A program made the translations under genes and the position numbers. A DNA stretch of 64,000 nucleotides from an uncultured Planctomycetaceae bacterium (GTDB taxonomy: Bacteria > Planctomycetota > UBA1135 > GCA-002686595): positions 83,753 to 147,752 of the forward strand of contig CAYQKK010000002.1 of the NCBI GenBank assembly GCA_964417955.1, given 5' to 3'. Each line of letters begins with the position of its first letter. Positions within the stretch are counted from its first letter, which is position 1. A model generated the notes under the pieces. The model was given only the letters and a program-made list of their open reading frames with translations, was not told the origin of the DNA and did no database searches. This document shows positions 1 through 64,000 of the stretch, piece after piece.

Positions 1-2340
1 GTTCGCAGGCAGCCCTTCCGTAATCAGCGTGAAGTCGTTGTCGGCCACTGCATGGCTGCCAACCCCGCGGATGCTCGACGGTGAACCTGTGGAGTTCGCG
101 GCGGCCGAGCAGTAGCCGGTCCCGACGCTCCCGTCGTCGCAGTCCACGTTGAGCACACGCAAGAAGTCGACGCCAGCCTCGGTGATGGTGCCTGAGTCCA
201 TCACGGAAAAGCGAAGCCGAACGGTCGCGGACGGAACCACGAAATCAGTCACGCGGAGGGTCTCGATGACCCATTCGTCGAAGCTCGGGTGCGACACAAC
301 AGCCGTCCAGGTGGCGCCGTCGTCACCTGAGATGTCGACGAGGAGCGGCTCGCCACCCGTGCTGCTGATCCAACGCGCGTAGCTGAGATAGGGATCCGAC
401 TCGCCCGACAGGTCAAACACGCGGGAGATCAGGCGCGTGGGGCCTCCATCAACATCGGAGTTGCCGGCAACGTTGTCGGTCAAGAAGCATCGACCTGAGC
501 CGTCGAAGTCTGATGCGGGGTCGTTGCGGACACCGCCGCCAGCGGGAACAGCGGGGGCCGCGCTCCACGATCCGTCGGTCAGGCTAGGGTCGTTGACAAC
601 AGACCACCCAGCGCCGCTCTCCGCGTTGTCTACAAGAAGGGGGTTGATAGCGCACGCGCTGAAGGTGCGGGTGAAAGCGCCCGCCATCGGAGTGCCAAAC
701 GGATTCTGAAGGTTAGGCGCCACCGCCGTGAAGCGGTAGTCGCCTGCATTCGCGAAGGTCCCGGTCACCGTGAAGGTCACTTCGTTGCCCGCCACCAAGT
801 ACTCGTCCCATGAGAAAGCCACGGGTACGTCGTCCGCCGTGCCAAAGGTTCCATCAGTACCGGCGTACGCCAGGGTGAAAGAGCCCGCCGCATTGACCGT
901 CGCCGGATCCATGATCTGGTCGAAGCGAAGCGTGAATCCCGCGAGGCTACCGAGAAGCGCGCTGCCTTCGGAGGGCAGCCCCACCGCTGAGATCACGTTC
1001 GGCGCCGGCAGCGTCTGGGTCAGTGCACGGAACGAGTTCACGCGGCCGCCGCCGAGAAGTCCAGCGTAGGTCGGGTTCTGGGCGTCGATGTTCTCCGCCG
1101 TATAGGTGATCTGCGCAGCGACTTGATCCCGGGTCCACGTGGGATTGTGGGCCCAGACCAGCGCAGCCACGGCTGCTGCGTTCGGAGAGGCCATGCTCGT
1201 GCCAGACTTGAAGCCGTACGTGTCGTTCAACTCCGTGGAGAGCACATTGCCACCGGGCGCTGCGAGGTCGACACCCGTCCCGTAATTGGTGAAGCTGCTG
1301 GCTACATCACCAGCCTCCGTGCTCGCCACCAAGAAGGTCTGATGGAATGCCTGACGCGCGGGATTGAGCTGGGCTCCGTTGCCCGCTGAATTGAAGTGAA
1401 GGACACCTGCGTCATAGATGTAGTCAAACGCCGCGGTCACCACGGGATCGCCCACCCAGCCGTTGATGTTGTAGCTGGTAGTCATGATCTGTGCGCCGTT
1501 GTCCGCTCCGTAGGTGAAGGCCTCGGCGATGTCTACAGCGGTCCATGCCTGGCCAGAGGAGAAGAACTGCAGGGGCATCATCGTCGTGTCGCCGGCCGTT
1601 CCCGCCACACCGAGGTTGTTGTTCGTCTTGGCGGCCACGATTCCGCTGACGTGGGTGCCGTGGTCGTCCCCGGTGCTGTTCGGGTTCGCATCGGGAACGT
1701 CGAAGACGAAGTCGAAACCGTTGACGTCATCAATAAAACCGTTGCCGTCGTTGTCGATCCCATCCCCAGGCGTCTCGCCGGAGTTCACAAAAAGGTTGTC
1801 CACCAGATCCTCGTGATCGGTGTCCATGCCATCGTCCGTGACAGCAACGATGATGCTCGCGTCACCGAGGGTAATGTCCCAGGCGAGGTCGTTCTCCATC
1901 AGCGGGTGGTGATACTGGCTGCCGTACTGGGTGTCGTTCGGGACGAGCTCTTTCACTTCACCTACGTAGCCGACGTTTGGCACGGCCCAGCGAACGCCGG
2001 GCATCGAGCTGATCTGCTGGCGCAGCGCTGCTTCGTCGACGCCAGAGCCCGACACCTCAAGCACCGTGACGTTGGAGAACACGGTCTCACCGCGCCGCTG
2101 CCAACGCATCAGAGTGCGGACGCTGTCGATGTTGAGCGAACTGTCCACCGACTTGAGCCCCCAGCCTGCGACCTGACTCTCGAGGTCGACCGCATCGGGT
2201 CCAGATTCGAAGCAAACGACGATTTGACCTGGCATCTCAATGCGCTCGGCTTCCGTCATCTGCGCCGAGGCGGCAACTGGAAAAGCGAGGGATGAGAGTA
2301 GGCAGGCGGAAGCAACAGATAGGGGGATAGGCAGTTTCAT
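1..2340 (-). CDS. Secreted S8 (subtilisin-like) serine peptidase with C-terminal two-Cys module; 3' end runs off the window
   Basis: Not in the ORF track; translated by hand from ATG at 2340: MKLPIPLSVASACLLSSLAFPVAASAQ signal peptide. Catalytic motifs IVAVTDDG (~1840), DHGTHVSGIVAA (~1650) and GTSMASP (~1195). Bases 1-126 encode VGTGYCSAAANSTGSPSSIRGVGSHAVADNDFTL. Confidence 0.9.
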   Translation of the reverse strand, partial: MKLPIPLSVASACLLSSLAFPVAASAQMTEAERIEMPGQIVVCFESGPDAVDLESQVAGWGLKSVDSSLNIDSVRTLMRWQRRGETVFSNVTVLEVSGSGVDEAALRQQISSMPGVRWAVPNVGYVGEVKELVPNDTQYGSQYHHPLMENDLAWDITLGDASIIVAVTDDGMDTDHEDLVDNLFVNSGETPGDGIDNDGNGFIDDVNGFDFVFDVPDANPNSTGDDHGTHVSGIVAAKTNNNLGVAGTAGDTTMMPLQFFSSGQAWTAVDIAEAFTYGADNGAQIMTTSYNINGWVGDPVVTAAFDYIYDAGVLHFNSAGNGAQLNPARQAFHQTFLVASTEAGDVASSFTNYGTGVDLAAPGGNVLSTELNDTYGFKSGTSMASPNAAAVAALVWAHNPTWTRDQVAAQITYTAENIDAQNPTYAGLLGGGRVNSFRALTQTLPAPNVISAVGLPSEGSALLGSLAGFTLRFDQIMDPATVNAAGSFTLAYAGTDGTFGTADDVPVAFSWDEYLVAGNEVTFTVTGTFANAGDYRFTAVAPNLQNPFGTPMAGAFTRTFSACAINPLLVDNAESGAGWSVVNDPSLTDGSWSAAPAVPAGGGVRNDPASDFDGSGRCFLTDNVAGNSDVDGGPTRLISRVFDLSGESDPYLSYARWISSTGGEPLLVDISGDDGATWTAVVSHPSFDEWVIETLRVTDFVVPSATVRLRFSVMDSGTITEAGVDFLRVLNVDCDDGSVGTGYCSAAANSTGSPSSIRGVGSHAVADNDFTLITEGLPAN

Positions 2341-2384
2341 CGCCGCATCGTAGGGGGAGCCCGGCGATTTCGACAGTCACTGTT

Positions 2385-3839
2385 CTACCCGAACTCTGTG
2401 CGCTCATTCCGACACTGCAACCCTGCCTCCAAGATGGCTGCGACTAAGTGATCCAGATCCGCTTCTTCCGTTCTCCAGTTCGAGATGGCCGGGCGAAAAA
2501 TGACGCGACTTCGATAGCGCGTCGTGCCGACGTAAACCTTGCCGTCAGCGAGGACTTGAGCAGCCGCTTCCTCGTTGAGAGCATCTAGGTCTCGCTTCCG
2601 AACGCCACGGGGGGCCAAACGAAATGGAACCACATTGAGGTGCGGTTCGTCGACCAGCTCTAGGTCGTCGTGGGCTGCGACCTGTTCCGCAAGGTACTTC
2701 GCCAGCCGTAGGTGTTTGTCCACCATGGCAGCGACCCCGCTGCGGCCCGACGCGAGGAGCGTGGCAAAGACGGGCAGCGCCCGCGCTCGGCGACTGCATT
2801 CGGGCCCGAGGTTTGCGGGGACGCGGCGCCGCGTGGCGCCCTGCGGAGTCTTCGGCAAGTAGTCCGCCACCATGCGGAACGACTTGGCGAGGAGCGAGCG
2901 CTCGCGCACGAACGCGAACCCGCAGTCGTAGGGCACGTTCAACCATTTGTGCGCGTCGGAGGCAATCGAGTCAGCGCGCTCGATCCCTCGGCATCGGGCC
3001 CGCGTCTCTGGATCGGAACTCGCGCGTGCGAACAGCCCGAAGGCGCCGTCGACATGAAGCCAAGCCCCGTGCAATCGGCATAGGTCCGCTAGCTCGTCGA
3101 TCGGGTCAAAGCGGCCAGCGTTGACCTCACCGGCGGTGGCCACGACGATCGCGGGGCCGCTCGACGTAGGCAGCGACTCAAGCCGCGCAGCGAACGCCGC
3201 GAGGTCGACGCTCCCACGATTGTCTGCAGTGAATGTCTCGATGGAGCGACGGCCGACCCCCACCATCGCAAGGGACTTCACTACGCTCGCGTGAACATAG
3301 CCGCCCGTGAGAACTACGGGACGGGGCAGCCCCGCAAGGCCCTCTTCCGCGACGTCCACCCCGTGGGCCATCCCCCACCACTGACGCGCGGCGCTGAGCC
3401 CCACGAAACTCGCCATCGTCGCACCGGTCGTGAACTGCCCCGTCCAGTCCTCGGGCGCGCCGAGGTCAAAGAGCTCGATCAGCCACTGGGTCGCAAGCTC
3501 TTCAAGGTCGACGGCGAGGGGTGAGCCCAGTGCGGAAGAGGCGACCTGGTCCAGCGCCGATGCATACCAGTCCGCTCCGAGGGCCGCTGGTGTGGCGCCG
3601 CCCACCACGTAGTGGAAGTAGCGCGGGCCCGTGCTCCCCATGGCGCGCTCGCGAGCGCGGGCCTCTAGCTCTCGAATTGCGACCGCGGCGCCCACGCCCG
3701 TCTCGGGCAACGGAACAGGGTCGGGCGCCTCGCCTGAGCGCGGTGCCACGGGGGCATTCGAGAGTCCCTCCAACCACTGGAGCGACGCTTTCAGCGCTGC
3801 TCGGAGCACCTCCTCCATCTCTGTTCCGTCGACGCTCAT
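2385..3839 (-). CDS. Group II PLP-dependent amino-acid decarboxylase
   Basis: 484 aa; FTTGATMA, VATAGEVNAGRFD, WLHVDGAFG and the PLP-lysine motif SDAHKWLNVPYDCG. Confidence 0.9.
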   Translation of the reverse strand: MSVDGTEMEEVLRAALKASLQWLEGLSNAPVAPRSGEAPDPVPLPETGVGAAVAIRELEARARERAMGSTGPRYFHYVVGGATPAALGADWYASALDQVASSALGSPLAVDLEELATQWLIELFDLGAPEDWTGQFTTGATMASFVGLSAARQWWGMAHGVDVAEEGLAGLPRPVVLTGGYVHASVVKSLAMVGVGRRSIETFTADNRGSVDLAAFAARLESLPTSSGPAIVVATAGEVNAGRFDPIDELADLCRLHGAWLHVDGAFGLFARASSDPETRARCRGIERADSIASDAHKWLNVPYDCGFAFVRERSLLAKSFRMVADYLPKTPQGATRRRVPANLGPECSRRARALPVFATLLASGRSGVAAMVDKHLRLAKYLAEQVAAHDDLELVDEPHLNVVPFRLAPRGVRKRDLDALNEEAAAQVLADGKVYVGTTRYRSRVIFRPAISNWRTEEADLDHLVAAILEAGLQCRNERTEFG

Positions 3840-3844
3840 GATCT

Positions 3845-4012
3845 CAAGTGCTCCGGATCAGAAGTTCGTTGAATTGGTTTCAGTCACTTTCGTTTCGTAG
3901 CAAGGCGTCCGAACCGCAGCGCGTAGCAGTAGTTCCGTCCAAGGTTCGGCAACGCAGCTACGGAGCGAAAGGGGCGAAACGAATTCAACGAACTTCTGAT
4001 TCGGGGCACTAG
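3845..4012 (+). mobile_element. 168-bp long-hairpin element, copy 1 (MITE-like or structured RNA)
   Basis: Imperfect inverted repeat 3845-3901 / 3957-4012 bounded by CAAG...CTAG; core AAGGCG-t-CCGAACC...GGTTCGG-CAACGCA shared with the copy at 18458. Confidence 0.6.
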
Positions 4013-4180
4013 CCCCATTGTTTCTCATGGTGGAACAGGGGGCACCCAGTATGAACCCCAAGGCGAGGTGGACGGAGACCATTCTTCATTCGGATAGCTA
4101 GACCCAGGCGTCGAAGAGAAAGGATGTCGCTGGGCGCCAGGCCTAGGGACGGCCCTGGAACCCAGACAGACTGAATCGCG

Positions 4181-5242
4181 ATGAACACGGCTAGCTCCCA
4201 CTTCGAATCCGCCCCCGTCCCGTCAGCGATCACGATCGAGCGCCTGATGGCATCCCTGGTCGGCGACATCCGAGCCCACGGGATCCAGCGGGCTCTCGTC
4301 TTCCCAGAGGGTGAGGATCGGGGCGCTGTCTCGCGCGCAGAGTTAGCGCTCGCCCTTGCGGGGCTGCTCTTCGAGGACGTCCAGCGCCGCGTGCCCATGG
4401 CTCGCGCCTACGTCGAGGATTCAGTGAACGCCGGCCACGCTTTGACCTTCGACCACGGCGCGCTACGCACGGTCGCCAGCAACTGCGGAAGCCTGCCCTC
4501 GGGCGCCGAGGCCTTCGCTCGGATCCTCGAGCCCCTCGGCTACCGCCGGGTAGGCACCTACGATCTCTCCAAGATCCACATGACGGGCTTCTCGTACTGT
4601 CACGAGGACTTGCCCGAGGCGATCCCCCAGTACTTCGTCTCAGAGCTGCACCCCGAGCGCTTCTCCGACAACTTCCAGGCGGCGGCAGCCCGGGTCGTGG
4701 GCGAGAGCCAGGACCCGCTGACCCCGGAAGCGATGGACATTCTGGAGCGCCTCAGCCGCGCCGGTTCCCTAGAGATGGACGACGCCCGCCGCGTCCTCCC
4801 CGAGCTCTTCGCCGCCTTCGATCGACAGCACGAGGAGCCGACGGTCGAAGACTATGAGACTCTTCTCGCGGAGAGCGCCGAGATGGCGTGGATCTCCACC
4901 GAGGGCAATGCGTTCAACCACGCCACCGATCGCGTAGACGATGTCTTCGCCGTCGCAGAGGGCCAGAAGGCGCTGGGACGACCGATCAAGGAGGCCGTCG
5001 AGGTTTCGCGCAACGGCAACGTGCTGCAGACAGCGTTCCGGGCCGCGATGACCCAGCGTCTCTTCCGCTCCGCCGCCGGCCACATGGTCGTGCGCGAAGT
5101 CCCCGGATCGTTTCACGAGTTCATCACGCGCAAGACGCTGCCGAGCGGCGAGCTGGACCTCACCTTTGACGCTGGCAACGCCACGTCGATCTTCAAGATG
5201 ACCGCAGGTACGGAAGCAGCGGGGCAGCAAGAGTCCGCCTAA
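4181..5242 (+). CDS. DUF1338 family protein (2-oxoadipate dioxygenase/decarboxylase, HglS/YdcJ-like)
   Basis: TFDHGALRTV, PQYFVSELH, WISTEGNAFNHATDRV and FHEFITR motifs typical of DUF1338. Confidence 0.75.
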   Translation: MNTASSHFESAPVPSAITIERLMASLVGDIRAHGIQRALVFPEGEDRGAVSRAELALALAGLLFEDVQRRVPMARAYVEDSVNAGHALTFDHGALRTVASNCGSLPSGAEAFARILEPLGYRRVGTYDLSKIHMTGFSYCHEDLPEAIPQYFVSELHPERFSDNFQAAAARVVGESQDPLTPEAMDILERLSRAGSLEMDDARRVLPELFAAFDRQHEEPTVEDYETLLAESAEMAWISTEGNAFNHATDRVDDVFAVAEGQKALGRPIKEAVEVSRNGNVLQTAFRAAMTQRLFRSAAGHMVVREVPGSFHEFITRKTLPSGELDLTFDAGNATSIFKMTAGTEAAGQQESA

Positions 5243-5304
5243 CCGTCACGTCCCCAGGCAGAACCAGGCCCCGCTCGTACTCCCGCCAGTTCGTGGCGCG
5301 ATAA

Positions 5305-8004
5305 CTACTCCAGCTGGACTGTGGCGTTGCCGCCACCCAAGAGCTCTACTTCGCCGGCGTACTCCGCCCTTGGACCTTCGTTCGTGCCGAAGACGGCTTC
5401 GCCGGTGCCGATGCGATTGGGCGCAATGCGTTCGTCAAAGATGGATGCGCTGACCGTCCAACTTCCCGGGGCCACCCTTCCTAGGCGCCAACCGCGCGTG
5501 GCTTCATCGTATTCGACGCCAAAGCCCTCCTCGATCTCACCATCATCAAAGCCGATCGTCACGAGGGACCGAATCCGAGCTTCGCTCTTGGACACGAGCT
5601 TGATGCGCAAGCTTCCGTGCTCTGGGAGCTTGGCATCTTCGGGGAGCACGACCGTGACCGTGGCCGTCTCAAACGCCACTCTCTCGTCGACGGCCATGCC
5701 CAGGCTCATGTCCAACCTGGTGGTGGGGTGCGCGATCACCGACCAGCTATTGATGTGCAGGACTGGAATTCGCCTTCCACGCGCTCGGCCGTAGGCTGAT
5801 AGGCGGCCCTCTGCATCGGTGCGACCGACGTATGCCTCGTACGTCTCGTTGAAGTCCATGGTGAGGCGGTTGGGCCAGAAGTCCTCATCGACGAGGCGTA
5901 CTTCGATGCCCGGTACCGGCTCGCCGTCCAGCTCGATCTGAAGCTTGACCGGCACGATGTGGAAGTCGGTCAGGTCCATGGAGACCTGCACTTCACCGCC
6001 TGCTGGCACGTTCACCTCTAGGTTTCCACCCATGATGAAATCCTGGCGCAGCGCTCCCTGCCGGATCGTTCGAAGCCCAGCCGGAACTCCTTCCATTCGA
6101 AAGGAGCCGTCGGCCGCCACCTTAGCCGTGGGGAGCCCGACGAGATCGACGACCTCAATGAAGAGGTTCGTGGCGTCGATCGCTGGGTTCACCTGGACCT
6201 GGCCAACGATCGTGCCGCCCTGGACGAGCTCTAGATTGCCGAGGTCTGTGACCTCACCGAACCGCACGTTCACGGGTGGGATGCCCAGCGAATTCGCCTC
6301 TGACTGGGTCAGGACCGTGTAGCGACCCGGTGCAAGGTCGAGGACCGCAAACTCTCCGGTCTCGCTGTCCGCGGCCACTTCGGTGACCTGACCTTTCCTT
6401 TGCAGCGTCACGAAGAGATTGCCTTCCACCGGCGCGCGAGTCACGGACACGGTCGCGGCGGTGGGCGCTCCCGCTGTGGTCACTCGCCCCTTGATAGAGC
6501 CACCGCGGGACATAGAAATCGGCTGTAAGATATCCTCGGCCCCAGGCGTCTTGAACTGAGCGGGGCTGACGACGGGCCGTGTGACGCCGTCCACCCAGGT
6601 TGCGCCGGCGAGGTCGGCGTAGCGAATTGGATAGCCCTCCGCCGCAACGACCAAGAGGTCCCGGCCAGGCCGCCCAAAGACCTCGACGTAGCCGCCTTTG
6701 ACTTTTCTTACGCGAGGTTCGGAGCGCCGCCCAAATTCAGGCGCGTTCGCCTTCGAGCCACCGTCCCTCACGAGTAGCACACCGAACTCTTCCAGCGGCT
6801 CACCGGAAGCTTCGTCCACTGCGGTCACTCTCACGCGGGCAAGCGGCTTGAGCGTCAGGGTGACCCCGTCCTGAGTTCCAGCGATGCGCAAAGCCTGCGC
6901 AGCCGCGGATCGATACTCCGCGTGCCGCGGCGTGAGGTCGAACGCGAGGTTTGTAGGCAATGTCAGCTCGAAGTCACCGGACTCATCCGTGCGGGCCGAG
7001 GCGGACTTTGCGGACCTTGGACGTCCGACGGGTTCTGCCGTGACCGTGGCACCGGGCACGGGCTCGAGGTCGCTTGTCACGACACGTCCTCGAACGATGG
7101 GAGCGCTGAAGAGCTGCAGGCGTAGCGCCTCTAGCTCGGAGCCAGCGGCAACGGAAACTTCCAAAGGCGGCGAGTCCATCAGCCCATCGGCACTCGCTTG
7201 CAGGCGCCACTCCCCAGGGACGAGATGGCCCATGGAGAACGTGCCGTTCTCGTCCGTCTCCAGTTGGATGCGGTTCTCATCGTCAGAGGGCATCAAGAGA
7301 ACGCGCGCCTTCGGAATAGCATCGCCGGTTTCAGACACGACGGCTCCAGAGGCAGCGCCACACGGGACGAGGACGAGGTCTCCGAGCTCGCGGAGGCCGC
7401 CCTCGAGCGGCGCGGCACGGGTGCTCCCCTTGCCGAAGACGACGCTGGCGTAGCTGAAGAGAGGTCCTGCGCTGATGAAGAGCTCAGCTCGCTTCGCACT
7501 GGGCACCGGCGCATCGAGGACGAACTGACCTGTGGCGTCCGTCATCGCTTCGAAGCCAACCCAGCGTTCTTGACGCCGCGGTCCGAACTCGCCGAACTCG
7601 AGGGCTTCCTTCTCCTTGCTCCAACGACGCTTTGCCCCGAGTCGGCAGGTGAGGCCGGATAGCGGATTCCCGTTGGTGTCCAGGACCCGGCCTGTGACCG
7701 CGCACCGCCCGTCTGCCACTTCCACGGCGACTGAAGAAGACCCTGAAGAAGCCGCTACCACCGGCTGAATCGAGCGATCCTGCCCAACATCTCCAACGCC
7801 TTCCGAAGGTGCGAGTTCCGCGAGCGTAGCCATTGAATCTTCAGCGGGCCGCGGATCCACGAACTCCGCCGGGGAGACCGTGGAAGTCGACTCCGCGGGG
7901 AGCCGCCCCTCGACGGGTTCACTCTTGCCGAGGAGCTGATGGGCGACCACAGCGCTCGCGACGACGCCCACCAACAAGACAACCCGCTTGATCTTCGAGC
8001 TCAT
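5305..8004 (-). CDS. Membrane-anchored protein with repeated carboxypeptidase-regulatory-like (beta-sandwich) domains
   Basis: N-terminal TM segment (RVVLLVGVVASAVVA), then repeats of the form G-R-V-x-D-x-x-G-x-P...TD-x-x-G-x-F. Confidence 0.75.
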   Translation of the reverse strand: MSSKIKRVVLLVGVVASAVVAHQLLGKSEPVEGRLPAESTSTVSPAEFVDPRPAEDSMATLAELAPSEGVGDVGQDRSIQPVVAASSGSSSVAVEVADGRCAVTGRVLDTNGNPLSGLTCRLGAKRRWSKEKEALEFGEFGPRRQERWVGFEAMTDATGQFVLDAPVPSAKRAELFISAGPLFSYASVVFGKGSTRAAPLEGGLRELGDLVLVPCGAASGAVVSETGDAIPKARVLLMPSDDENRIQLETDENGTFSMGHLVPGEWRLQASADGLMDSPPLEVSVAAGSELEALRLQLFSAPIVRGRVVTSDLEPVPGATVTAEPVGRPRSAKSASARTDESGDFELTLPTNLAFDLTPRHAEYRSAAAQALRIAGTQDGVTLTLKPLARVRVTAVDEASGEPLEEFGVLLVRDGGSKANAPEFGRRSEPRVRKVKGGYVEVFGRPGRDLLVVAAEGYPIRYADLAGATWVDGVTRPVVSPAQFKTPGAEDILQPISMSRGGSIKGRVTTAGAPTAATVSVTRAPVEGNLFVTLQRKGQVTEVAADSETGEFAVLDLAPGRYTVLTQSEANSLGIPPVNVRFGEVTDLGNLELVQGGTIVGQVQVNPAIDATNLFIEVVDLVGLPTAKVAADGSFRMEGVPAGLRTIRQGALRQDFIMGGNLEVNVPAGGEVQVSMDLTDFHIVPVKLQIELDGEPVPGIEVRLVDEDFWPNRLTMDFNETYEAYVGRTDAEGRLSAYGRARGRRIPVLHINSWSVIAHPTTRLDMSLGMAVDERVAFETATVTVVLPEDAKLPEHGSLRIKLVSKSEARIRSLVTIGFDDGEIEEGFGVEYDEATRGWRLGRVAPGSWTVSASIFDERIAPNRIGTGEAVFGTNEGPRAEYAGEVELLGGGNATVQLE

Positions 8005-8133
8005 AGCTCAAGTGTATCCGTCGCCCTCCGAATGCGGGCGTGGCTGCTGTTGGTTGGCCGTCTCTGGCGCCGAAGGTCGATCGAGGCTCCGTCTCGACTA
8101 ACGTTCGCTGAACTCAGGGCAACGTCGCGCCCG

Positions 8134-9153
8134 CTACTTACGCCGCAGCGTCTCCCACGTCTTTGACAGCCCGTGCAGGGCGCGAGCAGGCAGGTCCCGC
8201 AGCCTCTTTGGGGGCATGCGAACGCGCGAAGGGAGCGGACGCGGATAAGTCTGCACGTTCCTCGCAGCGCCGAGCGCAACATCACGGCCGCGGTAGCGCG
8301 GCGTGACGAATGAGTCCGTGGCAATGTCGATGACTTCGCGGAAGCAGAGCCTGCCCGCCACCAGATCCGACGCCATCGGCAGGTAGTAAAGCCCCTCGTC
8401 GAAGTAGTAGTGCGTCACCTGACTCTTGCGCGTCGACTTGGGATCGGAAACCGCGCTGCCGCCGTGGAACAGGTTGGCGCTCCACACGATCGCCTGTCCC
8501 TTGCGCACCGTCATCGGCTGCGCTTCGTAGCCTGAGCTCGCCAGGATGTCGCGCACCTTGACCTCGTAGCCGCCGTACGCCTCGGAGCGTGCGTCGAGCC
8601 CAAGATCTGTCATCTCGTACGTCGGCAGGCGGTGGCTACCGGGGTACACGACAAGGGGGCCGCTGCCGGCCTCAATGTCTTCCAAGGCGAACCACACGCC
8701 GCACATGAAGTGGCGCGGCACACAGTGGAAGTGAATCGTGTCGCTGTGCGCAGCCTGCTCGGTCCCGTGCTCGAAGTTCAGTGTTTGGAACGGGATGGGA
8801 CGCCGCTGGTAGAGGGCCGCAAGTCGGTCGAGAACCTTCGGATGCGCCGCGAGTTCAGCCACGGCGTCCGACGTATACCACGCCTCGACCACGCGGTTCC
8901 CGGCGTCCGCGTGCATCGGGCCCACATCGCTGAGCACGCGCGCGGCGAGGTCATCGAACTCATCGATGTCGAGGTCGAGCACCACGTAGCCGTCGCGCGC
9001 CAGCTTGCTCAGATCCTCGGCATCGCGGCCCCGCAGCGCGCCGCTCTGCAGGAACTCGTCCAGAAAGGGCGAGTCGTGCGGCGGTACGTCGAGACCACGT
9101 AGGCGTTCGGGCGATTTAGGAGACACGGGATCGATTGAACAAGAGTCCATCAC
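8134..9153 (-). CDS. Phytanoyl-CoA dioxygenase (PhyH) family Fe(II)/2-oxoglutarate dioxygenase
   Basis: HSDTIHF (HxD), GVWFALEDI, GPLVVYPGSH, LFHGGS, RKSQVTHY; 9 bp downstream of the sulfatase. Confidence 0.85.
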   Translation of the reverse strand: MMDSCSIDPVSPKSPERLRGLDVPPHDSPFLDEFLQSGALRGRDAEDLSKLARDGYVVLDLDIDEFDDLAARVLSDVGPMHADAGNRVVEAWYTSDAVAELAAHPKVLDRLAALYQRRPIPFQTLNFEHGTEQAAHSDTIHFHCVPRHFMCGVWFALEDIEAGSGPLVVYPGSHRLPTYEMTDLGLDARSEAYGGYEVKVRDILASSGYEAQPMTVRKGQAIVWSANLFHGGSAVSDPKSTRKSQVTHYYFDEGLYYLPMASDLVAGRLCFREVIDIATDSFVTPRYRGRDVALGAARNVQTYPRPLPSRVRMPPKRLRDLPARALHGLSKTWETLRRK

Positions 9154-9162
9154 GGTAGCTGA

Positions 9163-10635
9163 TCAGTCCAGCCGTGAGCTGTCCGAGGACCGCGCGGCGT
9201 TGATCTTCTTCTGTAGTTCGCCGCTTCGATCGCGGTGCGACTCGACGAGATTCGCGGACTCGAAGGGGTCGTCGCACACGTTGTAGAGTGCCCGCACGAC
9301 ACTTGAAGAATCTCGCCTCAACCCTTCACCGCTGGTGGGGACGCCTTCAACATACTTCCAGTCACCCTCCCGGATGGCAAATGTGCCGAGGAGGCAGCGG
9401 GTGACAAAGGGTGCTGCATCGGTGCGGTCCATGGGCTCTCCCAGGCAGGCAGGGTAGACGCTCACGCTGTCCTCTGCGCCGTTGGTCTTGTCTGGAAGCG
9501 GTAGCTCCAAGGCCTCGGCCACGGTGGCGAAGGTGTCCACTAGATTGACACGAGTATCGGTGACGCGGGGCAAAAGCCTGCCGGGCCAACTGACGACGTA
9601 TGGCACAGCCGTACCGCCATCTTCAATCATGCCTTTTCCGCCGCGTACGTTGCCGTTGTACTCCAACCCGGCTTGGCGAGCTAGGTAGCCGAAGTAGTTG
9701 TGCTTGCGCCGACGTGACGTTTCGTCACTCTCGTCACCGCGGACTCCACCATTGTCCGAGGTGAAGATAAAGAGCGTGTTCTCGCTGCGTCCGCTTCGAT
9801 CGAGCGCGTCCATCAGCTGACCAAGGCTCCAGTCAACGTCCTGGATATACTCGGCATAGGGCCCGGCCTTGCACGTTCCGGTGAATCGCGCGGAGGGGGT
9901 GATTGGTTCGTGCACGGCCGTGGCAGCGAAGTAGAGGAAGACTGGCTTCTCCTCGGGCTGTGCGTCCAGCCAAGTCACGGCCTTCTCTACCAGCCGGTCC
10001 ATCACCTCTTCGTCCACGCGCTGCGGTGCATCGATTCCAAGGAACTTGCGTCCGTAGGTCGACGCCCTGGCAATGGGAACGATCTTGTCCGACCGTTTCC
10101 CCCAGACCGAGTCTCCTTCAAGGTAGATGCCGCTCTTGTCACCGTGGTTGTTGGGCACGCCAAAGAAGTAGTCGAAGCCCACAGCAAGCGGGCCTGAACG
10201 CGAGGGCCCAAACAGTCGCTTGGGATGGCTCTCTCCACGACCGAAACCGAGGTGCCACTTGCCGATGATCGCCGTCGTGTAGCCCTGCTCTCCTAGGAAT
10301 GTCGCGATCGTCGGACGCTCGGCATCAATCGCGAGCGGGTCGGTGACCTTCACTAAGCTGGAGTTCCGATTCTTGCGCCAGTAGTAGCGCCCCGTGAGCA
10401 GGCCGTAGCGCGAGGGCGAGCAGACCGCCGACGGAGAATGGGCGCGGGTGAACCGCACGCCGGACTTTGCCAACCGGTCAATGTTCGGTGTCGCGAGCAG
10501 GTCTGCGGGAGCGCCGTAGCATCCGGCGCTGCCTCGCCCAAGATCATCCGCGAGGAAGATCACCACATTGGGTCGATCTGTCGTCAATTGAGCAGACGCC
10601 AGCAACGCTAGACCGATGCAACCAGTGATCACCAT
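9163..10635 (-). CDS. Sulfatase (arylsulfatase A family)
   Basis: PNVVIFLADDLG, formylglycine motif CSPSRYGLLTGRY, IGKWHLG, TSDNG. Start at 10635 (MVITGCIGLALLASAQ signal) is preferred over the ORF-track start at 10773. Confidence 0.9.
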   Translation of the reverse strand: MVITGCIGLALLASAQLTTDRPNVVIFLADDLGRGSAGCYGAPADLLATPNIDRLAKSGVRFTRAHSPSAVCSPSRYGLLTGRYYWRKNRNSSLVKVTDPLAIDAERPTIATFLGEQGYTTAIIGKWHLGFGRGESHPKRLFGPSRSGPLAVGFDYFFGVPNNHGDKSGIYLEGDSVWGKRSDKIVPIARASTYGRKFLGIDAPQRVDEEVMDRLVEKAVTWLDAQPEEKPVFLYFAATAVHEPITPSARFTGTCKAGPYAEYIQDVDWSLGQLMDALDRSGRSENTLFIFTSDNGGVRGDESDETSRRRKHNYFGYLARQAGLEYNGNVRGGKGMIEDGGTAVPYVVSWPGRLLPRVTDTRVNLVDTFATVAEALELPLPDKTNGAEDSVSVYPACLGEPMDRTDAAPFVTRCLLGTFAIREGDWKYVEGVPTSGEGLRRDSSSVVRALYNVCDDPFESANLVESHRDRSGELQKKINAARSSDSSRLD

Positions 10636-10883
10636 GACTCGAAACCTGATGGCTGTCCCCGATACATTCGCAGCATTCGCACGGGCGTACAGTAAGTACC
10701 CAGGTCCAATTCCGCCATTCCCCCGAACGGAGAACGCTGCGAGAGGGACGCTTGGCAGATTCCGTCCCGCCAACCCTCACGGGTCGAAGACACCGCGCTG
10801 GGGAACGGTGGAAACGACTACGGATCGGCTCCACTGGTCAACCCCAATGGACAGAGGCGCCGCTCCTGGGATCCGCCTGATTG

Positions 10884-13466
10884 CTACTGGCAGAGGTTCC
10901 GGATGACCGTGACGCTGCCTCCGATCCTCTCTGTAGCCAAGATATCAAGGCGCCCGTCGCCATCGATGTCTCCGAGGACGCCGTCCCCGGGGGCGAAGCC
11001 CAACCCGTAGCGAGTGGGGTCCCCCCAAGTCAGGTCGCCGCCGCCGAGGAACACGCTTGCCACTTGCCCCATGGTGACCACGTCCAGATGGCCGTCGAGG
11101 TCGATGTCGCCCACCGCTAAGCCGTCGATGAAAATCCCGTGGAAGGGCACGGCCTGGGCTGGCGCGAAACTGAAGCCCCCGAGGTTCTCGAACACCTCGA
11201 AGGTGAACTCGTTCAAGGTAACGACGTCCGCGTCTCCGTCTCCGTCAAGATCGGCCGTGATCATCTCCCGGACTCTTCGGTCGGTGGCGATCTGAATGGG
11301 GGCGCCAAACAATCCTTGACCGTTCCCGGGCATGACCGTGAAGCCCGTGAACGGCATCTCGTGAACCGAGAAGACGGCGTCGAGGTGGCCGTCCTGGTCA
11401 AGGTCCACAAGGTCTAGACCGCCCGGCGTCGCACCTTGCTCGTAGATCGGGCCCTGCTGTTGAAAAGTGCCAGCACCGTTATTCAGGAAGACGCTGAGCC
11501 CCCGCTCGGGAGCAAGCCCCTGATTGGTGACCACAAGGTCCACGTCTCCATCTTCGTCCACATCTGCGAAGGCCACCTCGCCCGGCCGAATGGCCGTCGG
11601 GAGATCTTGACGGCCATCAAAGACGCCGCCGCCTCGGTTGAAGTAGAGCGTAACGGTGTTGCCCGAGTAGTTTGCAACCGCCAAGTCCGGGTCGCCGTCT
11701 GCATCGACATCGCCCAGCGCCACATGGATCGGGGACTCCCCCACCGAGAGCGCAGGCGCCAGCTGGAACGAGCCGTCGGGACGTCCTATCCCGATGGAGA
11801 CAGTGTCGTCGAAACTGCTCGCCACCACGAAGTCTTGGTTGCCGTCACCGTTCACGTCCCCAAGCACCAGCCCGTCCGGACTGCGTCCCACCTCGAAGGA
11901 GTCCAGCGTATGAAAACCAGCATTGCCGTCACGGGTGATCACGATGATGTCGGAGGAGTTCATCAGGGGCGCAACGAGCTCAAGCCCCGGTGCCCCATAG
12001 AGGTCGACAGCGACCACGGACCGGGGCACCCGGCCAGTAGGAACCTGAACGGGCGCTAAGAAGGTCCCGTCACCGAGCCCTTCGAAGAACTCAAGTCTCG
12101 ACTTCCCAGACGCGCGGGCGCCGATCAGGTCGAGGTCTCCGTCGCCATCAATATCGGCCGCATCCAAGTGCCCTAGTGCGGCGGATGCAGTGAGCGCGGA
12201 CGTACCGCTGAACGTCCCATCGCCCGCGCCGAACATGACCAGCAAATCAAGGCCGATTGAATTGGCGACTGCGAGGTCTACGTGGCCGTCGCCGTTGAAG
12301 TCGCCGACGTCGAGCTGGATCGGACGGCCCGTAGCCGTGGTGTACTGTCCCGAGCCAGAGAAGCTCCCTCCGGTGTTCATCCAGATCGCGACGGTTCCGC
12401 TGTCGTTGCCGATCACAAGATCTTCGTCTCCGTCAGCGTTGAGATCCACGAGCTTGACCGCGCGCGGGGTGTTCGTGCTCACGAGGGTGGTCCACGGGGT
12501 GAGCAGTCCGCCGCCGCTGTTGCGGAGAACCGTGACGGTGTTGACCGTCCAAGCCGCGTCGGCCACCACGACGTCGAGGTCGCCGTCCCCGTCGATGTCG
12601 CTGAGGTCAACGCCGGCGAGCTCGGAACCCACCTGAACAGGGACCTGCGGCGTAAACGTGCTACCGCCTTGATTGATGACAACGGACACCGTGCCCGACG
12701 TGAAGTTGGAGGTCACGACGTCTAGTTCGCCGTCGCCATCCATGTCCCCCACCGCGAGCCCCGTGGACTCGGCGCCGAGGTCGATCGGAATGAAGTCGAG
12801 GAAGCGGCCGTCCCCCGTCCCGAGGAGGATGCTGAGCCAGTTCGACTCATCACTGTTCTTGACGACATCCATGAAGCCGTCTCCGTTGAAGTCGGCCGCC
12901 TCGATGAGGTCGGCCGAGCCGTACGTCACAAAACGCGCGCCGGGAAAGAAGCCGCTCCCGAGTTCGCAGCGACCGGAGAACTCAATCTCTAAGCCGTCGC
13001 TGAAGTTCGAGGTGGGTCCCGCAGGGCTGGTATCCCGGTGCCAGTATTGGAAGGAAACCGTGTCGCCGGGGCTGACGGCGTAGGGACCGAGGGGATCAGG
13101 GATCGCACCGAGGTCGATGGGGAGCGAAACGATTCCCGTCGAACCCGTGACCTGAACGGAATTGACGTAGCGCCCAACAGGCTGACTCAGGCAGAGGTTG
13201 CCCGCCGAGCCGGCGGGGTTCGCGACGAAGCCGCGCGTCATGCTGGCCAAATAGTAGCCAGTCGATCCAACCGGGAGCTGCTGGCACTGGAGGGTCAGCT
13301 GGTTGGCGTTGACGTTCGCGCTTCCGCCGGCACCCATGGATGCGGCGGAGCCGGTGGAGTTGGGTGCAGCCGCGCAGTAGTTGGTGCCGAGCTGGGCGGT
13401 CGCTGCGGAAGCGAGCGCCAGCAGCGAGAGAAGTGAGAGCGGCGCGCTAGTGAGCGTGAGGGCCAT
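10884..13466 (-). CDS. Secreted FG-GAP/VCBS repeat protein with the two-Cys module at its N-terminus
   Basis: Signal peptide, module at aa 26-163, then about 12 D-x-(N/D)-G-D-G-x-x-D repeats. Confidence 0.85.
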   Translation of the reverse strand: MALTLTSAPLSLLSLLALASAATAQLGTNYCAAAPNSTGSAASMGAGGSANVNANQLTLQCQQLPVGSTGYYLASMTRGFVANPAGSAGNLCLSQPVGRYVNSVQVTGSTGIVSLPIDLGAIPDPLGPYAVSPGDTVSFQYWHRDTSPAGPTSNFSDGLEIEFSGRCELGSGFFPGARFVTYGSADLIEAADFNGDGFMDVVKNSDESNWLSILLGTGDGRFLDFIPIDLGAESTGLAVGDMDGDGELDVVTSNFTSGTVSVVINQGGSTFTPQVPVQVGSELAGVDLSDIDGDGDLDVVVADAAWTVNTVTVLRNSGGGLLTPWTTLVSTNTPRAVKLVDLNADGDEDLVIGNDSGTVAIWMNTGGSFSGSGQYTTATGRPIQLDVGDFNGDGHVDLAVANSIGLDLLVMFGAGDGTFSGTSALTASAALGHLDAADIDGDGDLDLIGARASGKSRLEFFEGLGDGTFLAPVQVPTGRVPRSVVAVDLYGAPGLELVAPLMNSSDIIVITRDGNAGFHTLDSFEVGRSPDGLVLGDVNGDGNQDFVVASSFDDTVSIGIGRPDGSFQLAPALSVGESPIHVALGDVDADGDPDLAVANYSGNTVTLYFNRGGGVFDGRQDLPTAIRPGEVAFADVDEDGDVDLVVTNQGLAPERGLSVFLNNGAGTFQQQGPIYEQGATPGGLDLVDLDQDGHLDAVFSVHEMPFTGFTVMPGNGQGLFGAPIQIATDRRVREMITADLDGDGDADVVTLNEFTFEVFENLGGFSFAPAQAVPFHGIFIDGLAVGDIDLDGHLDVVTMGQVASVFLGGGDLTWGDPTRYGLGFAPGDGVLGDIDGDGRLDILATERIGGSVTVIRNLCQ

Positions 13467-13642
13467 GAAAGCGAGAGGTGAGGTCTGGGATGACGTGGGA
13501 TGCGCCTATCAAGGGTACTGGGCCGATGCCCCCTACGCCGAAGTTCGAGAAAACGAGAGCTCTGGGACTGCGCTCCGGGGCCCACTTGGAGCTTTTCAGT
13601 CTCGAATGGAAATCCACAATGGGCCGCGCGTAGGGTCAAGCC

Positions 13643-14833
13643 ATGGGACCCCTCACTCTTCCGACGGTTGCCGCTGCGACCCTCATTGCCTTCCCCTCTC
13701 TCGCTCGCGCCAACGTCGGGGTGTTCTCCGGATCTGGTCATACGGTCAAGCTCAGCGAGTCAGCTGAGGTGCAGCTCGTTCGGGAGCGCGTGGAGATCCA
13801 CCCCCACCGGGGGCCGCGGCTCTTTGCCGGAGGTGCGCCCGTTGACCGCGTGGACTTTGACTGCACGTTCGAGCTGCGGAACCTGAGCGATCAGGCGGTT
13901 GCGATCCAGGTGGGCTTCCCCCTCGACTCCCAGTTCTTGTCTCGGCCCTACGATCCCAAGGCGGAGTCCGAGACGGCGGATCTCGTGCACGAGTACGGCT
14001 TCATCGCCCGCGACGACAGCCGGACCTACCACACCTCGTTCCAGCCGTACACTGAGAGCTACGGTTCGACGTTTCTGTGGTCCATGGACTTCGCTCCGGG
14101 TGAGACCCGAACCCTGCGCGTATCGTATGGCATGGACATGTCGTCCAGTCTGGGCGACATGCTCGTTCAGGGTGAAGATCGTGAGGAGTACTACAAGACG
14201 GCGCTTGCGGCGAGAAAGGCGGTGGAGGAGCTTCCATGGCTGCAGCATCAGAACGGCGCGATCGCTGAGGGCTTCCAGTACATCACCGCCACGGGTGCAT
14301 CGTGGGCAGGGACGATCGAGCGCGCTGAGTTCATCGTCTACACATGGCAGTTCGAGGAGTACCTCAGCGTGCGTGCCCCCATAGAGGTTTCTCCCCTCGA
14401 CGATGGCCGAGGGGCTTCGATGTTCGGCAACTATCCAACGCGCTTCACCAGGGACATTCGACCGACCGGGTACGAGTCAAGGGATCTGAAGGCACGGGAA
14501 GGGAAGGAGGCGTCGCTCAAGTGGACGTATGCGCCCTTCGACGCGGGCGAGCCCCTCGTTGGCCGCTACCTCAAGTCTGCCGTCCCGTCGACGGCCGAAG
14601 GCGCTCTCGTTTTTTGTCGAAAGCTCGTCGAGGAGCACAGCGCGGACCTGAATCTCGTCCGCCAGTACTTTGCGGCATGGATGGGAAGCGCGCCAATCCA
14701 CGAGACGCTCCGGAGCTACTGCGCGACCCAGCGCTGGTACAAGCCCGTGGACGACTGGCGAATGGACGACCTCGGCGAAGCGGACCGCGCGATCTTGGTC
14801 GCCATCGATCAGTTGATTCAAGAAGCCAAGTGA
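13643..14833 (+). CDS. Secreted DUF4424-like protein
   Basis: Signal peptide ending LARA|NVG; FELRN...VGFP, FAPGETRTLRVSY, YITATGASWAGTIERAEF. Confidence 0.6.
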   Translation: MGPLTLPTVAAATLIAFPSLARANVGVFSGSGHTVKLSESAEVQLVRERVEIHPHRGPRLFAGGAPVDRVDFDCTFELRNLSDQAVAIQVGFPLDSQFLSRPYDPKAESETADLVHEYGFIARDDSRTYHTSFQPYTESYGSTFLWSMDFAPGETRTLRVSYGMDMSSSLGDMLVQGEDREEYYKTALAARKAVEELPWLQHQNGAIAEGFQYITATGASWAGTIERAEFIVYTWQFEEYLSVRAPIEVSPLDDGRGASMFGNYPTRFTRDIRPTGYESRDLKAREGKEASLKWTYAPFDAGEPLVGRYLKSAVPSTAEGALVFCRKLVEEHSADLNLVRQYFAAWMGSAPIHETLRSYCATQRWYKPVDDWRMDDLGEADRAILVAIDQLIQEAK

Positions 14834-14879
14834 ACGGCGGGGTTAGGCGGGACCGAGCACTGTCGATAGACTCTGCGGG

Positions 14880-16295
14880 ATGTCCACCAATACCTCTCCC
14901 GCTGGAACGGCGGGCCAGCTAGAAGCCAATCTTGTCGCCAGCCTTGGGGCTGACTGCGTCTTCACCGAAGCGCCTGACCTCGCCGCCTATGAGAGCGGTT
15001 GGCGCTACGGCCACGGCAAGGCGCGGGCCGTGTGCAAGCCGCGGACGGTGGAGGCCGTCGCGTCGGCGGTGGCGCTCTGCCGCGCGGCGGGCGTTCCGGT
15101 GCAGCCGATCGGGGCGAACACGGGTCTCGTCGCCGCGTCGAACCCAGACGACTCAGGCGAGATGATCGTGCTCTCGCTAGAGCGACTCTCGAAGACCGTT
15201 CAATACTTTCCGGAAGACGGCACGGTCCTCGTCGATGGCGGTGTCCTTCTCTCTCAGCTGAACGAAGAGCTGAAGAAGCACGGTCGAACCTTCCCCATCG
15301 ACCTGGGCGCGGACCCGCAGATCGGCGGCATGATCGTGACGAACACCGGTGGGTCACGGCTTGTGCGCTACGGCGACGTTCGCGCGAACCTCTTGGGCGT
15401 CGAAGTGGTGCTCCCCACCGGGGAGATCCTGAGCGAGCTGAGGCGGCTCGCTAAAAACAACACCGGCCTCGATGCCAAGCAGCTGTTCGTGGGCACCAGC
15501 GGCGCCTTCGGCATCGTGACCCGCGCTACGCTGCGCACTTGGCCCCTGCCGAAGCAAACCGCGGGCGCCCTCGTTTGCGCGCATTCAGGGGGCGCGGTCG
15601 TGGAGCTGCTCCAGCGCATCGAACCCCACGTCGGCGACTTCCTCAGCGCGTTCGAAGCCATCTCTAAGAACGCCACGGAAGCGGTTCTCCGGCACGGCTC
15701 CCTAGATCGTCAACCGTTCGCAGACGGCGCCCCTGCCTATGCGGTCTTGGTAGAGCTGCAGTGCAGCCTACCGCCGGAGACCCTAGACCTAGAGGACGTC
15801 CTTGGCATGGCCCTCGCAGATGCGATGGAGGAGATGCCCGAGGGCATCGATGACGTGGTCGTTGGCGACGTCGAGGACTTCTGGTCGATCCGCCACCAAG
15901 TGTCTGAGTCATTGCGCGAGGACGGCGTTGTCCTCGGTCTTGACGTCTCGACGCCGCGGGGAGACATGGCGCGCTTCACGAGCGAGGTGGAGCGCCGCGT
16001 GGGAGAGGTCGCGCCCGACGTGCGCGTTTGCGACTTCGGCCACTGGGGCGACGGCGGTAGCCACCTCAATCTCGTGCTCGACTCTTCGCTCGAGTCAGGG
16101 GCTCTCGCCGTGCTAAAGAGCCAGCTCCAGGAACTCGTCTACGGCATCTGCGTCGATGAATTCGGCGGCAGCTACAGCGCCGAGCACGGCGTCGGGCCCC
16201 ACAACATCAAGGCTTACCACCGCTATACCAACCCCTTGGTGCGAGAGATTTGCGCGAGGGTCGCACCGGACCGCTTTGGAACGGTCGACCTATAG
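14880..16295 (+). CDS. FAD-binding oxidoreductase, D-2-hydroxyacid (D-2-hydroxyglutarate-like) dehydrogenase family
   Basis: IGGMIVTNTGG, KNNTGLDAKQLFVGTSGAFGIVT, GHWGDGGSHLN, SAEHGVG. Confidence 0.85.
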   Translation: MSTNTSPAGTAGQLEANLVASLGADCVFTEAPDLAAYESGWRYGHGKARAVCKPRTVEAVASAVALCRAAGVPVQPIGANTGLVAASNPDDSGEMIVLSLERLSKTVQYFPEDGTVLVDGGVLLSQLNEELKKHGRTFPIDLGADPQIGGMIVTNTGGSRLVRYGDVRANLLGVEVVLPTGEILSELRRLAKNNTGLDAKQLFVGTSGAFGIVTRATLRTWPLPKQTAGALVCAHSGGAVVELLQRIEPHVGDFLSAFEAISKNATEAVLRHGSLDRQPFADGAPAYAVLVELQCSLPPETLDLEDVLGMALADAMEEMPEGIDDVVVGDVEDFWSIRHQVSESLREDGVVLGLDVSTPRGDMARFTSEVERRVGEVAPDVRVCDFGHWGDGGSHLNLVLDSSLESGALAVLKSQLQELVYGICVDEFGGSYSAEHGVGPHNIKAYHRYTNPLVREICARVAPDRFGTVDL

Positions 16296-16433
16296 CGGGC
16301 GGCATGCACAGCGCCAACGGAGCAGATCCTGGGCCGCTCTGATACGGTCTCTGGAAGTTCCCGTCCGCTGACAGCCACACGCGCAGCTCTTTCGCAAGCG
16401 ACGCCAGTGTCAGACCTATTCTTCCCTACGACA

Positions 16434-17720
16434 ATGATGCCTAAGTTTAGCTTCGCCCTCGCGGCCCTCGCTCTCACAGCTCCCGCCCTCGCACAAGGTG
16501 GTGACACCTGCGACGTCCCCACCACCCTTCCAGGCCTCGGTTCCTTCTCTTTCGACACAACGCCCGCCACCACGAGCGGATTCGACGGCCTCGCGGGATG
16601 CGGCCTATTCCTGATCAACCAGGATCTCTTCTTTGAAGTCACCGCTCCCATCACGGGAGAACTGGTCATAGACACCCTCGGGTCGACCTTTGACACCTGG
16701 CTCTCCGTACATGGTGCGGGAGGCTGCGCTGCCACCTGCATCGCCACCAACGACGATTCGTCGGGTCTCACGAGCGAGGTACGCATACTCGTCACCGCAG
16801 GAGACGAGCTTCTGATTCAGGTGGGCGGCTTCGGAACCTCATCCGGTGCTGGGCTACTCAACTTGGCGGACGCGGGCCCAAGCTGCGCTTCGCTCCCCGA
16901 CGACATGTTCGAAGACAACGATGACTGCCCTACTGCCTTTCTATTGGGCGACGGCACCTACACCGACCTGAAGGTCTTGGACACGGACAACGACTACTTC
17001 ACCTTCTCGCTTGATGCGGGTGCCACCGTGGACGCGTCGATCTTCTTCAGCGACGCGGAGGGCGACGTCGACCTCTACCTTTGGAATCCGCTCGTGGAGT
17101 GCGACACCAACGTGGCGGGTACTGGCGGCGCGTTCCTCGTGCGCGGATTCAGCGCGACAGACGATGAGGTCATCACGTACACCAACATCACCGGCGCGTC
17201 CCAGCAGCTGGTGCTCGAGATTGACATGTTCACGCTGGGTGGCTGCAACACATACGACCTTGTGCTCGCAGGGGTAAGCGCCTCAGGCGGCAGCGTAGGT
17301 ACGGCGTATTGCATGGCCGCTCCGAACTCCACGGGGAGCCCGAGCTCGATCAGCGGCTTTGGATCCTCGGCCGCGGCCGACAACCAGCTAGAGCTCACGG
17401 TCAACGGCCTGCCCCAGGACTCGTTTGGCTACTTCCTGAGCGCCACGACCGCCGCCTTCGTCCCGCTGGCCGGTGGCAGCCAAGGCAACCTCTGCCTGGG
17501 CTCGAACATCGGTCGCTTCGTCGGAGACATCCAGGTGCTGAACTCGGGCGCGTCCGGCACGTCGAGCCTCGCGGTGGATCTGACCGCGGTGCCCCAGCCG
17601 GGCGGCTCTGTGGCCGTGAACGCGGGGGAAACCTGGTTCTTCCAGCTCTGGCACCGTGACTCATCGAGCGGCATGAGCACGTCGAACTTCTCGGACGGCC
17701 TCGAGGTTCTGTTCAACTGA
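16434..17720 (+). CDS. Secreted acidic protein with PPC-like domains and C-terminal two-Cys module
   Basis: MMPKFSFALAALALTAPALAQ signal; FEDNDDC, DNDYF, FFSDAEGDVDLYLW; module at 17295-17720. Confidence 0.8.
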   Translation: MMPKFSFALAALALTAPALAQGGDTCDVPTTLPGLGSFSFDTTPATTSGFDGLAGCGLFLINQDLFFEVTAPITGELVIDTLGSTFDTWLSVHGAGGCAATCIATNDDSSGLTSEVRILVTAGDELLIQVGGFGTSSGAGLLNLADAGPSCASLPDDMFEDNDDCPTAFLLGDGTYTDLKVLDTDNDYFTFSLDAGATVDASIFFSDAEGDVDLYLWNPLVECDTNVAGTGGAFLVRGFSATDDEVITYTNITGASQQLVLEIDMFTLGGCNTYDLVLAGVSASGGSVGTAYCMAAPNSTGSPSSISGFGSSAAADNQLELTVNGLPQDSFGYFLSATTAAFVPLAGGSQGNLCLGSNIGRFVGDIQVLNSGASGTSSLAVDLTAVPQPGGSVAVNAGETWFFQLWHRDSSSGMSTSNFSDGLEVLFN

Positions 17721-18444
17721 CCAGTGGCGCAGCACGTTGGAACTGCCAGCGTGCGCGGCCCGAACGCGCGGGATCAACGCGAATCCCTGGACCCACGGGA
17801 AGTTGATGCGCTTGCTCAGCAGTGCATACCAAGTTCACGTAGGCCACCAGCGGTTCGTCGATCCACGCTTGGGCCACGGACGAAAGCGGCGGACCGAGGA
17901 GGTCACTTCCTCGGCCGTAGGGCGCGTCCCCCACGATGTAGAGCGGTGGGCTATCAGGCTCGGCTGTCATGGTCGCCAGCTGTTCTTGGGCCAGGGCGCA
18001 CTCGACCCGGGTCGCCACCGCTGTCTCGGCGGCCCGCTCGATCCTCGGCAGTAGCCGCCTCAGGTATCCTTCCACTTCGCCCCAGCGTCGATCGGACTTT
18101 GGGTTCTGGCCGCGGAGTCCGGCGACGTAGCTCAACCGCTGCGTAGCCGCCGCGACGTTTGACACGAGGGCCAAGTTCTTGGCTGACGCTTCAACCGCTG
18201 CGGTGGAAGCGTCTGAGCCAGCTATCGCAGAAAAGGCGCCCGGGAAGAAGACGCGCGCGAGTGCCGGAATGAGACCGCTACCGGCGAACGGGTCCCAAAG
18301 GCATCCGGCTCCGGCGCTGAGCTCCGCCGCCTCGCCCACCATCGCCCAGGCGAGCCGCGGTGAGAACCGCACGGCGTCCGAGTTCTCGAAGCGCCAGAAG
18401 AGCCGGCCGTGGGCAAAGAACTCAGGGTCGAAGTCAGGGTCCAT
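17713..18444 (-). CDS. AviRa-like SAM-dependent rRNA methyltransferase
   Basis: FSPRLA...LWDPFAGSGL...AGSDAS...AKNLALVS...GDAPYG parallels my recollection of Streptomyces AviRa (FPVRLA, LWDPCCGSGY, ASDVD, AKNLALLS, TDLPYG). Start at 18444 preferred. Confidence 0.65.
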   Translation of the reverse strand: MDPDFDPEFFAHGRLFWRFENSDAVRFSPRLAWAMVGEAAELSAGAGCLWDPFAGSGLIPALARVFFPGAFSAIAGSDASTAAVEASAKNLALVSNVAAATQRLSYVAGLRGQNPKSDRRWGEVEGYLRRLLPRIERAAETAVATRVECALAQEQLATMTAEPDSPPLYIVGDAPYGRGSDLLGPPLSSVAQAWIDEPLVAYVNLVCTAEQAHQLPVGPGIRVDPARSGRARWQFQRAAPLVS

Positions 18445-18457
18445 GGAGGATGTGATT

Positions 18458-18625
18458 CTAGGAGCCTGCGCCACGGAACGCGGATTCGATGGTGCGGTCA
18501 GGATCTGCGCCAGCAAGGCGCGTCCGAACCCCGCATGGTCGGCTCCATTCGGGGTTTGGCGCAACGCAGCTGGCGCTGATCCTGGCCGTGCCAGCGGATT
18601 CGCGTTCCGTGGCGCAGACTCCTAG
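18458..18625 (+). mobile_element. 168-bp long-hairpin element, copy 2 (MITE-like or structured RNA)
   Basis: 57-bp inverted repeat 18458-18514 / 18569-18625 with 8 mismatches; CTAG at both ends; core AAGGCG-cgt-CCGAACC...GGTTTGG-cg-CAACGCA. Confidence 0.65.
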
Positions 18626-18879
18626 GACTTCGCCTCTAAGTAACGGTCATGACATCCAAGCGGCTCAATTCGAGTCGAAAAGCCACTTACTGAAAGTTCG
18701 CAAGTTCGTAGCGGAACTTTGGGATGGGGCGATCCACTCATAGGTATCCAGCGGTCGGGCGCCTAAGTCTCCTAATGAGGGTAGGCTCAAGTCCGTGCGA
18801 GTTCTCCCCCCCTCGCTCTACTCCTATACGTCCCCTAGGCCGAGACACCAGCCTGCACCTTCTCTCCACTCCCTGTTCC

Positions 18880-20100
18880 ATGCGAACTCCCCACTCCCCA
18901 TCGGTCGGACTTGGCGCCACGCTCGCCCTTGTCGCCCTTTCGCTGACAGCGCCCTCGTTGGGCCAAGATATCTTCGAGCCCAACGATGACTGCGTTGCGC
19001 CCCCGCTGGTCCTGCTCGGTACCACTTCGGGATTGACCTCGGGCCCAGACGACGACTACTTCACCGTCGCGGTTCCCGGCAACGCCGACATCACGATCAA
19101 CGCGCTGGATGGACTCGGCAACAACCTCAGCGTCAGGCTCTATGAGAGCGCCTGCGGGGTGACCCTGGCCTCCGCCGTTGGAACGCCGCTCAACTACTTC
19201 GACTGCGGCGGCGTGGCCCGTGACCTCGTCGTTCAGGTTGCCGGTGCAGGGCTCGTCGACGAGGCCTACACCCTGGAAGTCATCGCGGCAGAGATCCTCG
19301 ACGACGTCAACGAGGACAACGACACCTGCAATACCGGCTCACTGGTTTCACTCAGCTCATTCACCATGCCTGACCTTATGGTCACCGCATGCGACGAAGA
19401 TTACTACGTGGGTCGCGTGCAGAACGCGGGCGTCGAGATTCAGGTCGACCTCGTCTTCAGCCACGATCAAGGCGACATCGACTTGGAGATCTACGACCTT
19501 GGCTGCACGACGCTCCTCGCGAGCTCGACTTCGATGACGGACAACGAGTCCGTGCGCTACATGAACACGTCGTTTCCTTCGACGCCGGAACCGGTGGTCG
19601 TTCGCGTCTTCATGAAGAACGGAATCGGCTTCGGCGAGTACAGCCTCACCGCCTGCTTCGGCGACTCTACGCTGCCCACGATTGGCAACCAGGTCTGCAG
19701 CGCCGAACTGAACTCTACGAGCCGCCCTGGCACCCTCTGCGCCCGAGGCAGTGACGTTGCGGCCGACGATTCGGTCTTCCTCTACGTAGTGGACCTGCCA
19801 ACCAACTCCGTTGGCTACTTCATCACCTCGCCGATCTTCAAGCTCGCCATCAACCCCGGCGGCTCCCTCGGAAACCTCTGCCTTGACGTTCCCGGACGCT
19901 ACAACTTCGACGCGCTGTTCACGAACAACAGCAACGCGGTGTTCTACGCACCCGACCTGACCGCCACCCCCGTGGGCGGTGGAGGGTTCACCGCGATGAC
20001 AGCGGGAACCACCCAGCTGTGGCAGTTCTGGTACCGGGACTCTGTGGGCGGAAGCGCCGTCTCGAACTTCTCGACCGCACTAGAGATTCCGTTCCTCTAG
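18880..20100 (+). CDS. Secreted acidic protein with PPC-like domains and C-terminal two-Cys module (paralog of 16434)
   Basis: Signal peptide from ATG 18880 (MRTPHSPSVGLGATLALVALSLTAPSLGQ); FEPNDDC, DDDYF, NEDNDTC, VFSHDQGDIDLEIY; module at 19681-20100. Confidence 0.8.
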   Translation: MRTPHSPSVGLGATLALVALSLTAPSLGQDIFEPNDDCVAPPLVLLGTTSGLTSGPDDDYFTVAVPGNADITINALDGLGNNLSVRLYESACGVTLASAVGTPLNYFDCGGVARDLVVQVAGAGLVDEAYTLEVIAAEILDDVNEDNDTCNTGSLVSLSSFTMPDLMVTACDEDYYVGRVQNAGVEIQVDLVFSHDQGDIDLEIYDLGCTTLLASSTSMTDNESVRYMNTSFPSTPEPVVVRVFMKNGIGFGEYSLTACFGDSTLPTIGNQVCSAELNSTSRPGTLCARGSDVAADDSVFLYVVDLPTNSVGYFITSPIFKLAINPGGSLGNLCLDVPGRYNFDALFTNNSNAVFYAPDLTATPVGGGGFTAMTAGTTQLWQFWYRDSVGGSAVSNFSTALEIPFL

Positions 20101-20264
20101 GCCTGGAATAAGCGCTAAGGATCGTCAGATCGTGCAGCAGTGCCGTGGCCGTGGTCCTTTCGAGGATGATGCCTGGCTAGTCAGGTGAATCCTCGAAGCG
20201 AAGCGCAAGGGCCGCGGACGCGGCGGCGCTGCGCGAAACGCAGTGGTCTGTCGATTCTTAGCGC

Positions 20265-23200
20265 TTATTTCAGGTCTAGGACGAGTACCTCGGTGGCGCA
20301 CTCGCGCAGCTCCGACCGGTGAACGGTCGATAGAAACAAGGCCTCCCCCATGACCGCGTCGCGCAGCGTCCCGATCATGCGGCGGAGGTCTGTTTCTGCC
20401 AGTCCGGTCCCCGGTTGATCGAGTAGGCACAAGGAACCTGGCTCGATATGCATGAGCCCCGCGGCTAAGGCGAGGCGCTGCGCCTCGCCGCCCGATAGCG
20501 TTGACACGCGCCGACCCAGGGTCAAGTGACCAAGGCCCACGTCGGTCAAGATAGCGGCGGCTCTCTCCAGCCCTGGGGGCAATGGCTCCGCTTGGTCCGT
20601 GAGCTCGTTGACGGGGGTCGACAGGAACGCAGCCACGTGCATCCCTGCCCATGTGACCCCGAGCACCTCCGGTCGGTACCGCGTTCCGTCGCACGTCTCG
20701 CACGGCACGTCTAAGTCGGCCATGAAGTCGAGGGCGACGCGATGGGCACCGCTGCCAGCGCAGACGGGGCAGCGCCCCTTGGGACTCATGAAGGAGAACG
20801 CCGAGCGGGACAAGCCCTTGCCTGAAGCGGCCTTCTGGTAGAGCTTCTGCAGGTCGCCCATGACGCCCATGGCCGTCAAGGGCATCGCGGCCTGAACGCG
20901 GGCTCGGGCGTCGACGACGCGGCTCCATGTAGCTGCGCTTTGAATGTCCTGCCAAAGACCCGCCACTGCCTCGGGCGAGCCGTCGACGGCCACGAAGCCA
21001 CAACGGGGAACGCTGGCACCGGACGCCAACGAGACGCGCTCCCCCGCGCCCGGAATAGGCGCCATCGGCTCGATCGATGCACGCGCCGGCGTTGGAATCA
21101 ACTCGCCCCCCTGCCTTCCACTGCCAGGTCCGATGGTCAGCACGTGATCCGCAGCCTCGATCACGGGCTCGCGGTGCGTCACGACGACTACGGTGTTGCC
21201 GTCCTTTGCAAGCTGAGCCATGCGTTCGCTCAGGCCCACTAGTTCCGCATCGACCAACCCAGCTCCTGGCTCGTCCAGGACAATCGTCGCCCCCGACAGC
21301 CCAGAGAACAGAACGCTCGCTAGACGTATCCGCTGGAGGTCGCAAACCGCGAGCCGATGGGAGCGCGTGCCCAGCGTCAGACCTCCGAGGCCGAGCGCTT
21401 CGAGCGAGCTGGCTCGCTCATGGATCGCCGGGCCGAGCTCTTCCCAGGCCGCGTGACCACCAACACCTTCCTCAAGCTGAAGAACGAGGTCCGCGATCCT
21501 GATCCCTAGCACCGACTCGATCCCAAGGGTTCCGAGGCGTACGCGGCGTGCCTCCGAGCCGAGCCCCGTGCCGGCACACTCGCTACACGGCGCAGGTACC
21601 AGCGCCTCCAACCAAGGCTTGCCCGTCTTTGTTCTACCACGGCGCTGTGCCTCGCGCTCGACGAGGGTCAAGAAGCCCTCCCAGGGCCCCACGAAGGTAT
21701 GGGTTCCCGCGCGTCCGCCGCGCTGAAAGGACCAAGTCACGTCGTGCTCTACGTCCCCCGTCCCGTGCATGGCGACCTTCTGAACGGCAGCGGGCAGATC
21801 CGACCACGGTCCCACAAGGTCGTGCCCCGACGCGACTCGCAGCGTCGCAAGGTACTGGCCGTCGGGCTCGGTGAAGAAAGCTCCCGCCTTCGTGCCCCCG
21901 AACGCGCCGGCATCCAGAGCAAGAGAGGGATCCGTGACCAGCGTCTCGGGCAGCGCTCGAAGTCGTTCGCCGCGCCCCTCGCACGTAGCGCAGGCCCCTA
22001 CCGCTCGATCGGGGCTAAAGTGCGACTGCGTTAGTCCGCAGGGCTTCCCTTCCAGGGTGCCCGCGCGAGCGAAGAGCAAGCGCACTAGCGGTCCAATCTC
22101 GGACTGCGTGGCGACGGTTGATCTCAGCCCCGACTGGGCGGGTGACTGCTTGAGCACAACGGTAGGCGTCAGCCCCTCTATCGAATCCACGGGCGGACGC
22201 GGCACCTGACTCATGTACCGGCGCACTTGGAAGGGAAGCGTCTCGGCATAGCGATGGAGCGCCTCGGCAGCCAATGTGCCGAACGCGAGCGACGACTTCC
22301 CGCTGCCTGACACGCCCGTAATCGCCGTCACGGCTCCGTGGGCGATATCGACGTCCACACCCTTCAAGTTGTGGGTTCGCGCGCCTCGGATCCGGATGGC
22401 ACGGGCAGGTCCAGCGCCCGGCTTGGCGGGACGGCGCGGTGCGATCCCTACTGAGCTTTCCAATGCCGACCAGGTGACACGCTCGGCGCGGCCATCGCGC
22501 ACTTCCGTGAGGGCATCGGCTGCGCGCCATACATGTCGATGGTGAGAGATCGCCACCACCGTGTGCCCGCGCTCGCAAAGCCCATGGAGAGCTGCAACGA
22601 GCTTCTGAATGTCCCTCGGGTCGAGACCCCGGTCGGGCTCGTCGAAGACGAATAGCGACGGTGCCATGCGTTCCTTGGCCAAGAGCGTCGCAAGGCGGAT
22701 GCGCTGTGCTTCACCGCTGGAGAGCTGGGTCGATGGCGTGCCGAGTTGAAGGTAGCCGACCCCTAGCTGGACCATGGCGTCGATAGGTGCACTCACCGAT
22801 GCGGGCCAGCTCGTCGAGCTCTCATCGCTGGCCGCGAAAAATCCGGCAGCCTCCTCGACGGAGAGGGAGAGAACGTCGGCGATGGACAGCCCGTCTATCC
22901 GTACCTTGAGCACGCTGCTCTCGTACCGCTTGCCGTGGCAGGTGCCGCACGCTTGAATCGCATCTTCCAGGAGGTGCAATCCGATGCGAGTGGTCCCGAT
23001 GCCTTCGCACGTTGCGCAGCGTCCCCCCTTAGCGTTGAACGAGAAGTGGCTCGCGGTAAGCCCGCCTGCCTTGGCTTCATCCGTGGCCGCGAACGCCTTG
23101 CGAATTCCGTCGAACGCGCCGCACCAGGTGGCGGGCGTGCTGCGCGAAGAACGCCCCATAGGCCGAGCGTCGACCGCCTCCACCCGAATGCCCTTGGGTA

Positions 23201-24779
23201 GATCCAGCTCGGCATAGGCGCCGCCTCGCTTCCGGCGCAGCGCCGGAAGCAACGTCCCGAGGACTAACGAGGTCTTCCCCGCGCCAGAGGGGCCGAGCAC
23301 GACGTTCAGGACGCCGAGGTCGACGCTGATCTCTGCGTGATCGAGATTGTGGAGCGTCGCACCGCGCAGCGCGATCACACCGGTGCGAGTCCGTGGAACC
23401 AGGGCGGACGGTTCGGGCGCGAGGCTCCAGTCCGCACCGGGGCCGCTCGCAACGATCTCGCCGCCTTGTGGCCCAGCGCCCGGGCCAAGGGCGATCACTT
23501 GGTCTGCACAGCGCACCATGTCAGGGTCGTGCTCCACCACAACCAAGGTGTTCCCCTGGGCCACGAGTTCGTCCAAGAGGTCGCGCATGCCAGCCCGGCT
23601 GCTTGGGTGCAGGCCGAGCGTGGGCTCGTCGAGTGCGTAGAGCGCGCCGCCGAGCCCGCCCGTAAGGTGAGCGGCGAGCCGCAGGCGCTTGGCCTCCCCC
23701 GCCGAGAGGGTTGTGGCAGATCGGTCGAAGGCGAGGTGGCCGAGCCCCAGCTGGGCCATGCGGCCAGCGCGTGCGACGAGGGATTCGTGGAGCGCTGCCA
23801 GCACAGGATCCTGCGGCAACGAATCGAGCAACGCGCTGAACTCCCCCGCGGGCACCGACAGAATCTCAGGCAGCGTCTTGTCGCCCAGCTGCGCCTCGCG
23901 TCCGAGAGCGCCGAGCCGCGTGCCCGCGCACTCCGCGCACGGAACCGACTCCACGAAGCGCAGAATGTTGTCGTTGCGACTGCGCTTCAGCGTCTCCTCG
24001 ATCACAGGAATAAGGCCGCGGTAGTAGCCCTCTTCCCGGGGCCGCGCCGTGATGCCCTCCCACTTCATGCGGGACTCTAAGGCGTGCTTACCGAACGGCA
24101 CCTTGAGCTTCTTAGTGCCATAGAACACGACGTGCCGCTGCTCGTCCTTCAGATCATTCCACGGGGTATCGACGTCGAACCCATGGGCATGGGCGATCTG
24201 ATCCATGACGTCGAGGGTGACCTGGCTGTAGACCGTGTACCCATTCTTGAGGGTTGGAACGAGCGCGCCGTCGCGGATGGACTTGGAGCCGTCCGCCACG
24301 AGCAGCGCCGGCTCAACGCGGTCTTCCACGCCCGATCCAGAGCAGGCCCCGCAGGCTCCGAGCTCGGTGTTGAAGCTAAAGTGGCTGCGGGAGAGCTGGT
24401 CGGTTTCGGGGTGCACGCTTGAGCGCGCGTACAGCAGTCGCAGGAGGTCGAGGACGCCTGACTGGGTGCCCACGGTGGATCGCGGGTTGGACGTGATCGA
24501 CCGATGGCCAACGGCTATCGGCACGGGCAGGCCGCTGAGCCCACGAACGCGGCTGCGGCCGAGCTTGCCGAAGAACTGACGCGCCTTGGCCGACAGCGCA
24601 CCGAGGTACCGACGCTCTCCCTCGCGCACGAGTGTCTCAAATACGAGCGTCGACTTGCCTGATCCCGAAGGTCCGACCACCGAGGTCCATGCGCCGTGCG
24701 GGATCTCTACGTCGACCCCCCGGAGGTTGTGATCGGACGCGCCGGTGACGCGAATCGCGGATGACTGACGACTCTCCAT
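20265..24779 (-). CDS. uvrA: UvrA-like excinuclease ABC ATPase, internally duplicated (1504 aa)
   Basis: GASDHNLRGVDVEIP, Walker A motifs GPSGSGKST / GPSGAGKTS / GVSGSGKSS, signature LSAGEAKRLRLA, SHFSFN, several CxxC zinc fingers. Confidence 0.85.
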   Translation of the reverse strand: MESRQSSAIRVTGASDHNLRGVDVEIPHGAWTSVVGPSGSGKSTLVFETLVREGERRYLGALSAKARQFFGKLGRSRVRGLSGLPVPIAVGHRSITSNPRSTVGTQSGVLDLLRLLYARSSVHPETDQLSRSHFSFNTELGACGACSGSGVEDRVEPALLVADGSKSIRDGALVPTLKNGYTVYSQVTLDVMDQIAHAHGFDVDTPWNDLKDEQRHVVFYGTKKLKVPFGKHALESRMKWEGITARPREEGYYRGLIPVIEETLKRSRNDNILRFVESVPCAECAGTRLGALGREAQLGDKTLPEILSVPAGEFSALLDSLPQDPVLAALHESLVARAGRMAQLGLGHLAFDRSATTLSAGEAKRLRLAAHLTGGLGGALYALDEPTLGLHPSSRAGMRDLLDELVAQGNTLVVVEHDPDMVRCADQVIALGPGAGPQGGEIVASGPGADWSLAPEPSALVPRTRTGVIALRGATLHNLDHAEISVDLGVLNVVLGPSGAGKTSLVLGTLLPALRRKRGGAYAELDLPKGIRVEAVDARPMGRSSRSTPATWCGAFDGIRKAFAATDEAKAGGLTASHFSFNAKGGRCATCEGIGTTRIGLHLLEDAIQACGTCHGKRYESSVLKVRIDGLSIADVLSLSVEEAAGFFAASDESSTSWPASVSAPIDAMVQLGVGYLQLGTPSTQLSSGEAQRIRLATLLAKERMAPSLFVFDEPDRGLDPRDIQKLVAALHGLCERGHTVVAISHHRHVWRAADALTEVRDGRAERVTWSALESSVGIAPRRPAKPGAGPARAIRIRGARTHNLKGVDVDIAHGAVTAITGVSGSGKSSLAFGTLAAEALHRYAETLPFQVRRYMSQVPRPPVDSIEGLTPTVVLKQSPAQSGLRSTVATQSEIGPLVRLLFARAGTLEGKPCGLTQSHFSPDRAVGACATCEGRGERLRALPETLVTDPSLALDAGAFGGTKAGAFFTEPDGQYLATLRVASGHDLVGPWSDLPAAVQKVAMHGTGDVEHDVTWSFQRGGRAGTHTFVGPWEGFLTLVEREAQRRGRTKTGKPWLEALVPAPCSECAGTGLGSEARRVRLGTLGIESVLGIRIADLVLQLEEGVGGHAAWEELGPAIHERASSLEALGLGGLTLGTRSHRLAVCDLQRIRLASVLFSGLSGATIVLDEPGAGLVDAELVGLSERMAQLAKDGNTVVVVTHREPVIEAADHVLTIGPGSGRQGGELIPTPARASIEPMAPIPGAGERVSLASGASVPRCGFVAVDGSPEAVAGLWQDIQSAATWSRVVDARARVQAAMPLTAMGVMGDLQKLYQKAASGKGLSRSAFSFMSPKGRCPVCAGSGAHRVALDFMADLDVPCETCDGTRYRPEVLGVTWAGMHVAAFLSTPVNELTDQAEPLPPGLERAAAILTDVGLGHLTLGRRVSTLSGGEAQRLALAAGLMHIEPGSLCLLDQPGTGLAETDLRRMIGTLRDAVMGEALFLSTVHRSELRECATEVLVLDLK

Positions 24780-24793
24780 GTTAGCCTTGCACT

Positions 24794-25513
24794 ATGCAAA
24801 GCAAAGCGTCTACGCCCAAGGAGTACCTCGCAAGCCTCGACCCCGATCGTCGCAAAGCGATGGAGGCCGTTCGCAAGGTCATCAAAGCGAACCTCGACCC
24901 GAAGATCAAAGAGGTCATGAGCTACGGAATGCTCGGGTACTGCATCCCGTTCAGCGTCTACAAATACGGCTATCACTGCAATCCCGACCAGCCGTTGCCC
25001 TTCATCAACCTGGGTTCGCAGAAGAACCACATGGGCCTGTACCTCTTCTGCATCTACGGCAACGACAAGGAAATCGCGTGGTTCGAGAAGGCCTGGAAGA
25101 AGACCGGGAAGAAGCTCGACATGGGTAAGTCCTGTCTGCGCTTCAAGAAGCTTGAGGACCTCGCGCTCGACGTGATCGGAGAGGCTGTAAGCCGGATGTC
25201 CGCGGCGCAGTTTATCGAGCAGTACGAAGCGGCTCTGGAGGGAACCACGGCGGGCAAGAAGCTCGCGAAGCTGAAGGCCAAGGAAGCGGGTGGTGGCACC
25301 GCGCCGACGGCGAAGAAGGCCCCCCGGAAGAAGGTGGCTGCCAAGAAAGCTGCCACTAAGAAGGCTCCCCAAAGAAAGACCGCGAAGAAGGCAGCCAAGA
25401 AGGCGCCCGCAAAGAAGAAGGTCGCCAAGAAGTCTGCCGCCAAGAAGAAGGTGACGAAGAAGCCGGCAAGGAAAGCAGCAAAGAAGGCTGTAGCGCGCAA
25501 GAAGAAGATCTAA
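24794..25513 (+). CDS. DUF1801 (YdhG-like) domain fused to a histone H1-like Lys/Ala-rich tail
   Basis: PFINLGSQKNHMGLY and KLDMGKSCLRFKKLEDL; last ~65 aa are AKKAAKKAPAKKK-type repeats. Confidence 0.8.
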   Translation: MQSKASTPKEYLASLDPDRRKAMEAVRKVIKANLDPKIKEVMSYGMLGYCIPFSVYKYGYHCNPDQPLPFINLGSQKNHMGLYLFCIYGNDKEIAWFEKAWKKTGKKLDMGKSCLRFKKLEDLALDVIGEAVSRMSAAQFIEQYEAALEGTTAGKKLAKLKAKEAGGGTAPTAKKAPRKKVAAKKAATKKAPQRKTAKKAAKKAPAKKKVAKKSAAKKKVTKKPARKAAKKAVARKKKI

Positions 25514-25525
25514 GACCTGCGAACC

Positions 25526-25885
25526 ATGAACGCATCCCGAGAGATCTCCCTCCCCAGCGACCCAGCGGAAGCGGTCGCGGCCCTGCGCGCCGCCTCGGCC
25601 GAGACTGACGTCGTCGTCTTCAAGAAGAGCCCGATTTGCCCCGTCAGCACCCGGGCCGAGTTCGAGTTCAAGACCTGGCTGAAGGGCGTGCCTGAGTCCA
25701 GCACGACGCGCTACGCCATGATCGACGTGATCGCCGAGAAGCCCCTGGCCCGTGGGCTGACGGCCGAGCTCGGCGTCGACCACCAGTCCCCCCAGGCCCT
25801 CTGGTTCTCGAAGGGCGAGCTCGCTTGGCACGATAGCCACGGCTCGCTGACTGCGAGCCGTTTTGCGGCCGGCGCGACCGCCTAG
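25526..25885 (+). CDS. YtxJ/DUF2847-like monothiol thioredoxin-fold protein
   Basis: VFKKSPICPVS, LGVDHQSPQAL, WHDSH. Confidence 0.75.
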   Translation: MNASREISLPSDPAEAVAALRAASAETDVVVFKKSPICPVSTRAEFEFKTWLKGVPESSTTRYAMIDVIAEKPLARGLTAELGVDHQSPQALWFSKGELAWHDSHGSLTASRFAAGATA

Positions 25886-25920
25886 ATCCACCCTTCGATG
25901 GGGCCCGCTACAATGGGGCT

Positions 25921-26514
25921 ATGAAAGCCTCACGTCGCCAGTTTGTGCAGGGCCTCGGCCTTGCCGCCCCCGCCCTTCTCACCGCCTCCGTCTCGGCGCA
26001 GGAGCCTGCGAAGGAAGCGCCCTCTGCGAAGCTCCAGGCCGTCCTGATCCTCGTGCGGCACACGGAGAAGTCCACCGACGATCGCGTGGACCCGAGCCTC
26101 GCGGAGGAAGGCGTGGCCCGCGCCAAGGAGCTCGCGCGCCTCGTGGGTTCGAACGGCGTCACCAGCCTGCTCCACACGGAGTACAAGCGCACGCGGGACA
26201 CGCTGGCTCCGCTGGCCAAGGAGCTGTCACTGGAGAGCGAGACCATCGGCGCCAGCGAGATGCCGAAGCTCCTCGAGCGGCTCCGCGCCGCAAAGCCCGG
26301 CGAGGTCATCGCCGTCGCCGGCCACTCCAACACGATCCCCGCCATCGCCTACGCCATGGGCGTCACGCTCCCGGGCCTCGACCCGGTTCCGAAGGGCTCG
26401 AAGGCCGCCCACGGGTACCTCCCCCACGGCGCGTACGACCGCGTCCACGTGCTCACGCCGGGCGCCAGCGGAGCCCAGCTGATCGAGCTGCGCTACGGCG
26501 ACCCCAGCCACTAG
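25921..26514 (+). CDS. Tat-exported histidine phosphatase family protein (SixA-like)
   Basis: SRRQFV twin-arginine signal; LVRHTEK, YKRTRDT, AGHSNTIP. Confidence 0.8.
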   Translation: MKASRRQFVQGLGLAAPALLTASVSAQEPAKEAPSAKLQAVLILVRHTEKSTDDRVDPSLAEEGVARAKELARLVGSNGVTSLLHTEYKRTRDTLAPLAKELSLESETIGASEMPKLLERLRAAKPGEVIAVAGHSNTIPAIAYAMGVTLPGLDPVPKGSKAAHGYLPHGAYDRVHVLTPGASGAQLIELRYGDPSH

Positions 26515-26518
26515 GCCG

Positions 26519-29500
26519 CTACCTCGCGTCGATCGTCAGCGGGTCCATGGGCTCGGTCCAGTAGAGAACCTCGACGGTGGTTTCGATATTGGACTTCACG
26601 CCGTCCATCCACACTTCGATGCGCGTGAGTCCCAGGGGTGAGGCGTCTCGGAAGCTCAGCTTTTCCTCCTCGTTGAGGTCCGCCTTCGTTCGGCTGCGGC
26701 TGACCTGCATGAGCTCGTTCGACTGGCTGTAAAAGCGCAGCTCAACTCGGCCCCAGTCCGCGGCCGGATCCATCAGCGCCCAGATCATCATGGGGCGGCC
26801 GACGACCGCTTGCACCTGTACCTCGGCGTTCACACCGGCTTCGATCGTCACCGGCACCCGGGGGATGCAAAGCACTTCACCGCTGCGTCGCTGCAGTTCG
26901 TACGTCCCCGGCGGCATCGGATGCGCCGTGCGCCAACCCCCATCGATGCTCTTCATCTCGTAACGCCGGTGGGCGCTCACGAGTTCAAGTTGCTGATCTC
27001 TGATGAGACCTGGAAGCTGGCCTTCCGGGAAGATGTCGGGGAGCTCGACGGAGAGCGTGACCTCGGCGGCACCAGCATTCGCGCTGGAGATCTCACCGAC
27101 CTCCTTCACGTCTCCGTCGCCCACCACGATGCCCTCCAGCGACGCGATCTCCCCCGAATTCGGCAGGTAGATCACTAAGCCGTACGTCCCGGGCGCGATG
27201 GGCCCAAAGTGGAAGTCACCGGTTGCCGGGTCGAAGTCGATCGCTCGATTCGTCTCCTCGGTCAGCTTCTTGCCCGTCTGCTGGCTAAGGAACAGCGTCG
27301 TATTGGGAGGGATGCCATCACCGAACCCAGCGATACGGCCCTCGATGAATGCCGTGGTGGGTGCGGGGATCGCGGCCACAATCTCGAGGTCCAGCGTGCC
27401 CGGCGACACGCCTTCCACCGCTGCGATCTCGACTCGCATACTGTTGTCATTCGTGCGGACGCTGACTTTCCAGCGAGCATCAAACCCCTCAGGAAGGGAG
27501 GAGCTCGGGTGGGGCAGGGACGACAGGCGGAACTTGCCGTCCTCGTCCGTCATGATGAGACCATCGGTTCTCTCGAAGTTCCCCATGGTCCCGTCGACGA
27601 CGAGCCCCTGAAGGGGCTGGCCATACTCGTCAACGACGCGACCGGCAATGACTTGGCCCTCCGCCAGCTGAATCCCGGCGGGCTCGTTCTCGGAGCGGGT
27701 CCAAGCGAGACGCGCCTTCAGGACCGCACCATCCGCGTGTCGCGCGCGAAGCTCCCCCGCCTCCGCTCCCACGTGGATCAGCTCAAAGCGCCCCTCATCG
27801 TCGGTGTAGTCACCGTGTCGTGGGCCGTAGAAAGTGTCCCACCAGCGGGCCTCCGGATCGGAAAGCGCGACGCTGGCGCCAGCTGCGGGCGAACCGTCCG
27901 GACGGACCACGCGGCCTTCGATCGTGACGCCACCTGTGAGCGTGATGGTGAGCTCCTTGGGCTCTCCATCGAAGCTCTCCACGAACGAGTTCGTGGCGTA
28001 CCCCGGCGCAGACGCCGCGATGGGCTGTTCGCCCGAAGGGAGGGCTACGGGGTACTCAAAGCGCCCGTTGGCATCCGTGAAGACAAGGACGGGCGAGGGA
28101 CGACGCGTGTGGTCGAGGGGTTCGCCCTGGGCCGCAAAGAGGCCGGCCGTCACGGCCGCTCCTTCCACAGGCGTGCCTTCGCCGTCGACGACACGGCCCG
28201 ATAGGGTCGCACCCACCGGCCCGATGACGAGGTCGACCTCCCGCGCTCCGCTGGCGCCACCACCATTCGCGGGAGCCCGCATCGGGAGTACGGCCTCGGA
28301 GGGCAGACGGCCCGGAACGACCGCTTCGAAGAGCATCTGGTCCCCGGCTTCGATGGCGTAGTGCCCGGCGGCGTCCGCCTCGGCAATGGGGAACCAAGAG
28401 GTCCCGCGATTGTCCATGTACGTGGCGTAGATCGTGGCACCTGGCTGGGGCTCACCTACAGAATCAACGACGCGACCGGAAACGGCGGTGGTGGGTCGAA
28501 GGAGCAGCGCTTTCGACAGAGTTCCCCCTTCCTCAAGCGAGGCAAGTTCATCGTCAAGGTAAAGCCAGTTGCTTCCGAGCATGTCGCTCAGCTGGTACTT
28601 CAGATCAGGGTCCACCTGGAAGGCCACGCGACCGTTGGCGTCGGTCGTCAAGAGCGACTCGGCACCGGGGGTGCCGCTCCAGCCTCTTTGGGTCAGGACC
28701 AGCGGATGCCCCGCGACCGGCTCTCCGCTGACGCGGCACGCCGTGACGACGACTTCCACCCCGTGCTCTGCCGAGGCCGTCGCCCCGGCGCCGGGAGCCA
28801 ACGACCCTGCCGGATCGACCGCGCTGCCCGCCAACGTCCGTGCCTTGGCTGGCCCAGTCGCCGCGAGAGCTCCCGCAGCAGGCCCCGTCACTCCGGCCAG
28901 CGTCACCTCTGAACTTGATGCAATGGGCGGCTCGCCCAACGGAGCCACCGTCTCCGTCCGCTGGTGCCACCAGAGCCCGGCGCCCACCGTGGCCACCGCG
29001 AGACCTGCAACGAGTGCCACGGCCGCCGAGCTGATTTTCGCGCCCGCGATGCCTGAGGCGGCACTCGGCGCAGCGTGCGAAGCCGCCCGCCCTCCGGTCG
29101 CCAGCAGCGCCATGCCCGAAAGCCATGCCGCGCGTCCCTCCTCTCCGCCGCCGTAGGCTCCATCCAGCTCATCGCGGAGCTTCTGTAGCCCGCGGTGCAG
29201 CCAAGAGTTGACCGTCTTCACAGGCACGTCCATGCGCTCGGCGATGGCTTTCGGCTTGAGTCCATCGTGAAAGCGCAGGTACAGCGCGCTGCGGTAGGGC
29301 TCCTCCAACGCAACCAGCGCCTGCTGGAGCTTCGTCTCCCGCTCGAGCTGGTGAAGTACCTCGTCCTGGGCAGACTCCCTTGATTGGGTCTCTGGAGCCG
29401 CTCCCCCAAGGCTCTCCGGGCGCAGCCGGCGCCCCTCGGAAGCCGCGCGCCGCCGAAGCACCGTCGCTAGCCACGCTCGGGGCTCACGAATCACCCCGGA

Positions 29501-29659
29501 ACGTGCCCCAGCCGCCGCGATCCACACATCCTGCACCAGATCATCCGCATCGGCGGAGTTGCGAACGAGCGACTGAGCCAAGCGGCGCAGGAAGGGCCCG
29601 TGATCTGTCATCGCGGACTCAAGGTTGAAAGAGGGTACGGACATGGATTTGCGAGGCAT
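26519..29659 (-). CDS. ECF sigma-70 factor fused to a TM helix and carboxypeptidase-regulatory-like extracytoplasmic domains
   Basis: Region 2 ADDLVQDVW / AWLATVLRR; region 4 LYLRFHDGLKPKAIAERMDVPVKTVNSWLHRG; TM AAVALVAGLAVATVGAGLWW; GRVVD repeats. The true start may be 29644 or 29611. Confidence 0.85.
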   Translation of the reverse strand: MPRKSMSVPSFNLESAMTDHGPFLRRLAQSLVRNSADADDLVQDVWIAAAGARSGVIREPRAWLATVLRRRAASEGRRLRPESLGGAAPETQSRESAQDEVLHQLERETKLQQALVALEEPYRSALYLRFHDGLKPKAIAERMDVPVKTVNSWLHRGLQKLRDELDGAYGGGEEGRAAWLSGMALLATGGRAASHAAPSAASGIAGAKISSAAVALVAGLAVATVGAGLWWHQRTETVAPLGEPPIASSSEVTLAGVTGPAAGALAATGPAKARTLAGSAVDPAGSLAPGAGATASAEHGVEVVVTACRVSGEPVAGHPLVLTQRGWSGTPGAESLLTTDANGRVAFQVDPDLKYQLSDMLGSNWLYLDDELASLEEGGTLSKALLLRPTTAVSGRVVDSVGEPQPGATIYATYMDNRGTSWFPIAEADAAGHYAIEAGDQMLFEAVVPGRLPSEAVLPMRAPANGGGASGAREVDLVIGPVGATLSGRVVDGEGTPVEGAAVTAGLFAAQGEPLDHTRRPSPVLVFTDANGRFEYPVALPSGEQPIAASAPGYATNSFVESFDGEPKELTITLTGGVTIEGRVVRPDGSPAAGASVALSDPEARWWDTFYGPRHGDYTDDEGRFELIHVGAEAGELRARHADGAVLKARLAWTRSENEPAGIQLAEGQVIAGRVVDEYGQPLQGLVVDGTMGNFERTDGLIMTDEDGKFRLSSLPHPSSSLPEGFDARWKVSVRTNDNSMRVEIAAVEGVSPGTLDLEIVAAIPAPTTAFIEGRIAGFGDGIPPNTTLFLSQQTGKKLTEETNRAIDFDPATGDFHFGPIAPGTYGLVIYLPNSGEIASLEGIVVGDGDVKEVGEISSANAGAAEVTLSVELPDIFPEGQLPGLIRDQQLELVSAHRRYEMKSIDGGWRTAHPMPPGTYELQRRSGEVLCIPRVPVTIEAGVNAEVQVQAVVGRPMMIWALMDPAADWGRVELRFYSQSNELMQVSRSRTKADLNEEEKLSFRDASPLGLTRIEVWMDGVKSNIETTVEVLYWTEPMDPLTIDAR

Positions 29660-29839
29660 GGGGCTGCTGGGGTCGCCCGGTGGATTCAGGCGACTCCATG
29701 GAGAGTGCCGTTCCGGGCGCGTTCACAGGCAGGTCGCGTTGCGCCCCAGTTCACCGCAGCTCTATTCCAGATTCTCTACCAACCGAAGCCCCCGAAGGCA
29801 TCCGGCGAAGCTCCAAGCCAGAGACGATGTCGGGCGAGG

Positions 29840-31231
29840 CTACGGACAGAAGGTGATCTGGAGCGCGTCTGACGTATTGGCCCCAGTTCCCATCGCAGCG
29901 CTGTCCCGGTACCACGTTTGGAAGATCCAGGTCGAGTAGGCGATCACCGAGGTGTTCACCAAGGGCGCCGATTGGAAATCCAAGTGCTGTGTAAGCCTGC
30001 CGTTGCTCCCCACTCGTGCCGGTGAGCCGAAGCGTTGGATTCCCCCGAATGGCGAGATACAAAGCCATCCGTCGCCAAACGGCAGCTGGGCGGGCTCTGC
30101 CCCGAAGACCATCAGCGAGTAGGTCTCGGGCGGAGCCGAGCTGAGTTCCAGGGAGAACTGATTCTGCGCAATCCGGGGTTCACCGATCGCCTGCAGCAGG
30201 GCCGGTGCGCCGGTGGAGTTGACCGTCGACGCGCAGATGCTCTCCACGGAAGCGACGCAAGGAGCCACATCCGCAATCCCGCACAGCTGACTTCCGACGA
30301 GGGCGATGAAGCCGACCTCGCCTTCGAGGACGGCAAAGCGCGTCGGGCTGCTGAACGTACCGAAGGCACACGGAACCGTGACCGAATCGATCTGCGTCTG
30401 ACTGACCGTATTCCAGGTCTCTACCGTGTTGGTCGGACCCGTAACGAAGACGCGGTTAGGGTCGATGTCAAAGCGTGGGATCCCGTCGCCGACCTGACCG
30501 ATGACGTCCAATGTATCGGCGTCGAGGATCTGGCCCGTCCGAAGGTGCAACGTGCTCCCGTTCGGATTGAGGTCGTAGTTGAGCGTTCCGCCAACGGATC
30601 CGTGATCATCCTCTGCGACGATCGGGGCATTGGCCTGGGTCAGGTCAAGTCGGTACATGGAAGCCGGGCTGAAGCAAGCACCCACGTAGAGGGAAGTGCG
30701 GTCCGCGTTCACTTCGAAGGTCGGCGCGCAACGGATGATTCGATTGCTGGCGACCCGCTCGGCCGCATTCCCGTTCAAGAGATCAACCTTGACGATGTAG
30801 GCGAATCCGTTGCTCGACGGGTTGGAAGAGACGAACAGCTCACCCGGTCGCGCCTCGATCACGTCGTACGTCCTAGGGTCGTCGAGAAGCGTCGTCAGCT
30901 GAATGTCGGACTGCCCGAGGGTCACGAGATCGACCACCGCCACCGAACCTGCGCCGTTCTTCGCCACGAAGAGCCGCGACGAATCGATCGAAAGTGCAAG
31001 ACCTTGAGGCCGCGGAGCCACGCCGATCGAGCCGATCTCAACCCAGCTATTGGAGTCCACGATCGCCACCCGGTTCTCATCGGGAAGCGAGACGTAGACG
31101 CGGGAGCGACTCGCATCCACAGCGAGATCGTGGGCGCTACTCGCGAAATCGAGCGAGACGGACTGTTGAGCGAATACGGAAGCCGTCATCGAAACGGCGG
31201 CGACGAGCAGTGCAATAGGAAGAAGCTTCAT
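29840..31231 (-). CDS. Secreted YncE-like beta-propeller protein with C-terminal two-Cys module
   Basis: MKLLPIALLVAAVSMTASVFAQ signal; DASRSRVYVS and PQGLALSIDSSRLFVA blades; module at 29840-30246. Confidence 0.8.
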   Translation of the reverse strand: MKLLPIALLVAAVSMTASVFAQQSVSLDFASSAHDLAVDASRSRVYVSLPDENRVAIVDSNSWVEIGSIGVAPRPQGLALSIDSSRLFVAKNGAGSVAVVDLVTLGQSDIQLTTLLDDPRTYDVIEARPGELFVSSNPSSNGFAYIVKVDLLNGNAAERVASNRIIRCAPTFEVNADRTSLYVGACFSPASMYRLDLTQANAPIVAEDDHGSVGGTLNYDLNPNGSTLHLRTGQILDADTLDVIGQVGDGIPRFDIDPNRVFVTGPTNTVETWNTVSQTQIDSVTVPCAFGTFSSPTRFAVLEGEVGFIALVGSQLCGIADVAPCVASVESICASTVNSTGAPALLQAIGEPRIAQNQFSLELSSAPPETYSLMVFGAEPAQLPFGDGWLCISPFGGIQRFGSPARVGSNGRLTQHLDFQSAPLVNTSVIAYSTWIFQTWYRDSAAMGTGANTSDALQITFCP

Positions 31232-31306
31232 GCTTCCGAATGTACCACCCGAACTTGAATCCTGCACACCGGCGCGTCGACCGTCGCCCGGTAGCTACGG
31301 ACACAG

Positions 31307-31978
31307 TCACTGGGACTCAACGTCGACTAGGGTGACATACCCGTCGCGCAGGCGGAGGAAGATCTGGGTCTCGTAGGTCTCGGTCAGCTCGTTGTAGTCC
31401 TCGCCATAGACCCAGTGGACTCCCTTTTCATTGCTCCAGACCTCCGTCGGAGGACCGAACCGCTTCATCAAGTCCCGATCCGACGTGAACTTCAGGTTCT
31501 CCTCAGCCGCAGCCTGGTCGAGCTTCCAGTCGTCGATGAAGTTGCGGCACTCCATCCAATCGACTTCATGCTTATCCTCGCGCAGCTCATCGAGGCTGAG
31601 GGGGTCAGCTGGGGCCTGGGCGTGCGTCGTCCACATGGCTTCCGTGCGGTCAAGTCGCTGCCTGAGTGACTCGATGGAGAGGACTAGCTCGCGCAGCTCG
31701 GCCGCGTCCAGTCCAGCCTCGCCAGCAGGGACGCGCCCGAGATCTCCAGGTGACAAGGACGGTGGTGGGATGAGCTCGCGACTCGGGCCGCGATCCAGAG
31801 ACGCGACCTCTCGACCCAGCTCATCCAAGCGATCGAGCACCCGCTGCAGCTCGTCGCCGCTGGAGCGATCCGTCCCGCGGCTCGGCTGGGCCACGGGGCC
31901 CCTCAACGAACCCAAGTACCAACCGGCAGTGCCAGCCACCAGGGCTACACTCACTGCGATGCTAGCGGTTCGACTCAT
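31307..31978 (-). CDS. Hypothetical membrane-anchored coiled-coil protein
   Basis: 223 aa; N-terminal TM segment, heptad-like stretches, C-terminal KRFGPPTEV. Confidence 0.65.
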   Translation of the reverse strand: MSRTASIAVSVALVAGTAGWYLGSLRGPVAQPSRGTDRSSGDELQRVLDRLDELGREVASLDRGPSRELIPPPSLSPGDLGRVPAGEAGLDAAELRELVLSIESLRQRLDRTEAMWTTHAQAPADPLSLDELREDKHEVDWMECRNFIDDWKLDQAAAEENLKFTSDRDLMKRFGPPTEVWSNEKGVHWVYGEDYNELTETYETQIFLRLRDGYVTLVDVESQ

Positions 31979-32017
31979 GGGGTGCTCACCAGCGTACGCG
32001 GCACCGCCGAATCCCGC

Positions 32018-34336
32018 CTAGCGAATCGGCAGCGTGAGCTCGCCTGGCTCGTTCGCGATGGGGACCGCTGTGCTGCCGGGGGCTAGGTCGGTCCAGTAGA
32101 GCGGGGCAAACTGGTCCGACTGGGACACATCACGATCTGCAAAGAGCAGCTGGTTCTCCGTAGGAACCAGGATCAGCTCGGCATCCGGGGTCGCAGCCGT
32201 GAAAACGAGCTCGGCGCTTGAGAGAGGGTCGTTCGTCGGGTCGCCGCGGCGTAGGACGCGGATCTCTCCGCCGCTGCCCACGAGGGAGATCGCCGCTACA
32301 TCCCGTGAGCCAGCCGCGGGGACGGCGTCGGAGAGGAACGGCGCGCGTAGGCTGAAACCCGAGAGCTCCTCTGGTGCGGAGGCTCCGGTTGGGTCCAGTG
32401 CCAAAACGGACGGAGCGGGCGTCGTAAAGTACGCGACGCCGCTCATGGCCTGGGCGGTGCTCGCGTCGTAGCGGTCGGCCTCGGGCGCGTCCACCAACAG
32501 CTCGAACGTTCCGCCTGCTTTGGGAACCGCCATCACGCGGCGCGTTCCGCTGCCGCCGCGCATCGAGAACACCACGTGATCCCCAACGGGAACGAGGTCG
32601 CTGAAGGCAGCGCCGCCCGCGCCCACGCTCGCCGTCTGGGCGAGCTCGATGACTCCCACGCCGGCCTCTCGGCTAATGATCGAAGCCCCCGCCAGATCCT
32701 CGCGACTGGCGAAGAGTCGCTCGCCGTCGAAGCGGCCGAGGCTATAGGTGGCTCCCACTCCCGTGTCGAGGAAAGTCGTCGAGGTCTCGCCCGGATCGAT
32801 CACGGCGAGCTGGCCCGCGCGTGCGTAGTAGAGCGCGCCAGCCGGGCTCACCGCGGCAGAAGTGACTCCGGTGGCGATCAACTCCGAGCTCTGCTCGACC
32901 GAGAGACGCCGCAGCTCGTCGCCCGCGTCCACCAGCGTAGCCATGCCACGGTACTCACCGTCCGTATCCATCAGCATCCCGAGGACGTCGGTCGACGCCG
33001 TGAGAAGCGCCGACGCAGAGGTCGGTGCCACGACCCCAAGCTCGATCATGAAGCGGTCGCTCGCGCGATCGCCTACCACGACCGTCGTCGTCTGGGCACG
33101 ATCCACGAACACAGCCAGGCTCAGGATCGGCGAGCCGTTGCCCGTGAAGACCCTGACGGGCGGCAGCACAATTCGGCCGCCATCCACGTCGAAGCGCTGG
33201 GCGAGGTCCACCCAGTAGATGTCGCCCCCCGCGGTGTAGACCATGGCGTCACGCAACATGGTGACTGAGCCGCTTCCGTCGCCAGCGAGCACCGGCCGTT
33301 CGACGACTTCAGCGAAGTTGGCCACGTCGAGGCTGAGCGCGCCCGATCCGAGGGCCTCGCTCCCTAGGGAGTCCACGAGAACCACCACTCCGCTTGATGA
33401 CGTCGCCTCATCGGGCCGGACGCCCATGAGGGTTTGAGCTCCCTCGACGTCCCTGACGTAGGAGAGAAACGGCGCGCCGACCGCGGGACGTCCACCGGTC
33501 ACGGTCGCGGTGTAGTCGCAGGAGTCCGCGCCGGAAAGCGAAACGTTGAACTCCCCCATCACGGAGGCCCCGCCCGCATCGATGTTCAGAAACGAAGGCG
33601 CGCTGAACTCCATCAGGTCGCCGTTCGCAAGAAGGTCGGAGCCAGAGACATCGAGTCGGTCGCCGCTGAGCACCGCATCGAACTGGAGGCTCTCGCCGCT
33701 CTCGAGGCCGAGATCGAGCAAAAACTGATTCTGACGCTTGGGGTACAGCGTGACGTCGAATGCCTGCACGTCGCCGACCGTGGTGCAGCTGCCACTAACC
33801 ACTGAGGTCCGCGCAGCCCATTCCCAGTCCCCGCGCACCAGGGACACCTGGGTGGCGTCCGCCAGGAACGCTTCCATCTCGCCCATGAAGGCGCAGCTCA
33901 CTCCGCCTTCCGTAAGTGTCGTCGAGATAGGACCCGCTAGCCGCTGGCCGTTCCCAGCGATCGTCCAAACGGCGGGCTCAAGTTCGAACGTCACATCCCC
34001 GACGGTCGACGACCCCGACGCGACGATCGTGTCGCCCTCACGCTGGCCGTTGAACTCGAACACCTGCGGCAACTCCCCGACCTGAAGCAGGTACTCGCCG
34101 CTGGAGGTCTCCGTGATCTCAAGCGTCGAGGCGCTGAACTCATCCCCGTCGCAGTCCGTGCCGTCCAGGAAGAGGTTCCAGGTGCCACCGAGGCTCGCGG
34201 GAGCCGACGTGCCTCCGTTCGAGCCATCGTCATCGCCGTTGCATGACGTGAATGCAAGACCGGCGGCGAGGGTCAGGGCCGCAAGGGACCGACGACTAGG
34301 GGATGAAGAGCGCGGAGAGAGACGGGTGCTATACAT
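32018..34336 (-). CDS. Hypothetical large lipoprotein
   Basis: From ATG 34336: SRRSLAALTLAAGLAFTS|C lipobox; acidic, beta-rich body. Confidence 0.7.
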   Translation of the reverse strand: MYSTRLSPRSSSPSRRSLAALTLAAGLAFTSCNGDDDGSNGGTSAPASLGGTWNLFLDGTDCDGDEFSASTLEITETSSGEYLLQVGELPQVFEFNGQREGDTIVASGSSTVGDVTFELEPAVWTIAGNGQRLAGPISTTLTEGGVSCAFMGEMEAFLADATQVSLVRGDWEWAARTSVVSGSCTTVGDVQAFDVTLYPKRQNQFLLDLGLESGESLQFDAVLSGDRLDVSGSDLLANGDLMEFSAPSFLNIDAGGASVMGEFNVSLSGADSCDYTATVTGGRPAVGAPFLSYVRDVEGAQTLMGVRPDEATSSSGVVVLVDSLGSEALGSGALSLDVANFAEVVERPVLAGDGSGSVTMLRDAMVYTAGGDIYWVDLAQRFDVDGGRIVLPPVRVFTGNGSPILSLAVFVDRAQTTTVVVGDRASDRFMIELGVVAPTSASALLTASTDVLGMLMDTDGEYRGMATLVDAGDELRRLSVEQSSELIATGVTSAAVSPAGALYYARAGQLAVIDPGETSTTFLDTGVGATYSLGRFDGERLFASREDLAGASIISREAGVGVIELAQTASVGAGGAAFSDLVPVGDHVVFSMRGGSGTRRVMAVPKAGGTFELLVDAPEADRYDASTAQAMSGVAYFTTPAPSVLALDPTGASAPEELSGFSLRAPFLSDAVPAAGSRDVAAISLVGSGGEIRVLRRGDPTNDPLSSAELVFTAATPDAELILVPTENQLLFADRDVSQSDQFAPLYWTDLAPGSTAVPIANEPGELTLPIR

Positions 34337-34374
34337 GCTGGGTGGCTGGTCGAAAACCAGAATCAGGGGCCCGG

Positions 34375-34406
34375 GGGAGCGGCGCAATGTACGCATTGCA
34401 GCTCCC
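34375..34406. other. Intergenic stem-loop or palindrome (possible terminator or operator)
   Basis: GGGAGC-ggc-GCAATG-tacg-CATTGC-a-GCTCCC between two minus-strand genes; no clear U tract. Confidence 0.35.
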
Positions 34407-34453
34407 AATCCAAAAGGATCCCCGCCCAGAGGCACGCACCTGTCAAAGGTGTC

Positions 34454-37400
34454 TTACTCGAAGTCGATTTGAAGTCCGTCCGTGAAGTTGGAGGTCGGCT
34501 GGCCAGACACGTTGTCTCGGAACCAGGCCTGGAAGTTCCAGCTCTGGCCGCTGAGCACCGGCTGCGGCGGGTTCGTGGGAACGACGGACAGGTCGATCTC
34601 GACGCTGATGGCACCCAGGCTGCCGGTGCTCTGGGCCTGCAGCGAAAAGCGCGCGACGTCGGAGCTAATGCAGAGATTGCCCTGGCTGCCACCCGGCCCC
34701 TGGATGAACCCCTGGGTTCGCGACGCGACGAAGAAGCCCACGCTGCCCGCGGGCAGCAGTGAAGCGGTGAGTCGCAGGTCGTTGTCGCTGGCGACACGGC
34801 TACCGGCGGCTGACATCACGCCTGACGTTCCCGCGCTGTTGACCACGGCGGGCCCGCAGTAGTTCTGACCAATACCAGGAAGGCTGTTCGGGTTCGCGGG
34901 GTTGCTCCCTGCATCCAGTTCATCCCGGTCGAGCGCTCCATCGAGATCCCGATCGACGCCGAGCCTGACCTGCGTACCGAAGGGAACCACCGTCAGTGTC
35001 AGGGGATCCGCTGGCGTCGCGAGGGCCATCATCCCGGCGAAGGTGAGCTGCTGCGAAGAACGGTCCAGTTGGAAGGATCCCCCTGGAGTGTAGACGGCTC
35101 CGCGCACCGCGCTGCCAAGGAAGGCCCGAGCAACAAGTCCGACCCGACTGAGGTCCGCTTCGGACTGCATCTCGGCGACGAGCGCCGCTGATTCGGTGTC
35201 GAGGGTCGCAAAGTCCGTGATCGTGATCTGCGTCCCGACCCCAGCGTGGGTGTCTTGGCTCGGGGAGCCAGGGGGGAAGAGCGGGTTGCCCGCCGAGCCG
35301 TTCGGAAGGTCCGATCCACCGAAGGCCAGCATGAACGCAATCATGTTCGCAAGGCCCTGGTCCCCTTGGAACTCAAAGGCGGGCGATGACAGGAAGTGCG
35401 CCAGGGACGGAATGCTGCCGTCGTGTAGGAAACCGAATCCGGCTTGCACGCTCGCCTGGGTGAAGTCGAGGCCAACCTTCTTGTACGAACTGCGGAGCTG
35501 CGCAATCTTGATGGCCTTGTTGGTCGAGCCATCCACCGATACGAGTCCGTGGTGCGCTTCCCCGTCAGGACCCGTGGGGAAGTCCACGAACTGGCTCCCG
35601 TTGAAGGTCATGTTCGGACCCATGCCCGTGGGCAGCGTGTGACAAGTGACGCATGCAAAAGGGCCGTCGAGGGTCGCCGGCGGCGTGTAGCGATTGAGGC
35701 CGAGGGTCGCGTTGCCATTCGGCAGAGGAGTGCCAGGCGCGCTAAAACGCCCAACGCTGAAGTGCCCGGGGAGGGGCAGGCTGGTCGGCAGGCTGTTGTC
35801 GAAGTTACGGAAGGGGTTCGGCGGAAAGTGGACCGTCCCAAGGAAGTCCGCGAACTCATCCACATCGGCAGAGCTGGGCGTCGTGTCGTCGCCCTGCAGG
35901 CCCGCGAACGCGGGCAGGAACCCACCGAGGTTGTCCCGGTCACCGCGCCAGTGGAACGGCTCGTTGCCGATGATGTCCTGGAAGGTCTGGGTCGTCATCG
36001 GACCCTTCATCGGGTGAAAGTCCTCGAACCCAGTGTTGAGCCCGGGCAGGTTCATGCCCAGGTTCTGCCCACCCGAACTCTCTACGATCCCAGCCGGGTC
36101 TCCAAGGTCCCATCCAAGACGATCCGTGCGCGCATCCACGTGGCAAGAAGCACAGGAGATGTGACCAAGCCCTGAATTCGCGTGCGTGTCATAGAGGTGC
36201 TTGCGCCCTTCGACAATGGACTCGGGCGATGGATCGTAGAAAGGCGTCCGGCTGGTCTCGATGCGTGCCGCGAGGTTGACCGTCGAGATCGAAGCCTCGA
36301 ACTTGTTGAGCACGAAGGCGCGGCCCCCGGCATCGTCGATCGCGATGCCCGTGGGTCCTTCACCCACCTCGATCGGGGTGCCGATGCGCGCACCGGCTGC
36401 GTTGAACACAGCGACGTTATTGGATCCCATACCCGTGACGTAGCCACGCGCGCCGTCGCTTGTCCAAGCGATGCCGCGGGGATCTCCGAGGGAGAGGTCG
36501 CGGGTTGCCTGGGGCACTGTCGCGGCCTGGTAGGTGAGATGGGGATTGGTGTCGACCACCGCGCCCGCCAGGGTCGACTCGTCCACAATCCCCATGACCA
36601 CGCGCAAGAACACGCCGTTGAGCACCGGCTCGAAGCGGACCTCGTTGGTCGCGTCCGTACCGACCACGGTGACGTTGCCGCTGATCGGATGCACCGCAAG
36701 GGCCATGTTGATGTTCATGAGGCGGTCGGCGTAGGTCACTCCGAGCGTCGCCGCGTCGATGGCCGCCACATCGTGGTCGGTGACGTCCCACCCAGCGATC
36801 CGCCCCGAGTCGGCTGCATCGGGACCGCTCACGAAGTTCGTCCAGTCGCCGCCGTTGTCGTCTAGCCACTGACCCGCGGCGTCCTTCTTGACGATCAGGC
36901 CAACGGCCGGGGGCGTGGGATTGCCCGCGCGCATAGCCGGAACGAAGTCCGTGCCGCTGTTGGGCGGTGGGTTCTGACCGCCGTAGGGACCGCTCGGATC
37001 CGACACCACGTTCGGCAGCGCGAGGGTCACGGAGTCATCGAGACCGCCGCCTAGCACGGTCGAACCGTTGCCCGACTCGAAGACGGCCGCGTACACCGTG
37101 GAACCATCGGCGCTCACCGCCATGGCCCGGGGCTCTTCACCGAGGATCGGGATTTCAGCCAGTGGCGCCGTGGGGGCAACGGGGTCGAAGACCTGCACAA
37201 GGTTGGGCTGGGCGCAGGTCACGAAGGCCCTCAGGGGTGAGCCTGCGAAGACCACGTCCGCGGGCTCGTCCTCCGTCTGCACCGTTCGCACCACGGCCCC
37301 TCGCGCGAGATCAACGATGCTGATCGAATCGGAGATCGAGTTGACGACCCACACCTCGTTGGCTGTCCGCTGGCGCACCGAAACTGGATCGACCCCCACG

Positions 37401-37612
37401 GGCACGTCAAAGAGGTGCACAGGCGCGGCACCGGTGACGTCGAAGACCTCTAGGCGTCCGTCTGGCGTGTTGCAGACAAAGAGCCGACCAGCGGCCGCGT
37501 CGAGCGCCATGGGCGAGACGTGGGCCGTCTCCCAGTTGACGAGGGTCTCCTGCGTCGCAGAGGCTGCAGGAGTCGCGATGGTCGCTAAAGCGAAAAGGGC
37601 GGGGATGCGCAT
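34454..37612 (-). CDS. Secreted beta-propeller + di-heme cytochrome c (peroxidase-like) protein with C-terminal two-Cys module
   Basis: Signal peptide; YVTN-type blades; CxxCH twice (SCASCH, ACVTCH); PFHWRGDR; DRDLDGALDRDE; module at 34454-34873. Confidence 0.85.
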   Translation of the reverse strand: MRIPALFALATIATPAASATQETLVNWETAHVSPMALDAAAGRLFVCNTPDGRLEVFDVTGAAPVHLFDVPVGVDPVSVRQRTANEVWVVNSISDSISIVDLARGAVVRTVQTEDEPADVVFAGSPLRAFVTCAQPNLVQVFDPVAPTAPLAEIPILGEEPRAMAVSADGSTVYAAVFESGNGSTVLGGGLDDSVTLALPNVVSDPSGPYGGQNPPPNSGTDFVPAMRAGNPTPPAVGLIVKKDAAGQWLDDNGGDWTNFVSGPDAADSGRIAGWDVTDHDVAAIDAATLGVTYADRLMNINMALAVHPISGNVTVVGTDATNEVRFEPVLNGVFLRVVMGIVDESTLAGAVVDTNPHLTYQAATVPQATRDLSLGDPRGIAWTSDGARGYVTGMGSNNVAVFNAAGARIGTPIEVGEGPTGIAIDDAGGRAFVLNKFEASISTVNLAARIETSRTPFYDPSPESIVEGRKHLYDTHANSGLGHISCASCHVDARTDRLGWDLGDPAGIVESSGGQNLGMNLPGLNTGFEDFHPMKGPMTTQTFQDIIGNEPFHWRGDRDNLGGFLPAFAGLQGDDTTPSSADVDEFADFLGTVHFPPNPFRNFDNSLPTSLPLPGHFSVGRFSAPGTPLPNGNATLGLNRYTPPATLDGPFACVTCHTLPTGMGPNMTFNGSQFVDFPTGPDGEAHHGLVSVDGSTNKAIKIAQLRSSYKKVGLDFTQASVQAGFGFLHDGSIPSLAHFLSSPAFEFQGDQGLANMIAFMLAFGGSDLPNGSAGNPLFPPGSPSQDTHAGVGTQITITDFATLDTESAALVAEMQSEADLSRVGLVARAFLGSAVRGAVYTPGGSFQLDRSSQQLTFAGMMALATPADPLTLTVVPFGTQVRLGVDRDLDGALDRDELDAGSNPANPNSLPGIGQNYCGPAVVNSAGTSGVMSAAGSRVASDNDLRLTASLLPAGSVGFFVASRTQGFIQGPGGSQGNLCISSDVARFSLQAQSTGSLGAISVEIDLSVVPTNPPQPVLSGQSWNFQAWFRDNVSGQPTSNFTDGLQIDFE

Positions 37613-37719
37613 GGGTGCCAGGACGTGGGTTGAAGAGGAGCAGGGGCTAATGCGGTGCGCACGCGTTTCGATTGCACCTCTCTTCAGATTTCGCTCTCAA
37701 GAACGTAAAAACAGGGCGT

Positions 37720-39294
37720 TTAGGGCGTCACGAGCACGGAAGCCACGCTGGTGGTCTCAGCCCCGCTCACGGTGTCGATGAGGGCGCAAAAGTCGAATTG
37801 GGTCCCCACCAGCACGGCCGCTTGCCCGGGCGTCAGCTCGAAGCGAGCCTCCGCATGGCCTGCAGCGTCCAAGGTGCCAACGAAGGAGCCAAAGACCAAT
37901 CCGCGGGTGGGCCCCAGCGTCAATCCGAAGAGGCGGTCCGGGTTGAGCGGCACGAAGGCCCCCTGGAGCGTCGTCCCCGGCATCTGACCTGAAGTGCTCC
38001 CCAAGAGGCGGTAGCCGCGCGAAGGGTCGCTGGCGCGGTTGATCGTCAGCACCAAGTTGGCTGCGTCGGGGCCGTTCATCTCGGCTCGGCTCCCGTGGAG
38101 ATCCACCAAGGGCGCCGTCGTCATCGTCAGTGCGGGCCAAAGCGTTACCTCGCGCACACCGTCATCGACGCGCAGATGCCACTCGCCGTCCCCGGCTGCG
38201 GCGGTCGCCTGTAGCTGGAACGAATGGGTGCCATCGCCGTGGTCGACGACGGGGCTCGCCATGGCGGGTGCCGCGCCAGGATGCATGGGCGAGACGGTGA
38301 GGGTTTGCCCTCCGCTCGCGAGGGGCTGACCGAACCGGTCCACGAGCCGCACCGTGACGGTCGTGGTGGACAGCCCGTCGGCCACTAGCTCGCTTCGATC
38401 GGTGATCACCTCCGTGCGCAGTTGGTCGGTGACCTGAACCAAGCCTTGCTCCCAGGTGTCCATCTTGCCGAGGAGTTTGGTCACCGGATCGATCGCCAAG
38501 GCTCCGCCAAGAGTTACGCGCTCGTGGAGGTAGTAGCTACCGTTCGTGCAGCCGGTGTTGCCCACGCAGACCCCGTCGGTATCGCCGATACGCGCAACGA
38601 TGACGAAGCCAACATCGGACGATTTCGTGAAGCTCACGTTGGGCGGCGAGCCGCAGGAGCCTGGCATGGCGTCGTCGCAGGAGCATCGTCCGTCGCCTCC
38701 CATGAGGCGCGACGCTTCCATCGCCGCCGCGAGACGCGGGACAAGGTCGCCGTCCGTGGCGAGCAAGGCTGCCTCCGCTTCGAGGACGACCGGCGCCCCC
38801 GTGATCACGTTTCCTTGGATCGCGTAGCGCAGATCACCCACCTGACCCTGGACACCAAAGTTTGGGTCCCAGACGTTCGCGCCGGTAAAGGTCCGCGCGT
38901 CGCCAAAGTTCGAGCTCATGCCGATCTGCAAAGACACCGACTCCGGGAACGTCGCCTCGATCCCTTGGAGGATCTGCTCTGGGGATTGTCCCTGCTCCAT
39001 CCCCGCCCAGATGAACGCGCGCTTGGATCCCGTAGGATCGCCGGCAAACTGAACGGCAGCGGCGCCCTCGCCAACACGCACGAGGCCGAGCACACGCTCG
39101 AGGTTGATGTTGCGAACGCAGGTAGCTGAGAAGAGCCCCACTTCACCCGTGCGGGTGTTGACCACCACGATGGACCATGTGGCCGCGGCGGGTGCTGCCA
39201 ACGCGAGCGCCGCCACCCCGAGGACCGCCAGCTTCTTCTGTACCCGCACCGCGCCTTGAAGCCGCTGCATCGCTCGACGTAGGAAATACACCAT
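37720..39294 (-). CDS. Secreted DUF1028 (Ntn-hydrolase-like) protein with an invasin-type Ig domain and a distinct C-terminal module
   Basis: Signal ending PAAA|TWSIVVVNTRTGEVG; YAIQGNVITG; VADGLSTTTVTVRLVD...DHGDGTH; start ATG 39294. Confidence 0.75.
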   Translation of the reverse strand: MVYFLRRAMQRLQGAVRVQKKLAVLGVAALALAAPAAATWSIVVVNTRTGEVGLFSATCVRNINLERVLGLVRVGEGAAAVQFAGDPTGSKRAFIWAGMEQGQSPEQILQGIEATFPESVSLQIGMSSNFGDARTFTGANVWDPNFGVQGQVGDLRYAIQGNVITGAPVVLEAEAALLATDGDLVPRLAAAMEASRLMGGDGRCSCDDAMPGSCGSPPNVSFTKSSDVGFVIVARIGDTDGVCVGNTGCTNGSYYLHERVTLGGALAIDPVTKLLGKMDTWEQGLVQVTDQLRTEVITDRSELVADGLSTTTVTVRLVDRFGQPLASGGQTLTVSPMHPGAAPAMASPVVDHGDGTHSFQLQATAAAGDGEWHLRVDDGVREVTLWPALTMTTAPLVDLHGSRAEMNGPDAANLVLTINRASDPSRGYRLLGSTSGQMPGTTLQGAFVPLNPDRLFGLTLGPTRGLVFGSFVGTLDAAGHAEARFELTPGQAAVLVGTQFDFCALIDTVSGAETTSVASVLVTP

Positions 39295-39342
39295 CAATGA
39301 AGCTTAGCGAATAGCGGTCATGATCGTCAGACTGCTCTCATC

Positions 39343-40635
39343 ATGGCCATCCCCACTGCGCTCCTGTGCCTCACTCAGACACCCGAAATGGAACCGCTTG
39401 AGCGGTTGAAGGAAACGTCCTCAATCGAGCTGTGGCTCCACACGGGCGGCGCGTGGCTGGTGGTCTTGCTGATCGCGCTCCTCGCGAACTGGATCGCCAA
39501 GAAGATCATCGTCCGCGCCGTCAGCGCACTGGTGAAGCACACCGAGACGACGTGGGACGACCTACTGGTCGAGCACAACGTGCTGGTGCGGCTTTCGCAC
39601 CTCGCTCCGGCGCTGGTGATCTACATCGCCGCGCCGTTTGTGCTCAGGGAACCAGAGGATGCGATCTACGTTCAGTACCTGCGCCGCTTCGCCAACGTCT
39701 GGATGATCGTTGCGGGAGCGAGGGCGCTCCACGCCCTGATTGAGTCGCTCGTCGAGCTTGGGCGGCGATCGGATGCGGCCCGGGCGAAGCCGCTTCGGAG
39801 CTACGCCCAGGTGGCCGAGCTTGTGATCTGGATCGCCGCCGCGATCCTCAGCGTCTCCGTGATCATGCAGCGTTCGCCAACGACGCTGCTTGCGGGACTG
39901 GGCGCCATGACGGCGATCCTCTTGCTTGTGTTCAAGGACTCCATCCTCGGCTTCCTTGCGAGCATTAGGCTCGCCTCCAACGACATGCTGCGCACCGGAG
40001 ATTGGGTCGAGGTACCGAAGTACGGGGCCGACGGGGACGTGATCGACATTGGCCTCCACACGGTCAAGGTGCAGAACTGGGACAAGACCATCAGCATGAT
40101 CCCCACCCACGTGTTCATGACGGACACGTTCAAGAACTGGCGGGGCATGACCGAGTCGGGCGGGCGCCGTATCAAGCGCTCGCTGCATCTCGACATGACG
40201 AGCGTTCGCTTCCTTGAGGACGCCGACCTGGAACGCCTAGGCCGCATCCAGTCGCTGGAGCCCTACCTGAGTGAACGCAAGAAGGAGCTTGAGCAGTGGA
40301 ACCGCGAGAAGAACGTCGATGGCGATTCGCTAGCTAACGGCCGCCGGCTCACGAACATCGGCACGTTCCGCGCCTACATCGAGTGCTACCTGAAAGAGCT
40401 CGAGCCCATCCGTGACGATATGACCTTCCTCGTGCGCCAGCTCGCACCGTCATCGGAAGGTGTGCCGCTCGAGATCTACTGCTTCAGCGGCGAGCAGCGC
40501 TGGAAGTACTTCGAGGGCATCATGGGCGACATCTTCGACCACCTTCTGGCCGTCGTCCACGAGTTCGACCTGCGCGTCTATCAGCAGCCGGGGTCGGAAG
40601 ATCTGCGGAGCCTCGTGGCGCGGTCGAAGAGCTAA
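39343..40635 (+). CDS. MscS-family mechanosensitive channel (YbdG-like)
   Basis: LLAGLGAMTAILLLVFKDSILG, GDWVEVPKYGADGDVIDIGLHTVKVQNWDKTI, FKNWRGMTESGGRRIKRS. Confidence 0.9.
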   Translation: MAIPTALLCLTQTPEMEPLERLKETSSIELWLHTGGAWLVVLLIALLANWIAKKIIVRAVSALVKHTETTWDDLLVEHNVLVRLSHLAPALVIYIAAPFVLREPEDAIYVQYLRRFANVWMIVAGARALHALIESLVELGRRSDAARAKPLRSYAQVAELVIWIAAAILSVSVIMQRSPTTLLAGLGAMTAILLLVFKDSILGFLASIRLASNDMLRTGDWVEVPKYGADGDVIDIGLHTVKVQNWDKTISMIPTHVFMTDTFKNWRGMTESGGRRIKRSLHLDMTSVRFLEDADLERLGRIQSLEPYLSERKKELEQWNREKNVDGDSLANGRRLTNIGTFRAYIECYLKELEPIRDDMTFLVRQLAPSSEGVPLEIYCFSGEQRWKYFEGIMGDIFDHLLAVVHEFDLRVYQQPGSEDLRSLVARSKS

Positions 40636-42164
40636 TCACCGGCCGGCGCAGACTTGGGTGCAGCGGCCAGAACGTCGTCCAGCCACGCTTTGAGTCTCAG
40701 CTGAACTTCGAAGAGGGGCAGCTGAAACCACGTCTCGATCGCCACCACGGATGAGGCCTTGCCAGAGCCTACCGCCTTTGTGATCGCCCGAAGCGCGCCC
40801 GGTTCGGCCCCTTCACACAGGTACGCCACCAAGGCATAGGTCACGGCAACATCCTGGGAGGTCATCTCACTCGTGTTGCGGCCGAGCGCTCGCGCGAGAT
40901 CGCTGGTCTCATACTCCCCAAGGCAGCGCGAGGCTATCTCAAGCCAGTCCGCCTCGGGATCTTCCAGACCGAGGCTCACCGGCACCTCCCCAGGCGCGGC
41001 GTACTGCGTGATCGCCACATGCCGAGAAAGCCGCGTGCCCACCACCGCGTAGTTGACGTAAAGGCCCAGCGCTTCAACGAGCCATCCACGCTTCGTCTTG
41101 ATGCCAAACGTCACGTCGAGGAAACGTACCGCGATCTGCTTGCAGACCATGTCCGCGCGCTCGACCGCATCCGCACCCCACACGCCGCAGCGCGTCTTGC
41201 CCGGCATCCACATGCTGCCGAGCTTTCGGGCGCGACTACGCTGGTCATCATCGAGGCCGGGATAGCTACTGATGTAGCGATTCATGTCCTCCTGACGCTC
41301 GAGAAGATAGACGGTCCAAGGCTCCGGCAGCTTCGGTTCCTCACCCACGAGCTTGGCGAGAAAGCCGAGGGAGGTCGCGGCAACGGACAGCGCCGCGTCG
41401 CTCTCTGCGGAGGTCGCGCGCCCGACGAGCCGGAGCGGGGGCAGATCGCGCACCAATTTCCACTCGACGTTGATCGACCCGTCGATCTCGTCCTGCTGGC
41501 CGTCCTGGGTCACCGCGGCTGCGCCACGCGCTTCGCTCAGCCATCGCTCCAGTTCGGCGCGCCGAGCAGGAGTTCTCACGGCTGCGGCGCTCACCCAGCG
41601 GGGAGCTTCCTCTTCCTTCGCAACGTTCTGGTAGCCGAGGCGCATGAGCAGCCTCGGCTGACCCGGCGCAACGCCATAGAGCTCACGCAGCTGCGTCAGC
41701 GTCGCCGCGGGTCCGAGATTCGCCTCCGCGGTCTCGATCGCGTCCATCGCCTGGGTGACGAAGGCCGCGTCGAGGGCGTCTCGTCGCTGCACGTACTCCT
41801 TCGCCGCCTTCGTGCCTCCATCCGAGGGCGAGCGATAGCTGTCCCGCCGAACCCAGGTGTCCGTCTTCCGATCGAATCGGTAGCGCAGCGACTTCCGGGC
41901 CTTCGCGTCATCCGGCCGAAACTTGAGCAAGCTCTCCAGCGCGTGGTTACGCCTCGCATAAGCCCCGTTCTTGTGGCACCAGGCCGCCAGCGCCTCGAGT
42001 CCATCCGCGTAGGTCAGTCGCGCCGCCCGGAGGCGCTCGTCGAGCTCCTCGGCCCACACCGACTGGTCCAACTGCGCGTTGGGCTGGACCGATCCGACCG
42101 ACGTAGGTCTGGGCGCTCCGTGGACCGGTGCGAGTGGAGCGAGAAGAAATGCGATGAGCAGCAT
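40632..42164 (-). CDS. Secreted hypothetical protein (DUF1570/peptidase MA-like fold, no HExxH)
   Basis: Signal MLLIAFLLAPLAPVHG; LAAWC...ARKSLRY repeat; GWLVEALGLY. Confidence 0.6.
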   Translation of the reverse strand: MLLIAFLLAPLAPVHGAPRPTSVGSVQPNAQLDQSVWAEELDERLRAARLTYADGLEALAAWCHKNGAYARRNHALESLLKFRPDDAKARKSLRYRFDRKTDTWVRRDSYRSPSDGGTKAAKEYVQRRDALDAAFVTQAMDAIETAEANLGPAATLTQLRELYGVAPGQPRLLMRLGYQNVAKEEEAPRWVSAAAVRTPARRAELERWLSEARGAAAVTQDGQQDEIDGSINVEWKLVRDLPPLRLVGRATSAESDAALSVAATSLGFLAKLVGEEPKLPEPWTVYLLERQEDMNRYISSYPGLDDDQRSRARKLGSMWMPGKTRCGVWGADAVERADMVCKQIAVRFLDVTFGIKTKRGWLVEALGLYVNYAVVGTRLSRHVAITQYAAPGEVPVSLGLEDPEADWLEIASRCLGEYETSDLARALGRNTSEMTSQDVAVTYALVAYLCEGAEPGALRAITKAVGSGKASSVVAIETWFQLPLFEVQLRLKAWLDDVLAAAPKSAPAGD

Positions 42165-42262
42165 GGGTGGTTTCAGGAGGACAGAAAACAACGTCCCGTA
42201 GGACCCCGTCGTCGCTGCTAGCCTACCACCGCGGCAGGGTCACGACGTCCGCCCACTACCGC

Positions 42263-42778
42263 TCACAGGTAAAGGGTCATGAACGCGGAGTTGGGGTCAG
42301 GTCCGTACTCCCCGAAAGGACCGCACGGCACGAAGCCGAGCCGAGCGTAGAGCCTCCTCGCGCCCGCAAAGCTCTCCATGGCGCCCGTCTCAAGGCTCAG
42401 CCGCCCATAGCCTCGATCCCTGGCCTGCTTGATCAGGAAGACGACGAAGCGCTCGCCGATACCGTGACCCCGCCAGTCCGAGTGCGTGTGCACCGACTTG
42501 ATCTCGCCACTTGTCGGATCAAGCTGATTGAGCGCGCCGCAGGCAACGAGCTCCGATGACCCTTCGGCCACCGTCTGCGCCGTCCAGAGCGTGACGGATG
42601 GGGTCCGGAATCCCTCAACGTCTAGGGCGTAGACGCTCCCCGCCGGTGAGATGGCGTGCATTTCCGCGAGGTGTCGCCTTAGAAGCGCAGCGACCGGGCC
42701 TTCAGTCGAGTCCGCGACCATGAAGCGGAGGGGGAGTTGCGGTTCCATGCTCGCCCCGTCAGGGGCCATCCGACTCAT
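42263..42778 (-). CDS. GNAT acetyltransferase (YsnE-like)
   Basis: GEIKSVHT...RGHGIG, LSLETG, LYARLGFVPCGPFGEYGPDPNS; start uncertain (42778, 42769 or 42748). Confidence 0.85.
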   Translation of the reverse strand: MSRMAPDGASMEPQLPLRFMVADSTEGPVAALLRRHLAEMHAISPAGSVYALDVEGFRTPSVTLWTAQTVAEGSSELVACGALNQLDPTSGEIKSVHTHSDWRGHGIGERFVVFLIKQARDRGYGRLSLETGAMESFAGARRLYARLGFVPCGPFGEYGPDPNSAFMTLYL

Positions 42779-42788
42779 CGGTACAGCC

Positions 42789-45635
42789 CTACGGCTTGTA
42801 TTGCGGACCACGTCGATCAGAACTAGCCTTGCTCCAGTACTCCTGGAACAGGGTCGGGGATCCCTCGGGCTCCCCGCGCACTTGGGTGCGCTGCCTTTGG
42901 CGTGCGTTCGTCTTTGACTTACGATCGCAGTACTTGTCGAAGCGTATCCTCAGCGCCTCCTTCTTCCCGCGGGCTCTCCGCGGTCGAATGTAGCTATCGT
43001 GAACGCTGATGTGGGAGTACTTGTCGGCACCGAACTGAACGTCGTTTCGCTCGATCACCGAGTTGTAGATGCTCGCGAATCCGCCGGAGTCGTAGCGCCA
43101 GTTCTTCTTGTACGCGTTGATCCCGAGGTCGTTCCCTCGGATCTCTGAGTTCACGATGACCGCTCGCGAACGATCCTTCATCTCGGCACCGATCGCGCCG
43201 TCGATCAGCGAACAGTGCAAGAGCATCGCGGTGGTGTCTTCGCCGACGGACACGCCCTTGTCACCGCTATTCACGGACGTCACGTGCATCGCCACAACGG
43301 TAGACGTCATCAGGTCCAACGAGTCGTTGCCACTCTCGATGAACTGGCAGTCCGAGACGACCGCCTCGCTGATGTCAATGTCCAAAGCGTCCATGAGCGA
43401 TCGCACGAACTTGCAGCGAGCGATATGAATCGTGGAATAGACGACGTGAACCATGTCGTCGACCACTTGGCTATCTTCGAACAAGCAGTCCTCGATGACG
43501 GCGTCGTCGACGTCGTGAATCGAGAGCATCGCACTGAATTCCGCCTCGGGGGACTTCAGCCCGCTTCCGAACCGCATGTTCATCCACGCGATCTGTGACT
43601 CATCCGCGCCAGCCCCTCGTACCGCGAGCGTACCCCAAGGCTCTTGCCCCTCAGCAAGCGGCTCAACGATGATCGGCTCCTGCTTCGTTCCGCGTGCGAT
43701 CAGGCGACCCTCGAAAATGAGGGAAGCGGCGGGGGCCATCCGGAGCACTGTACCGGGTGCCAAAATCACGTTGTTCTGGATCCGGCGAACACCCTCTACG
43801 ACCACCTCGCCAGACCAGCGCTCAGTGTCACCGAACGGCGCTGGCGAAACGACCTCGGTGAAGTACTTGAAGGGCTCCATCACGATTCTGCGCACCTTGC
43901 GCGCCATGTGAGTGTCCCCGAGCGAGTCGATGCTTGCGAGTCGCAGCACTCGCCTCTCCTCGACGCCGCCGCCGCGCAGCACAAGCTGGTAGCTCGTGGG
44001 CTGCGGCTCCATGTAGTTGCGCATGTTGAACGTACGGTGCTCCTTGACCACCCGCTTCAGCTCGGCGCAAAAGGGAACATTGACTCGCAGCCTCGATCCC
44101 AATAGGTCGACCTTCGAAGACACGTCAATAGTCTTGGGTTCGCCGCTGGGAGAACGGAAAGCGATGAACGCCTCAACGCGGCCATCGAGCGGCTCATCGA
44201 ACGCAAGTTCGACGCCGTGGGCGACCTTCCGCCCATTCACCTGAAGCCTGACCATGCCTGACCCGTGGGGGGAGGCAACGTACTGCAGGTCGGGCTCCGC
44301 CATGTACTCCGCGCGAAGGTCCCGCCCGATCTGGTTGATCTGGAAGCGTGTCTTGGCTTGTCTACGCCGGACGTTCTCTGGACTGTGCAGCGTCAACATC
44401 GACCCGAGACCCGGGTCCCGGTCGAGACTGGGAGACACCTGTGCGATCAGCTCGTCCACGCGCTCGATGAACGCGTCGTGCTTGCCCGTGCCGAACCAGT
44501 CTTCGAATGCCCGCTGGCGCGCGGCAAGAAATTGGGGATCGTCGAAGAGCGCGACGTCGAGCTCCGAACTCATGACGTCGGGGCGCGCGGACTCTCCCGG
44601 GCGGGGTAGAGCGACCTGGTGCCATCCGAGGGAGTCCCAAACGACCGGGAGGAAGTGGTTCCGCCAAGGGTCGAAGTACAGCCGTTGGTTGTGGCGATCG
44701 TCAAAGTGGAACGTCTGACAGACGGTGCGAAAAGCAGAGAAGCGTCCGAACGATTCGATGTCGAGCAGGTCGCGGAGCGCGAGCGTGCGCTCTTCCGAAG
44801 GGGGCATGTCCAGCGTCGAGGCGAGCCGGCGAAGGTTCGTATCCTCATCCTCCGGGAAGTGGTTGTTGATCGCGATCTTCTCCCAAAGCGCTGGATTCGA
44901 AAAGAGCTGCGAAGCGACGCCCACGAAGCGGTTGCGCTTGACCATATCCCCTGAGTAGAGGTCGCCGGGCATCTTGCCGCTCTTGCGCACCACCATCTCC
45001 TCGAGCTGCTCGACGAGCAGGTGCACTCCGCGATTCCTGCCGTTCACCCGCAGGTTGATCATCTCGCTGTGTGGCCCGATGAGGCCGAACCGCAGGGCAA
45101 GCTCGTTCGAGAGCTGCTCGACGATTTGATCTCCACTCTTCGGGACGCTGAAGTTCATCGCGCGCATGCGTTCAAAGAGCCGCTTCTTCTTGGTCTTGAC
45201 CCGAAGGGACTTCTTGCGCGCCCCCCAGTGCCAGAAGTGGTCGCCGCGATAGCGAAGCTTGACTTCGCCGAGAGTCCCATCCGGATACTGCAGCGACCCG
45301 GCCACGTACTCCCGCCCTGAGTGGGGTAGCTCGCTGTTCAAGCGGCGCTCGGAAGACTCGGGAACGTAGAGCTCGATGGTGCGGAGCCGTGGCGGCTTAT
45401 CCCCGGTACGCGGACGGAGGGCCAGCGAGATGTCCCGCATGACTCCGTGGGCCTCATAGCTGCCGATGCGATACAGCGACATGTGGTCGGTATGCGTCGC
45501 GAACTTGACCCCTAGGTCCTCGTACTTGTCGCCCGTCCGAAATGCCCAGAGCAGGAATGCGCTGGCCACCGGTACGGTCACGATCAGACTCCAGCGCCAA
45601 ATGAACGAGACAACGGACTTGATGGAACTAACCAC
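42789..45635 (-). CDS. CotH-family kinase fused to a right-handed beta-helix domain
   Basis: N-terminal TM; RYRGDHFWHW...KKSLRVK; NGRNRGVHLLVEQ; HNQRLYFDP...PVVWD; DALDID / GNDSLDL / SGDKGVSVGE helix rungs. Confidence 0.8.
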   Translation of the reverse strand: MVSSIKSVVSFIWRWSLIVTVPVASAFLLWAFRTGDKYEDLGVKFATHTDHMSLYRIGSYEAHGVMRDISLALRPRTGDKPPRLRTIELYVPESSERRLNSELPHSGREYVAGSLQYPDGTLGEVKLRYRGDHFWHWGARKKSLRVKTKKKRLFERMRAMNFSVPKSGDQIVEQLSNELALRFGLIGPHSEMINLRVNGRNRGVHLLVEQLEEMVVRKSGKMPGDLYSGDMVKRNRFVGVASQLFSNPALWEKIAINNHFPEDEDTNLRRLASTLDMPPSEERTLALRDLLDIESFGRFSAFRTVCQTFHFDDRHNQRLYFDPWRNHFLPVVWDSLGWHQVALPRPGESARPDVMSSELDVALFDDPQFLAARQRAFEDWFGTGKHDAFIERVDELIAQVSPSLDRDPGLGSMLTLHSPENVRRRQAKTRFQINQIGRDLRAEYMAEPDLQYVASPHGSGMVRLQVNGRKVAHGVELAFDEPLDGRVEAFIAFRSPSGEPKTIDVSSKVDLLGSRLRVNVPFCAELKRVVKEHRTFNMRNYMEPQPTSYQLVLRGGGVEERRVLRLASIDSLGDTHMARKVRRIVMEPFKYFTEVVSPAPFGDTERWSGEVVVEGVRRIQNNVILAPGTVLRMAPAASLIFEGRLIARGTKQEPIIVEPLAEGQEPWGTLAVRGAGADESQIAWMNMRFGSGLKSPEAEFSAMLSIHDVDDAVIEDCLFEDSQVVDDMVHVVYSTIHIARCKFVRSLMDALDIDISEAVVSDCQFIESGNDSLDLMTSTVVAMHVTSVNSGDKGVSVGEDTTAMLLHCSLIDGAIGAEMKDRSRAVIVNSEIRGNDLGINAYKKNWRYDSGGFASIYNSVIERNDVQFGADKYSHISVHDSYIRPRRARGKKEALRIRFDKYCDRKSKTNARQRQRTQVRGEPEGSPTLFQEYWSKASSDRRGPQYKP

Positions 45636-46743
45636 GGAGCACCTCCCTCAGCGCAAGGAGCTGGGCGCGCGTTTGATCTGTTCCGCCACCCGCTTGATGA
45701 TCCGCTGCCATTTCCTCCATAGCGCGGGCACCTAGGTCGCTCTCCAGAAACTCTTTGACGGCCTCTGACAGGGCGGGCTGAACCTCGGCCGCGAACCGTA
45801 TGCCGACAATCTGGCTCTCCCCCGGAACCTGGGGCTTGTTGATCACGTAGTTCGGAGCCGCCTTGGCGGTGCCGCGCCAGCCAGTCGGCATCTTCTCCAT
45901 GTGCCGCGCTCGCCCGACGTCAGACAGCTCGAGGGTGAAGTCCGTTCCGTCCTCAAGGAGGAAGACGAGCTTAGGATCTTCCACGACGAACGTTGTATTT
46001 GCGGGCGGATCCAGCCGTACCCCGAGCAGGCTGTCGACCGGCGCGTCGAGCTCGATCGCGCCCGACACCGACACATCGCCGGCAAGGTCGAAGAACTTGG
46101 CTTTCGACCAGGGAGCGTTGGCGGATCGGTAGAGCATCTTCCAATCGGAGAGAGGTCTCGCTAGGCCGTTGCCACTGCTCATTCTAAAGAGGAGTTCGAG
46201 AGCCTCCTTGCCTTGGGACGCCTGAATGAGCTGGTCAAAGTAGGCGAGCTGATACACGCCGTTCCCTTGCGTCACGTCATCGAGCAATTCGAAGACTGAC
46301 TTGGATTCCTCCAACATGCCGAGGGCACCGAAGAGCTTCGCGCGCGCCAGCTCGTTGGGCAGAATTCGCTCGTCCAGCATGTGCAGCTGGTTGGCCCATT
46401 CGAGGGCCTCTTCGACATTCCCCTCGCGATACGAGACATCCCGCAGAGCCGTGAGGGCGTCGGTTCGAACTTCCTCCAGCCGGTCTCCCCGCTTCGTGTC
46501 TGCGGTGCCTTCAGCGACCTTTTCCAAGTGGGCAGTCGCCGCATCGGTATCCCCGGCAGCCAGGGACTCCTTCGCAAGCTCCAGCTGGCTGCGAACCGCC
46601 TGCTGGGACTTCTTGATGATCCACTGGTCGAGCTCATCGACCTTCTCAGGATGATAGGTCCAAGCCACTCGCGCGCCGACGGCGACAATGCAGACTCCTA
46701 GAAAGAGCACGCGGAGAACGTTGAGGAATCGGCTGAACGGCAT
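45628..46743 (-). CDS. Membrane-anchored hypothetical protein with TPR-like helices
   Basis: From ATG 46743 (MPFSRFLNVLRVLFLGVCIVAVGA); overlaps the CotH start by 8 bp, suggesting translational coupling. Confidence 0.65.
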   Translation of the reverse strand: MPFSRFLNVLRVLFLGVCIVAVGARVAWTYHPEKVDELDQWIIKKSQQAVRSQLELAKESLAAGDTDAATAHLEKVAEGTADTKRGDRLEEVRTDALTALRDVSYREGNVEEALEWANQLHMLDERILPNELARAKLFGALGMLEESKSVFELLDDVTQGNGVYQLAYFDQLIQASQGKEALELLFRMSSGNGLARPLSDWKMLYRSANAPWSKAKFFDLAGDVSVSGAIELDAPVDSLLGVRLDPPANTTFVVEDPKLVFLLEDGTDFTLELSDVGRARHMEKMPTGWRGTAKAAPNYVINKPQVPGESQIVGIRFAAEVQPALSEAVKEFLESDLGARAMEEMAADHQAGGGTDQTRAQLLALREVLRG

Positions 46744-46972
46744 GGCGAAACGGGGAACGATGGGCGCAGCGCCCTGGGGTTTAAGCCTGCTCCTAGCATA
46801 CCCCAGTGAGTCGCGGGGCGTGGGCCGGGGACGGCAAGGTTGCCGTCGCGTTCCGGGACGGTGCCCCGGCGTGGAGTCATCTTGCCGAGCCACCTCTCGA
46901 GATTTCCGAGCGCCGCTACCATGGGACCTGATGGCGCACGCCGTTGACTCGGCCGTCGGATCCTCAGTTCCC

Positions 46973-48355
46973 ATGACCACCGCTTCCTATCCGCTCATTC
47001 GAGTTCTGTCGCTGGCATCCCTCGCTGCGTTGGTCTCATGTTCTGACAGCCGCGTCGAGGCGAAGGCTCCGTCCCCGCGCTCTGCCGACGCAGCAGCGAA
47101 GAGGCCCACGAGGAGTCGCACGGACGACCTCCCGGTAGGGCGCTGGTTCCCGCTGAGGGCGGCCACGGATGGGCCCCGGGATTCGACGCCCAAGGAAATC
47201 GCTCGGGAAGGCGACCTCAGCGCCCTCGGCTACGCGGGGGCCTATGAAAAGAGCGATGGCCGAAGCGGAGCGATCGTCCATGACGCCAGCCGGATGGAGC
47301 CGGGGCTGACGCTCCATTGCTCGGGCCACGATACGTCGGTGATGCTCATCGACGCCGAAGGAGCCGTCGTCCATCACTGGCACATCGACTACGACGAGGT
47401 CTTTCCAGATCCGCTGCCCGAGGTCGTGCAAGAGTTCCACTCCGAGTTCGTGCGCCGCGCATGGCCGTTCCCGAACGGCGACCTGCTCGCGATCTTTGAG
47501 TACACCGGCATCACGCGGGTGGATGCGGATGGCAAGCCGCTCTGGGCCCTCGCGAACCTGAGCCACCACGACTTCAAGATCTTGGGGAACGGCACGATCG
47601 TGACCCTCGACGTCGCCCGGCGTAGCTTCGATTGGATGCGAAAGCAGTACAAGATCCGCCGCTTTCGCAAGGGCGTCATGGACAGTCACGTGGTGTTCAT
47701 TGCCCCCGATGGAGAGATCCTCCGGAAGTTCTCGATCTTCGAGGCCATCCTTCGCTCGCCGTTCGCATCGTTCCTGAACACCATCACGCCGACGAGCGAG
47801 GACATCTTCCACGCCAACTCCGTCGACGTACTCGACGCCGCTGCTGCCGAAGCGTTTCCGCTCTTCGGCGCGGGGGACGTACTCGTATCGCTGCGGAACC
47901 CAAGCGCCTTGGCGGTGTTCGACGGCAGGACAGAGAAGCTCAAGTGGCTCCACCGCGGCGTCCCCACCGCCCAGCACCAGGCGTCGTTCTTGGGGACCGG
48001 CTCGATCCTGATGTTCGACAACGCCGGCGCCAACGAGAAGTTCCCGCTGCGATGCAATCGATCCCGAGCCGTGGAGATCGACCCGGTAACGCATCAGCCG
48101 GTGTGGCAATACCCGCCTTTGGGTCGCAGGGCCGATCTCTACTCAGAGATGCTGGGCTACGTCGAACGACTTCCCGGGGGCAACACGCTCATCACCGAAT
48201 CGATGCAAGGGCACCTCTTGGAGGTCACCCCGGCGGGGGACCTCGTGTGGGAGTACTACAGCCCCTATCGCGCAGGGGACGAGGACGAGTTCATCACGAC
48301 GCTCATGGGCGCCCGCCGCATCCCGCGCTCGGCGCTTCCCTTCCTCGATGAGTAG
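46973..48355 (+). CDS. Arylsulfotransferase (ASST)-like lipoprotein
   Basis: Lipobox LVS|C from ATG 46973; HHDF, FHANSV, QHQAS, MFDN, ERLPGGNTLITES, GDLVWEY. Confidence 0.8.
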   Translation: MTTASYPLIRVLSLASLAALVSCSDSRVEAKAPSPRSADAAAKRPTRSRTDDLPVGRWFPLRAATDGPRDSTPKEIAREGDLSALGYAGAYEKSDGRSGAIVHDASRMEPGLTLHCSGHDTSVMLIDAEGAVVHHWHIDYDEVFPDPLPEVVQEFHSEFVRRAWPFPNGDLLAIFEYTGITRVDADGKPLWALANLSHHDFKILGNGTIVTLDVARRSFDWMRKQYKIRRFRKGVMDSHVVFIAPDGEILRKFSIFEAILRSPFASFLNTITPTSEDIFHANSVDVLDAAAAEAFPLFGAGDVLVSLRNPSALAVFDGRTEKLKWLHRGVPTAQHQASFLGTGSILMFDNAGANEKFPLRCNRSRAVEIDPVTHQPVWQYPPLGRRADLYSEMLGYVERLPGGNTLITESMQGHLLEVTPAGDLVWEYYSPYRAGDEDEFITTLMGARRIPRSALPFLDE

Positions 48356-48356
48356 G

Positions 48357-48908
48357 TCAATCAACGGACCGCGAAAGGTCCGCTAAACGCCTAGCCTCCG
48401 CGAGCATCCTCTCAGCGGCAACCGCGCCGAACGTCTGAGCTAGGTCGGCCTCGCGGTCAAAGGCCGCCGCGTAGAGCACCGCAGCGAGCGCAGCGTACTT
48501 CGGCGCATAGTCGGGGCGCTCTAGCTCGTAGTCCGTCACGTTCGCCGAGCGGTCCATCAGCTTGATGGCGAGGGCCTCCGGCGAGCCAGTCGCGAACGTG
48601 GCGAGGTAGGCGCTTTTCTCCTGGCCGGCCTCGTCGAAGGTCATCTCATCCACAAAACCAGCGGCGCGGGCGCCGAACTGCTCGGCCACCTGGGCGTGGC
48701 TGACGTCGGTGTCTTCCACCACGTCGTGGAGTAGCGCCGCGACGATCACGTCCTCGTCGCGGACCCCGGCGTCCCCGAGGCGCTTCGCGACGTCCACCGT
48801 GTGGAACACGTAGGGCACGCCCGAGCCCTTGCGGCGCTGTCCGCGGTGGGCTTCAACGGCAAAGGCGAGTGCTCGCTCGGCGGGACTGAGGTTTTCCATG
48901 ACCCCCAT
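48357..48908 (-). CDS. HD-domain protein, small alarmone hydrolase (Mesh1/SpoT HD-like)
   Basis: AHRGQRRKGSGVPYVFH, AALLHDVVEDT, IKLMDRSAN. Confidence 0.8.
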   Translation of the reverse strand: MGVMENLSPAERALAFAVEAHRGQRRKGSGVPYVFHTVDVAKRLGDAGVRDEDVIVAALLHDVVEDTDVSHAQVAEQFGARAAGFVDEMTFDEAGQEKSAYLATFATGSPEALAIKLMDRSANVTDYELERPDYAPKYAALAAVLYAAAFDREADLAQTFGAVAAERMLAEARRLADLSRSVD

Positions 48909-48968
48909 TCTGCCATTCTGGAGCCCGACTGGCCCCCCAAAACGCTAACAAACCACTACCATCGGCGC

Positions 48969-51900
48969 GTGCCCGAAGCCCCTCCCCCCAAGCTCATCCA
49001 GCATCCAGCCAAGGCCCCCCACGCCTACAAGGGCGGGTCTTCGGCGTCGACTGCCTATGCCGAGCTGAGCGTCACTTCCAACTTCAGCTTCCTCCGGGGT
49101 GCCAGTCACCCCGAAGAGTTCGTGCACACCGCCGCTGCGCTCGGGCACCGCTTTGCCGCGATCGCCGACCGCAACTCCCTCGCAGGCGTCGTGCGCGCCC
49201 ACGTGGCCGCCGAGGAGTGCGGCATCGGACTCGCGGTCGGCGCGCGCATTGTCTTTGCCGAGGAGGAACGCGCTCCCGAAGTGCTCGTCTTTCCCCGCGA
49301 CCGCGCTAGCTACGGTCGACTCGCACGTCTCTTGACCATCGGCAAGCGTCGGGCCGACAAGGGCAGCTGCCTGCTCGCCGTCGAGGACCTGCTGGAGCAC
49401 CAAGAGGGGCTGCACGCCGTGATTTGCCCGCCGGGGATCTCGGAGTTTGCGCGCTTCGACGATTCGCTCGAGCGCGCGACGAAGAGGCTGCGCGGCGCCT
49501 TCGGCTCTGACCGCCTTTCCCTTGGAGCGGCGCTCCTAGGGACCGCCGACGGGCGCGGCGACCTCGAGCATCTGCTGCGGATCTCCCAAAGGCTCGATGT
49601 TCCGCTCACCTGCCTCAACGATGCTCACTACCACATCCGTAGGCGCCGCGCCCTCCAAGATGTCGTGACCGCGGTGCGTCACGGCTGCTCTGTGGATACG
49701 GCGGGCTACGCGCTGTTTCCCAACGCCGAGCGGCACCTGAAAGAGCCCGCCGCCATGGCAGAGCTATTCCAAGGGCACCGCGCGCTCCTCGACCGCGCCA
49801 CCGCCATCGCCGAGGAAGCCGCCGGCTTCAAGCTCAGCGAGCTGCGCTACCACTATCCCTCGGAGGTACGGGAAGACGGGCGTACGGCCTTGGAGACACT
49901 GATCCATGAAACGTGGGAAGGCGCCGCAAAACGCTATGGGAAGGCCGTTCCAGAGAATGTCCGGTCGCGCATCGAGTATGAGTTTCGCCTGATCGAGGAT
50001 CTCGACTACGCGCCCTACTTTCTCACGGTGCACGACATCGTGCGTTTTGCGCGCTCCCGGTCCATTCTGTGCCAAGGACGCGGGGCCGCCGCGAACTCCG
50101 CCGTTTGCTACTGCCTCGGCGTCACGGCCGTGGACCCCGATCGGATCGACCTGTTGTTCGAGCGCTTCCTGTCGAAGGAGCGCAACGAACCGCCCGACAT
50201 CGACATCGATTTTGAGCACGAGCGGCGTGAAGAAGTCCTCCAGTACGTGTACCGACGCTACGGCCGAGAGCGCGCCGCCCTGACCGCCGAAGTGGTCAGC
50301 TACCGCGGACGCAGCGCCGTGCGCGAAGTGGGCAAGGCCCTCGCGTTCTCACCGGACCTCGTCGATCGACTCGCGAAGGACATGGAGTGGTGGAACGACA
50401 AGATCGAGGGCGGCGAGGGGCTCGCCAAGCACGGTCTGGATCCGAACTCTCCGGTGGCGCGCCGCTTCACTGCGCTCACGGGTGAGATCCTCGGTTTCCC
50501 AAGACACCTATCCCAGCACGTAGGTGGCTTCGTGATTACCGAGGACGCGCTGTGCGAGCTCGTCCCCATCGAGAATGCGTCGATGGCGGACCGCACCGTG
50601 ATCGAATGGGACAAGGACGACATCGACGCGCTCGGGATTCTAAAAGTCGACCTCCTCGGCCTTGGCATGCTCACTGCGGTGCGTAAAACCTTCGAGCTCG
50701 TGGCGGAAAGCGGCGTGGACCCAGGCTTCGAGGTTCCAGCCGACGGCGGCTTCACCATGCACACGATTCCCCCGGAGGACCCGGCGGTCTACAGGATGAT
50801 CTGTCGCGCAGACACGGTCGGGGTCTTCCAAATCGAGTCGCGGGCCCAGATGCAGATGCTGCCGCGGCTCAAGCCAATGGAGTTCTATGACCTCGTGATC
50901 GAGGTGGCCATCGTGCGACCAGGACCCATCCAAGGCGACATGGTGCACCCGTACCTGCGGCGGCGTGCGGGCACGGAGCCTGTGACCTACCCCAGCGCGG
51001 ACGTGCGACGCGTGCTGGAGAAAACCCTGGGCGTGCCGCTCTTCCAAGAGCAGGCCATGGCCTTGGCGGTGGTCGCCGCTGGCTTCACCCCCGGTGAAGC
51101 CGACAAGCTTCGTCGCGCCATGGCCGCGTGGAAGCGCAAGGGCGACCTGATGAAGCGCTACGGGGAAAAGCTCGTCGCCGGCATGATCGACAACGGCTAC
51201 GACGAAGAGTTCGCCCAGCGCATCTTCCGCCAGCTAGAGGGCTTCAGCGAGTACGGCTTTCCCGAGTCCCATGCGGCTAGCTTCGCGCTGCTCGTCTACG
51301 TGTCGTCGTGGCTCAAGCTCTATCACCCGGGGGCGTTCTGCGGCGCGCTCATCAACTCCCAGCCGATGGGATTCTATGGGCCCTCCCAGCTCGTGCAGGA
51401 CGCCCAGGCCCACGGGGTCGAGGTGCGCCCCATCGATGTCAATCACAGCCGCTGGAACTGCACGATGGAGGGCCCGGCCCTGCGCCTCGGCATGCGCCTG
51501 ATCAAGGGCTTTCGGGAACCCAGCGCGACCGCCTTGGTCGAAGCGCGCGAGCGCCTCGGCCGTCCGTTCCGCTCTATGGACGAAGTCCAGCGCACCACGG
51601 GGCTGCGAGCGTCCAGACTGAAGCCCCTCGCCTCTGCCGACGCTTTCGGCTCGTTAGACCTAGGGCGCAAGGCGGCGCTTTGGTCCATCCGCGCCCTTCG
51701 GGACGAGGACCTCAGTGCTCCCACTCTCTTCAGCGGCATCGACACGGACGGAAGTGCTGGGGCTGACGCCCTCCCTTCCACCGGGCCGCTCCACGAGGTC
51801 GTCAGCGACTACGCCTCCCACAGCCTGTCCCTCAAGGCGCACCCCGTTTCGTTCCTGCGGCCGATGCTCGAACGGCGCGGCGCGGTGACCGCCGCCGCTC

Positions 51901-52211
51901 TCCAGGACGAAGCACTGTGCGCCGACAAAGCACGCGTCGCGGTGGCGGGCATCGTGCTCGTGCGTCAGCGCCCCGCGACAGCCCAGGGCATCATCTTCAT
52001 CACCCTCGAGGACGAGACCGGCACCATCAACCTCGTCGTCCACCCGAAGACCTTCGAGCGCTACCGCGCCGCCGCTCGCCACGGTGTGACGCTGATCGTC
52101 CACGGCAAGGTGGACCGCGTTGGCCAAGTCGTGCACCTAGTCACATGGCGCATCGAAAGCCTCGACGGCGAGGCCGCAGGCCTCCAGCGGGGCTCCCGCG
52201 ATTTCCACTAG
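48969..52211 (+). CDS. dnaE2: Error-prone DNA polymerase DnaE2
   Basis: YAELSVTSNFSFLRGASHPEE, GRGAAANS, PPDIDIDFEHERREE, RHLSQHVGGFVI, FQIESRAQ, C-terminal SRDFH. GTG start at 48969 follows a TACCAT box. Confidence 0.95.
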   Translation: MPEAPPPKLIQHPAKAPHAYKGGSSASTAYAELSVTSNFSFLRGASHPEEFVHTAAALGHRFAAIADRNSLAGVVRAHVAAEECGIGLAVGARIVFAEEERAPEVLVFPRDRASYGRLARLLTIGKRRADKGSCLLAVEDLLEHQEGLHAVICPPGISEFARFDDSLERATKRLRGAFGSDRLSLGAALLGTADGRGDLEHLLRISQRLDVPLTCLNDAHYHIRRRRALQDVVTAVRHGCSVDTAGYALFPNAERHLKEPAAMAELFQGHRALLDRATAIAEEAAGFKLSELRYHYPSEVREDGRTALETLIHETWEGAAKRYGKAVPENVRSRIEYEFRLIEDLDYAPYFLTVHDIVRFARSRSILCQGRGAAANSAVCYCLGVTAVDPDRIDLLFERFLSKERNEPPDIDIDFEHERREEVLQYVYRRYGRERAALTAEVVSYRGRSAVREVGKALAFSPDLVDRLAKDMEWWNDKIEGGEGLAKHGLDPNSPVARRFTALTGEILGFPRHLSQHVGGFVITEDALCELVPIENASMADRTVIEWDKDDIDALGILKVDLLGLGMLTAVRKTFELVAESGVDPGFEVPADGGFTMHTIPPEDPAVYRMICRADTVGVFQIESRAQMQMLPRLKPMEFYDLVIEVAIVRPGPIQGDMVHPYLRRRAGTEPVTYPSADVRRVLEKTLGVPLFQEQAMALAVVAAGFTPGEADKLRRAMAAWKRKGDLMKRYGEKLVAGMIDNGYDEEFAQRIFRQLEGFSEYGFPESHAASFALLVYVSSWLKLYHPGAFCGALINSQPMGFYGPSQLVQDAQAHGVEVRPIDVNHSRWNCTMEGPALRLGMRLIKGFREPSATALVEARERLGRPFRSMDEVQRTTGLRASRLKPLASADAFGSLDLGRKAALWSIRALRDEDLSAPTLFSGIDTDGSAGADALPSTGPLHEVVSDYASHSLSLKAHPVSFLRPMLERRGAVTAAALQDEALCADKARVAVAGIVLVRQRPATAQGIIFITLEDETGTINLVVHPKTFERYRAAARHGVTLIVHGKVDRVGQVVHLVTWRIESLDGEAAGLQRGSRDFH

Positions 52212-52930
52212 CCATCTAACAGTTCAATCGCGCGCTCGATCTTGACGGTCAAGGCGGTGAAGACCGCTGCCTGGGCTTCCTTGAAGGTCGAGTTCGACCG
52301 CATGAGGTTGCGGAAACGCGGCTCGTTCTCGAGGGCGATGAAGACCGGATGGAGCCCGCTGACCGTCGTGCCGTCCAGCGTCGTGGCGACGTGGGGCCCA
52401 AAGTCCTCAAGGTAGGGAAACATCCGCTCCAGCACGAAGTTGCGGTTGATCCGATCCCACTCTTCAGCCTGCGAATAGTCCCGTTCGTAGAGGTGAATCA
52501 GCTCACCTAGAACGCCCTTGTCGCGGATGAGGTGCGACCCCCCGGTTTGGCGCAGCTCGGCGTAGGTCGCAAGGGAGCCGCGGAAGCCGGTGTAGGTCAG
52601 GGCGATGTCCATGACCTGATCAAGCTCCTGATTCACGAGGGCCACTCGCTTCTCAGGGTCCATCGCCGCGTGCAGGCGATCCACGGACTGCCCGAGCGAT
52701 TCGATCTGACCACGGAGCACATCCAAGTCCTCACGAAGCTCGCCCTTGAAGCCTGCGAGAAAACGTGCTTCCTCTGCGCGCCCCGCGCGCTGCTCCCGCA
52801 GGTCCTGAAGCCAGAACGAGAGCGAGATCCCCGCCACTACGATCACGAACTCAAGGAAGAGCCGGAGCCCATCGAGCCTAGGGCGCCTGGGCTCTGAAGA
52901 TCTGCTTGCGGGCGCTTCGGTAGGCTCCAT
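52208..52930 (-). CDS. Hypothetical membrane-anchored protein (DUF6090-like)
   Basis: FLEFVIVVAGISLSF N-terminal TM, ELREDL coiled coil, YAELRQTG. Confidence 0.6.
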   Translation of the reverse strand: MEPTEAPASRSSEPRRPRLDGLRLFLEFVIVVAGISLSFWLQDLREQRAGRAEEARFLAGFKGELREDLDVLRGQIESLGQSVDRLHAAMDPEKRVALVNQELDQVMDIALTYTGFRGSLATYAELRQTGGSHLIRDKGVLGELIHLYERDYSQAEEWDRINRNFVLERMFPYLEDFGPHVATTLDGTTVSGLHPVFIALENEPRFRNLMRSNSTFKEAQAAVFTALTVKIERAIELLDG

Positions 52931-52983
52931 AGGAGCGTCATCCTAGCAAACAGCGGCGCCCTACCCTGGGAACCTCGCTACGG

Positions 52984-53898
52984 CTACAGCGAATAGACGC
53001 CGTGGCTCGCTAGTGCGAGCCGAACGGCCGCGGCGCGGCGCTCGATCAATCGAAGGTCCGCCAGCTCTTGGGTAACCTCTACGTTCGAGCGTTCAAGGTA
53101 GCCCTGGCGAAGCCGCCCAGCGCCGTTCATGTCGGGCTGACAACTCTCGGGCGCGCCGGACTGGGCGGAGGGCAGGAAATGTGACTGACCAACCGCAGTG
53201 AGCGCTGCCGCGTCGGCAAAGACGTGAACCCGGATCGATCCAATCAGGTTGACGTTCGAGCTGACAGGCGCTGGGAAGACGAGTCCGTCCGTCGAAACCA
53301 AGAGGCTGTCCGGCCCGAACCCCTCGGGAACCGTCACCTGATCGGTCAGAAGATACCCCTCCGACGTCACAAGCTTCCCCCCGGGGGCTTGTCGAAAGCT
53401 CCCCGAGCGCGTGTAGCTCAAGGACCCATCGGGGCGACGGACCTGGAAGAACCCGCTGCCGTCAATCGCGAGATCGAGCCACCGATCGGTGCGTTCGAGC
53501 GGGCCCTGGGCCATGTCTTGGCGAGTGTCCGTCACAAGCGGCATGGCAACCCCGGTGGCCTTGTCTCGCCAAGACGCCTCAACGACCTGATGTCGCTTGT
53601 ACCCTGGAACATGGGCGTTCGCGATGTTTTGACACCGGGCCGCGTGCTCCAACTCCAACCCATTCATCGCGGTTTGGAGCGACTCCACCTCGCTTCCCTC
53701 GGAAAGGACCGGAGGTCCAAAGGTAGGAAGAACGGCTTCGGTGAGCTGCCCACCGCCGGACGCGGCCAGGATCGCTCCGAGTTGATCCACACGATCACCC
53801 GAGGGCGACAGCTCGGCGTATGGCTGCACGGTCGAGGATGCCGTTTGGCACCCCACGGCAAAGACGAGGGTGGCGAGAGAGCAGGTACGCTGCAGCAT
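52984..53898 (-). CDS. FlgG-like flagellar rod homolog with an N-terminal lipoprotein signal
   Basis: QNIANAHVPGYKR, QGPLERTDRWLDLAIDGSGFFQV, YTRSGSF, LVTSEGY, QGYLERSNV; preceded by MLQRTCSLATLVFAVG|C. Confidence 0.75.
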   Translation of the reverse strand: MLQRTCSLATLVFAVGCQTASSTVQPYAELSPSGDRVDQLGAILAASGGGQLTEAVLPTFGPPVLSEGSEVESLQTAMNGLELEHAARCQNIANAHVPGYKRHQVVEASWRDKATGVAMPLVTDTRQDMAQGPLERTDRWLDLAIDGSGFFQVRRPDGSLSYTRSGSFRQAPGGKLVTSEGYLLTDQVTVPEGFGPDSLLVSTDGLVFPAPVSSNVNLIGSIRVHVFADAAALTAVGQSHFLPSAQSGAPESCQPDMNGAGRLRQGYLERSNVEVTQELADLRLIERRAAAVRLALASHGVYSL

Positions 53899-54037
53899 GG
53901 TGGCGACTCCGGGAAAGCGGCGATAGGTAGTAGGGCGATCCCCACCCCTCTACCGTCGGCAGCCGCTGAGCCAATCTTGCCCCGTGACCCGTCAGGAAGT
54001 TTCCGCCCTGGGTGCCCATCGGATGCGACTTCCCGGG

Positions 54038-55759
54038 CTAGAGCGTCTTGAGGTACTCGATGATGGCGCGGCGTTCTTCCGCGTCGAGTGCTTCGCCAAA
54101 GTCGTGGCCCACCGCCGCCATTCCACGCCGCTTCGAACTTCTGACGCGATGGTCGCGCCTTCCCGCGCGGTGCTCTTCCGGTTCGAGGAAGCGTGCCGCA
54201 AGCCCGAGGGACTCGTGGTCGTAGGCCGCCGTGTCGAGGGCGACCCATGCGTGCTCGCCGCGCTCCTCAAGGTCGATGCGCAGCTCGTAGTTGAGCAAGT
54301 GGTCTACCGTAGGCACCGAACCGTTGTGCAGGTAGGGCGCTGAGGCCCAGATTCCGTGGAGCGGCGGGACAACGTAGCCCTCGTCCGCGACCGAGTCCGC
54401 GGCGATCTCGACCTGATGGCCATCGGGGCCCTCCGTTAGGAAGCCCACGAGGCTATCGCGAAACGTTTGATCGAGCGCCGTTGGATACAGCGCATCGGTT
54501 CCGATGACGGCCGCGTCGATGCGCCTCGAAACGTAAGCCGGTCCGCTGCCGTCGTAGTGGCCGTGGCACCGGGCGCACGTACGGTTGAAGAGCCCCTGTC
54601 CGCGCTCTGCCAAGGCGGCGTCGACCGTGCCTGGGTAGGCGGGCGCCTCGAGTCCGTCGATGAAGGCGAAGATCGACTGAAACTCGTCGTCCCAGCTGCG
54701 AATGCGCTCTCCTGAGATGCCGCCGGGCTCGACGAAGCGTGACAGCGACAGCTGAGCGAGGAGCGGCATGGTCGGGATCCCTTGGGCGACACGCGTGAGG
54801 AACCTCTCGCTGTCGAAGGGTTCGCCCTTGCGGGTCGCTGCGCGGATGGAGTCCTCGCGAATCACGAAGATCTCGCGGGCAGCGACCGTCCCGATCTTCT
54901 TCGCCAGCGCCGCCTCCTCCCCGCTCAGTATCAGCTCACGCACCGGTGCCTTGAACGTCATGTCCTCCAGCCCGAGGGTGAACTGCATCACCGTCCGGTG
55001 GTTCTTCTCCACGCTGTGATCAAGGTAGAGATGCGACTTGTGCTGCAGCTGCCACCAGGCCGGCGCATCCAAAGCGAGGAGTCCGTCCGGAAGCGAGCGC
55101 AGCCGCGCCACGTTCTTCGATCCGCCGCGCACCAAGCCTGGGATCGGCTTGAGGTCCATGTTGGGTTCGCGAAAGCGCAGCAGGAGCTCGCCGAACAGCG
55201 TCGCCTCGGTCGTGCCGACGGTATGGCCTAGCTGGGCCATGGCCATGCCTTCGTCGAGGCCCGTACGGTCGCGAGCTTTCTCGGCGACGACGTCTGTCAC
55301 AAAGCGCTCCAGCATGAGCGAGCTGTTGGCGAGGCCGGCGTGATACTCGCCCGCGATCGCCCCCCCGTGGCAGGCGAGGCAGTTCATGGTCCAAACGCCT
55401 TCGGCCTCGCCAGGCCCGCGGGGCGGCGTCGCAAAGGCGGCGGGGACGTCGCTGCCTCGCTGGGGATCGAGGTGGAGGCCGTAGTAGTCGAGCAGCATCC
55501 CGTAGAGCTGACCCTCGGGCTCCCCGTGACCTTCTGGTTCCACCGCCAGACGCGCCGCCTCGTCCCGGAGCCCGCCAGAGGGCCAATGGCGCCAAAGCTC
55601 CATGAACTGCGCCCGCGTCAGGGTGAACGACTGCATCGGCACCTCGTACAAGATGCGTAACCCCTCGGGCAGCGATTCCTGCCCGAAGAGCGGATGAGCC
55701 CCGCAGAGCTGGCTAGCCCCGGAGATGGCAGCCAGCACGATGATCGGTGTGATTCTCAT
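54038..55759 (-). CDS. Secreted di-heme cytochrome c (RoxA / cytochrome c peroxidase-like)
   Basis: Signal from ATG 55759; NCLACH, TCARCH, DAPAWW, PPLHGIWASAPYLHNGSVPT. Confidence 0.8.
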   Translation of the reverse strand: MRITPIIVLAAISGASQLCGAHPLFGQESLPEGLRILYEVPMQSFTLTRAQFMELWRHWPSGGLRDEAARLAVEPEGHGEPEGQLYGMLLDYYGLHLDPQRGSDVPAAFATPPRGPGEAEGVWTMNCLACHGGAIAGEYHAGLANSSLMLERFVTDVVAEKARDRTGLDEGMAMAQLGHTVGTTEATLFGELLLRFREPNMDLKPIPGLVRGGSKNVARLRSLPDGLLALDAPAWWQLQHKSHLYLDHSVEKNHRTVMQFTLGLEDMTFKAPVRELILSGEEAALAKKIGTVAAREIFVIREDSIRAATRKGEPFDSERFLTRVAQGIPTMPLLAQLSLSRFVEPGGISGERIRSWDDEFQSIFAFIDGLEAPAYPGTVDAALAERGQGLFNRTCARCHGHYDGSGPAYVSRRIDAAVIGTDALYPTALDQTFRDSLVGFLTEGPDGHQVEIAADSVADEGYVVPPLHGIWASAPYLHNGSVPTVDHLLNYELRIDLEERGEHAWVALDTAAYDHESLGLAARFLEPEEHRAGRRDHRVRSSKRRGMAAVGHDFGEALDAEERRAIIEYLKTL

Positions 55760-55825
55760 TCCTGTCGTCCGGTGGCCGCGTCTATGCCCTTGAGGCCGCA
55801 TGAGCGAGCGAAGAGCCCATCGCGC

Positions 55826-55853
55826 GGAACTTGTACCCTAGGGGCTGCGTCTT
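55826..55853 (+). promoter_or_regulatory. Putative ECF sigma-dependent promoter
   Basis: GGAACTT (55826-55832), 16-nt spacer, GTCTT (55849-55853), 47 nt upstream of ATG 55900. Confidence 0.45.
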
Positions 55854-55899
55854 CAGGGACGAAACACGATCCACGCCAGACCTCTCCCCCGCGACACCC

Positions 55900-57774
55900 A
55901 TGATCCACTCCACTTCCTTCCCGGCTACACGCGTGCTCGCCGGGGTGTTCGCTCCGTTTGCGCTTTCGGTTGCGGCTTCGGCCCAACTCACGGTGGTCAG
56001 CGTGGAGCCCGCCATGAACGCCGGCAACGTGCTACCGAACGCGGACATCGTGGTGAGCTTCGACCGAGCGATCGACCTCAGCGCCCTACCCCCTGCGACC
56101 GACGACCTCAAGGTGTTCGGCAAGTCAACGGGTCCCGCGGCGGGCACCTGGACACTGGACGCCGGCGGCCTCGCGGCTCGCTTCACTCCGTCCGCCCCCT
56201 TCGCCGCCGGTGAGATCGTCCAGCTGGGCGTCTCCCATGACCTCGTCGCGGCGGACGGATCCCCGCTGAGGAGCGCAGGCTTCCAGAGTGAGTTCCGGAT
56301 CCGCACGCGCCCCGCGTCGCTGACTTTCACCGAAAGAGACACGCTCAACGTCCGCTCGCCCCAGGGGGGCGGCGTGCGCGTCTACGGCGGTCAGGCCTCT
56401 GACCTCAACGACGACGGGTTCGTGGATCTCGCGATCGTCAACCAAGACTCCTCGGACATCCGCGTCTTCCTGAACCGCGCGGACGGCACGCCGACCTTCG
56501 AGCCGTTCCTGACGCCGCCCGCCGCCACCGGCAACACCCCGAGTCCGAACGAGTCCTGTGACATGAACGGCGACGGGCTCATGGATATCGTGACGGGCGA
56601 CAAGTTCGGCGACACCGTCTCCGTGCTCATGGGGCGCGGGGACGGCACGTTTGATCCGAGCGTGCAGTACGCGATGGGCGACCTGCCCCGGGGCCTCGCC
56701 GTGTTCGACATGGACGGCGACGGTGACAGCGACGTGGTGAGCGCGAACGCAAACTCCAGCAACCTTGCCATCCGATTGAACAACGGCGACGGGACCCTCG
56801 GGCCCCAGACCTCGTTCAACGGCGGCGGCAACCTTGAGTGGGGCCTTGCGTCGGGCGACATGAACAACGACGGCATCATCGACCTCGTCGTGGGAGCCCA
56901 GGGTTCCCAGCGCCTCATCGTTTGGCTCGGCGACGGCGACGGCACGTTCACCCAGGGCGGCGTCCTCAACGGCGCGGGTCGCGTTTGGATGGTGGTCCTC
57001 GGTGACATCAACGGGGACGGCTACCTCGACGCCTCGACCAGCAACGGCGTGGACGCCTCCGGCACGATCGCTCTGGGCGACGGCAACGGCGGCCTGTCGA
57101 TGCAGCAGGTGCAATCCACGGGCGGGCTCGTCGTCGCCACCGACCTCGGCGACCTCGATGGTGACGGCGACCTCGATTGGATCATGTCGGCCTTCAGCGG
57201 TGGCTCGTGGGCCATGCTCGAGAACGACGGCGCCGGCAACTTCTCCACCGAGACGGTATTCATCGCAAGCGACCACCCCGCGTGCGCACTCCTCTTTGAC
57301 TTCGACGGAGACCAAGACCTAGACATCGCGCTGCTCGACGAGATCGCCGACGAGGTCGTCCTGTGGGAGAATACCTCTCCCGAGACGAACTTCTGCTCGC
57401 CCGCGGCCAACTCCACGGGCCTTCCGGCCACCGTCAGCTTCACGGGCAGCACCGCCATCGCGGACAACGACGTCACCCTCCACGTGGGCCCGATGCCCGA
57501 CGGGTTCGGTTTCTTCTTCTACGGCCAGTCCACTGCGCCTGGAACCTCGGTGGGCAACGGAGTGCTCTGCCTCGGCGGCTCGCTCTTCCGCAGCACGCCC
57601 GCCTTCGCGTCGGGCAACCTCCTCTCTACGCCCTTCGACCTCGCGAACCCGCCCGTCCCCGCCGCGGCGATCCTCTCGGGCAGCACCTGGAACTTCCAGC
57701 TGGTGTTCCGCGACACAGAGGGCGGCGGCGCCGGCTTCAACTTCTCGGACGGCCTGCAGCTGACGTTCAATTGA
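55900..57774 (+). CDS. Secreted Ig-like + FG-GAP repeat protein with C-terminal two-Cys module
   Basis: Signal ending AASA|Q; VSVEP...IVVSFDRAID Ig-like domain; DLNDDG / DMNGDG repeats; module at 57382-57774. Confidence 0.85.
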   Translation: MIHSTSFPATRVLAGVFAPFALSVAASAQLTVVSVEPAMNAGNVLPNADIVVSFDRAIDLSALPPATDDLKVFGKSTGPAAGTWTLDAGGLAARFTPSAPFAAGEIVQLGVSHDLVAADGSPLRSAGFQSEFRIRTRPASLTFTERDTLNVRSPQGGGVRVYGGQASDLNDDGFVDLAIVNQDSSDIRVFLNRADGTPTFEPFLTPPAATGNTPSPNESCDMNGDGLMDIVTGDKFGDTVSVLMGRGDGTFDPSVQYAMGDLPRGLAVFDMDGDGDSDVVSANANSSNLAIRLNNGDGTLGPQTSFNGGGNLEWGLASGDMNNDGIIDLVVGAQGSQRLIVWLGDGDGTFTQGGVLNGAGRVWMVVLGDINGDGYLDASTSNGVDASGTIALGDGNGGLSMQQVQSTGGLVVATDLGDLDGDGDLDWIMSAFSGGSWAMLENDGAGNFSTETVFIASDHPACALLFDFDGDQDLDIALLDEIADEVVLWENTSPETNFCSPAANSTGLPATVSFTGSTAIADNDVTLHVGPMPDGFGFFFYGQSTAPGTSVGNGVLCLGGSLFRSTPAFASGNLLSTPFDLANPPVPAAAILSGSTWNFQLVFRDTEGGGAGFNFSDGLQLTFN

Positions 57775-57839
57775 CGGCAGGGGGTCAGGGGCGTCAGTGA
57801 CGAATCGCTTCTGCTGCGGCGCTGCTATCCTGATCCCCC

Positions 57840-58373
57840 ATGCAAAGCGTTCCTCAACTTCAAACCGCGCGGCTGCGGCTGCGTGGGCATCGTGCGGCCG
57901 ACCACCTGCCGGCAGTAAAGATCTGGCAGCGAGAGGAGGTCTACGCTTCGATCACTGGCGTGCCGCTGGACTCAGGTGAAGTTTGGCAGCGCCTGCTTCG
58001 GTATAGCGGGCTCTGGGACTTCCTGGGCTTTGGGTACTGGGCCGTTGAGGATCGCTCGAGCGGTGCCTACATCGGCCAGATGGGGTTCGCCGACTTCAAG
58101 CGCGGCGTCGCTGGCCTTGAAGACGGGTGCCCGGAAGCGGGCTGGGCCATGCACCCCGAATGGAGAGGGCAAGGATTCGCCAGCGAAGGGATGGCCGCTG
58201 CGTGTCGATGGCTAGATGAAGAAACCGACTGGAAGCGAAGCTCGTGCATCATCGGCGCAGACAACGCGACCTCGATCCGGCTCGCGGAGAGGCTTGGGTA
58301 TCGCCTAGCGCTCACTACGGAGTTCCGATCGGAGCCCACGGGCCTGTATCACCGCGAGCGCGGTGCGAGCTGA
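57840..58373 (+). CDS. GNAT acetyltransferase (RimJ/RimL family)
   Basis: LQTARLRLRG, GFGYWAVEDR, PEAGW, WRGQGFASE, IRLAERLGY. Confidence 0.85.
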   Translation: MQSVPQLQTARLRLRGHRAADHLPAVKIWQREEVYASITGVPLDSGEVWQRLLRYSGLWDFLGFGYWAVEDRSSGAYIGQMGFADFKRGVAGLEDGCPEAGWAMHPEWRGQGFASEGMAAACRWLDEETDWKRSSCIIGADNATSIRLAERLGYRLALTTEFRSEPTGLYHRERGAS

Positions 58374-58390
58374 GACTTTACGCTAGTGGG

Positions 58391-59431
58391 ATGACCTTCT
58401 TCCCAGATCATCTCCATGTGACGCGGCCCCAAGCCGCAGCCGTCCTGCTGCTCCTAGCAGGTTCACTCGCCTCGTGCGCTCCGACCTCTAGCGCCTCATC
58501 AGGGGATTCCGATGGACAGTCCGCGGCTGAGTCTTCCGCGGCTGAGTCTTCCGCGGCTGAGTCTTCCGCGGCAGAATCTTCCGCGGCAGATTCCCCCGCG
58601 GCAGTCACCACTGACGAACCGGAGGGCGACGCAGTCCAAAGCGAACCCGCCGGGCTCCTTGGTATGGAGTCGCGCATGGAGAAGGTCAGCTCCATGATGG
58701 CTCAACTAGAAGAGCTGGGTGATACACCGGACCCTAAGTGGTTCAAGCCATCGGCGATGCTCAGGGACTCGCTGTTCGATCTCGACGCGCTCAAGGAGCA
58801 CTTCTCCATCGAAGAGAAGCGGTCAGGCGGCCTGCGGATGCACGCTCAGCAGGACCCGGAGGGCGCTTGGTACATCAACTTTGAAGAGGGCGCCATGGAC
58901 ACAGCCGCCCCCGCGGCGGCCTGCGCTATCGAAGTCACCGTGCACGCAAAGCGCGCGTTCGAACGCTTCCTTCCGAATAGTCGCGTGAGCCCGAATGTCA
59001 AGACCCCCGCGGAGCAGGCATCGGAGTTCCTTGGGGGCATCTCGGCCGTAGAAACCTCGGGCACGAAGATGGAGGAGTTGCTTGAGAAGGCGCGCGCCGA
59101 GGGACGTGAGATTCCGCCCGCGCTGCTGGAACGCATGGCGAAGTTGGACCTCCGGCGTGCGCTCTACCACCCCCTGGAAATGGACTGGGGCGACGAAGTC
59201 TGGGCCGGGGTCCTGCGCAGCGACAAGGCCGTGTATGGCAACGCCGTGGTCGCCCGCAAACACAAGCATGTCATCATGCTGGAATGGCGGGGACCCGCCC
59301 TCGAGGACGGCGACGAGCTGCTGGCCTTTGTGGAGCCTCACTTGAACCGGATCGCCAAGCTCAAGCCGGGGGAAAGCTGGGTGGACGAGTGGCAGGATTC
59401 CTTCGAGATGATCTACGAAAAGGACGAGTAG
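58391..59431 (+). CDS. Hypothetical lipoprotein with an SAAES tandem-repeat linker
   Basis: Lipobox LAS|C from ATG 58391, which follows a TACGCT box. Confidence 0.75.
   Translation: MTFFPDHLHVTRPQAAAVLLLLAGSLASCAPTSSASSGDSDGQSAAESSAAESSAAESSAAESSAADSPAAVTTDEPEGDAVQSEPAGLLGMESRMEKVSSMMAQLEELGDTPDPKWFKPSAMLRDSLFDLDALKEHFSIEEKRSGGLRMHAQQDPEGAWYINFEEGAMDTAAPAAACAIEVTVHAKRAFERFLPNSRVSPNVKTPAEQASEFLGGISAVETSGTKMEELLEKARAEGREIPPALLERMAKLDLRRALYHPLEMDWGDEVWAGVLRSDKAVYGNAVVARKHKHVIMLEWRGPALEDGDELLAFVEPHLNRIAKLKPGESWVDEWQDSFEMIYEKDE
58520..58604 (+). repeat. In-frame 15-bp tandem repeat, about 5.7 units (SAAES)n
   Basis: TCCGCGGCTGAGTCT x3, then TCCGCGGCAGAATCT, TCCGCGGCAGATTCC and a partial unit. 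Confidence 0.95.
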
Positions 59432-59444
59432 GACGGGCGTCTCG

Positions 59445-59738
59445 TCAGCGGGCCGGGGGGACCTTCCGTCCCATTTTCGCCAATGCGCTGACCACCTCGG
59501 CACGATCGGGCTCGTCCATAGCGGCCATTTCCTCGCGGATCTTCTGGTCGCTCATGTGGCTGAGGAGGTCGGCCATGCGCTTCTCGATCTTGCTCTGACG
59601 GCGCAGGGCCAGCGCATGGGCGGCCACGGCGCCGCCGATCATGACCGCAGCACCCGGCAGCCTCCATCGATCGTATACGGCCAAGGTGAGGATGCCGACC
59701 ACGAGGGCAAAGGCGACCAGAAGAGGGTACTGCTTCAT
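59445..59738 (-). CDS. Small two-TM membrane protein
   Basis: MKQYPLLVAFALVVGILTLAVY...; ATG 59738 preceded by TACCGT-N6. Confidence 0.65.
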   Translation of the reverse strand: MKQYPLLVAFALVVGILTLAVYDRWRLPGAAVMIGGAVAAHALALRRQSKIEKRMADLLSHMSDQKIREEMAAMDEPDRAEVVSALAKMGRKVPPAR

Positions 59739-59864
59739 CGCGGTACGGTAGCAGGTGGTGCGACTTTCGAAGTTGATCTGTTGATGACTCAGCCCTTGAA
59801 CAGTTGAGGACCTGTGGGTGCGCGGCATTCACTCCTCAATTTCATTCTCACCGGCTACTGTCCC

Positions 59865-60716
59865 ATGTCAGCAACTCTCTTCGTCCGAAGCCTCCTGGTT
59901 TCGGCCCTCCTGGTCCCCGCGTTCACGTCCTGCAGCTCGTCCGACGACGACGGCAATCAAACGCAGGCGCCCCCGTCCGTCACGGTGGACAACCTCATCT
60001 CCGATATCGCGCTGGATGGAGTGACGGGCGTTGTGACGGTCGAGTCGGGCAGCGCGCCGGCGGGCTCGGACGCGGGCGCGGTCATCGACTTCATGGGAGG
60101 CGGTACCGTTGCCCAGGGAAGCACCGCGCAGTCGATCATTTCCTCAACGGACGCCCTCGACGCCATCATCATCCGCCTTGGGGGCGTCAGCGGCTTCTAT
60201 CAGATCGCGTTGGACAACCCGGAAACGTCCATCAGCGCGCTCTTGTCGCTGGCGTCGACGGCGCCAGCCGGAGCGGTCGATTGCATCTATCAGGGCCGTC
60301 GCGCCGGTGACACGTCGTTCGGTGAGCCGCTGACGGTCCCCATCGAAGTCCTCAGCGTGGGATCGGGCGAGCTGCAAATCAACCTGACTTGGAACACCGA
60401 CGCGGACCTCGACCTGCACCTCTTCGAGCCGGACGACACGCACATCTTCTACGGGAACACGATGTCGGCCGCCGGCGGCGAGCTCGACCTGGACGCCAAC
60501 GTCGGCTGCGGCAACGTAGGCGTGGAGAACATCTTCTACAACGAAATCCCGCCCACCGGCCAGTTCCGCGTCGCAGTCGACAACTTCTCTGAGTGCTCCC
60601 AGACCACGAGCGAATACGTCGTGACCGTCTCCTTGCCGGGTCAAGATCCCATGGTCCTCAACGGCTCCATCACCGAAGCGGACGGCCTTATGGACGTCTT
60701 CACGTTCGACCTGTAG
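59865..60716 (+). CDS. Lipoprotein with a YfaP/DUF2135-like domain
   Basis: Lipobox FTS|C; LQINLTWNTDADLDLHLFEP, GGELDLDAN, ENIFY. Confidence 0.8.
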   Translation: MSATLFVRSLLVSALLVPAFTSCSSSDDDGNQTQAPPSVTVDNLISDIALDGVTGVVTVESGSAPAGSDAGAVIDFMGGGTVAQGSTAQSIISSTDALDAIIIRLGGVSGFYQIALDNPETSISALLSLASTAPAGAVDCIYQGRRAGDTSFGEPLTVPIEVLSVGSGELQINLTWNTDADLDLHLFEPDDTHIFYGNTMSAAGGELDLDANVGCGNVGVENIFYNEIPPTGQFRVAVDNFSECSQTTSEYVVTVSLPGQDPMVLNGSITEADGLMDVFTFDL

Positions 60717-60733
60717 GCCAAGGACCAAGGGCC

Positions 60734-62068
60734 ATGCGTTCCGGATTCAACCGCGAAGTGAAGGGGCTTCTCGCCGCTGGCCTGTTGGCCGTGGCGGTGG
60801 TGGCGGGCGTGAGCTTTGGCACGGGCCAAGTGCATGCATTTGCCAGCGGGATCCAGCCTTCGAACGGCGACGCGCCAAGTGGGCGCCAGCTACAGGAGAG
60901 ACCGGCGGAGCCCAAGGTGCAAGTGAACGGCTTGGAGGAACCCTTCCAAGGTCACCCCCGTGGGGAAGCTGCGGCCGCGCCCGTGACCGTGGCTCCAAGG
61001 ACCCTCCGTCCTCGCAAGCTTCCCGTCCGAGGCCGCGTTGTCGACCTGGGTGGCTACGGGGTGTCGGGGGCCGGAGTTCGGACCTCGAAGAATCGGCTCG
61101 AACAGCCCCATCCCACCACAGACGCCAACGGGCACTTCACCCTCGAAGTCGAGGGCGGCGGAAGTCTGCTTGAGCTAGGCGAGACTTCCGGCTACGTGGC
61201 GCTCGCGTCTACGCGCGCCGGAGACCGCAAGGATGGTCTCGTCGTTGCAACGTCGACGATGAGTCCACTGCAGGTAGAGGTCGTCGACGCCAGGACGGGG
61301 CTCGCATTGCCAGGGGCTAGGGTGGAGCTCGCCATTGATGAGGAGAGCGTCCTCGGCGCGCGGCTGAGTGAACAGATGGCGCGCGAGCCGCGGCTTCACC
61401 TCGTTCCGCATCTCAGCCCGAGCGACGTCGCGGGAGTGGCCTTCTTCGCGGCCCCACCGGCTGGCTTAGAACTCGAGTGTGCCGTGAGCCGTCCGGGCTA
61501 CGACCCCCAGAAGGTGGAGCTCACTTCGGCCTCCACTCTTCGAATGGAACTGAACCCGACGTCATTGGCAACCGCCACGACTGGGCGGGTCATCGACGCT
61601 GCGGGCGCTCCCGTCGCCGGCGCAGAAGTTGCTTCTGGCCAGTGGCTCGTGAGAACGCGGCGGGATGGGACCTTCACCCTCAATGGCGCCTTCGAGGAAG
61701 GAACATCCACGGTCTCGGTCTATCATCCGCAGCACGGCGTCGCGAGCGATGTCGCATCCAGCGCTGACCACGGGGACATTGTCCTCCCTTCCATGCCGCC
61801 GGCGAATCCCCTCCCGCTTCGCAGCGCGCAAGGAGTGGCGCTCTCCTCGGTGCGCGTAGTGCCTCTGGCGGAGAACGGCGAGCCAAATCCGTTCGCCCCC
61901 CACTGGCAGTGCGCCCAAGCCGACGCGGACGGGCGCCTAGCCCTGCGCGCCCAGCTTGAAGGCGAAGCCACCCTCGGGCGAGTTGCGGTCGCCAAGGATG
62001 GCTCGGTCCTGGGACGCGTCGCCCTGAACGCGGCAGGCGACAGCTGGATCGTTCAGAGCCTCAAATAG
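60734..62068 (+). CDS. Membrane-anchored carboxypeptidase-regulatory-like domain protein
   Basis: N-terminal TM from ATG 60734; GRVVDLGG, TTDANGHF, GRVIDAAGAPVAGAEV. Confidence 0.7.
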   Translation: MRSGFNREVKGLLAAGLLAVAVVAGVSFGTGQVHAFASGIQPSNGDAPSGRQLQERPAEPKVQVNGLEEPFQGHPRGEAAAAPVTVAPRTLRPRKLPVRGRVVDLGGYGVSGAGVRTSKNRLEQPHPTTDANGHFTLEVEGGGSLLELGETSGYVALASTRAGDRKDGLVVATSTMSPLQVEVVDARTGLALPGARVELAIDEESVLGARLSEQMAREPRLHLVPHLSPSDVAGVAFFAAPPAGLELECAVSRPGYDPQKVELTSASTLRMELNPTSLATATTGRVIDAAGAPVAGAEVASGQWLVRTRRDGTFTLNGAFEEGTSTVSVYHPQHGVASDVASSADHGDIVLPSMPPANPLPLRSAQGVALSSVRVVPLAENGEPNPFAPHWQCAQADADGRLALRAQLEGEATLGRVAVAKDGSVLGRVALNAAGDSWIVQSLK

Positions 62069-62103
62069 TCCCCACTCTTCCCCGCGGAGCGGAAAGCCAA
62101 GCC

Positions 62104-62772
62104 TCAGTCGAATGCGCGCAGGCCGTAGGAGCCGATTCGCTTTCCGATCCAAGAGGCCCGCTTGTCGATGGGGATGACGATGAGGGCCTGGTCGCTCCAC
62201 GCGCCCCCAATGGGGAAGAGCTCCATGATCCCGAGCCCGCGCTCGGAGAGCTCCCGGCACAGCTCGCTCCAAACGTAGCCCTGCGCGTCGGGAGCCTCGT
62301 CCATCTCTTCCTCCAGCACCTCAAGATCGTCCTGCGCGAGCGCAGGCTTCCCGTGCTGCACAAGAATGCCGTTGAGGAGCCTGCCGATCTCGATTGGATC
62401 CCAGTGACCCAGAGTCATGACGAGAGAGTGCTCAGCCAGCACGTCGTAGGCCGTCATCAGAAGGTCGTCTTGGCTCTCCTCTCTTTCGTCCTCGATCGCA
62501 AGCTCGATGGCTTGCTCGAGTTCGACCAGCGCCTGCGGCACCATGGGCGCCACGTCGCCCACGAGACGAGCCATCTCAGCTGGCGTCGGCACTACGGTCG
62601 TCAGGTCCTCGTCGCGCTGGTCCAACGCGCCACCGAGCATGCCAGCCACCATGCCCTCGACCTCATCGAGAGCCGCCTGCTGCTCCTCCTCCGTTTCGAT
62701 GCCGTCAAGCTGGACGGTAAAACCGAGGGACTCAAGGGCTTGCACGCGATCGGAGACGGATGGTTGGGTCAT
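62104..62772 (-). CDS. Hypothetical acidic cytoplasmic protein
   Basis: From ATG 62772 (MTQPSVSDRVQALESLGF); E/D-rich, protein-like composition. Confidence 0.6.
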   Translation of the reverse strand: MTQPSVSDRVQALESLGFTVQLDGIETEEEQQAALDEVEGMVAGMLGGALDQRDEDLTTVVPTPAEMARLVGDVAPMVPQALVELEQAIELAIEDEREESQDDLLMTAYDVLAEHSLVMTLGHWDPIEIGRLLNGILVQHGKPALAQDDLEVLEEEMDEAPDAQGYVWSELCRELSERGLGIMELFPIGGAWSDQALIVIPIDKRASWIGKRIGSYGLRAFD

Positions 62773-62942
62773 GTCGAGGTCGGATTCGTAGCGTGGAGGT
62801 GGATGAAGTTCGAGGCTCACAGCCTTCCACAAACAAGCTACTCGGCGCCTACGCACCGGGTGTCACAGGCACGTCACCGACCCATCACTGAAAACCTGAG
62901 TTTCCTGCAAGAATCGACGCGGCGGTGCAATCTCTCATTGGG

Positions 62943-64000
62943 ATGACACCGACAGACGAGCAGTCCTGGCTGGAGCATGCGCGCTGGGTGCGTGCTCTTG
63001 CGCAGGATGTGCTGAGGGACGCGCAGCTCGCGGAGAGCGTGATCCAGGAAGCGCTGATGGCGACCTGGCGCGGGCATTTGGCCGTGGGCAGTGATCCGGT
63101 GGGGCTGCGCCGCTGGCTCAAGGCCACCGCTCGCAACATCACGCGGATGAGCCGCCGGTCCGAGTCCTATCGGAGGGCCCGCGAGCAGGAGGTGGGTAGG
63201 GCGCGAGCGAACGCGCTCGATCCCATCGATGCCCGCATCGAGGTACAGCGGCGCGTGGCCAAGGCCGTGGCGGCGCTCGCGCCTGAGGATCGCGAGGTAG
63301 TGGCCCTGCGCTACTTCGACGGGCTGCCCGCCCGTGAAATCGCGGCGCGCCTTGGATTGACGCCGAACGCCGTGTCGAGCCGCCTTTCCCGTGCGCGCTC
63401 GAAGCTGCGTGCTGAGCTGGACGATCGCTCCTCGAAGGGCGGTACCTCCCCCACTTGGGCCCTCGTTGCGGCGATGCCTCCAAAGTCAGCGGCCTCCCGT
63501 TCGCTGGTCGCAAGCACATCTACTTCCCCTTGGATTCTCCCGCTCGCTATGAAAAAGCTCATCGTCGCCGCCGTCGCGGTCTCCCTCGTGATGCTCGGTG
63601 GCCTGTGGCTTGTCGACACGCAGTCCAACGTTCACGAACTGGAGACAACTAAGCCCACGATCTCTAGCACAGCGGTCAACGACGATCTCGTCGAGTTGTA
63701 CGCCCTTGAGCTCACAGAGGATCGCGCGCTCGCTGCGGCGCACGGGGTAGTCCATCCACCGAGTGAGCCAGAGGCCGCAGAGGTCCCCGCGGACCTATCC
63801 GGCTCTGTGCTCGTTCGTGTCGTAAGCGGCGAATCCGGGCTTCCCGTTCAGGGAGTCACCGTTAGCCTCTACAGCTCGGGAGCATCCAAGTGGTACGACT
63901 CCCGGAAGAGCTCCACGAATGAACGGGGAGAGGTGCTGTTCGCTGGTCAACCCGTCGCCCGCACCCAGGTGACAGCATGGCGAATGGGACTCAACGAAGA
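62943..64000 (+). CDS. ECF sigma-70 factor fused to a TM helix and an extracytoplasmic domain (truncated by window end)
   Basis: Not in the ORF track; translated by hand: HARWVRALAQDVLRDAQLAESVIQEA...RWLKATARN...VVALRYFDGLPAREIAARLGLTPNAVSSRLSRARSKLR, then MKKLIVAAVAVSLVMLGGLWL at 63549. Confidence 0.85.
   Translation, partial: MTPTDEQSWLEHARWVRALAQDVLRDAQLAESVIQEALMATWRGHLAVGSDPVGLRRWLKATARNITRMSRRSESYRRAREQEVGRARANALDPIDARIEVQRRVAKAVAALAPEDREVVALRYFDGLPAREIAARLGLTPNAVSSRLSRARSKLRAELDDRSSKGGTSPTWALVAAMPPKSAASRSLVASTSTSPWILPLAMKKLIVAAVAVSLVMLGGLWLVDTQSNVHELETTKPTISSTAVNDDLVELYALELTEDRALAAAHGVVHPPSEPEAAEVPADLSGSVLVRVVSGESGLPVQGVTVSLYSSGASKWYDSRKSSTNERGEVLFAGQPVARTQVTAWRMGLNE

Follow-up and report, generated by a model that had tools for sequence, protein, structure and literature searches.

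Two hairpins of 168 nt, each between divergent genes, lie within the stretch of 64,000 nt that was analysed as a whole (the window). Their arms seemed unrelated while their centres agreed, and the original prediction saw in them a non-autonomous mobile element or structured RNA, recognised by its shape and core rather than by its terminal sequence. What kind of element are they, and how might such an element spread?

Two hairpins and their family

Sequence and fold confirmed both hairpins, which are near-perfect (Table 1). The folding energy of copy 1 is -106.7 kcal/mol, as against -47.4 +/- 4.3 for shuffles (z -13.9), and that of copy 2 is -140.7 kcal/mol (z -15.9 against shuffles). The paired motifs AGCAAGGCG and CAACGCAGCT, with 42-43 nt between them and 60-61 nt from the first base of the former to the last base of the latter, occur exactly twice in the window and not once in shuffles. 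Past the CTAG the arms of the two copies could not be aligned, as predicted, and their outermost 38 nt are unrelated. Copy 2 is bounded by CTAG on both sides, copy 1 by CTAG on the right and by CAAG, a decayed CTAG, on the left. A PLP decarboxylase gene on the minus strand (its start codon is at 3839) and, on the plus strand, an HGLS-type gene (start at 4181) flank copy 1; copy 2 is flanked by an AviRa-like methyltransferase gene (minus strand, start at 18444) and an ORF without assigned function (plus strand, start at 18724). Both copies are upstream of start codons, 5 nt away for copy 1 and 13 nt away for copy 2, and so lie in or adjoining 5' UTRs.

Table 1. Coordinates of the two hairpin elements and their parts in the window
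Feature	Position	Strand	Description
Copy 1, full hairpin MITE, subfamily G	3845..4012	+	168 bp; sequence, fold, covariance-model match (55.6 bits)
Copy 1 left TIR, IS630 type	3845..3886	+	CAAGTGCTCCGGATCAGAAGTTCGTTGAATTGGTTTCAGTCA; 27/38 identity to both TIRs of the G012 IS630-family IS
Copy 1 core	3901..3957	+	CAAGGCG 3901-3907; P2 CCGAACC/GGTTCGG; apical hairpin ~3921-3938
Copy 1 right TIR	3971..4012	+	reverse complement CTAGTGCCCCGAATCAGAAGTTCGTTGAATTCGTTTCGCCCC; 28-29/38 identity to IS630 TIRs
Copy 2, full hairpin MITE, subfamily E	18458..18625	+	168 bp, CTAG...CTAG; sequence, fold, covariance-model match (46.7 bits)
Copy 2 5' arm	18458..18513	+	begins CTAGGAGCCTGCGCCACGG; terminus type common to subfamilies A, B and D
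Copy 2 core	18514..18569	+	CAAGGCG 18514-18520; P2 CGTCCGAACCCCG/CGGGGTTTGGCG; CAACGC 18562-18567
Copy 2 3' arm	18570..18625	+	with the 3' half of the core, recurs alone as 3'-half copies

The genome scan and covariance model that had been suggested as a check recovered further copies as well as support from covariation. The metagenome-assembled genome (MAG), which comes from seawater, holds 49 full copies (covariance-model matches) in at least seven subfamilies on many contigs, together with about 31 half copies. Subfamily G has 7 full copies genome-wide, and subfamily E has 2 full and 3-4 3'-half copies. Every copy is flanked by CTAG or YTAR, and head-to-tail tandem copies have a period of 164 bp with one CTAG in common. 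Every subfamily has terminal inverted repeats (TIRs), and the entire element is a hairpin. The termini do not vary freely across the family, the subfamilies having common terminus types: CTAGGAGCYTG..., CTAG(G/C)AG(G/C)CCGTTGAA... or CTAGTGCCCTGGATCAG.... Within the genus the distribution is patchy, with either 0 or 40-50 copies per genome (9 in one genome, G036), which agrees with the predicted non-autonomous mobile element. Neither empty sites nor polymorphic sites were recovered in congeners or source metagenomes. The element is short (below 300 bp), non-coding, dispersed in multiple copies and bounded by TIRs, as bacterial MITEs are, and both hairpins are copies of a MITE family of about 168 bp, palindromic over its whole length, at CTAG sites.

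Element ends and a transposase partner

The TIRs of an insertion sequence in G012, a closed genome of the same genus, are identical to the ends of subfamily G and of copy 1 at 27-31 of 38 positions. This transposon encodes a transposase of 374 aa (NF033545, 265 bits) and belongs to the IS630 family. Both of its copies in G012 directly adjoin G-type MITEs, with the CTAG in common. IS630 elements insert at TA within CTAG. The partner is of this type, and not of the IS5 type to which the CTAG ends had been linked. Because its ends match IS630-family TIRs, copy 1 is, as far as they are concerned, an ordinary transposase-dependent MITE, which speaks against recognition by shape rather than by terminal sequence. 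An exact match to the ends of a known IS had been named in advance as the mark of an ordinary MITE, and by that mark copy 1 is one as far as its ends go. Those of copy 2 agree with the IS630 TIRs at only 11-16 of 38 positions. Repeated searches found no partner IS for copy 2 or for other subfamilies of the CTAGGAG type. An IS that codes for a transposase and fits in its ends was found for copy 1 (subfamily G) and not for copy 2 (subfamily E). Each subfamily carries TIRs of its own that either derive from a DDE transposon or match one.

The core is absent from the autonomous IS630 element, of which the MITE is therefore not a simple deletion derivative. RUP of Streptococcus pneumoniae is an IS630-family MITE that is thought to depend on IS630-Spn1. 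With such MITEs the present family has in common IS630-like TIRs, insertion at TA (here within CTAG), lack of coding capacity and multiple copies. It differs from them in not being an IS deletion derivative, in carrying several TIR classes on one core, in its strand-specific fold and in having half copies of the 3' side only.

The core and its relatives

Between the arms lies an asymmetric core of about 55 nt that is the same in every subfamily. Going inwards from the outer stem, a CAAG loop on the 5' side is followed by a GCG/CGC helix, then by a CAA bulge in the 3' strand, a helix of 10-13 bp that covaries and, at the tip, a short hairpin. In copy 1 the bulge is CA (3950-3951), followed by CGC within CAACGC (3950-3955), and in the core of subfamily G A3952 is paired with T3908 (window positions in copy 1); the apical hairpin of copy 2 is ATGG-TCGGCT-CCAT. 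Across subfamilies 89% of the cells of the core are paired, a share that drops to 63% on shuffling and to 33-40% in slid controls, and double-change cells number 215 as against 70 in shuffles, controls which related sequences may pass without selection. The same covariation pattern was seen across phyla, and CAAGGCG/CAACGC is invariant from the marine MAG to Neisseria while arms, P2 helix and TIR classes turn over. The core is a real, covarying, strand-specific fold under selection, and in this the selected single-strand fold of the original prediction was borne out. The proposed search of Rfam gave no family: in Rfam 15 the window had no match at the gathering score, and the elements had none even at E<=1.

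Beyond what was predicted, the core is that of a known element, the Correia element (CREE). A covariance model built from this MAG only (R1) matched a 105-bp CREE of Neisseria gonorrhoeae (29.7 bits, E 6e-5). The same model gave 60 matches at E<0.01 in loci of many phyla, although these loci were chosen by a pattern that holds the invariant motifs and R1 scores there are partly circular. In the gonococcal element the sequence runs ...TCAGGA-CAAGGCG-(39 nt with an apical GTAC hairpin)-GCAACGC-TGTACTGG..., so that the CAAGGCG...GCAACGC core stands in the same register in both, directional and between inverted repeats, and both are non-coding MITEs that target TA and fold into a hairpin. The two cores are homologous, and such a core occurs in many phyla. 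CREE has been described as confined to Neisseria (PMC2649163), a restriction not shared by the core, with its seawater MAG and its matches in many phyla. The Correia TIR of 26 bp (TATAGTGGATTAA...) is absent from this family, the terminus classes of which are CTAGTGCCC..., CTAGGAGC... or CTAGSAGSCCG.... The family therefore does not count as a strict CREE, the core alone being in common. Furthermore, its arms are about 57 bp in a fixed 168-bp element, compared with about 25-30 bp in Correia; P2 is Watson-Crick here, whereas in Neisseria and many other phyla it has C-G plus tandem G.A steps; and the long Correia form with an IHF site has no counterpart. According to the literature the enzyme that mobilises Correia elements is unknown (PMC2649163).

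ERIC/IRU (127 bp) and YPAL/RU-2 (168 bp) of enterobacteria are likewise imperfect palindromes over their whole length, with TA insertion and hairpin transcripts. YPAL equals the present element in length, and its published sequence has no such core (PMC2759123). E. coli ERIC has GAAGGCG and AACGCAG at comparable places; R1 scored it at 4.9 bits (E 0.32), and no relationship was shown.

Strand asymmetry, half copies and a possible route of spread

The predicted G-U-compatible mismatches proved far stronger genome-wide. Among 28 gapless full copies the arm mismatches comprised 183 G.T, 6 A.C and 104 others, and the strand carrying the core in sense (+) was the more stable in 40 of 40 copies (mean difference 25.8 kcal/mol). 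The differences between sister subfamilies from which the G.T sites derive are of two kinds, T<->C (36) and G<->A (22), and reflect selection of wobble pairs and not deamination alone. The G.T bias fits an RNA hairpin equally well; the folded strand may work as RNA or as single-stranded DNA, both being compatible with it.

A second asymmetry lies in the half copies. All 31 independent half copies, across subfamilies, are 3' halves, and 5' halves number 0 (p 9e-10). They are about two thirds as numerous as full copies (31 versus 49) and are present in every one of ten representative groups except A; lone 3' halves of the copy 2 type lie at C10:61528, C32:49131 and C190:53. Half copies begin at the hairpin apex (element positions 79-87), usually with flank-CTA(G)|apex at the 5' junction. 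They may be new insertions or in-situ deletions. The orientation of the element showed no bias towards genes or replication. In tandem-gene settings 10 full copies were sense and 6 antisense, and halves 4 and 5, by crude gene calls that left 46 of 90 copies not classifiable. In closed genome G012, with dnaA as origin, 18 copies ran with replication and 25 against it (p 0.36). This pattern argues against host RNA use and against lagging-strand targeting.

Could the folded strand act simply as RNA, as a target of RNase III or RNase E, a stabiliser of mRNA, a terminator or a regulatory sRNA, with DDE mobility a separate matter and the core kept for the sake of the function of the RNA? G.U wobble is a classic signature of RNA helices, and the 183 G.T against 6 A.C, the covarying fold and the position of both window copies in or near 5' UTRs all suit this reading. 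Transcribed Correia elements, moreover, have been reported as RNase III substrates and carriers of promoters (PMC2649163, PMC10969869). Host selection on transcripts should, however, give a bias in gene orientation, and there was none (10/6 for full copies, 4/5 for halves); Rfam was silent even at E<=1, and 3' halves that all start at the apex are left unexplained unless a reverse transcriptase is added. We regard an RNA role of this kind as a minority possibility. Adding the reverse transcriptase gives SINE-like spread, in which reverse transcription of hairpin RNA would be primed at a nicked CTAG and the 3' halves would represent cDNA that stops short of the 5' end. Loss of the 5' side alone, the 3' end being intact, is the hallmark of target-primed reverse transcription, and exactly such copies are found, with selection on the fold of one strand. 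Yet RVT_1 does not track the element, with none in G002 (47 copies) or G036 (9 copies) and only a broken fragment in G000; the element ends in inverted repeats that match a DDE transposon, TA/CTAG stands at both junctions without a 3' tail, and all truncations fall at the apex rather than being scattered. Such spread seems very improbable.

It is also improbable that an HUH (Y1) transposase moves the element in the form of single-stranded DNA, as in IS200/IS605 derivatives (PATEs) or RAYT-moved REPINs; such an enzyme would recognise the core hairpin, with CTAG as its cleavage or target tetranucleotide. Strand-specific hairpins with a fixed flanking tetranucleotide are typical of HUH chemistry and are seen here, alternative cleavage at the apical loop would yield 3' halves, and Y1_Tnp is multi-copy in several element-rich genomes (6 in G000, 11 in G012, 14 in G018, 56 in G036) and absent from five element-free congeners. 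The HUH nuclease looked for as a co-occurring gene nevertheless does not track the element: Y1_Tnp is missing in the carriers G002 (47 copies), G014 and G020, present in G028 (0 copies), and no copy in the closed genome has a Y1 gene within 20 kb. HUH elements have no need of long TIRs, whereas subfamily G has TIRs of 38 nt that match an IS630 element, and IS200/IS605 elements show a strong replication-strand bias that is lacking here (18 versus 25). The predicted mode of recognition resembles that of integron attC sites and of REPINs, which RAYT (HUH) transposases move: a folded single strand is recognised there, strand-selectively and by shape more than by sequence. Long TIRs that match a DDE transposon are lacking in them, and in attC and REP it is the hairpin base that is conserved, in the present element the apex; the latter element has no linked HUH or integrase gene and no replication-strand bias. 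A plain double-stranded MITE, its core kept by descent, its pairing by palindrome-internal gene conversion and its halves as decay products, would suit the IS630 TIR match and the TA/CTAG sites, which are wholly ordinary, and shuffle controls may be passed by related sequences even where no selection acts. Neither gene conversion nor descent produces 183 G.T against 6 A.C, however, and the polarity of 31 to 0 among half copies is likewise unexplained. The invariant CAAGGCG/CAACGC also persists amid the turnover of arms, P2 and TIR classes from MAG to Neisseria, and the IS630 element lacks the core, which does not fit a simple deletion derivative. We consider a plain MITE unlikely.

The best explanation, to which we give roughly an even chance, is that the element propagates through a single-stranded, folded stage of the CAAGGCG-sense strand, most probably a hairpin of DNA on which a DDE transposase acts. 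The strand would become single-stranded and fold, being extruded or excised while the DNA is single-stranded, and the base of the hairpin would restore one duplex terminal repeat with a free 3'-OH, the substrate of a DDE transposase. DDE strand transfer joins the 3' end only. With a hairpin broken at the apex, only the 3' half would stay joined to the target, and on this proposal the half copies would all be 3' and start at the apex for that reason. The conserved core would either set off or stabilise folding or attract a universal host factor to the apex. To our knowledge, IS630/Tc1-mariner enzymes have to date been shown only to cut and paste double-stranded DNA.

More tentatively, the core of about 55 nt could be a portable module, active as a single strand and carried in different bacteria by MITEs that belong to unrelated transposon families. 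One strand would then snap into a hairpin, the base of which mimics the transposon end. If so, an ordinary DDE transposase (IS630-type, perhaps IS5-type) could lift and insert a single-stranded DNA copy, the duplex donor meanwhile undergoing repair or replication, a replicative route that would account for MITEs outnumbering their parent elements. Hairpins broken at the apex would have left the 3'-half copies as scars, and the invariant CAAGGCG/CAA-bulge/CAACGC junction would be where the universal host factor docks (a nuclease, polymerase, primase or protein of the SSB type, for instance). Short Correia derivatives and 'single repeats with partial core' have been reported in Neisseria (PMC2649163). 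The picture of half and short forms seems less simple there: a palindromised 3' half makes up the 72-bp form, and a rearrangement has split one Neisseria CREE at its apex.

The two window hairpins and their family

As single strands, both copies form hairpins with almost no interruption (see table; z-scores are relative to dinucleotide shuffles). Their arms gave no alignment with each other, and the pattern AGCAAGGCG, 42-43 nt, CAACGCAGCT was present in both; the window contains it at these two places alone, and 100 shuffles produced it in no case. Copy 1 lies between genes for a PLP-dependent decarboxylase (left, - strand) and an HGLS-type protein (right, + strand), and copy 2 between an AviRa-like methyltransferase gene (left, - strand) and an unknown ORF (right, + strand). 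The original prediction of two 168-nt hairpins with unrelated arms and common core motifs, each between divergent genes, was thus borne out. The gap between the element and the start codon of the gene to its left is 5 nt for copy 1 and 13 nt for copy 2. The promoters of these two genes must accordingly be located within the element or on its far side. Outward promoters are known to be supplied by Correia elements (CREE), which are MITEs of Neisseria.

The window corresponds to C2:83753-147752 of the source assembly (6.52 Mb, 243 contigs, 64.9% GC), and among sequencing runs its sequence is present only in seawater and algal DNA metagenomes, with no RNA run among them. Thirty distinct cores were placed in a hand-registered, N-padded structural alignment, from which a covariance model of the core (R1) was built. 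Further copies were indeed found: the genome-wide search with R1 returned 49 cores, all of them in ~168-bp hairpins flanked by CTAG or a one-base variant. These copies sort into at least seven subfamilies, each with its own arms and its own sequence of the core helix P2. The termini read CTAGGAGCYTG... in subfamilies A, B, D and E (copy 2), CTAG(G/C)AG(G/C)CCGTTGAA... in F, CTAGTGCCCTGGATCAG... in G (copy 1) and CTAGTGGTG... in C. A single core is common to several TIR classes. Many copies are located at contig ends, a position expected of repeats, which break assemblies. No empty insertion site was recovered in congeners, which are only 70-78% identical and not collinear in intergenic regions, or in two sequencing runs of the source study, which carry the filled site and in which contigs break within the repeat. 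Some F2 copies measure 177-179 bp, with a motif of ~11 bp (CCAGAGTCAAG) repeated within the 3' arm.

Coordinates of the hairpin elements and of other features (G000, source MAG; G012, closed genome of the same genus)
Feature	Position	Length	Remarks
Copy 1	window 3845-4012	168 nt	CAAG...CTAG ends; fold -106.7 kcal/mol, z -13.9
Copy 2	window 18458-18625	168 nt	CTAG...CTAG ends; fold -140.7 kcal/mol, z -15.9
Junctions of copies 1 and 2 with leftward genes	window 3837-3848, 18442-18461		
Second hairpin MITE	window 20097-20279	183 bp	TIR CCTGRAATAAGCGCTAAGRATCG; DNA fold -64.6 kcal/mol, z -11.4
Longer F2 copies with CCAGAGTCAAG repeat	G000 C22:37119-37295, C31:13205-13383, C54:41965-42141, C1:83958-84134, C42:32715-32833		at least three tandem repeats in C42
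Short G-type half-core fragments	G000 C4:104739-104767, C79:9447-9491, C20:69932-69981, C33:6630-6664		
Tandem duplication	G000 C15:61206-65156	~1.9-kb unit	98.8% identical; F-type 3'-half element in each unit
Gene with weak Y1_Tnp domain (examples)	G000 C123:412-693, C69:29617-29898		
IS110-family gene followed by ATAGGAGCTTGTCGCGCGG	G012 C1:1162300-1164700		L162
DDE_Tnp_1 IS	G012 C1:1468785, 5148022, 6604186	1.7 kb	L168, L172

Selection maintains the fold of the core-sense strand

We tested a named structure for the core, consisting of a 9-bp outer stem, an AAG loop, GCG/CGC, a CAA bulge, the 11-bp P2 and an apical hairpin of 4-6 bp. Standard pairs filled 89.1% of cells, compared with 63.3% in shuffles and 33-40% in slid controls, and changes on both sides of a pair occurred in 215 cells against 70 in shuffles. 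Compensatory changes were seen in 21 of the 29 pairs; no variation was seen in the three GCG/CGC pairs or in the CAAG and CAA next to them. Rfam was also searched for a family that would accommodate the element; no match reached the gathering score, and none appeared with the cutoff relaxed to E≤1.

Across 56 arm positions in the 28 full copies whose arms align without gaps, pairing comprised 1219 Watson-Crick, 183 G·T and 6 A·C combinations and 104 other mismatches. The G-U compatibility of stem mismatches noted in the two window copies thus holds genome-wide, and no other observation on the element carries as much weight as this bias. In all 40 copies compared, the predicted fold of the core-sense strand (the one reading CAAGGCG) was more stable than that of the complementary strand, by a mean of 25.8 kcal/mol. 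At the G·T sites, sister subfamilies differ by T<->C (36) as well as by G<->A (22), which indicates that the element tolerates wobble pairs and that A·C pairs are purged; one-way deamination alone was rejected as the source of the bias, since G<->A differences contribute too. Selection maintains the fold of the core-sense strand.

Half copies, an IS630-family partner and a proposed single-stranded step

BLAST of subfamily representatives against the source genome identified, besides the full copies, 31 independent internal copies consisting of the 3' half only. Their start, at element positions 79-87, falls either within the apical loop or on the 3' side of the apical stem, and from there they extend to the 3' CTAG. 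When further halves cut at contig edges are included, they occur in all ten representative groups but A. The same search gave no 5' half ending at the apex (0 against 31, binomial p 9e-10); apparent 5' halves were TIR scraps of 26-54 nt or contig-edge truncations. Breakage thus takes place at a constant point, the apex, and the process has a polarity. At their new 5' junction the halves usually show flank-CTA(G) joined to the apex, and so they too sit at CTAG-type sites. Short fragments that start at the apex after CTAG and contain only a G-type 3' half core before other sequence were seen as well; these may have arisen by decay of halves, or they may represent another type of element based on the half core.

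Self-megablast of the source MAG revealed no repeat >600 bp in several copies, and no transposase adjoined its solo TIR fragments. The closed congener G012 (7.7 Mb) carries 50 cores and two copies of a 1.24-kb element encoding a 374-aa IS630-family transposase (PF13358; NF033545, 265 bits). The ends of this element, CTAGTGCCCYGCGGCAAAAGTTCGTCGAAATAGTTTT, match subfamily G TIRs at 29-31 of 38 positions and those of copy 1 at 27-29, compared with 11-16 for copy 2; a second IS630 element of the genus has 19 of the first 20 nt in common with them. Both IS copies adjoin G-type MITEs, with one CTAG common to IS and MITE, and MITEs in this genome also stand head to tail with a 164-bp period. IS630 elements insert at the TA of CTAG, and both arrangements fit such insertion. 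The IS does not contain the core, and hence the MITE is not its deletion derivative; it consists of a core set between IS-like ends.

The search for a co-occurring transposase that had been suggested yielded an IS with similar ends, in a congener, for copy 1 and none for copy 2, whose partner would carry ends (CTAG)GAGYCTGCGCCACGG. A pattern scan of G012 for the CTAGGAG-type ends returned only MITEs, halves and an IS110-linked repeat, and the plasmid collection held no partner for these ends. DDE_Tnp_1 elements of G012 were rejected as partners of copy 2, their ends (CTAGCCYGGAYTATTCACGA) being different. HUH (Y1_Tnp) nucleases, the other type of partner proposed, and reverse transcriptases were also rejected, as their genes neither track the hairpin element nor adjoin its copies. 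The elements are transposase-dependent MITEs at CTAG. The original prediction of a structure-conserved mobile element holds as to mobility, in a MITE family, and as to a covarying one-strand fold; recognition by shape rather than by termini does not hold, as copy 1 has IS630-like ends.

MITEs are everywhere in bacteria and out-multiply their parent transposons. For fish elements, Izsvak and colleagues reportedly proposed in 1999 that MITEs amplify from hairpins on single-stranded DNA. Two countable asymmetries, G·T over A·C (183 to 6) and 3' over 5' halves (31 to 0), point to a single-stranded step here. In the scheme we propose, the core-sense strand would pass through a single-stranded stage and, once folded, would restore a single duplex TIR whose 3'-OH is located at the base of the hairpin. 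This 3' end alone would be joined by DDE strand transfer, and were the apex nicked, only the 3' half would enter the target, which would account for the polarity of the half copies. The complementary strand, rich in A·C mismatches, would fail to fold, which would produce the strand asymmetry. The core might serve as a nucleus for folding, shield the apex or provide a docking site for a host factor.

A role of the folded strand as RNA is a serious rival to this scheme, as the G·T bias would suit an RNA hairpin equally well. Orientation bears on the choice. In tandem-gene settings, full copies were sense in 10 cases and antisense in 6, and half copies in 4 and 5, with crude gene calls that left many copies unclassified; in G012 (dnaA at position 811), 18 copies were co-oriented with fork movement and 25 opposed (p 0.36). 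The strand asymmetry, which does not depend on the location or orientation of a copy, is thus a property of the element's own propagation. The same result weakens host-level RNA selection and also an IS200/IS605-like lagging-strand mechanism. We favour DNA for the single-stranded stage, since no partner other than a DDE transposase was identified. Assignment to MITEs with an IS630 partner and a Correia-type core is held with high confidence; the single-stranded DNA hairpin is a tentative proposal that may well prove wrong. Even in that case the annotation is useful: start and stop codons are only a few bases away from the hairpins, which also disrupt assemblies and merit masking or modelling.

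The core beyond the genus, and neighbouring elements

Trained only on the source MAG, R1 matched a 105-bp Correia element of N. gonorrhoeae (29.7 bits, E 6e-5 in 50 kb), which reads TATAGTGGATTAACAAAAATCAGGA-CAAGGCG-39 nt-GCAACGC-TGTACTGG...CCACTATA. According to the literature, CREE occurs in Neisseria only, targets TA and has a conserved core with a direction; single repeats often carry partial core, and its mover has been undetermined since 1986 (PMC2649163). The conserved folded core links a marine uncultured high-GC bacterium to Neisseria, and for one subfamily a concrete IS630-family partner can be named. Scanning one genome per species for CAAGGCG-N37-42-GCAACGCAG gave at least 120 loci; the matches listed include Pseudomonadota, Acidobacteriota, Gemmatimonadota, Bacteroidota, Actinomycetota, Chloroflexota, Myxococcota, Planctomycetota, Spirochaetota, Bacillota and others. 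Long hairpins with YTAR flanks and various TIRs are frequent among these loci. In the first 100 of them, R1 gave 60 matches at E<0.01, including copies missed by the pattern, and covariation persists in an alignment fitted to the model. In a review of prokaryotic MITEs from 2024, a core common to several phyla is not mentioned (PMC10969869). As a MITE the element belongs to an ordinary class, and its combination of properties is unusual and apparently undescribed. ERIC contains look-alike motifs, a resemblance that is suggestive but not significant, and YPAL/RU-2 has the same length but does not share the core.

The gonococcal sequence came from a chromosome misfiled among plasmids; PLSDB lists two such 2.17-Mb chromosomes as plasmids, NZ_CP119140.1 and NZ_CP119142.1. 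In NZ_CP119140.1 (L194-L198), the 72-bp Correia forms consist of the 3' arm in perfect palindromic arrangement around CAAGGCGAGGCAACGC, and the 69-bp form arose by deletion between the two direct repeats of CAAGGCG. A rearrangement has split one gonococcal CREE exactly at the apical TA (L192/L193). The short and half forms of Neisseria, whose pattern is not clean, were excluded from the polarity count.

CTAG sites are contested by several unrelated elements of the genus. The window also contains a different CTAG-bounded, whole-length hairpin MITE of 183 bp, with ~45 copies in the genome, and the 168-bp elements often directly abut it with a common CTAG. Similar ends are found on an element with a 520-aa DDE_Tnp_1 in another genome, G013 (L175: CTAGCCCCCAAACAAGCGCAC). 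Two of the three G012 copies of a 1.7-kb IS (467-aa DDE_Tnp_1, ends CTAGCCYGGAYTATTCACGA) directly adjoin hairpin MITEs. A multi-copy gene of ~233 aa with a weak Y1_Tnp (HUH) domain, present in 11 copies in G012, 6 in the source MAG and 56 in a further genome (G036), is unlinked to the hairpin elements. In G012, an IS110-family transposase gene followed by the motif ATAGGAGCTTGTCGCGCGG occurs at five places, L162 among them. In two of these, a D-type hairpin MITE lies downstream of the motif at a constant distance of 617-618 bp, which suggests that an IS110/IS1111-type element targets or travels with this MITE.
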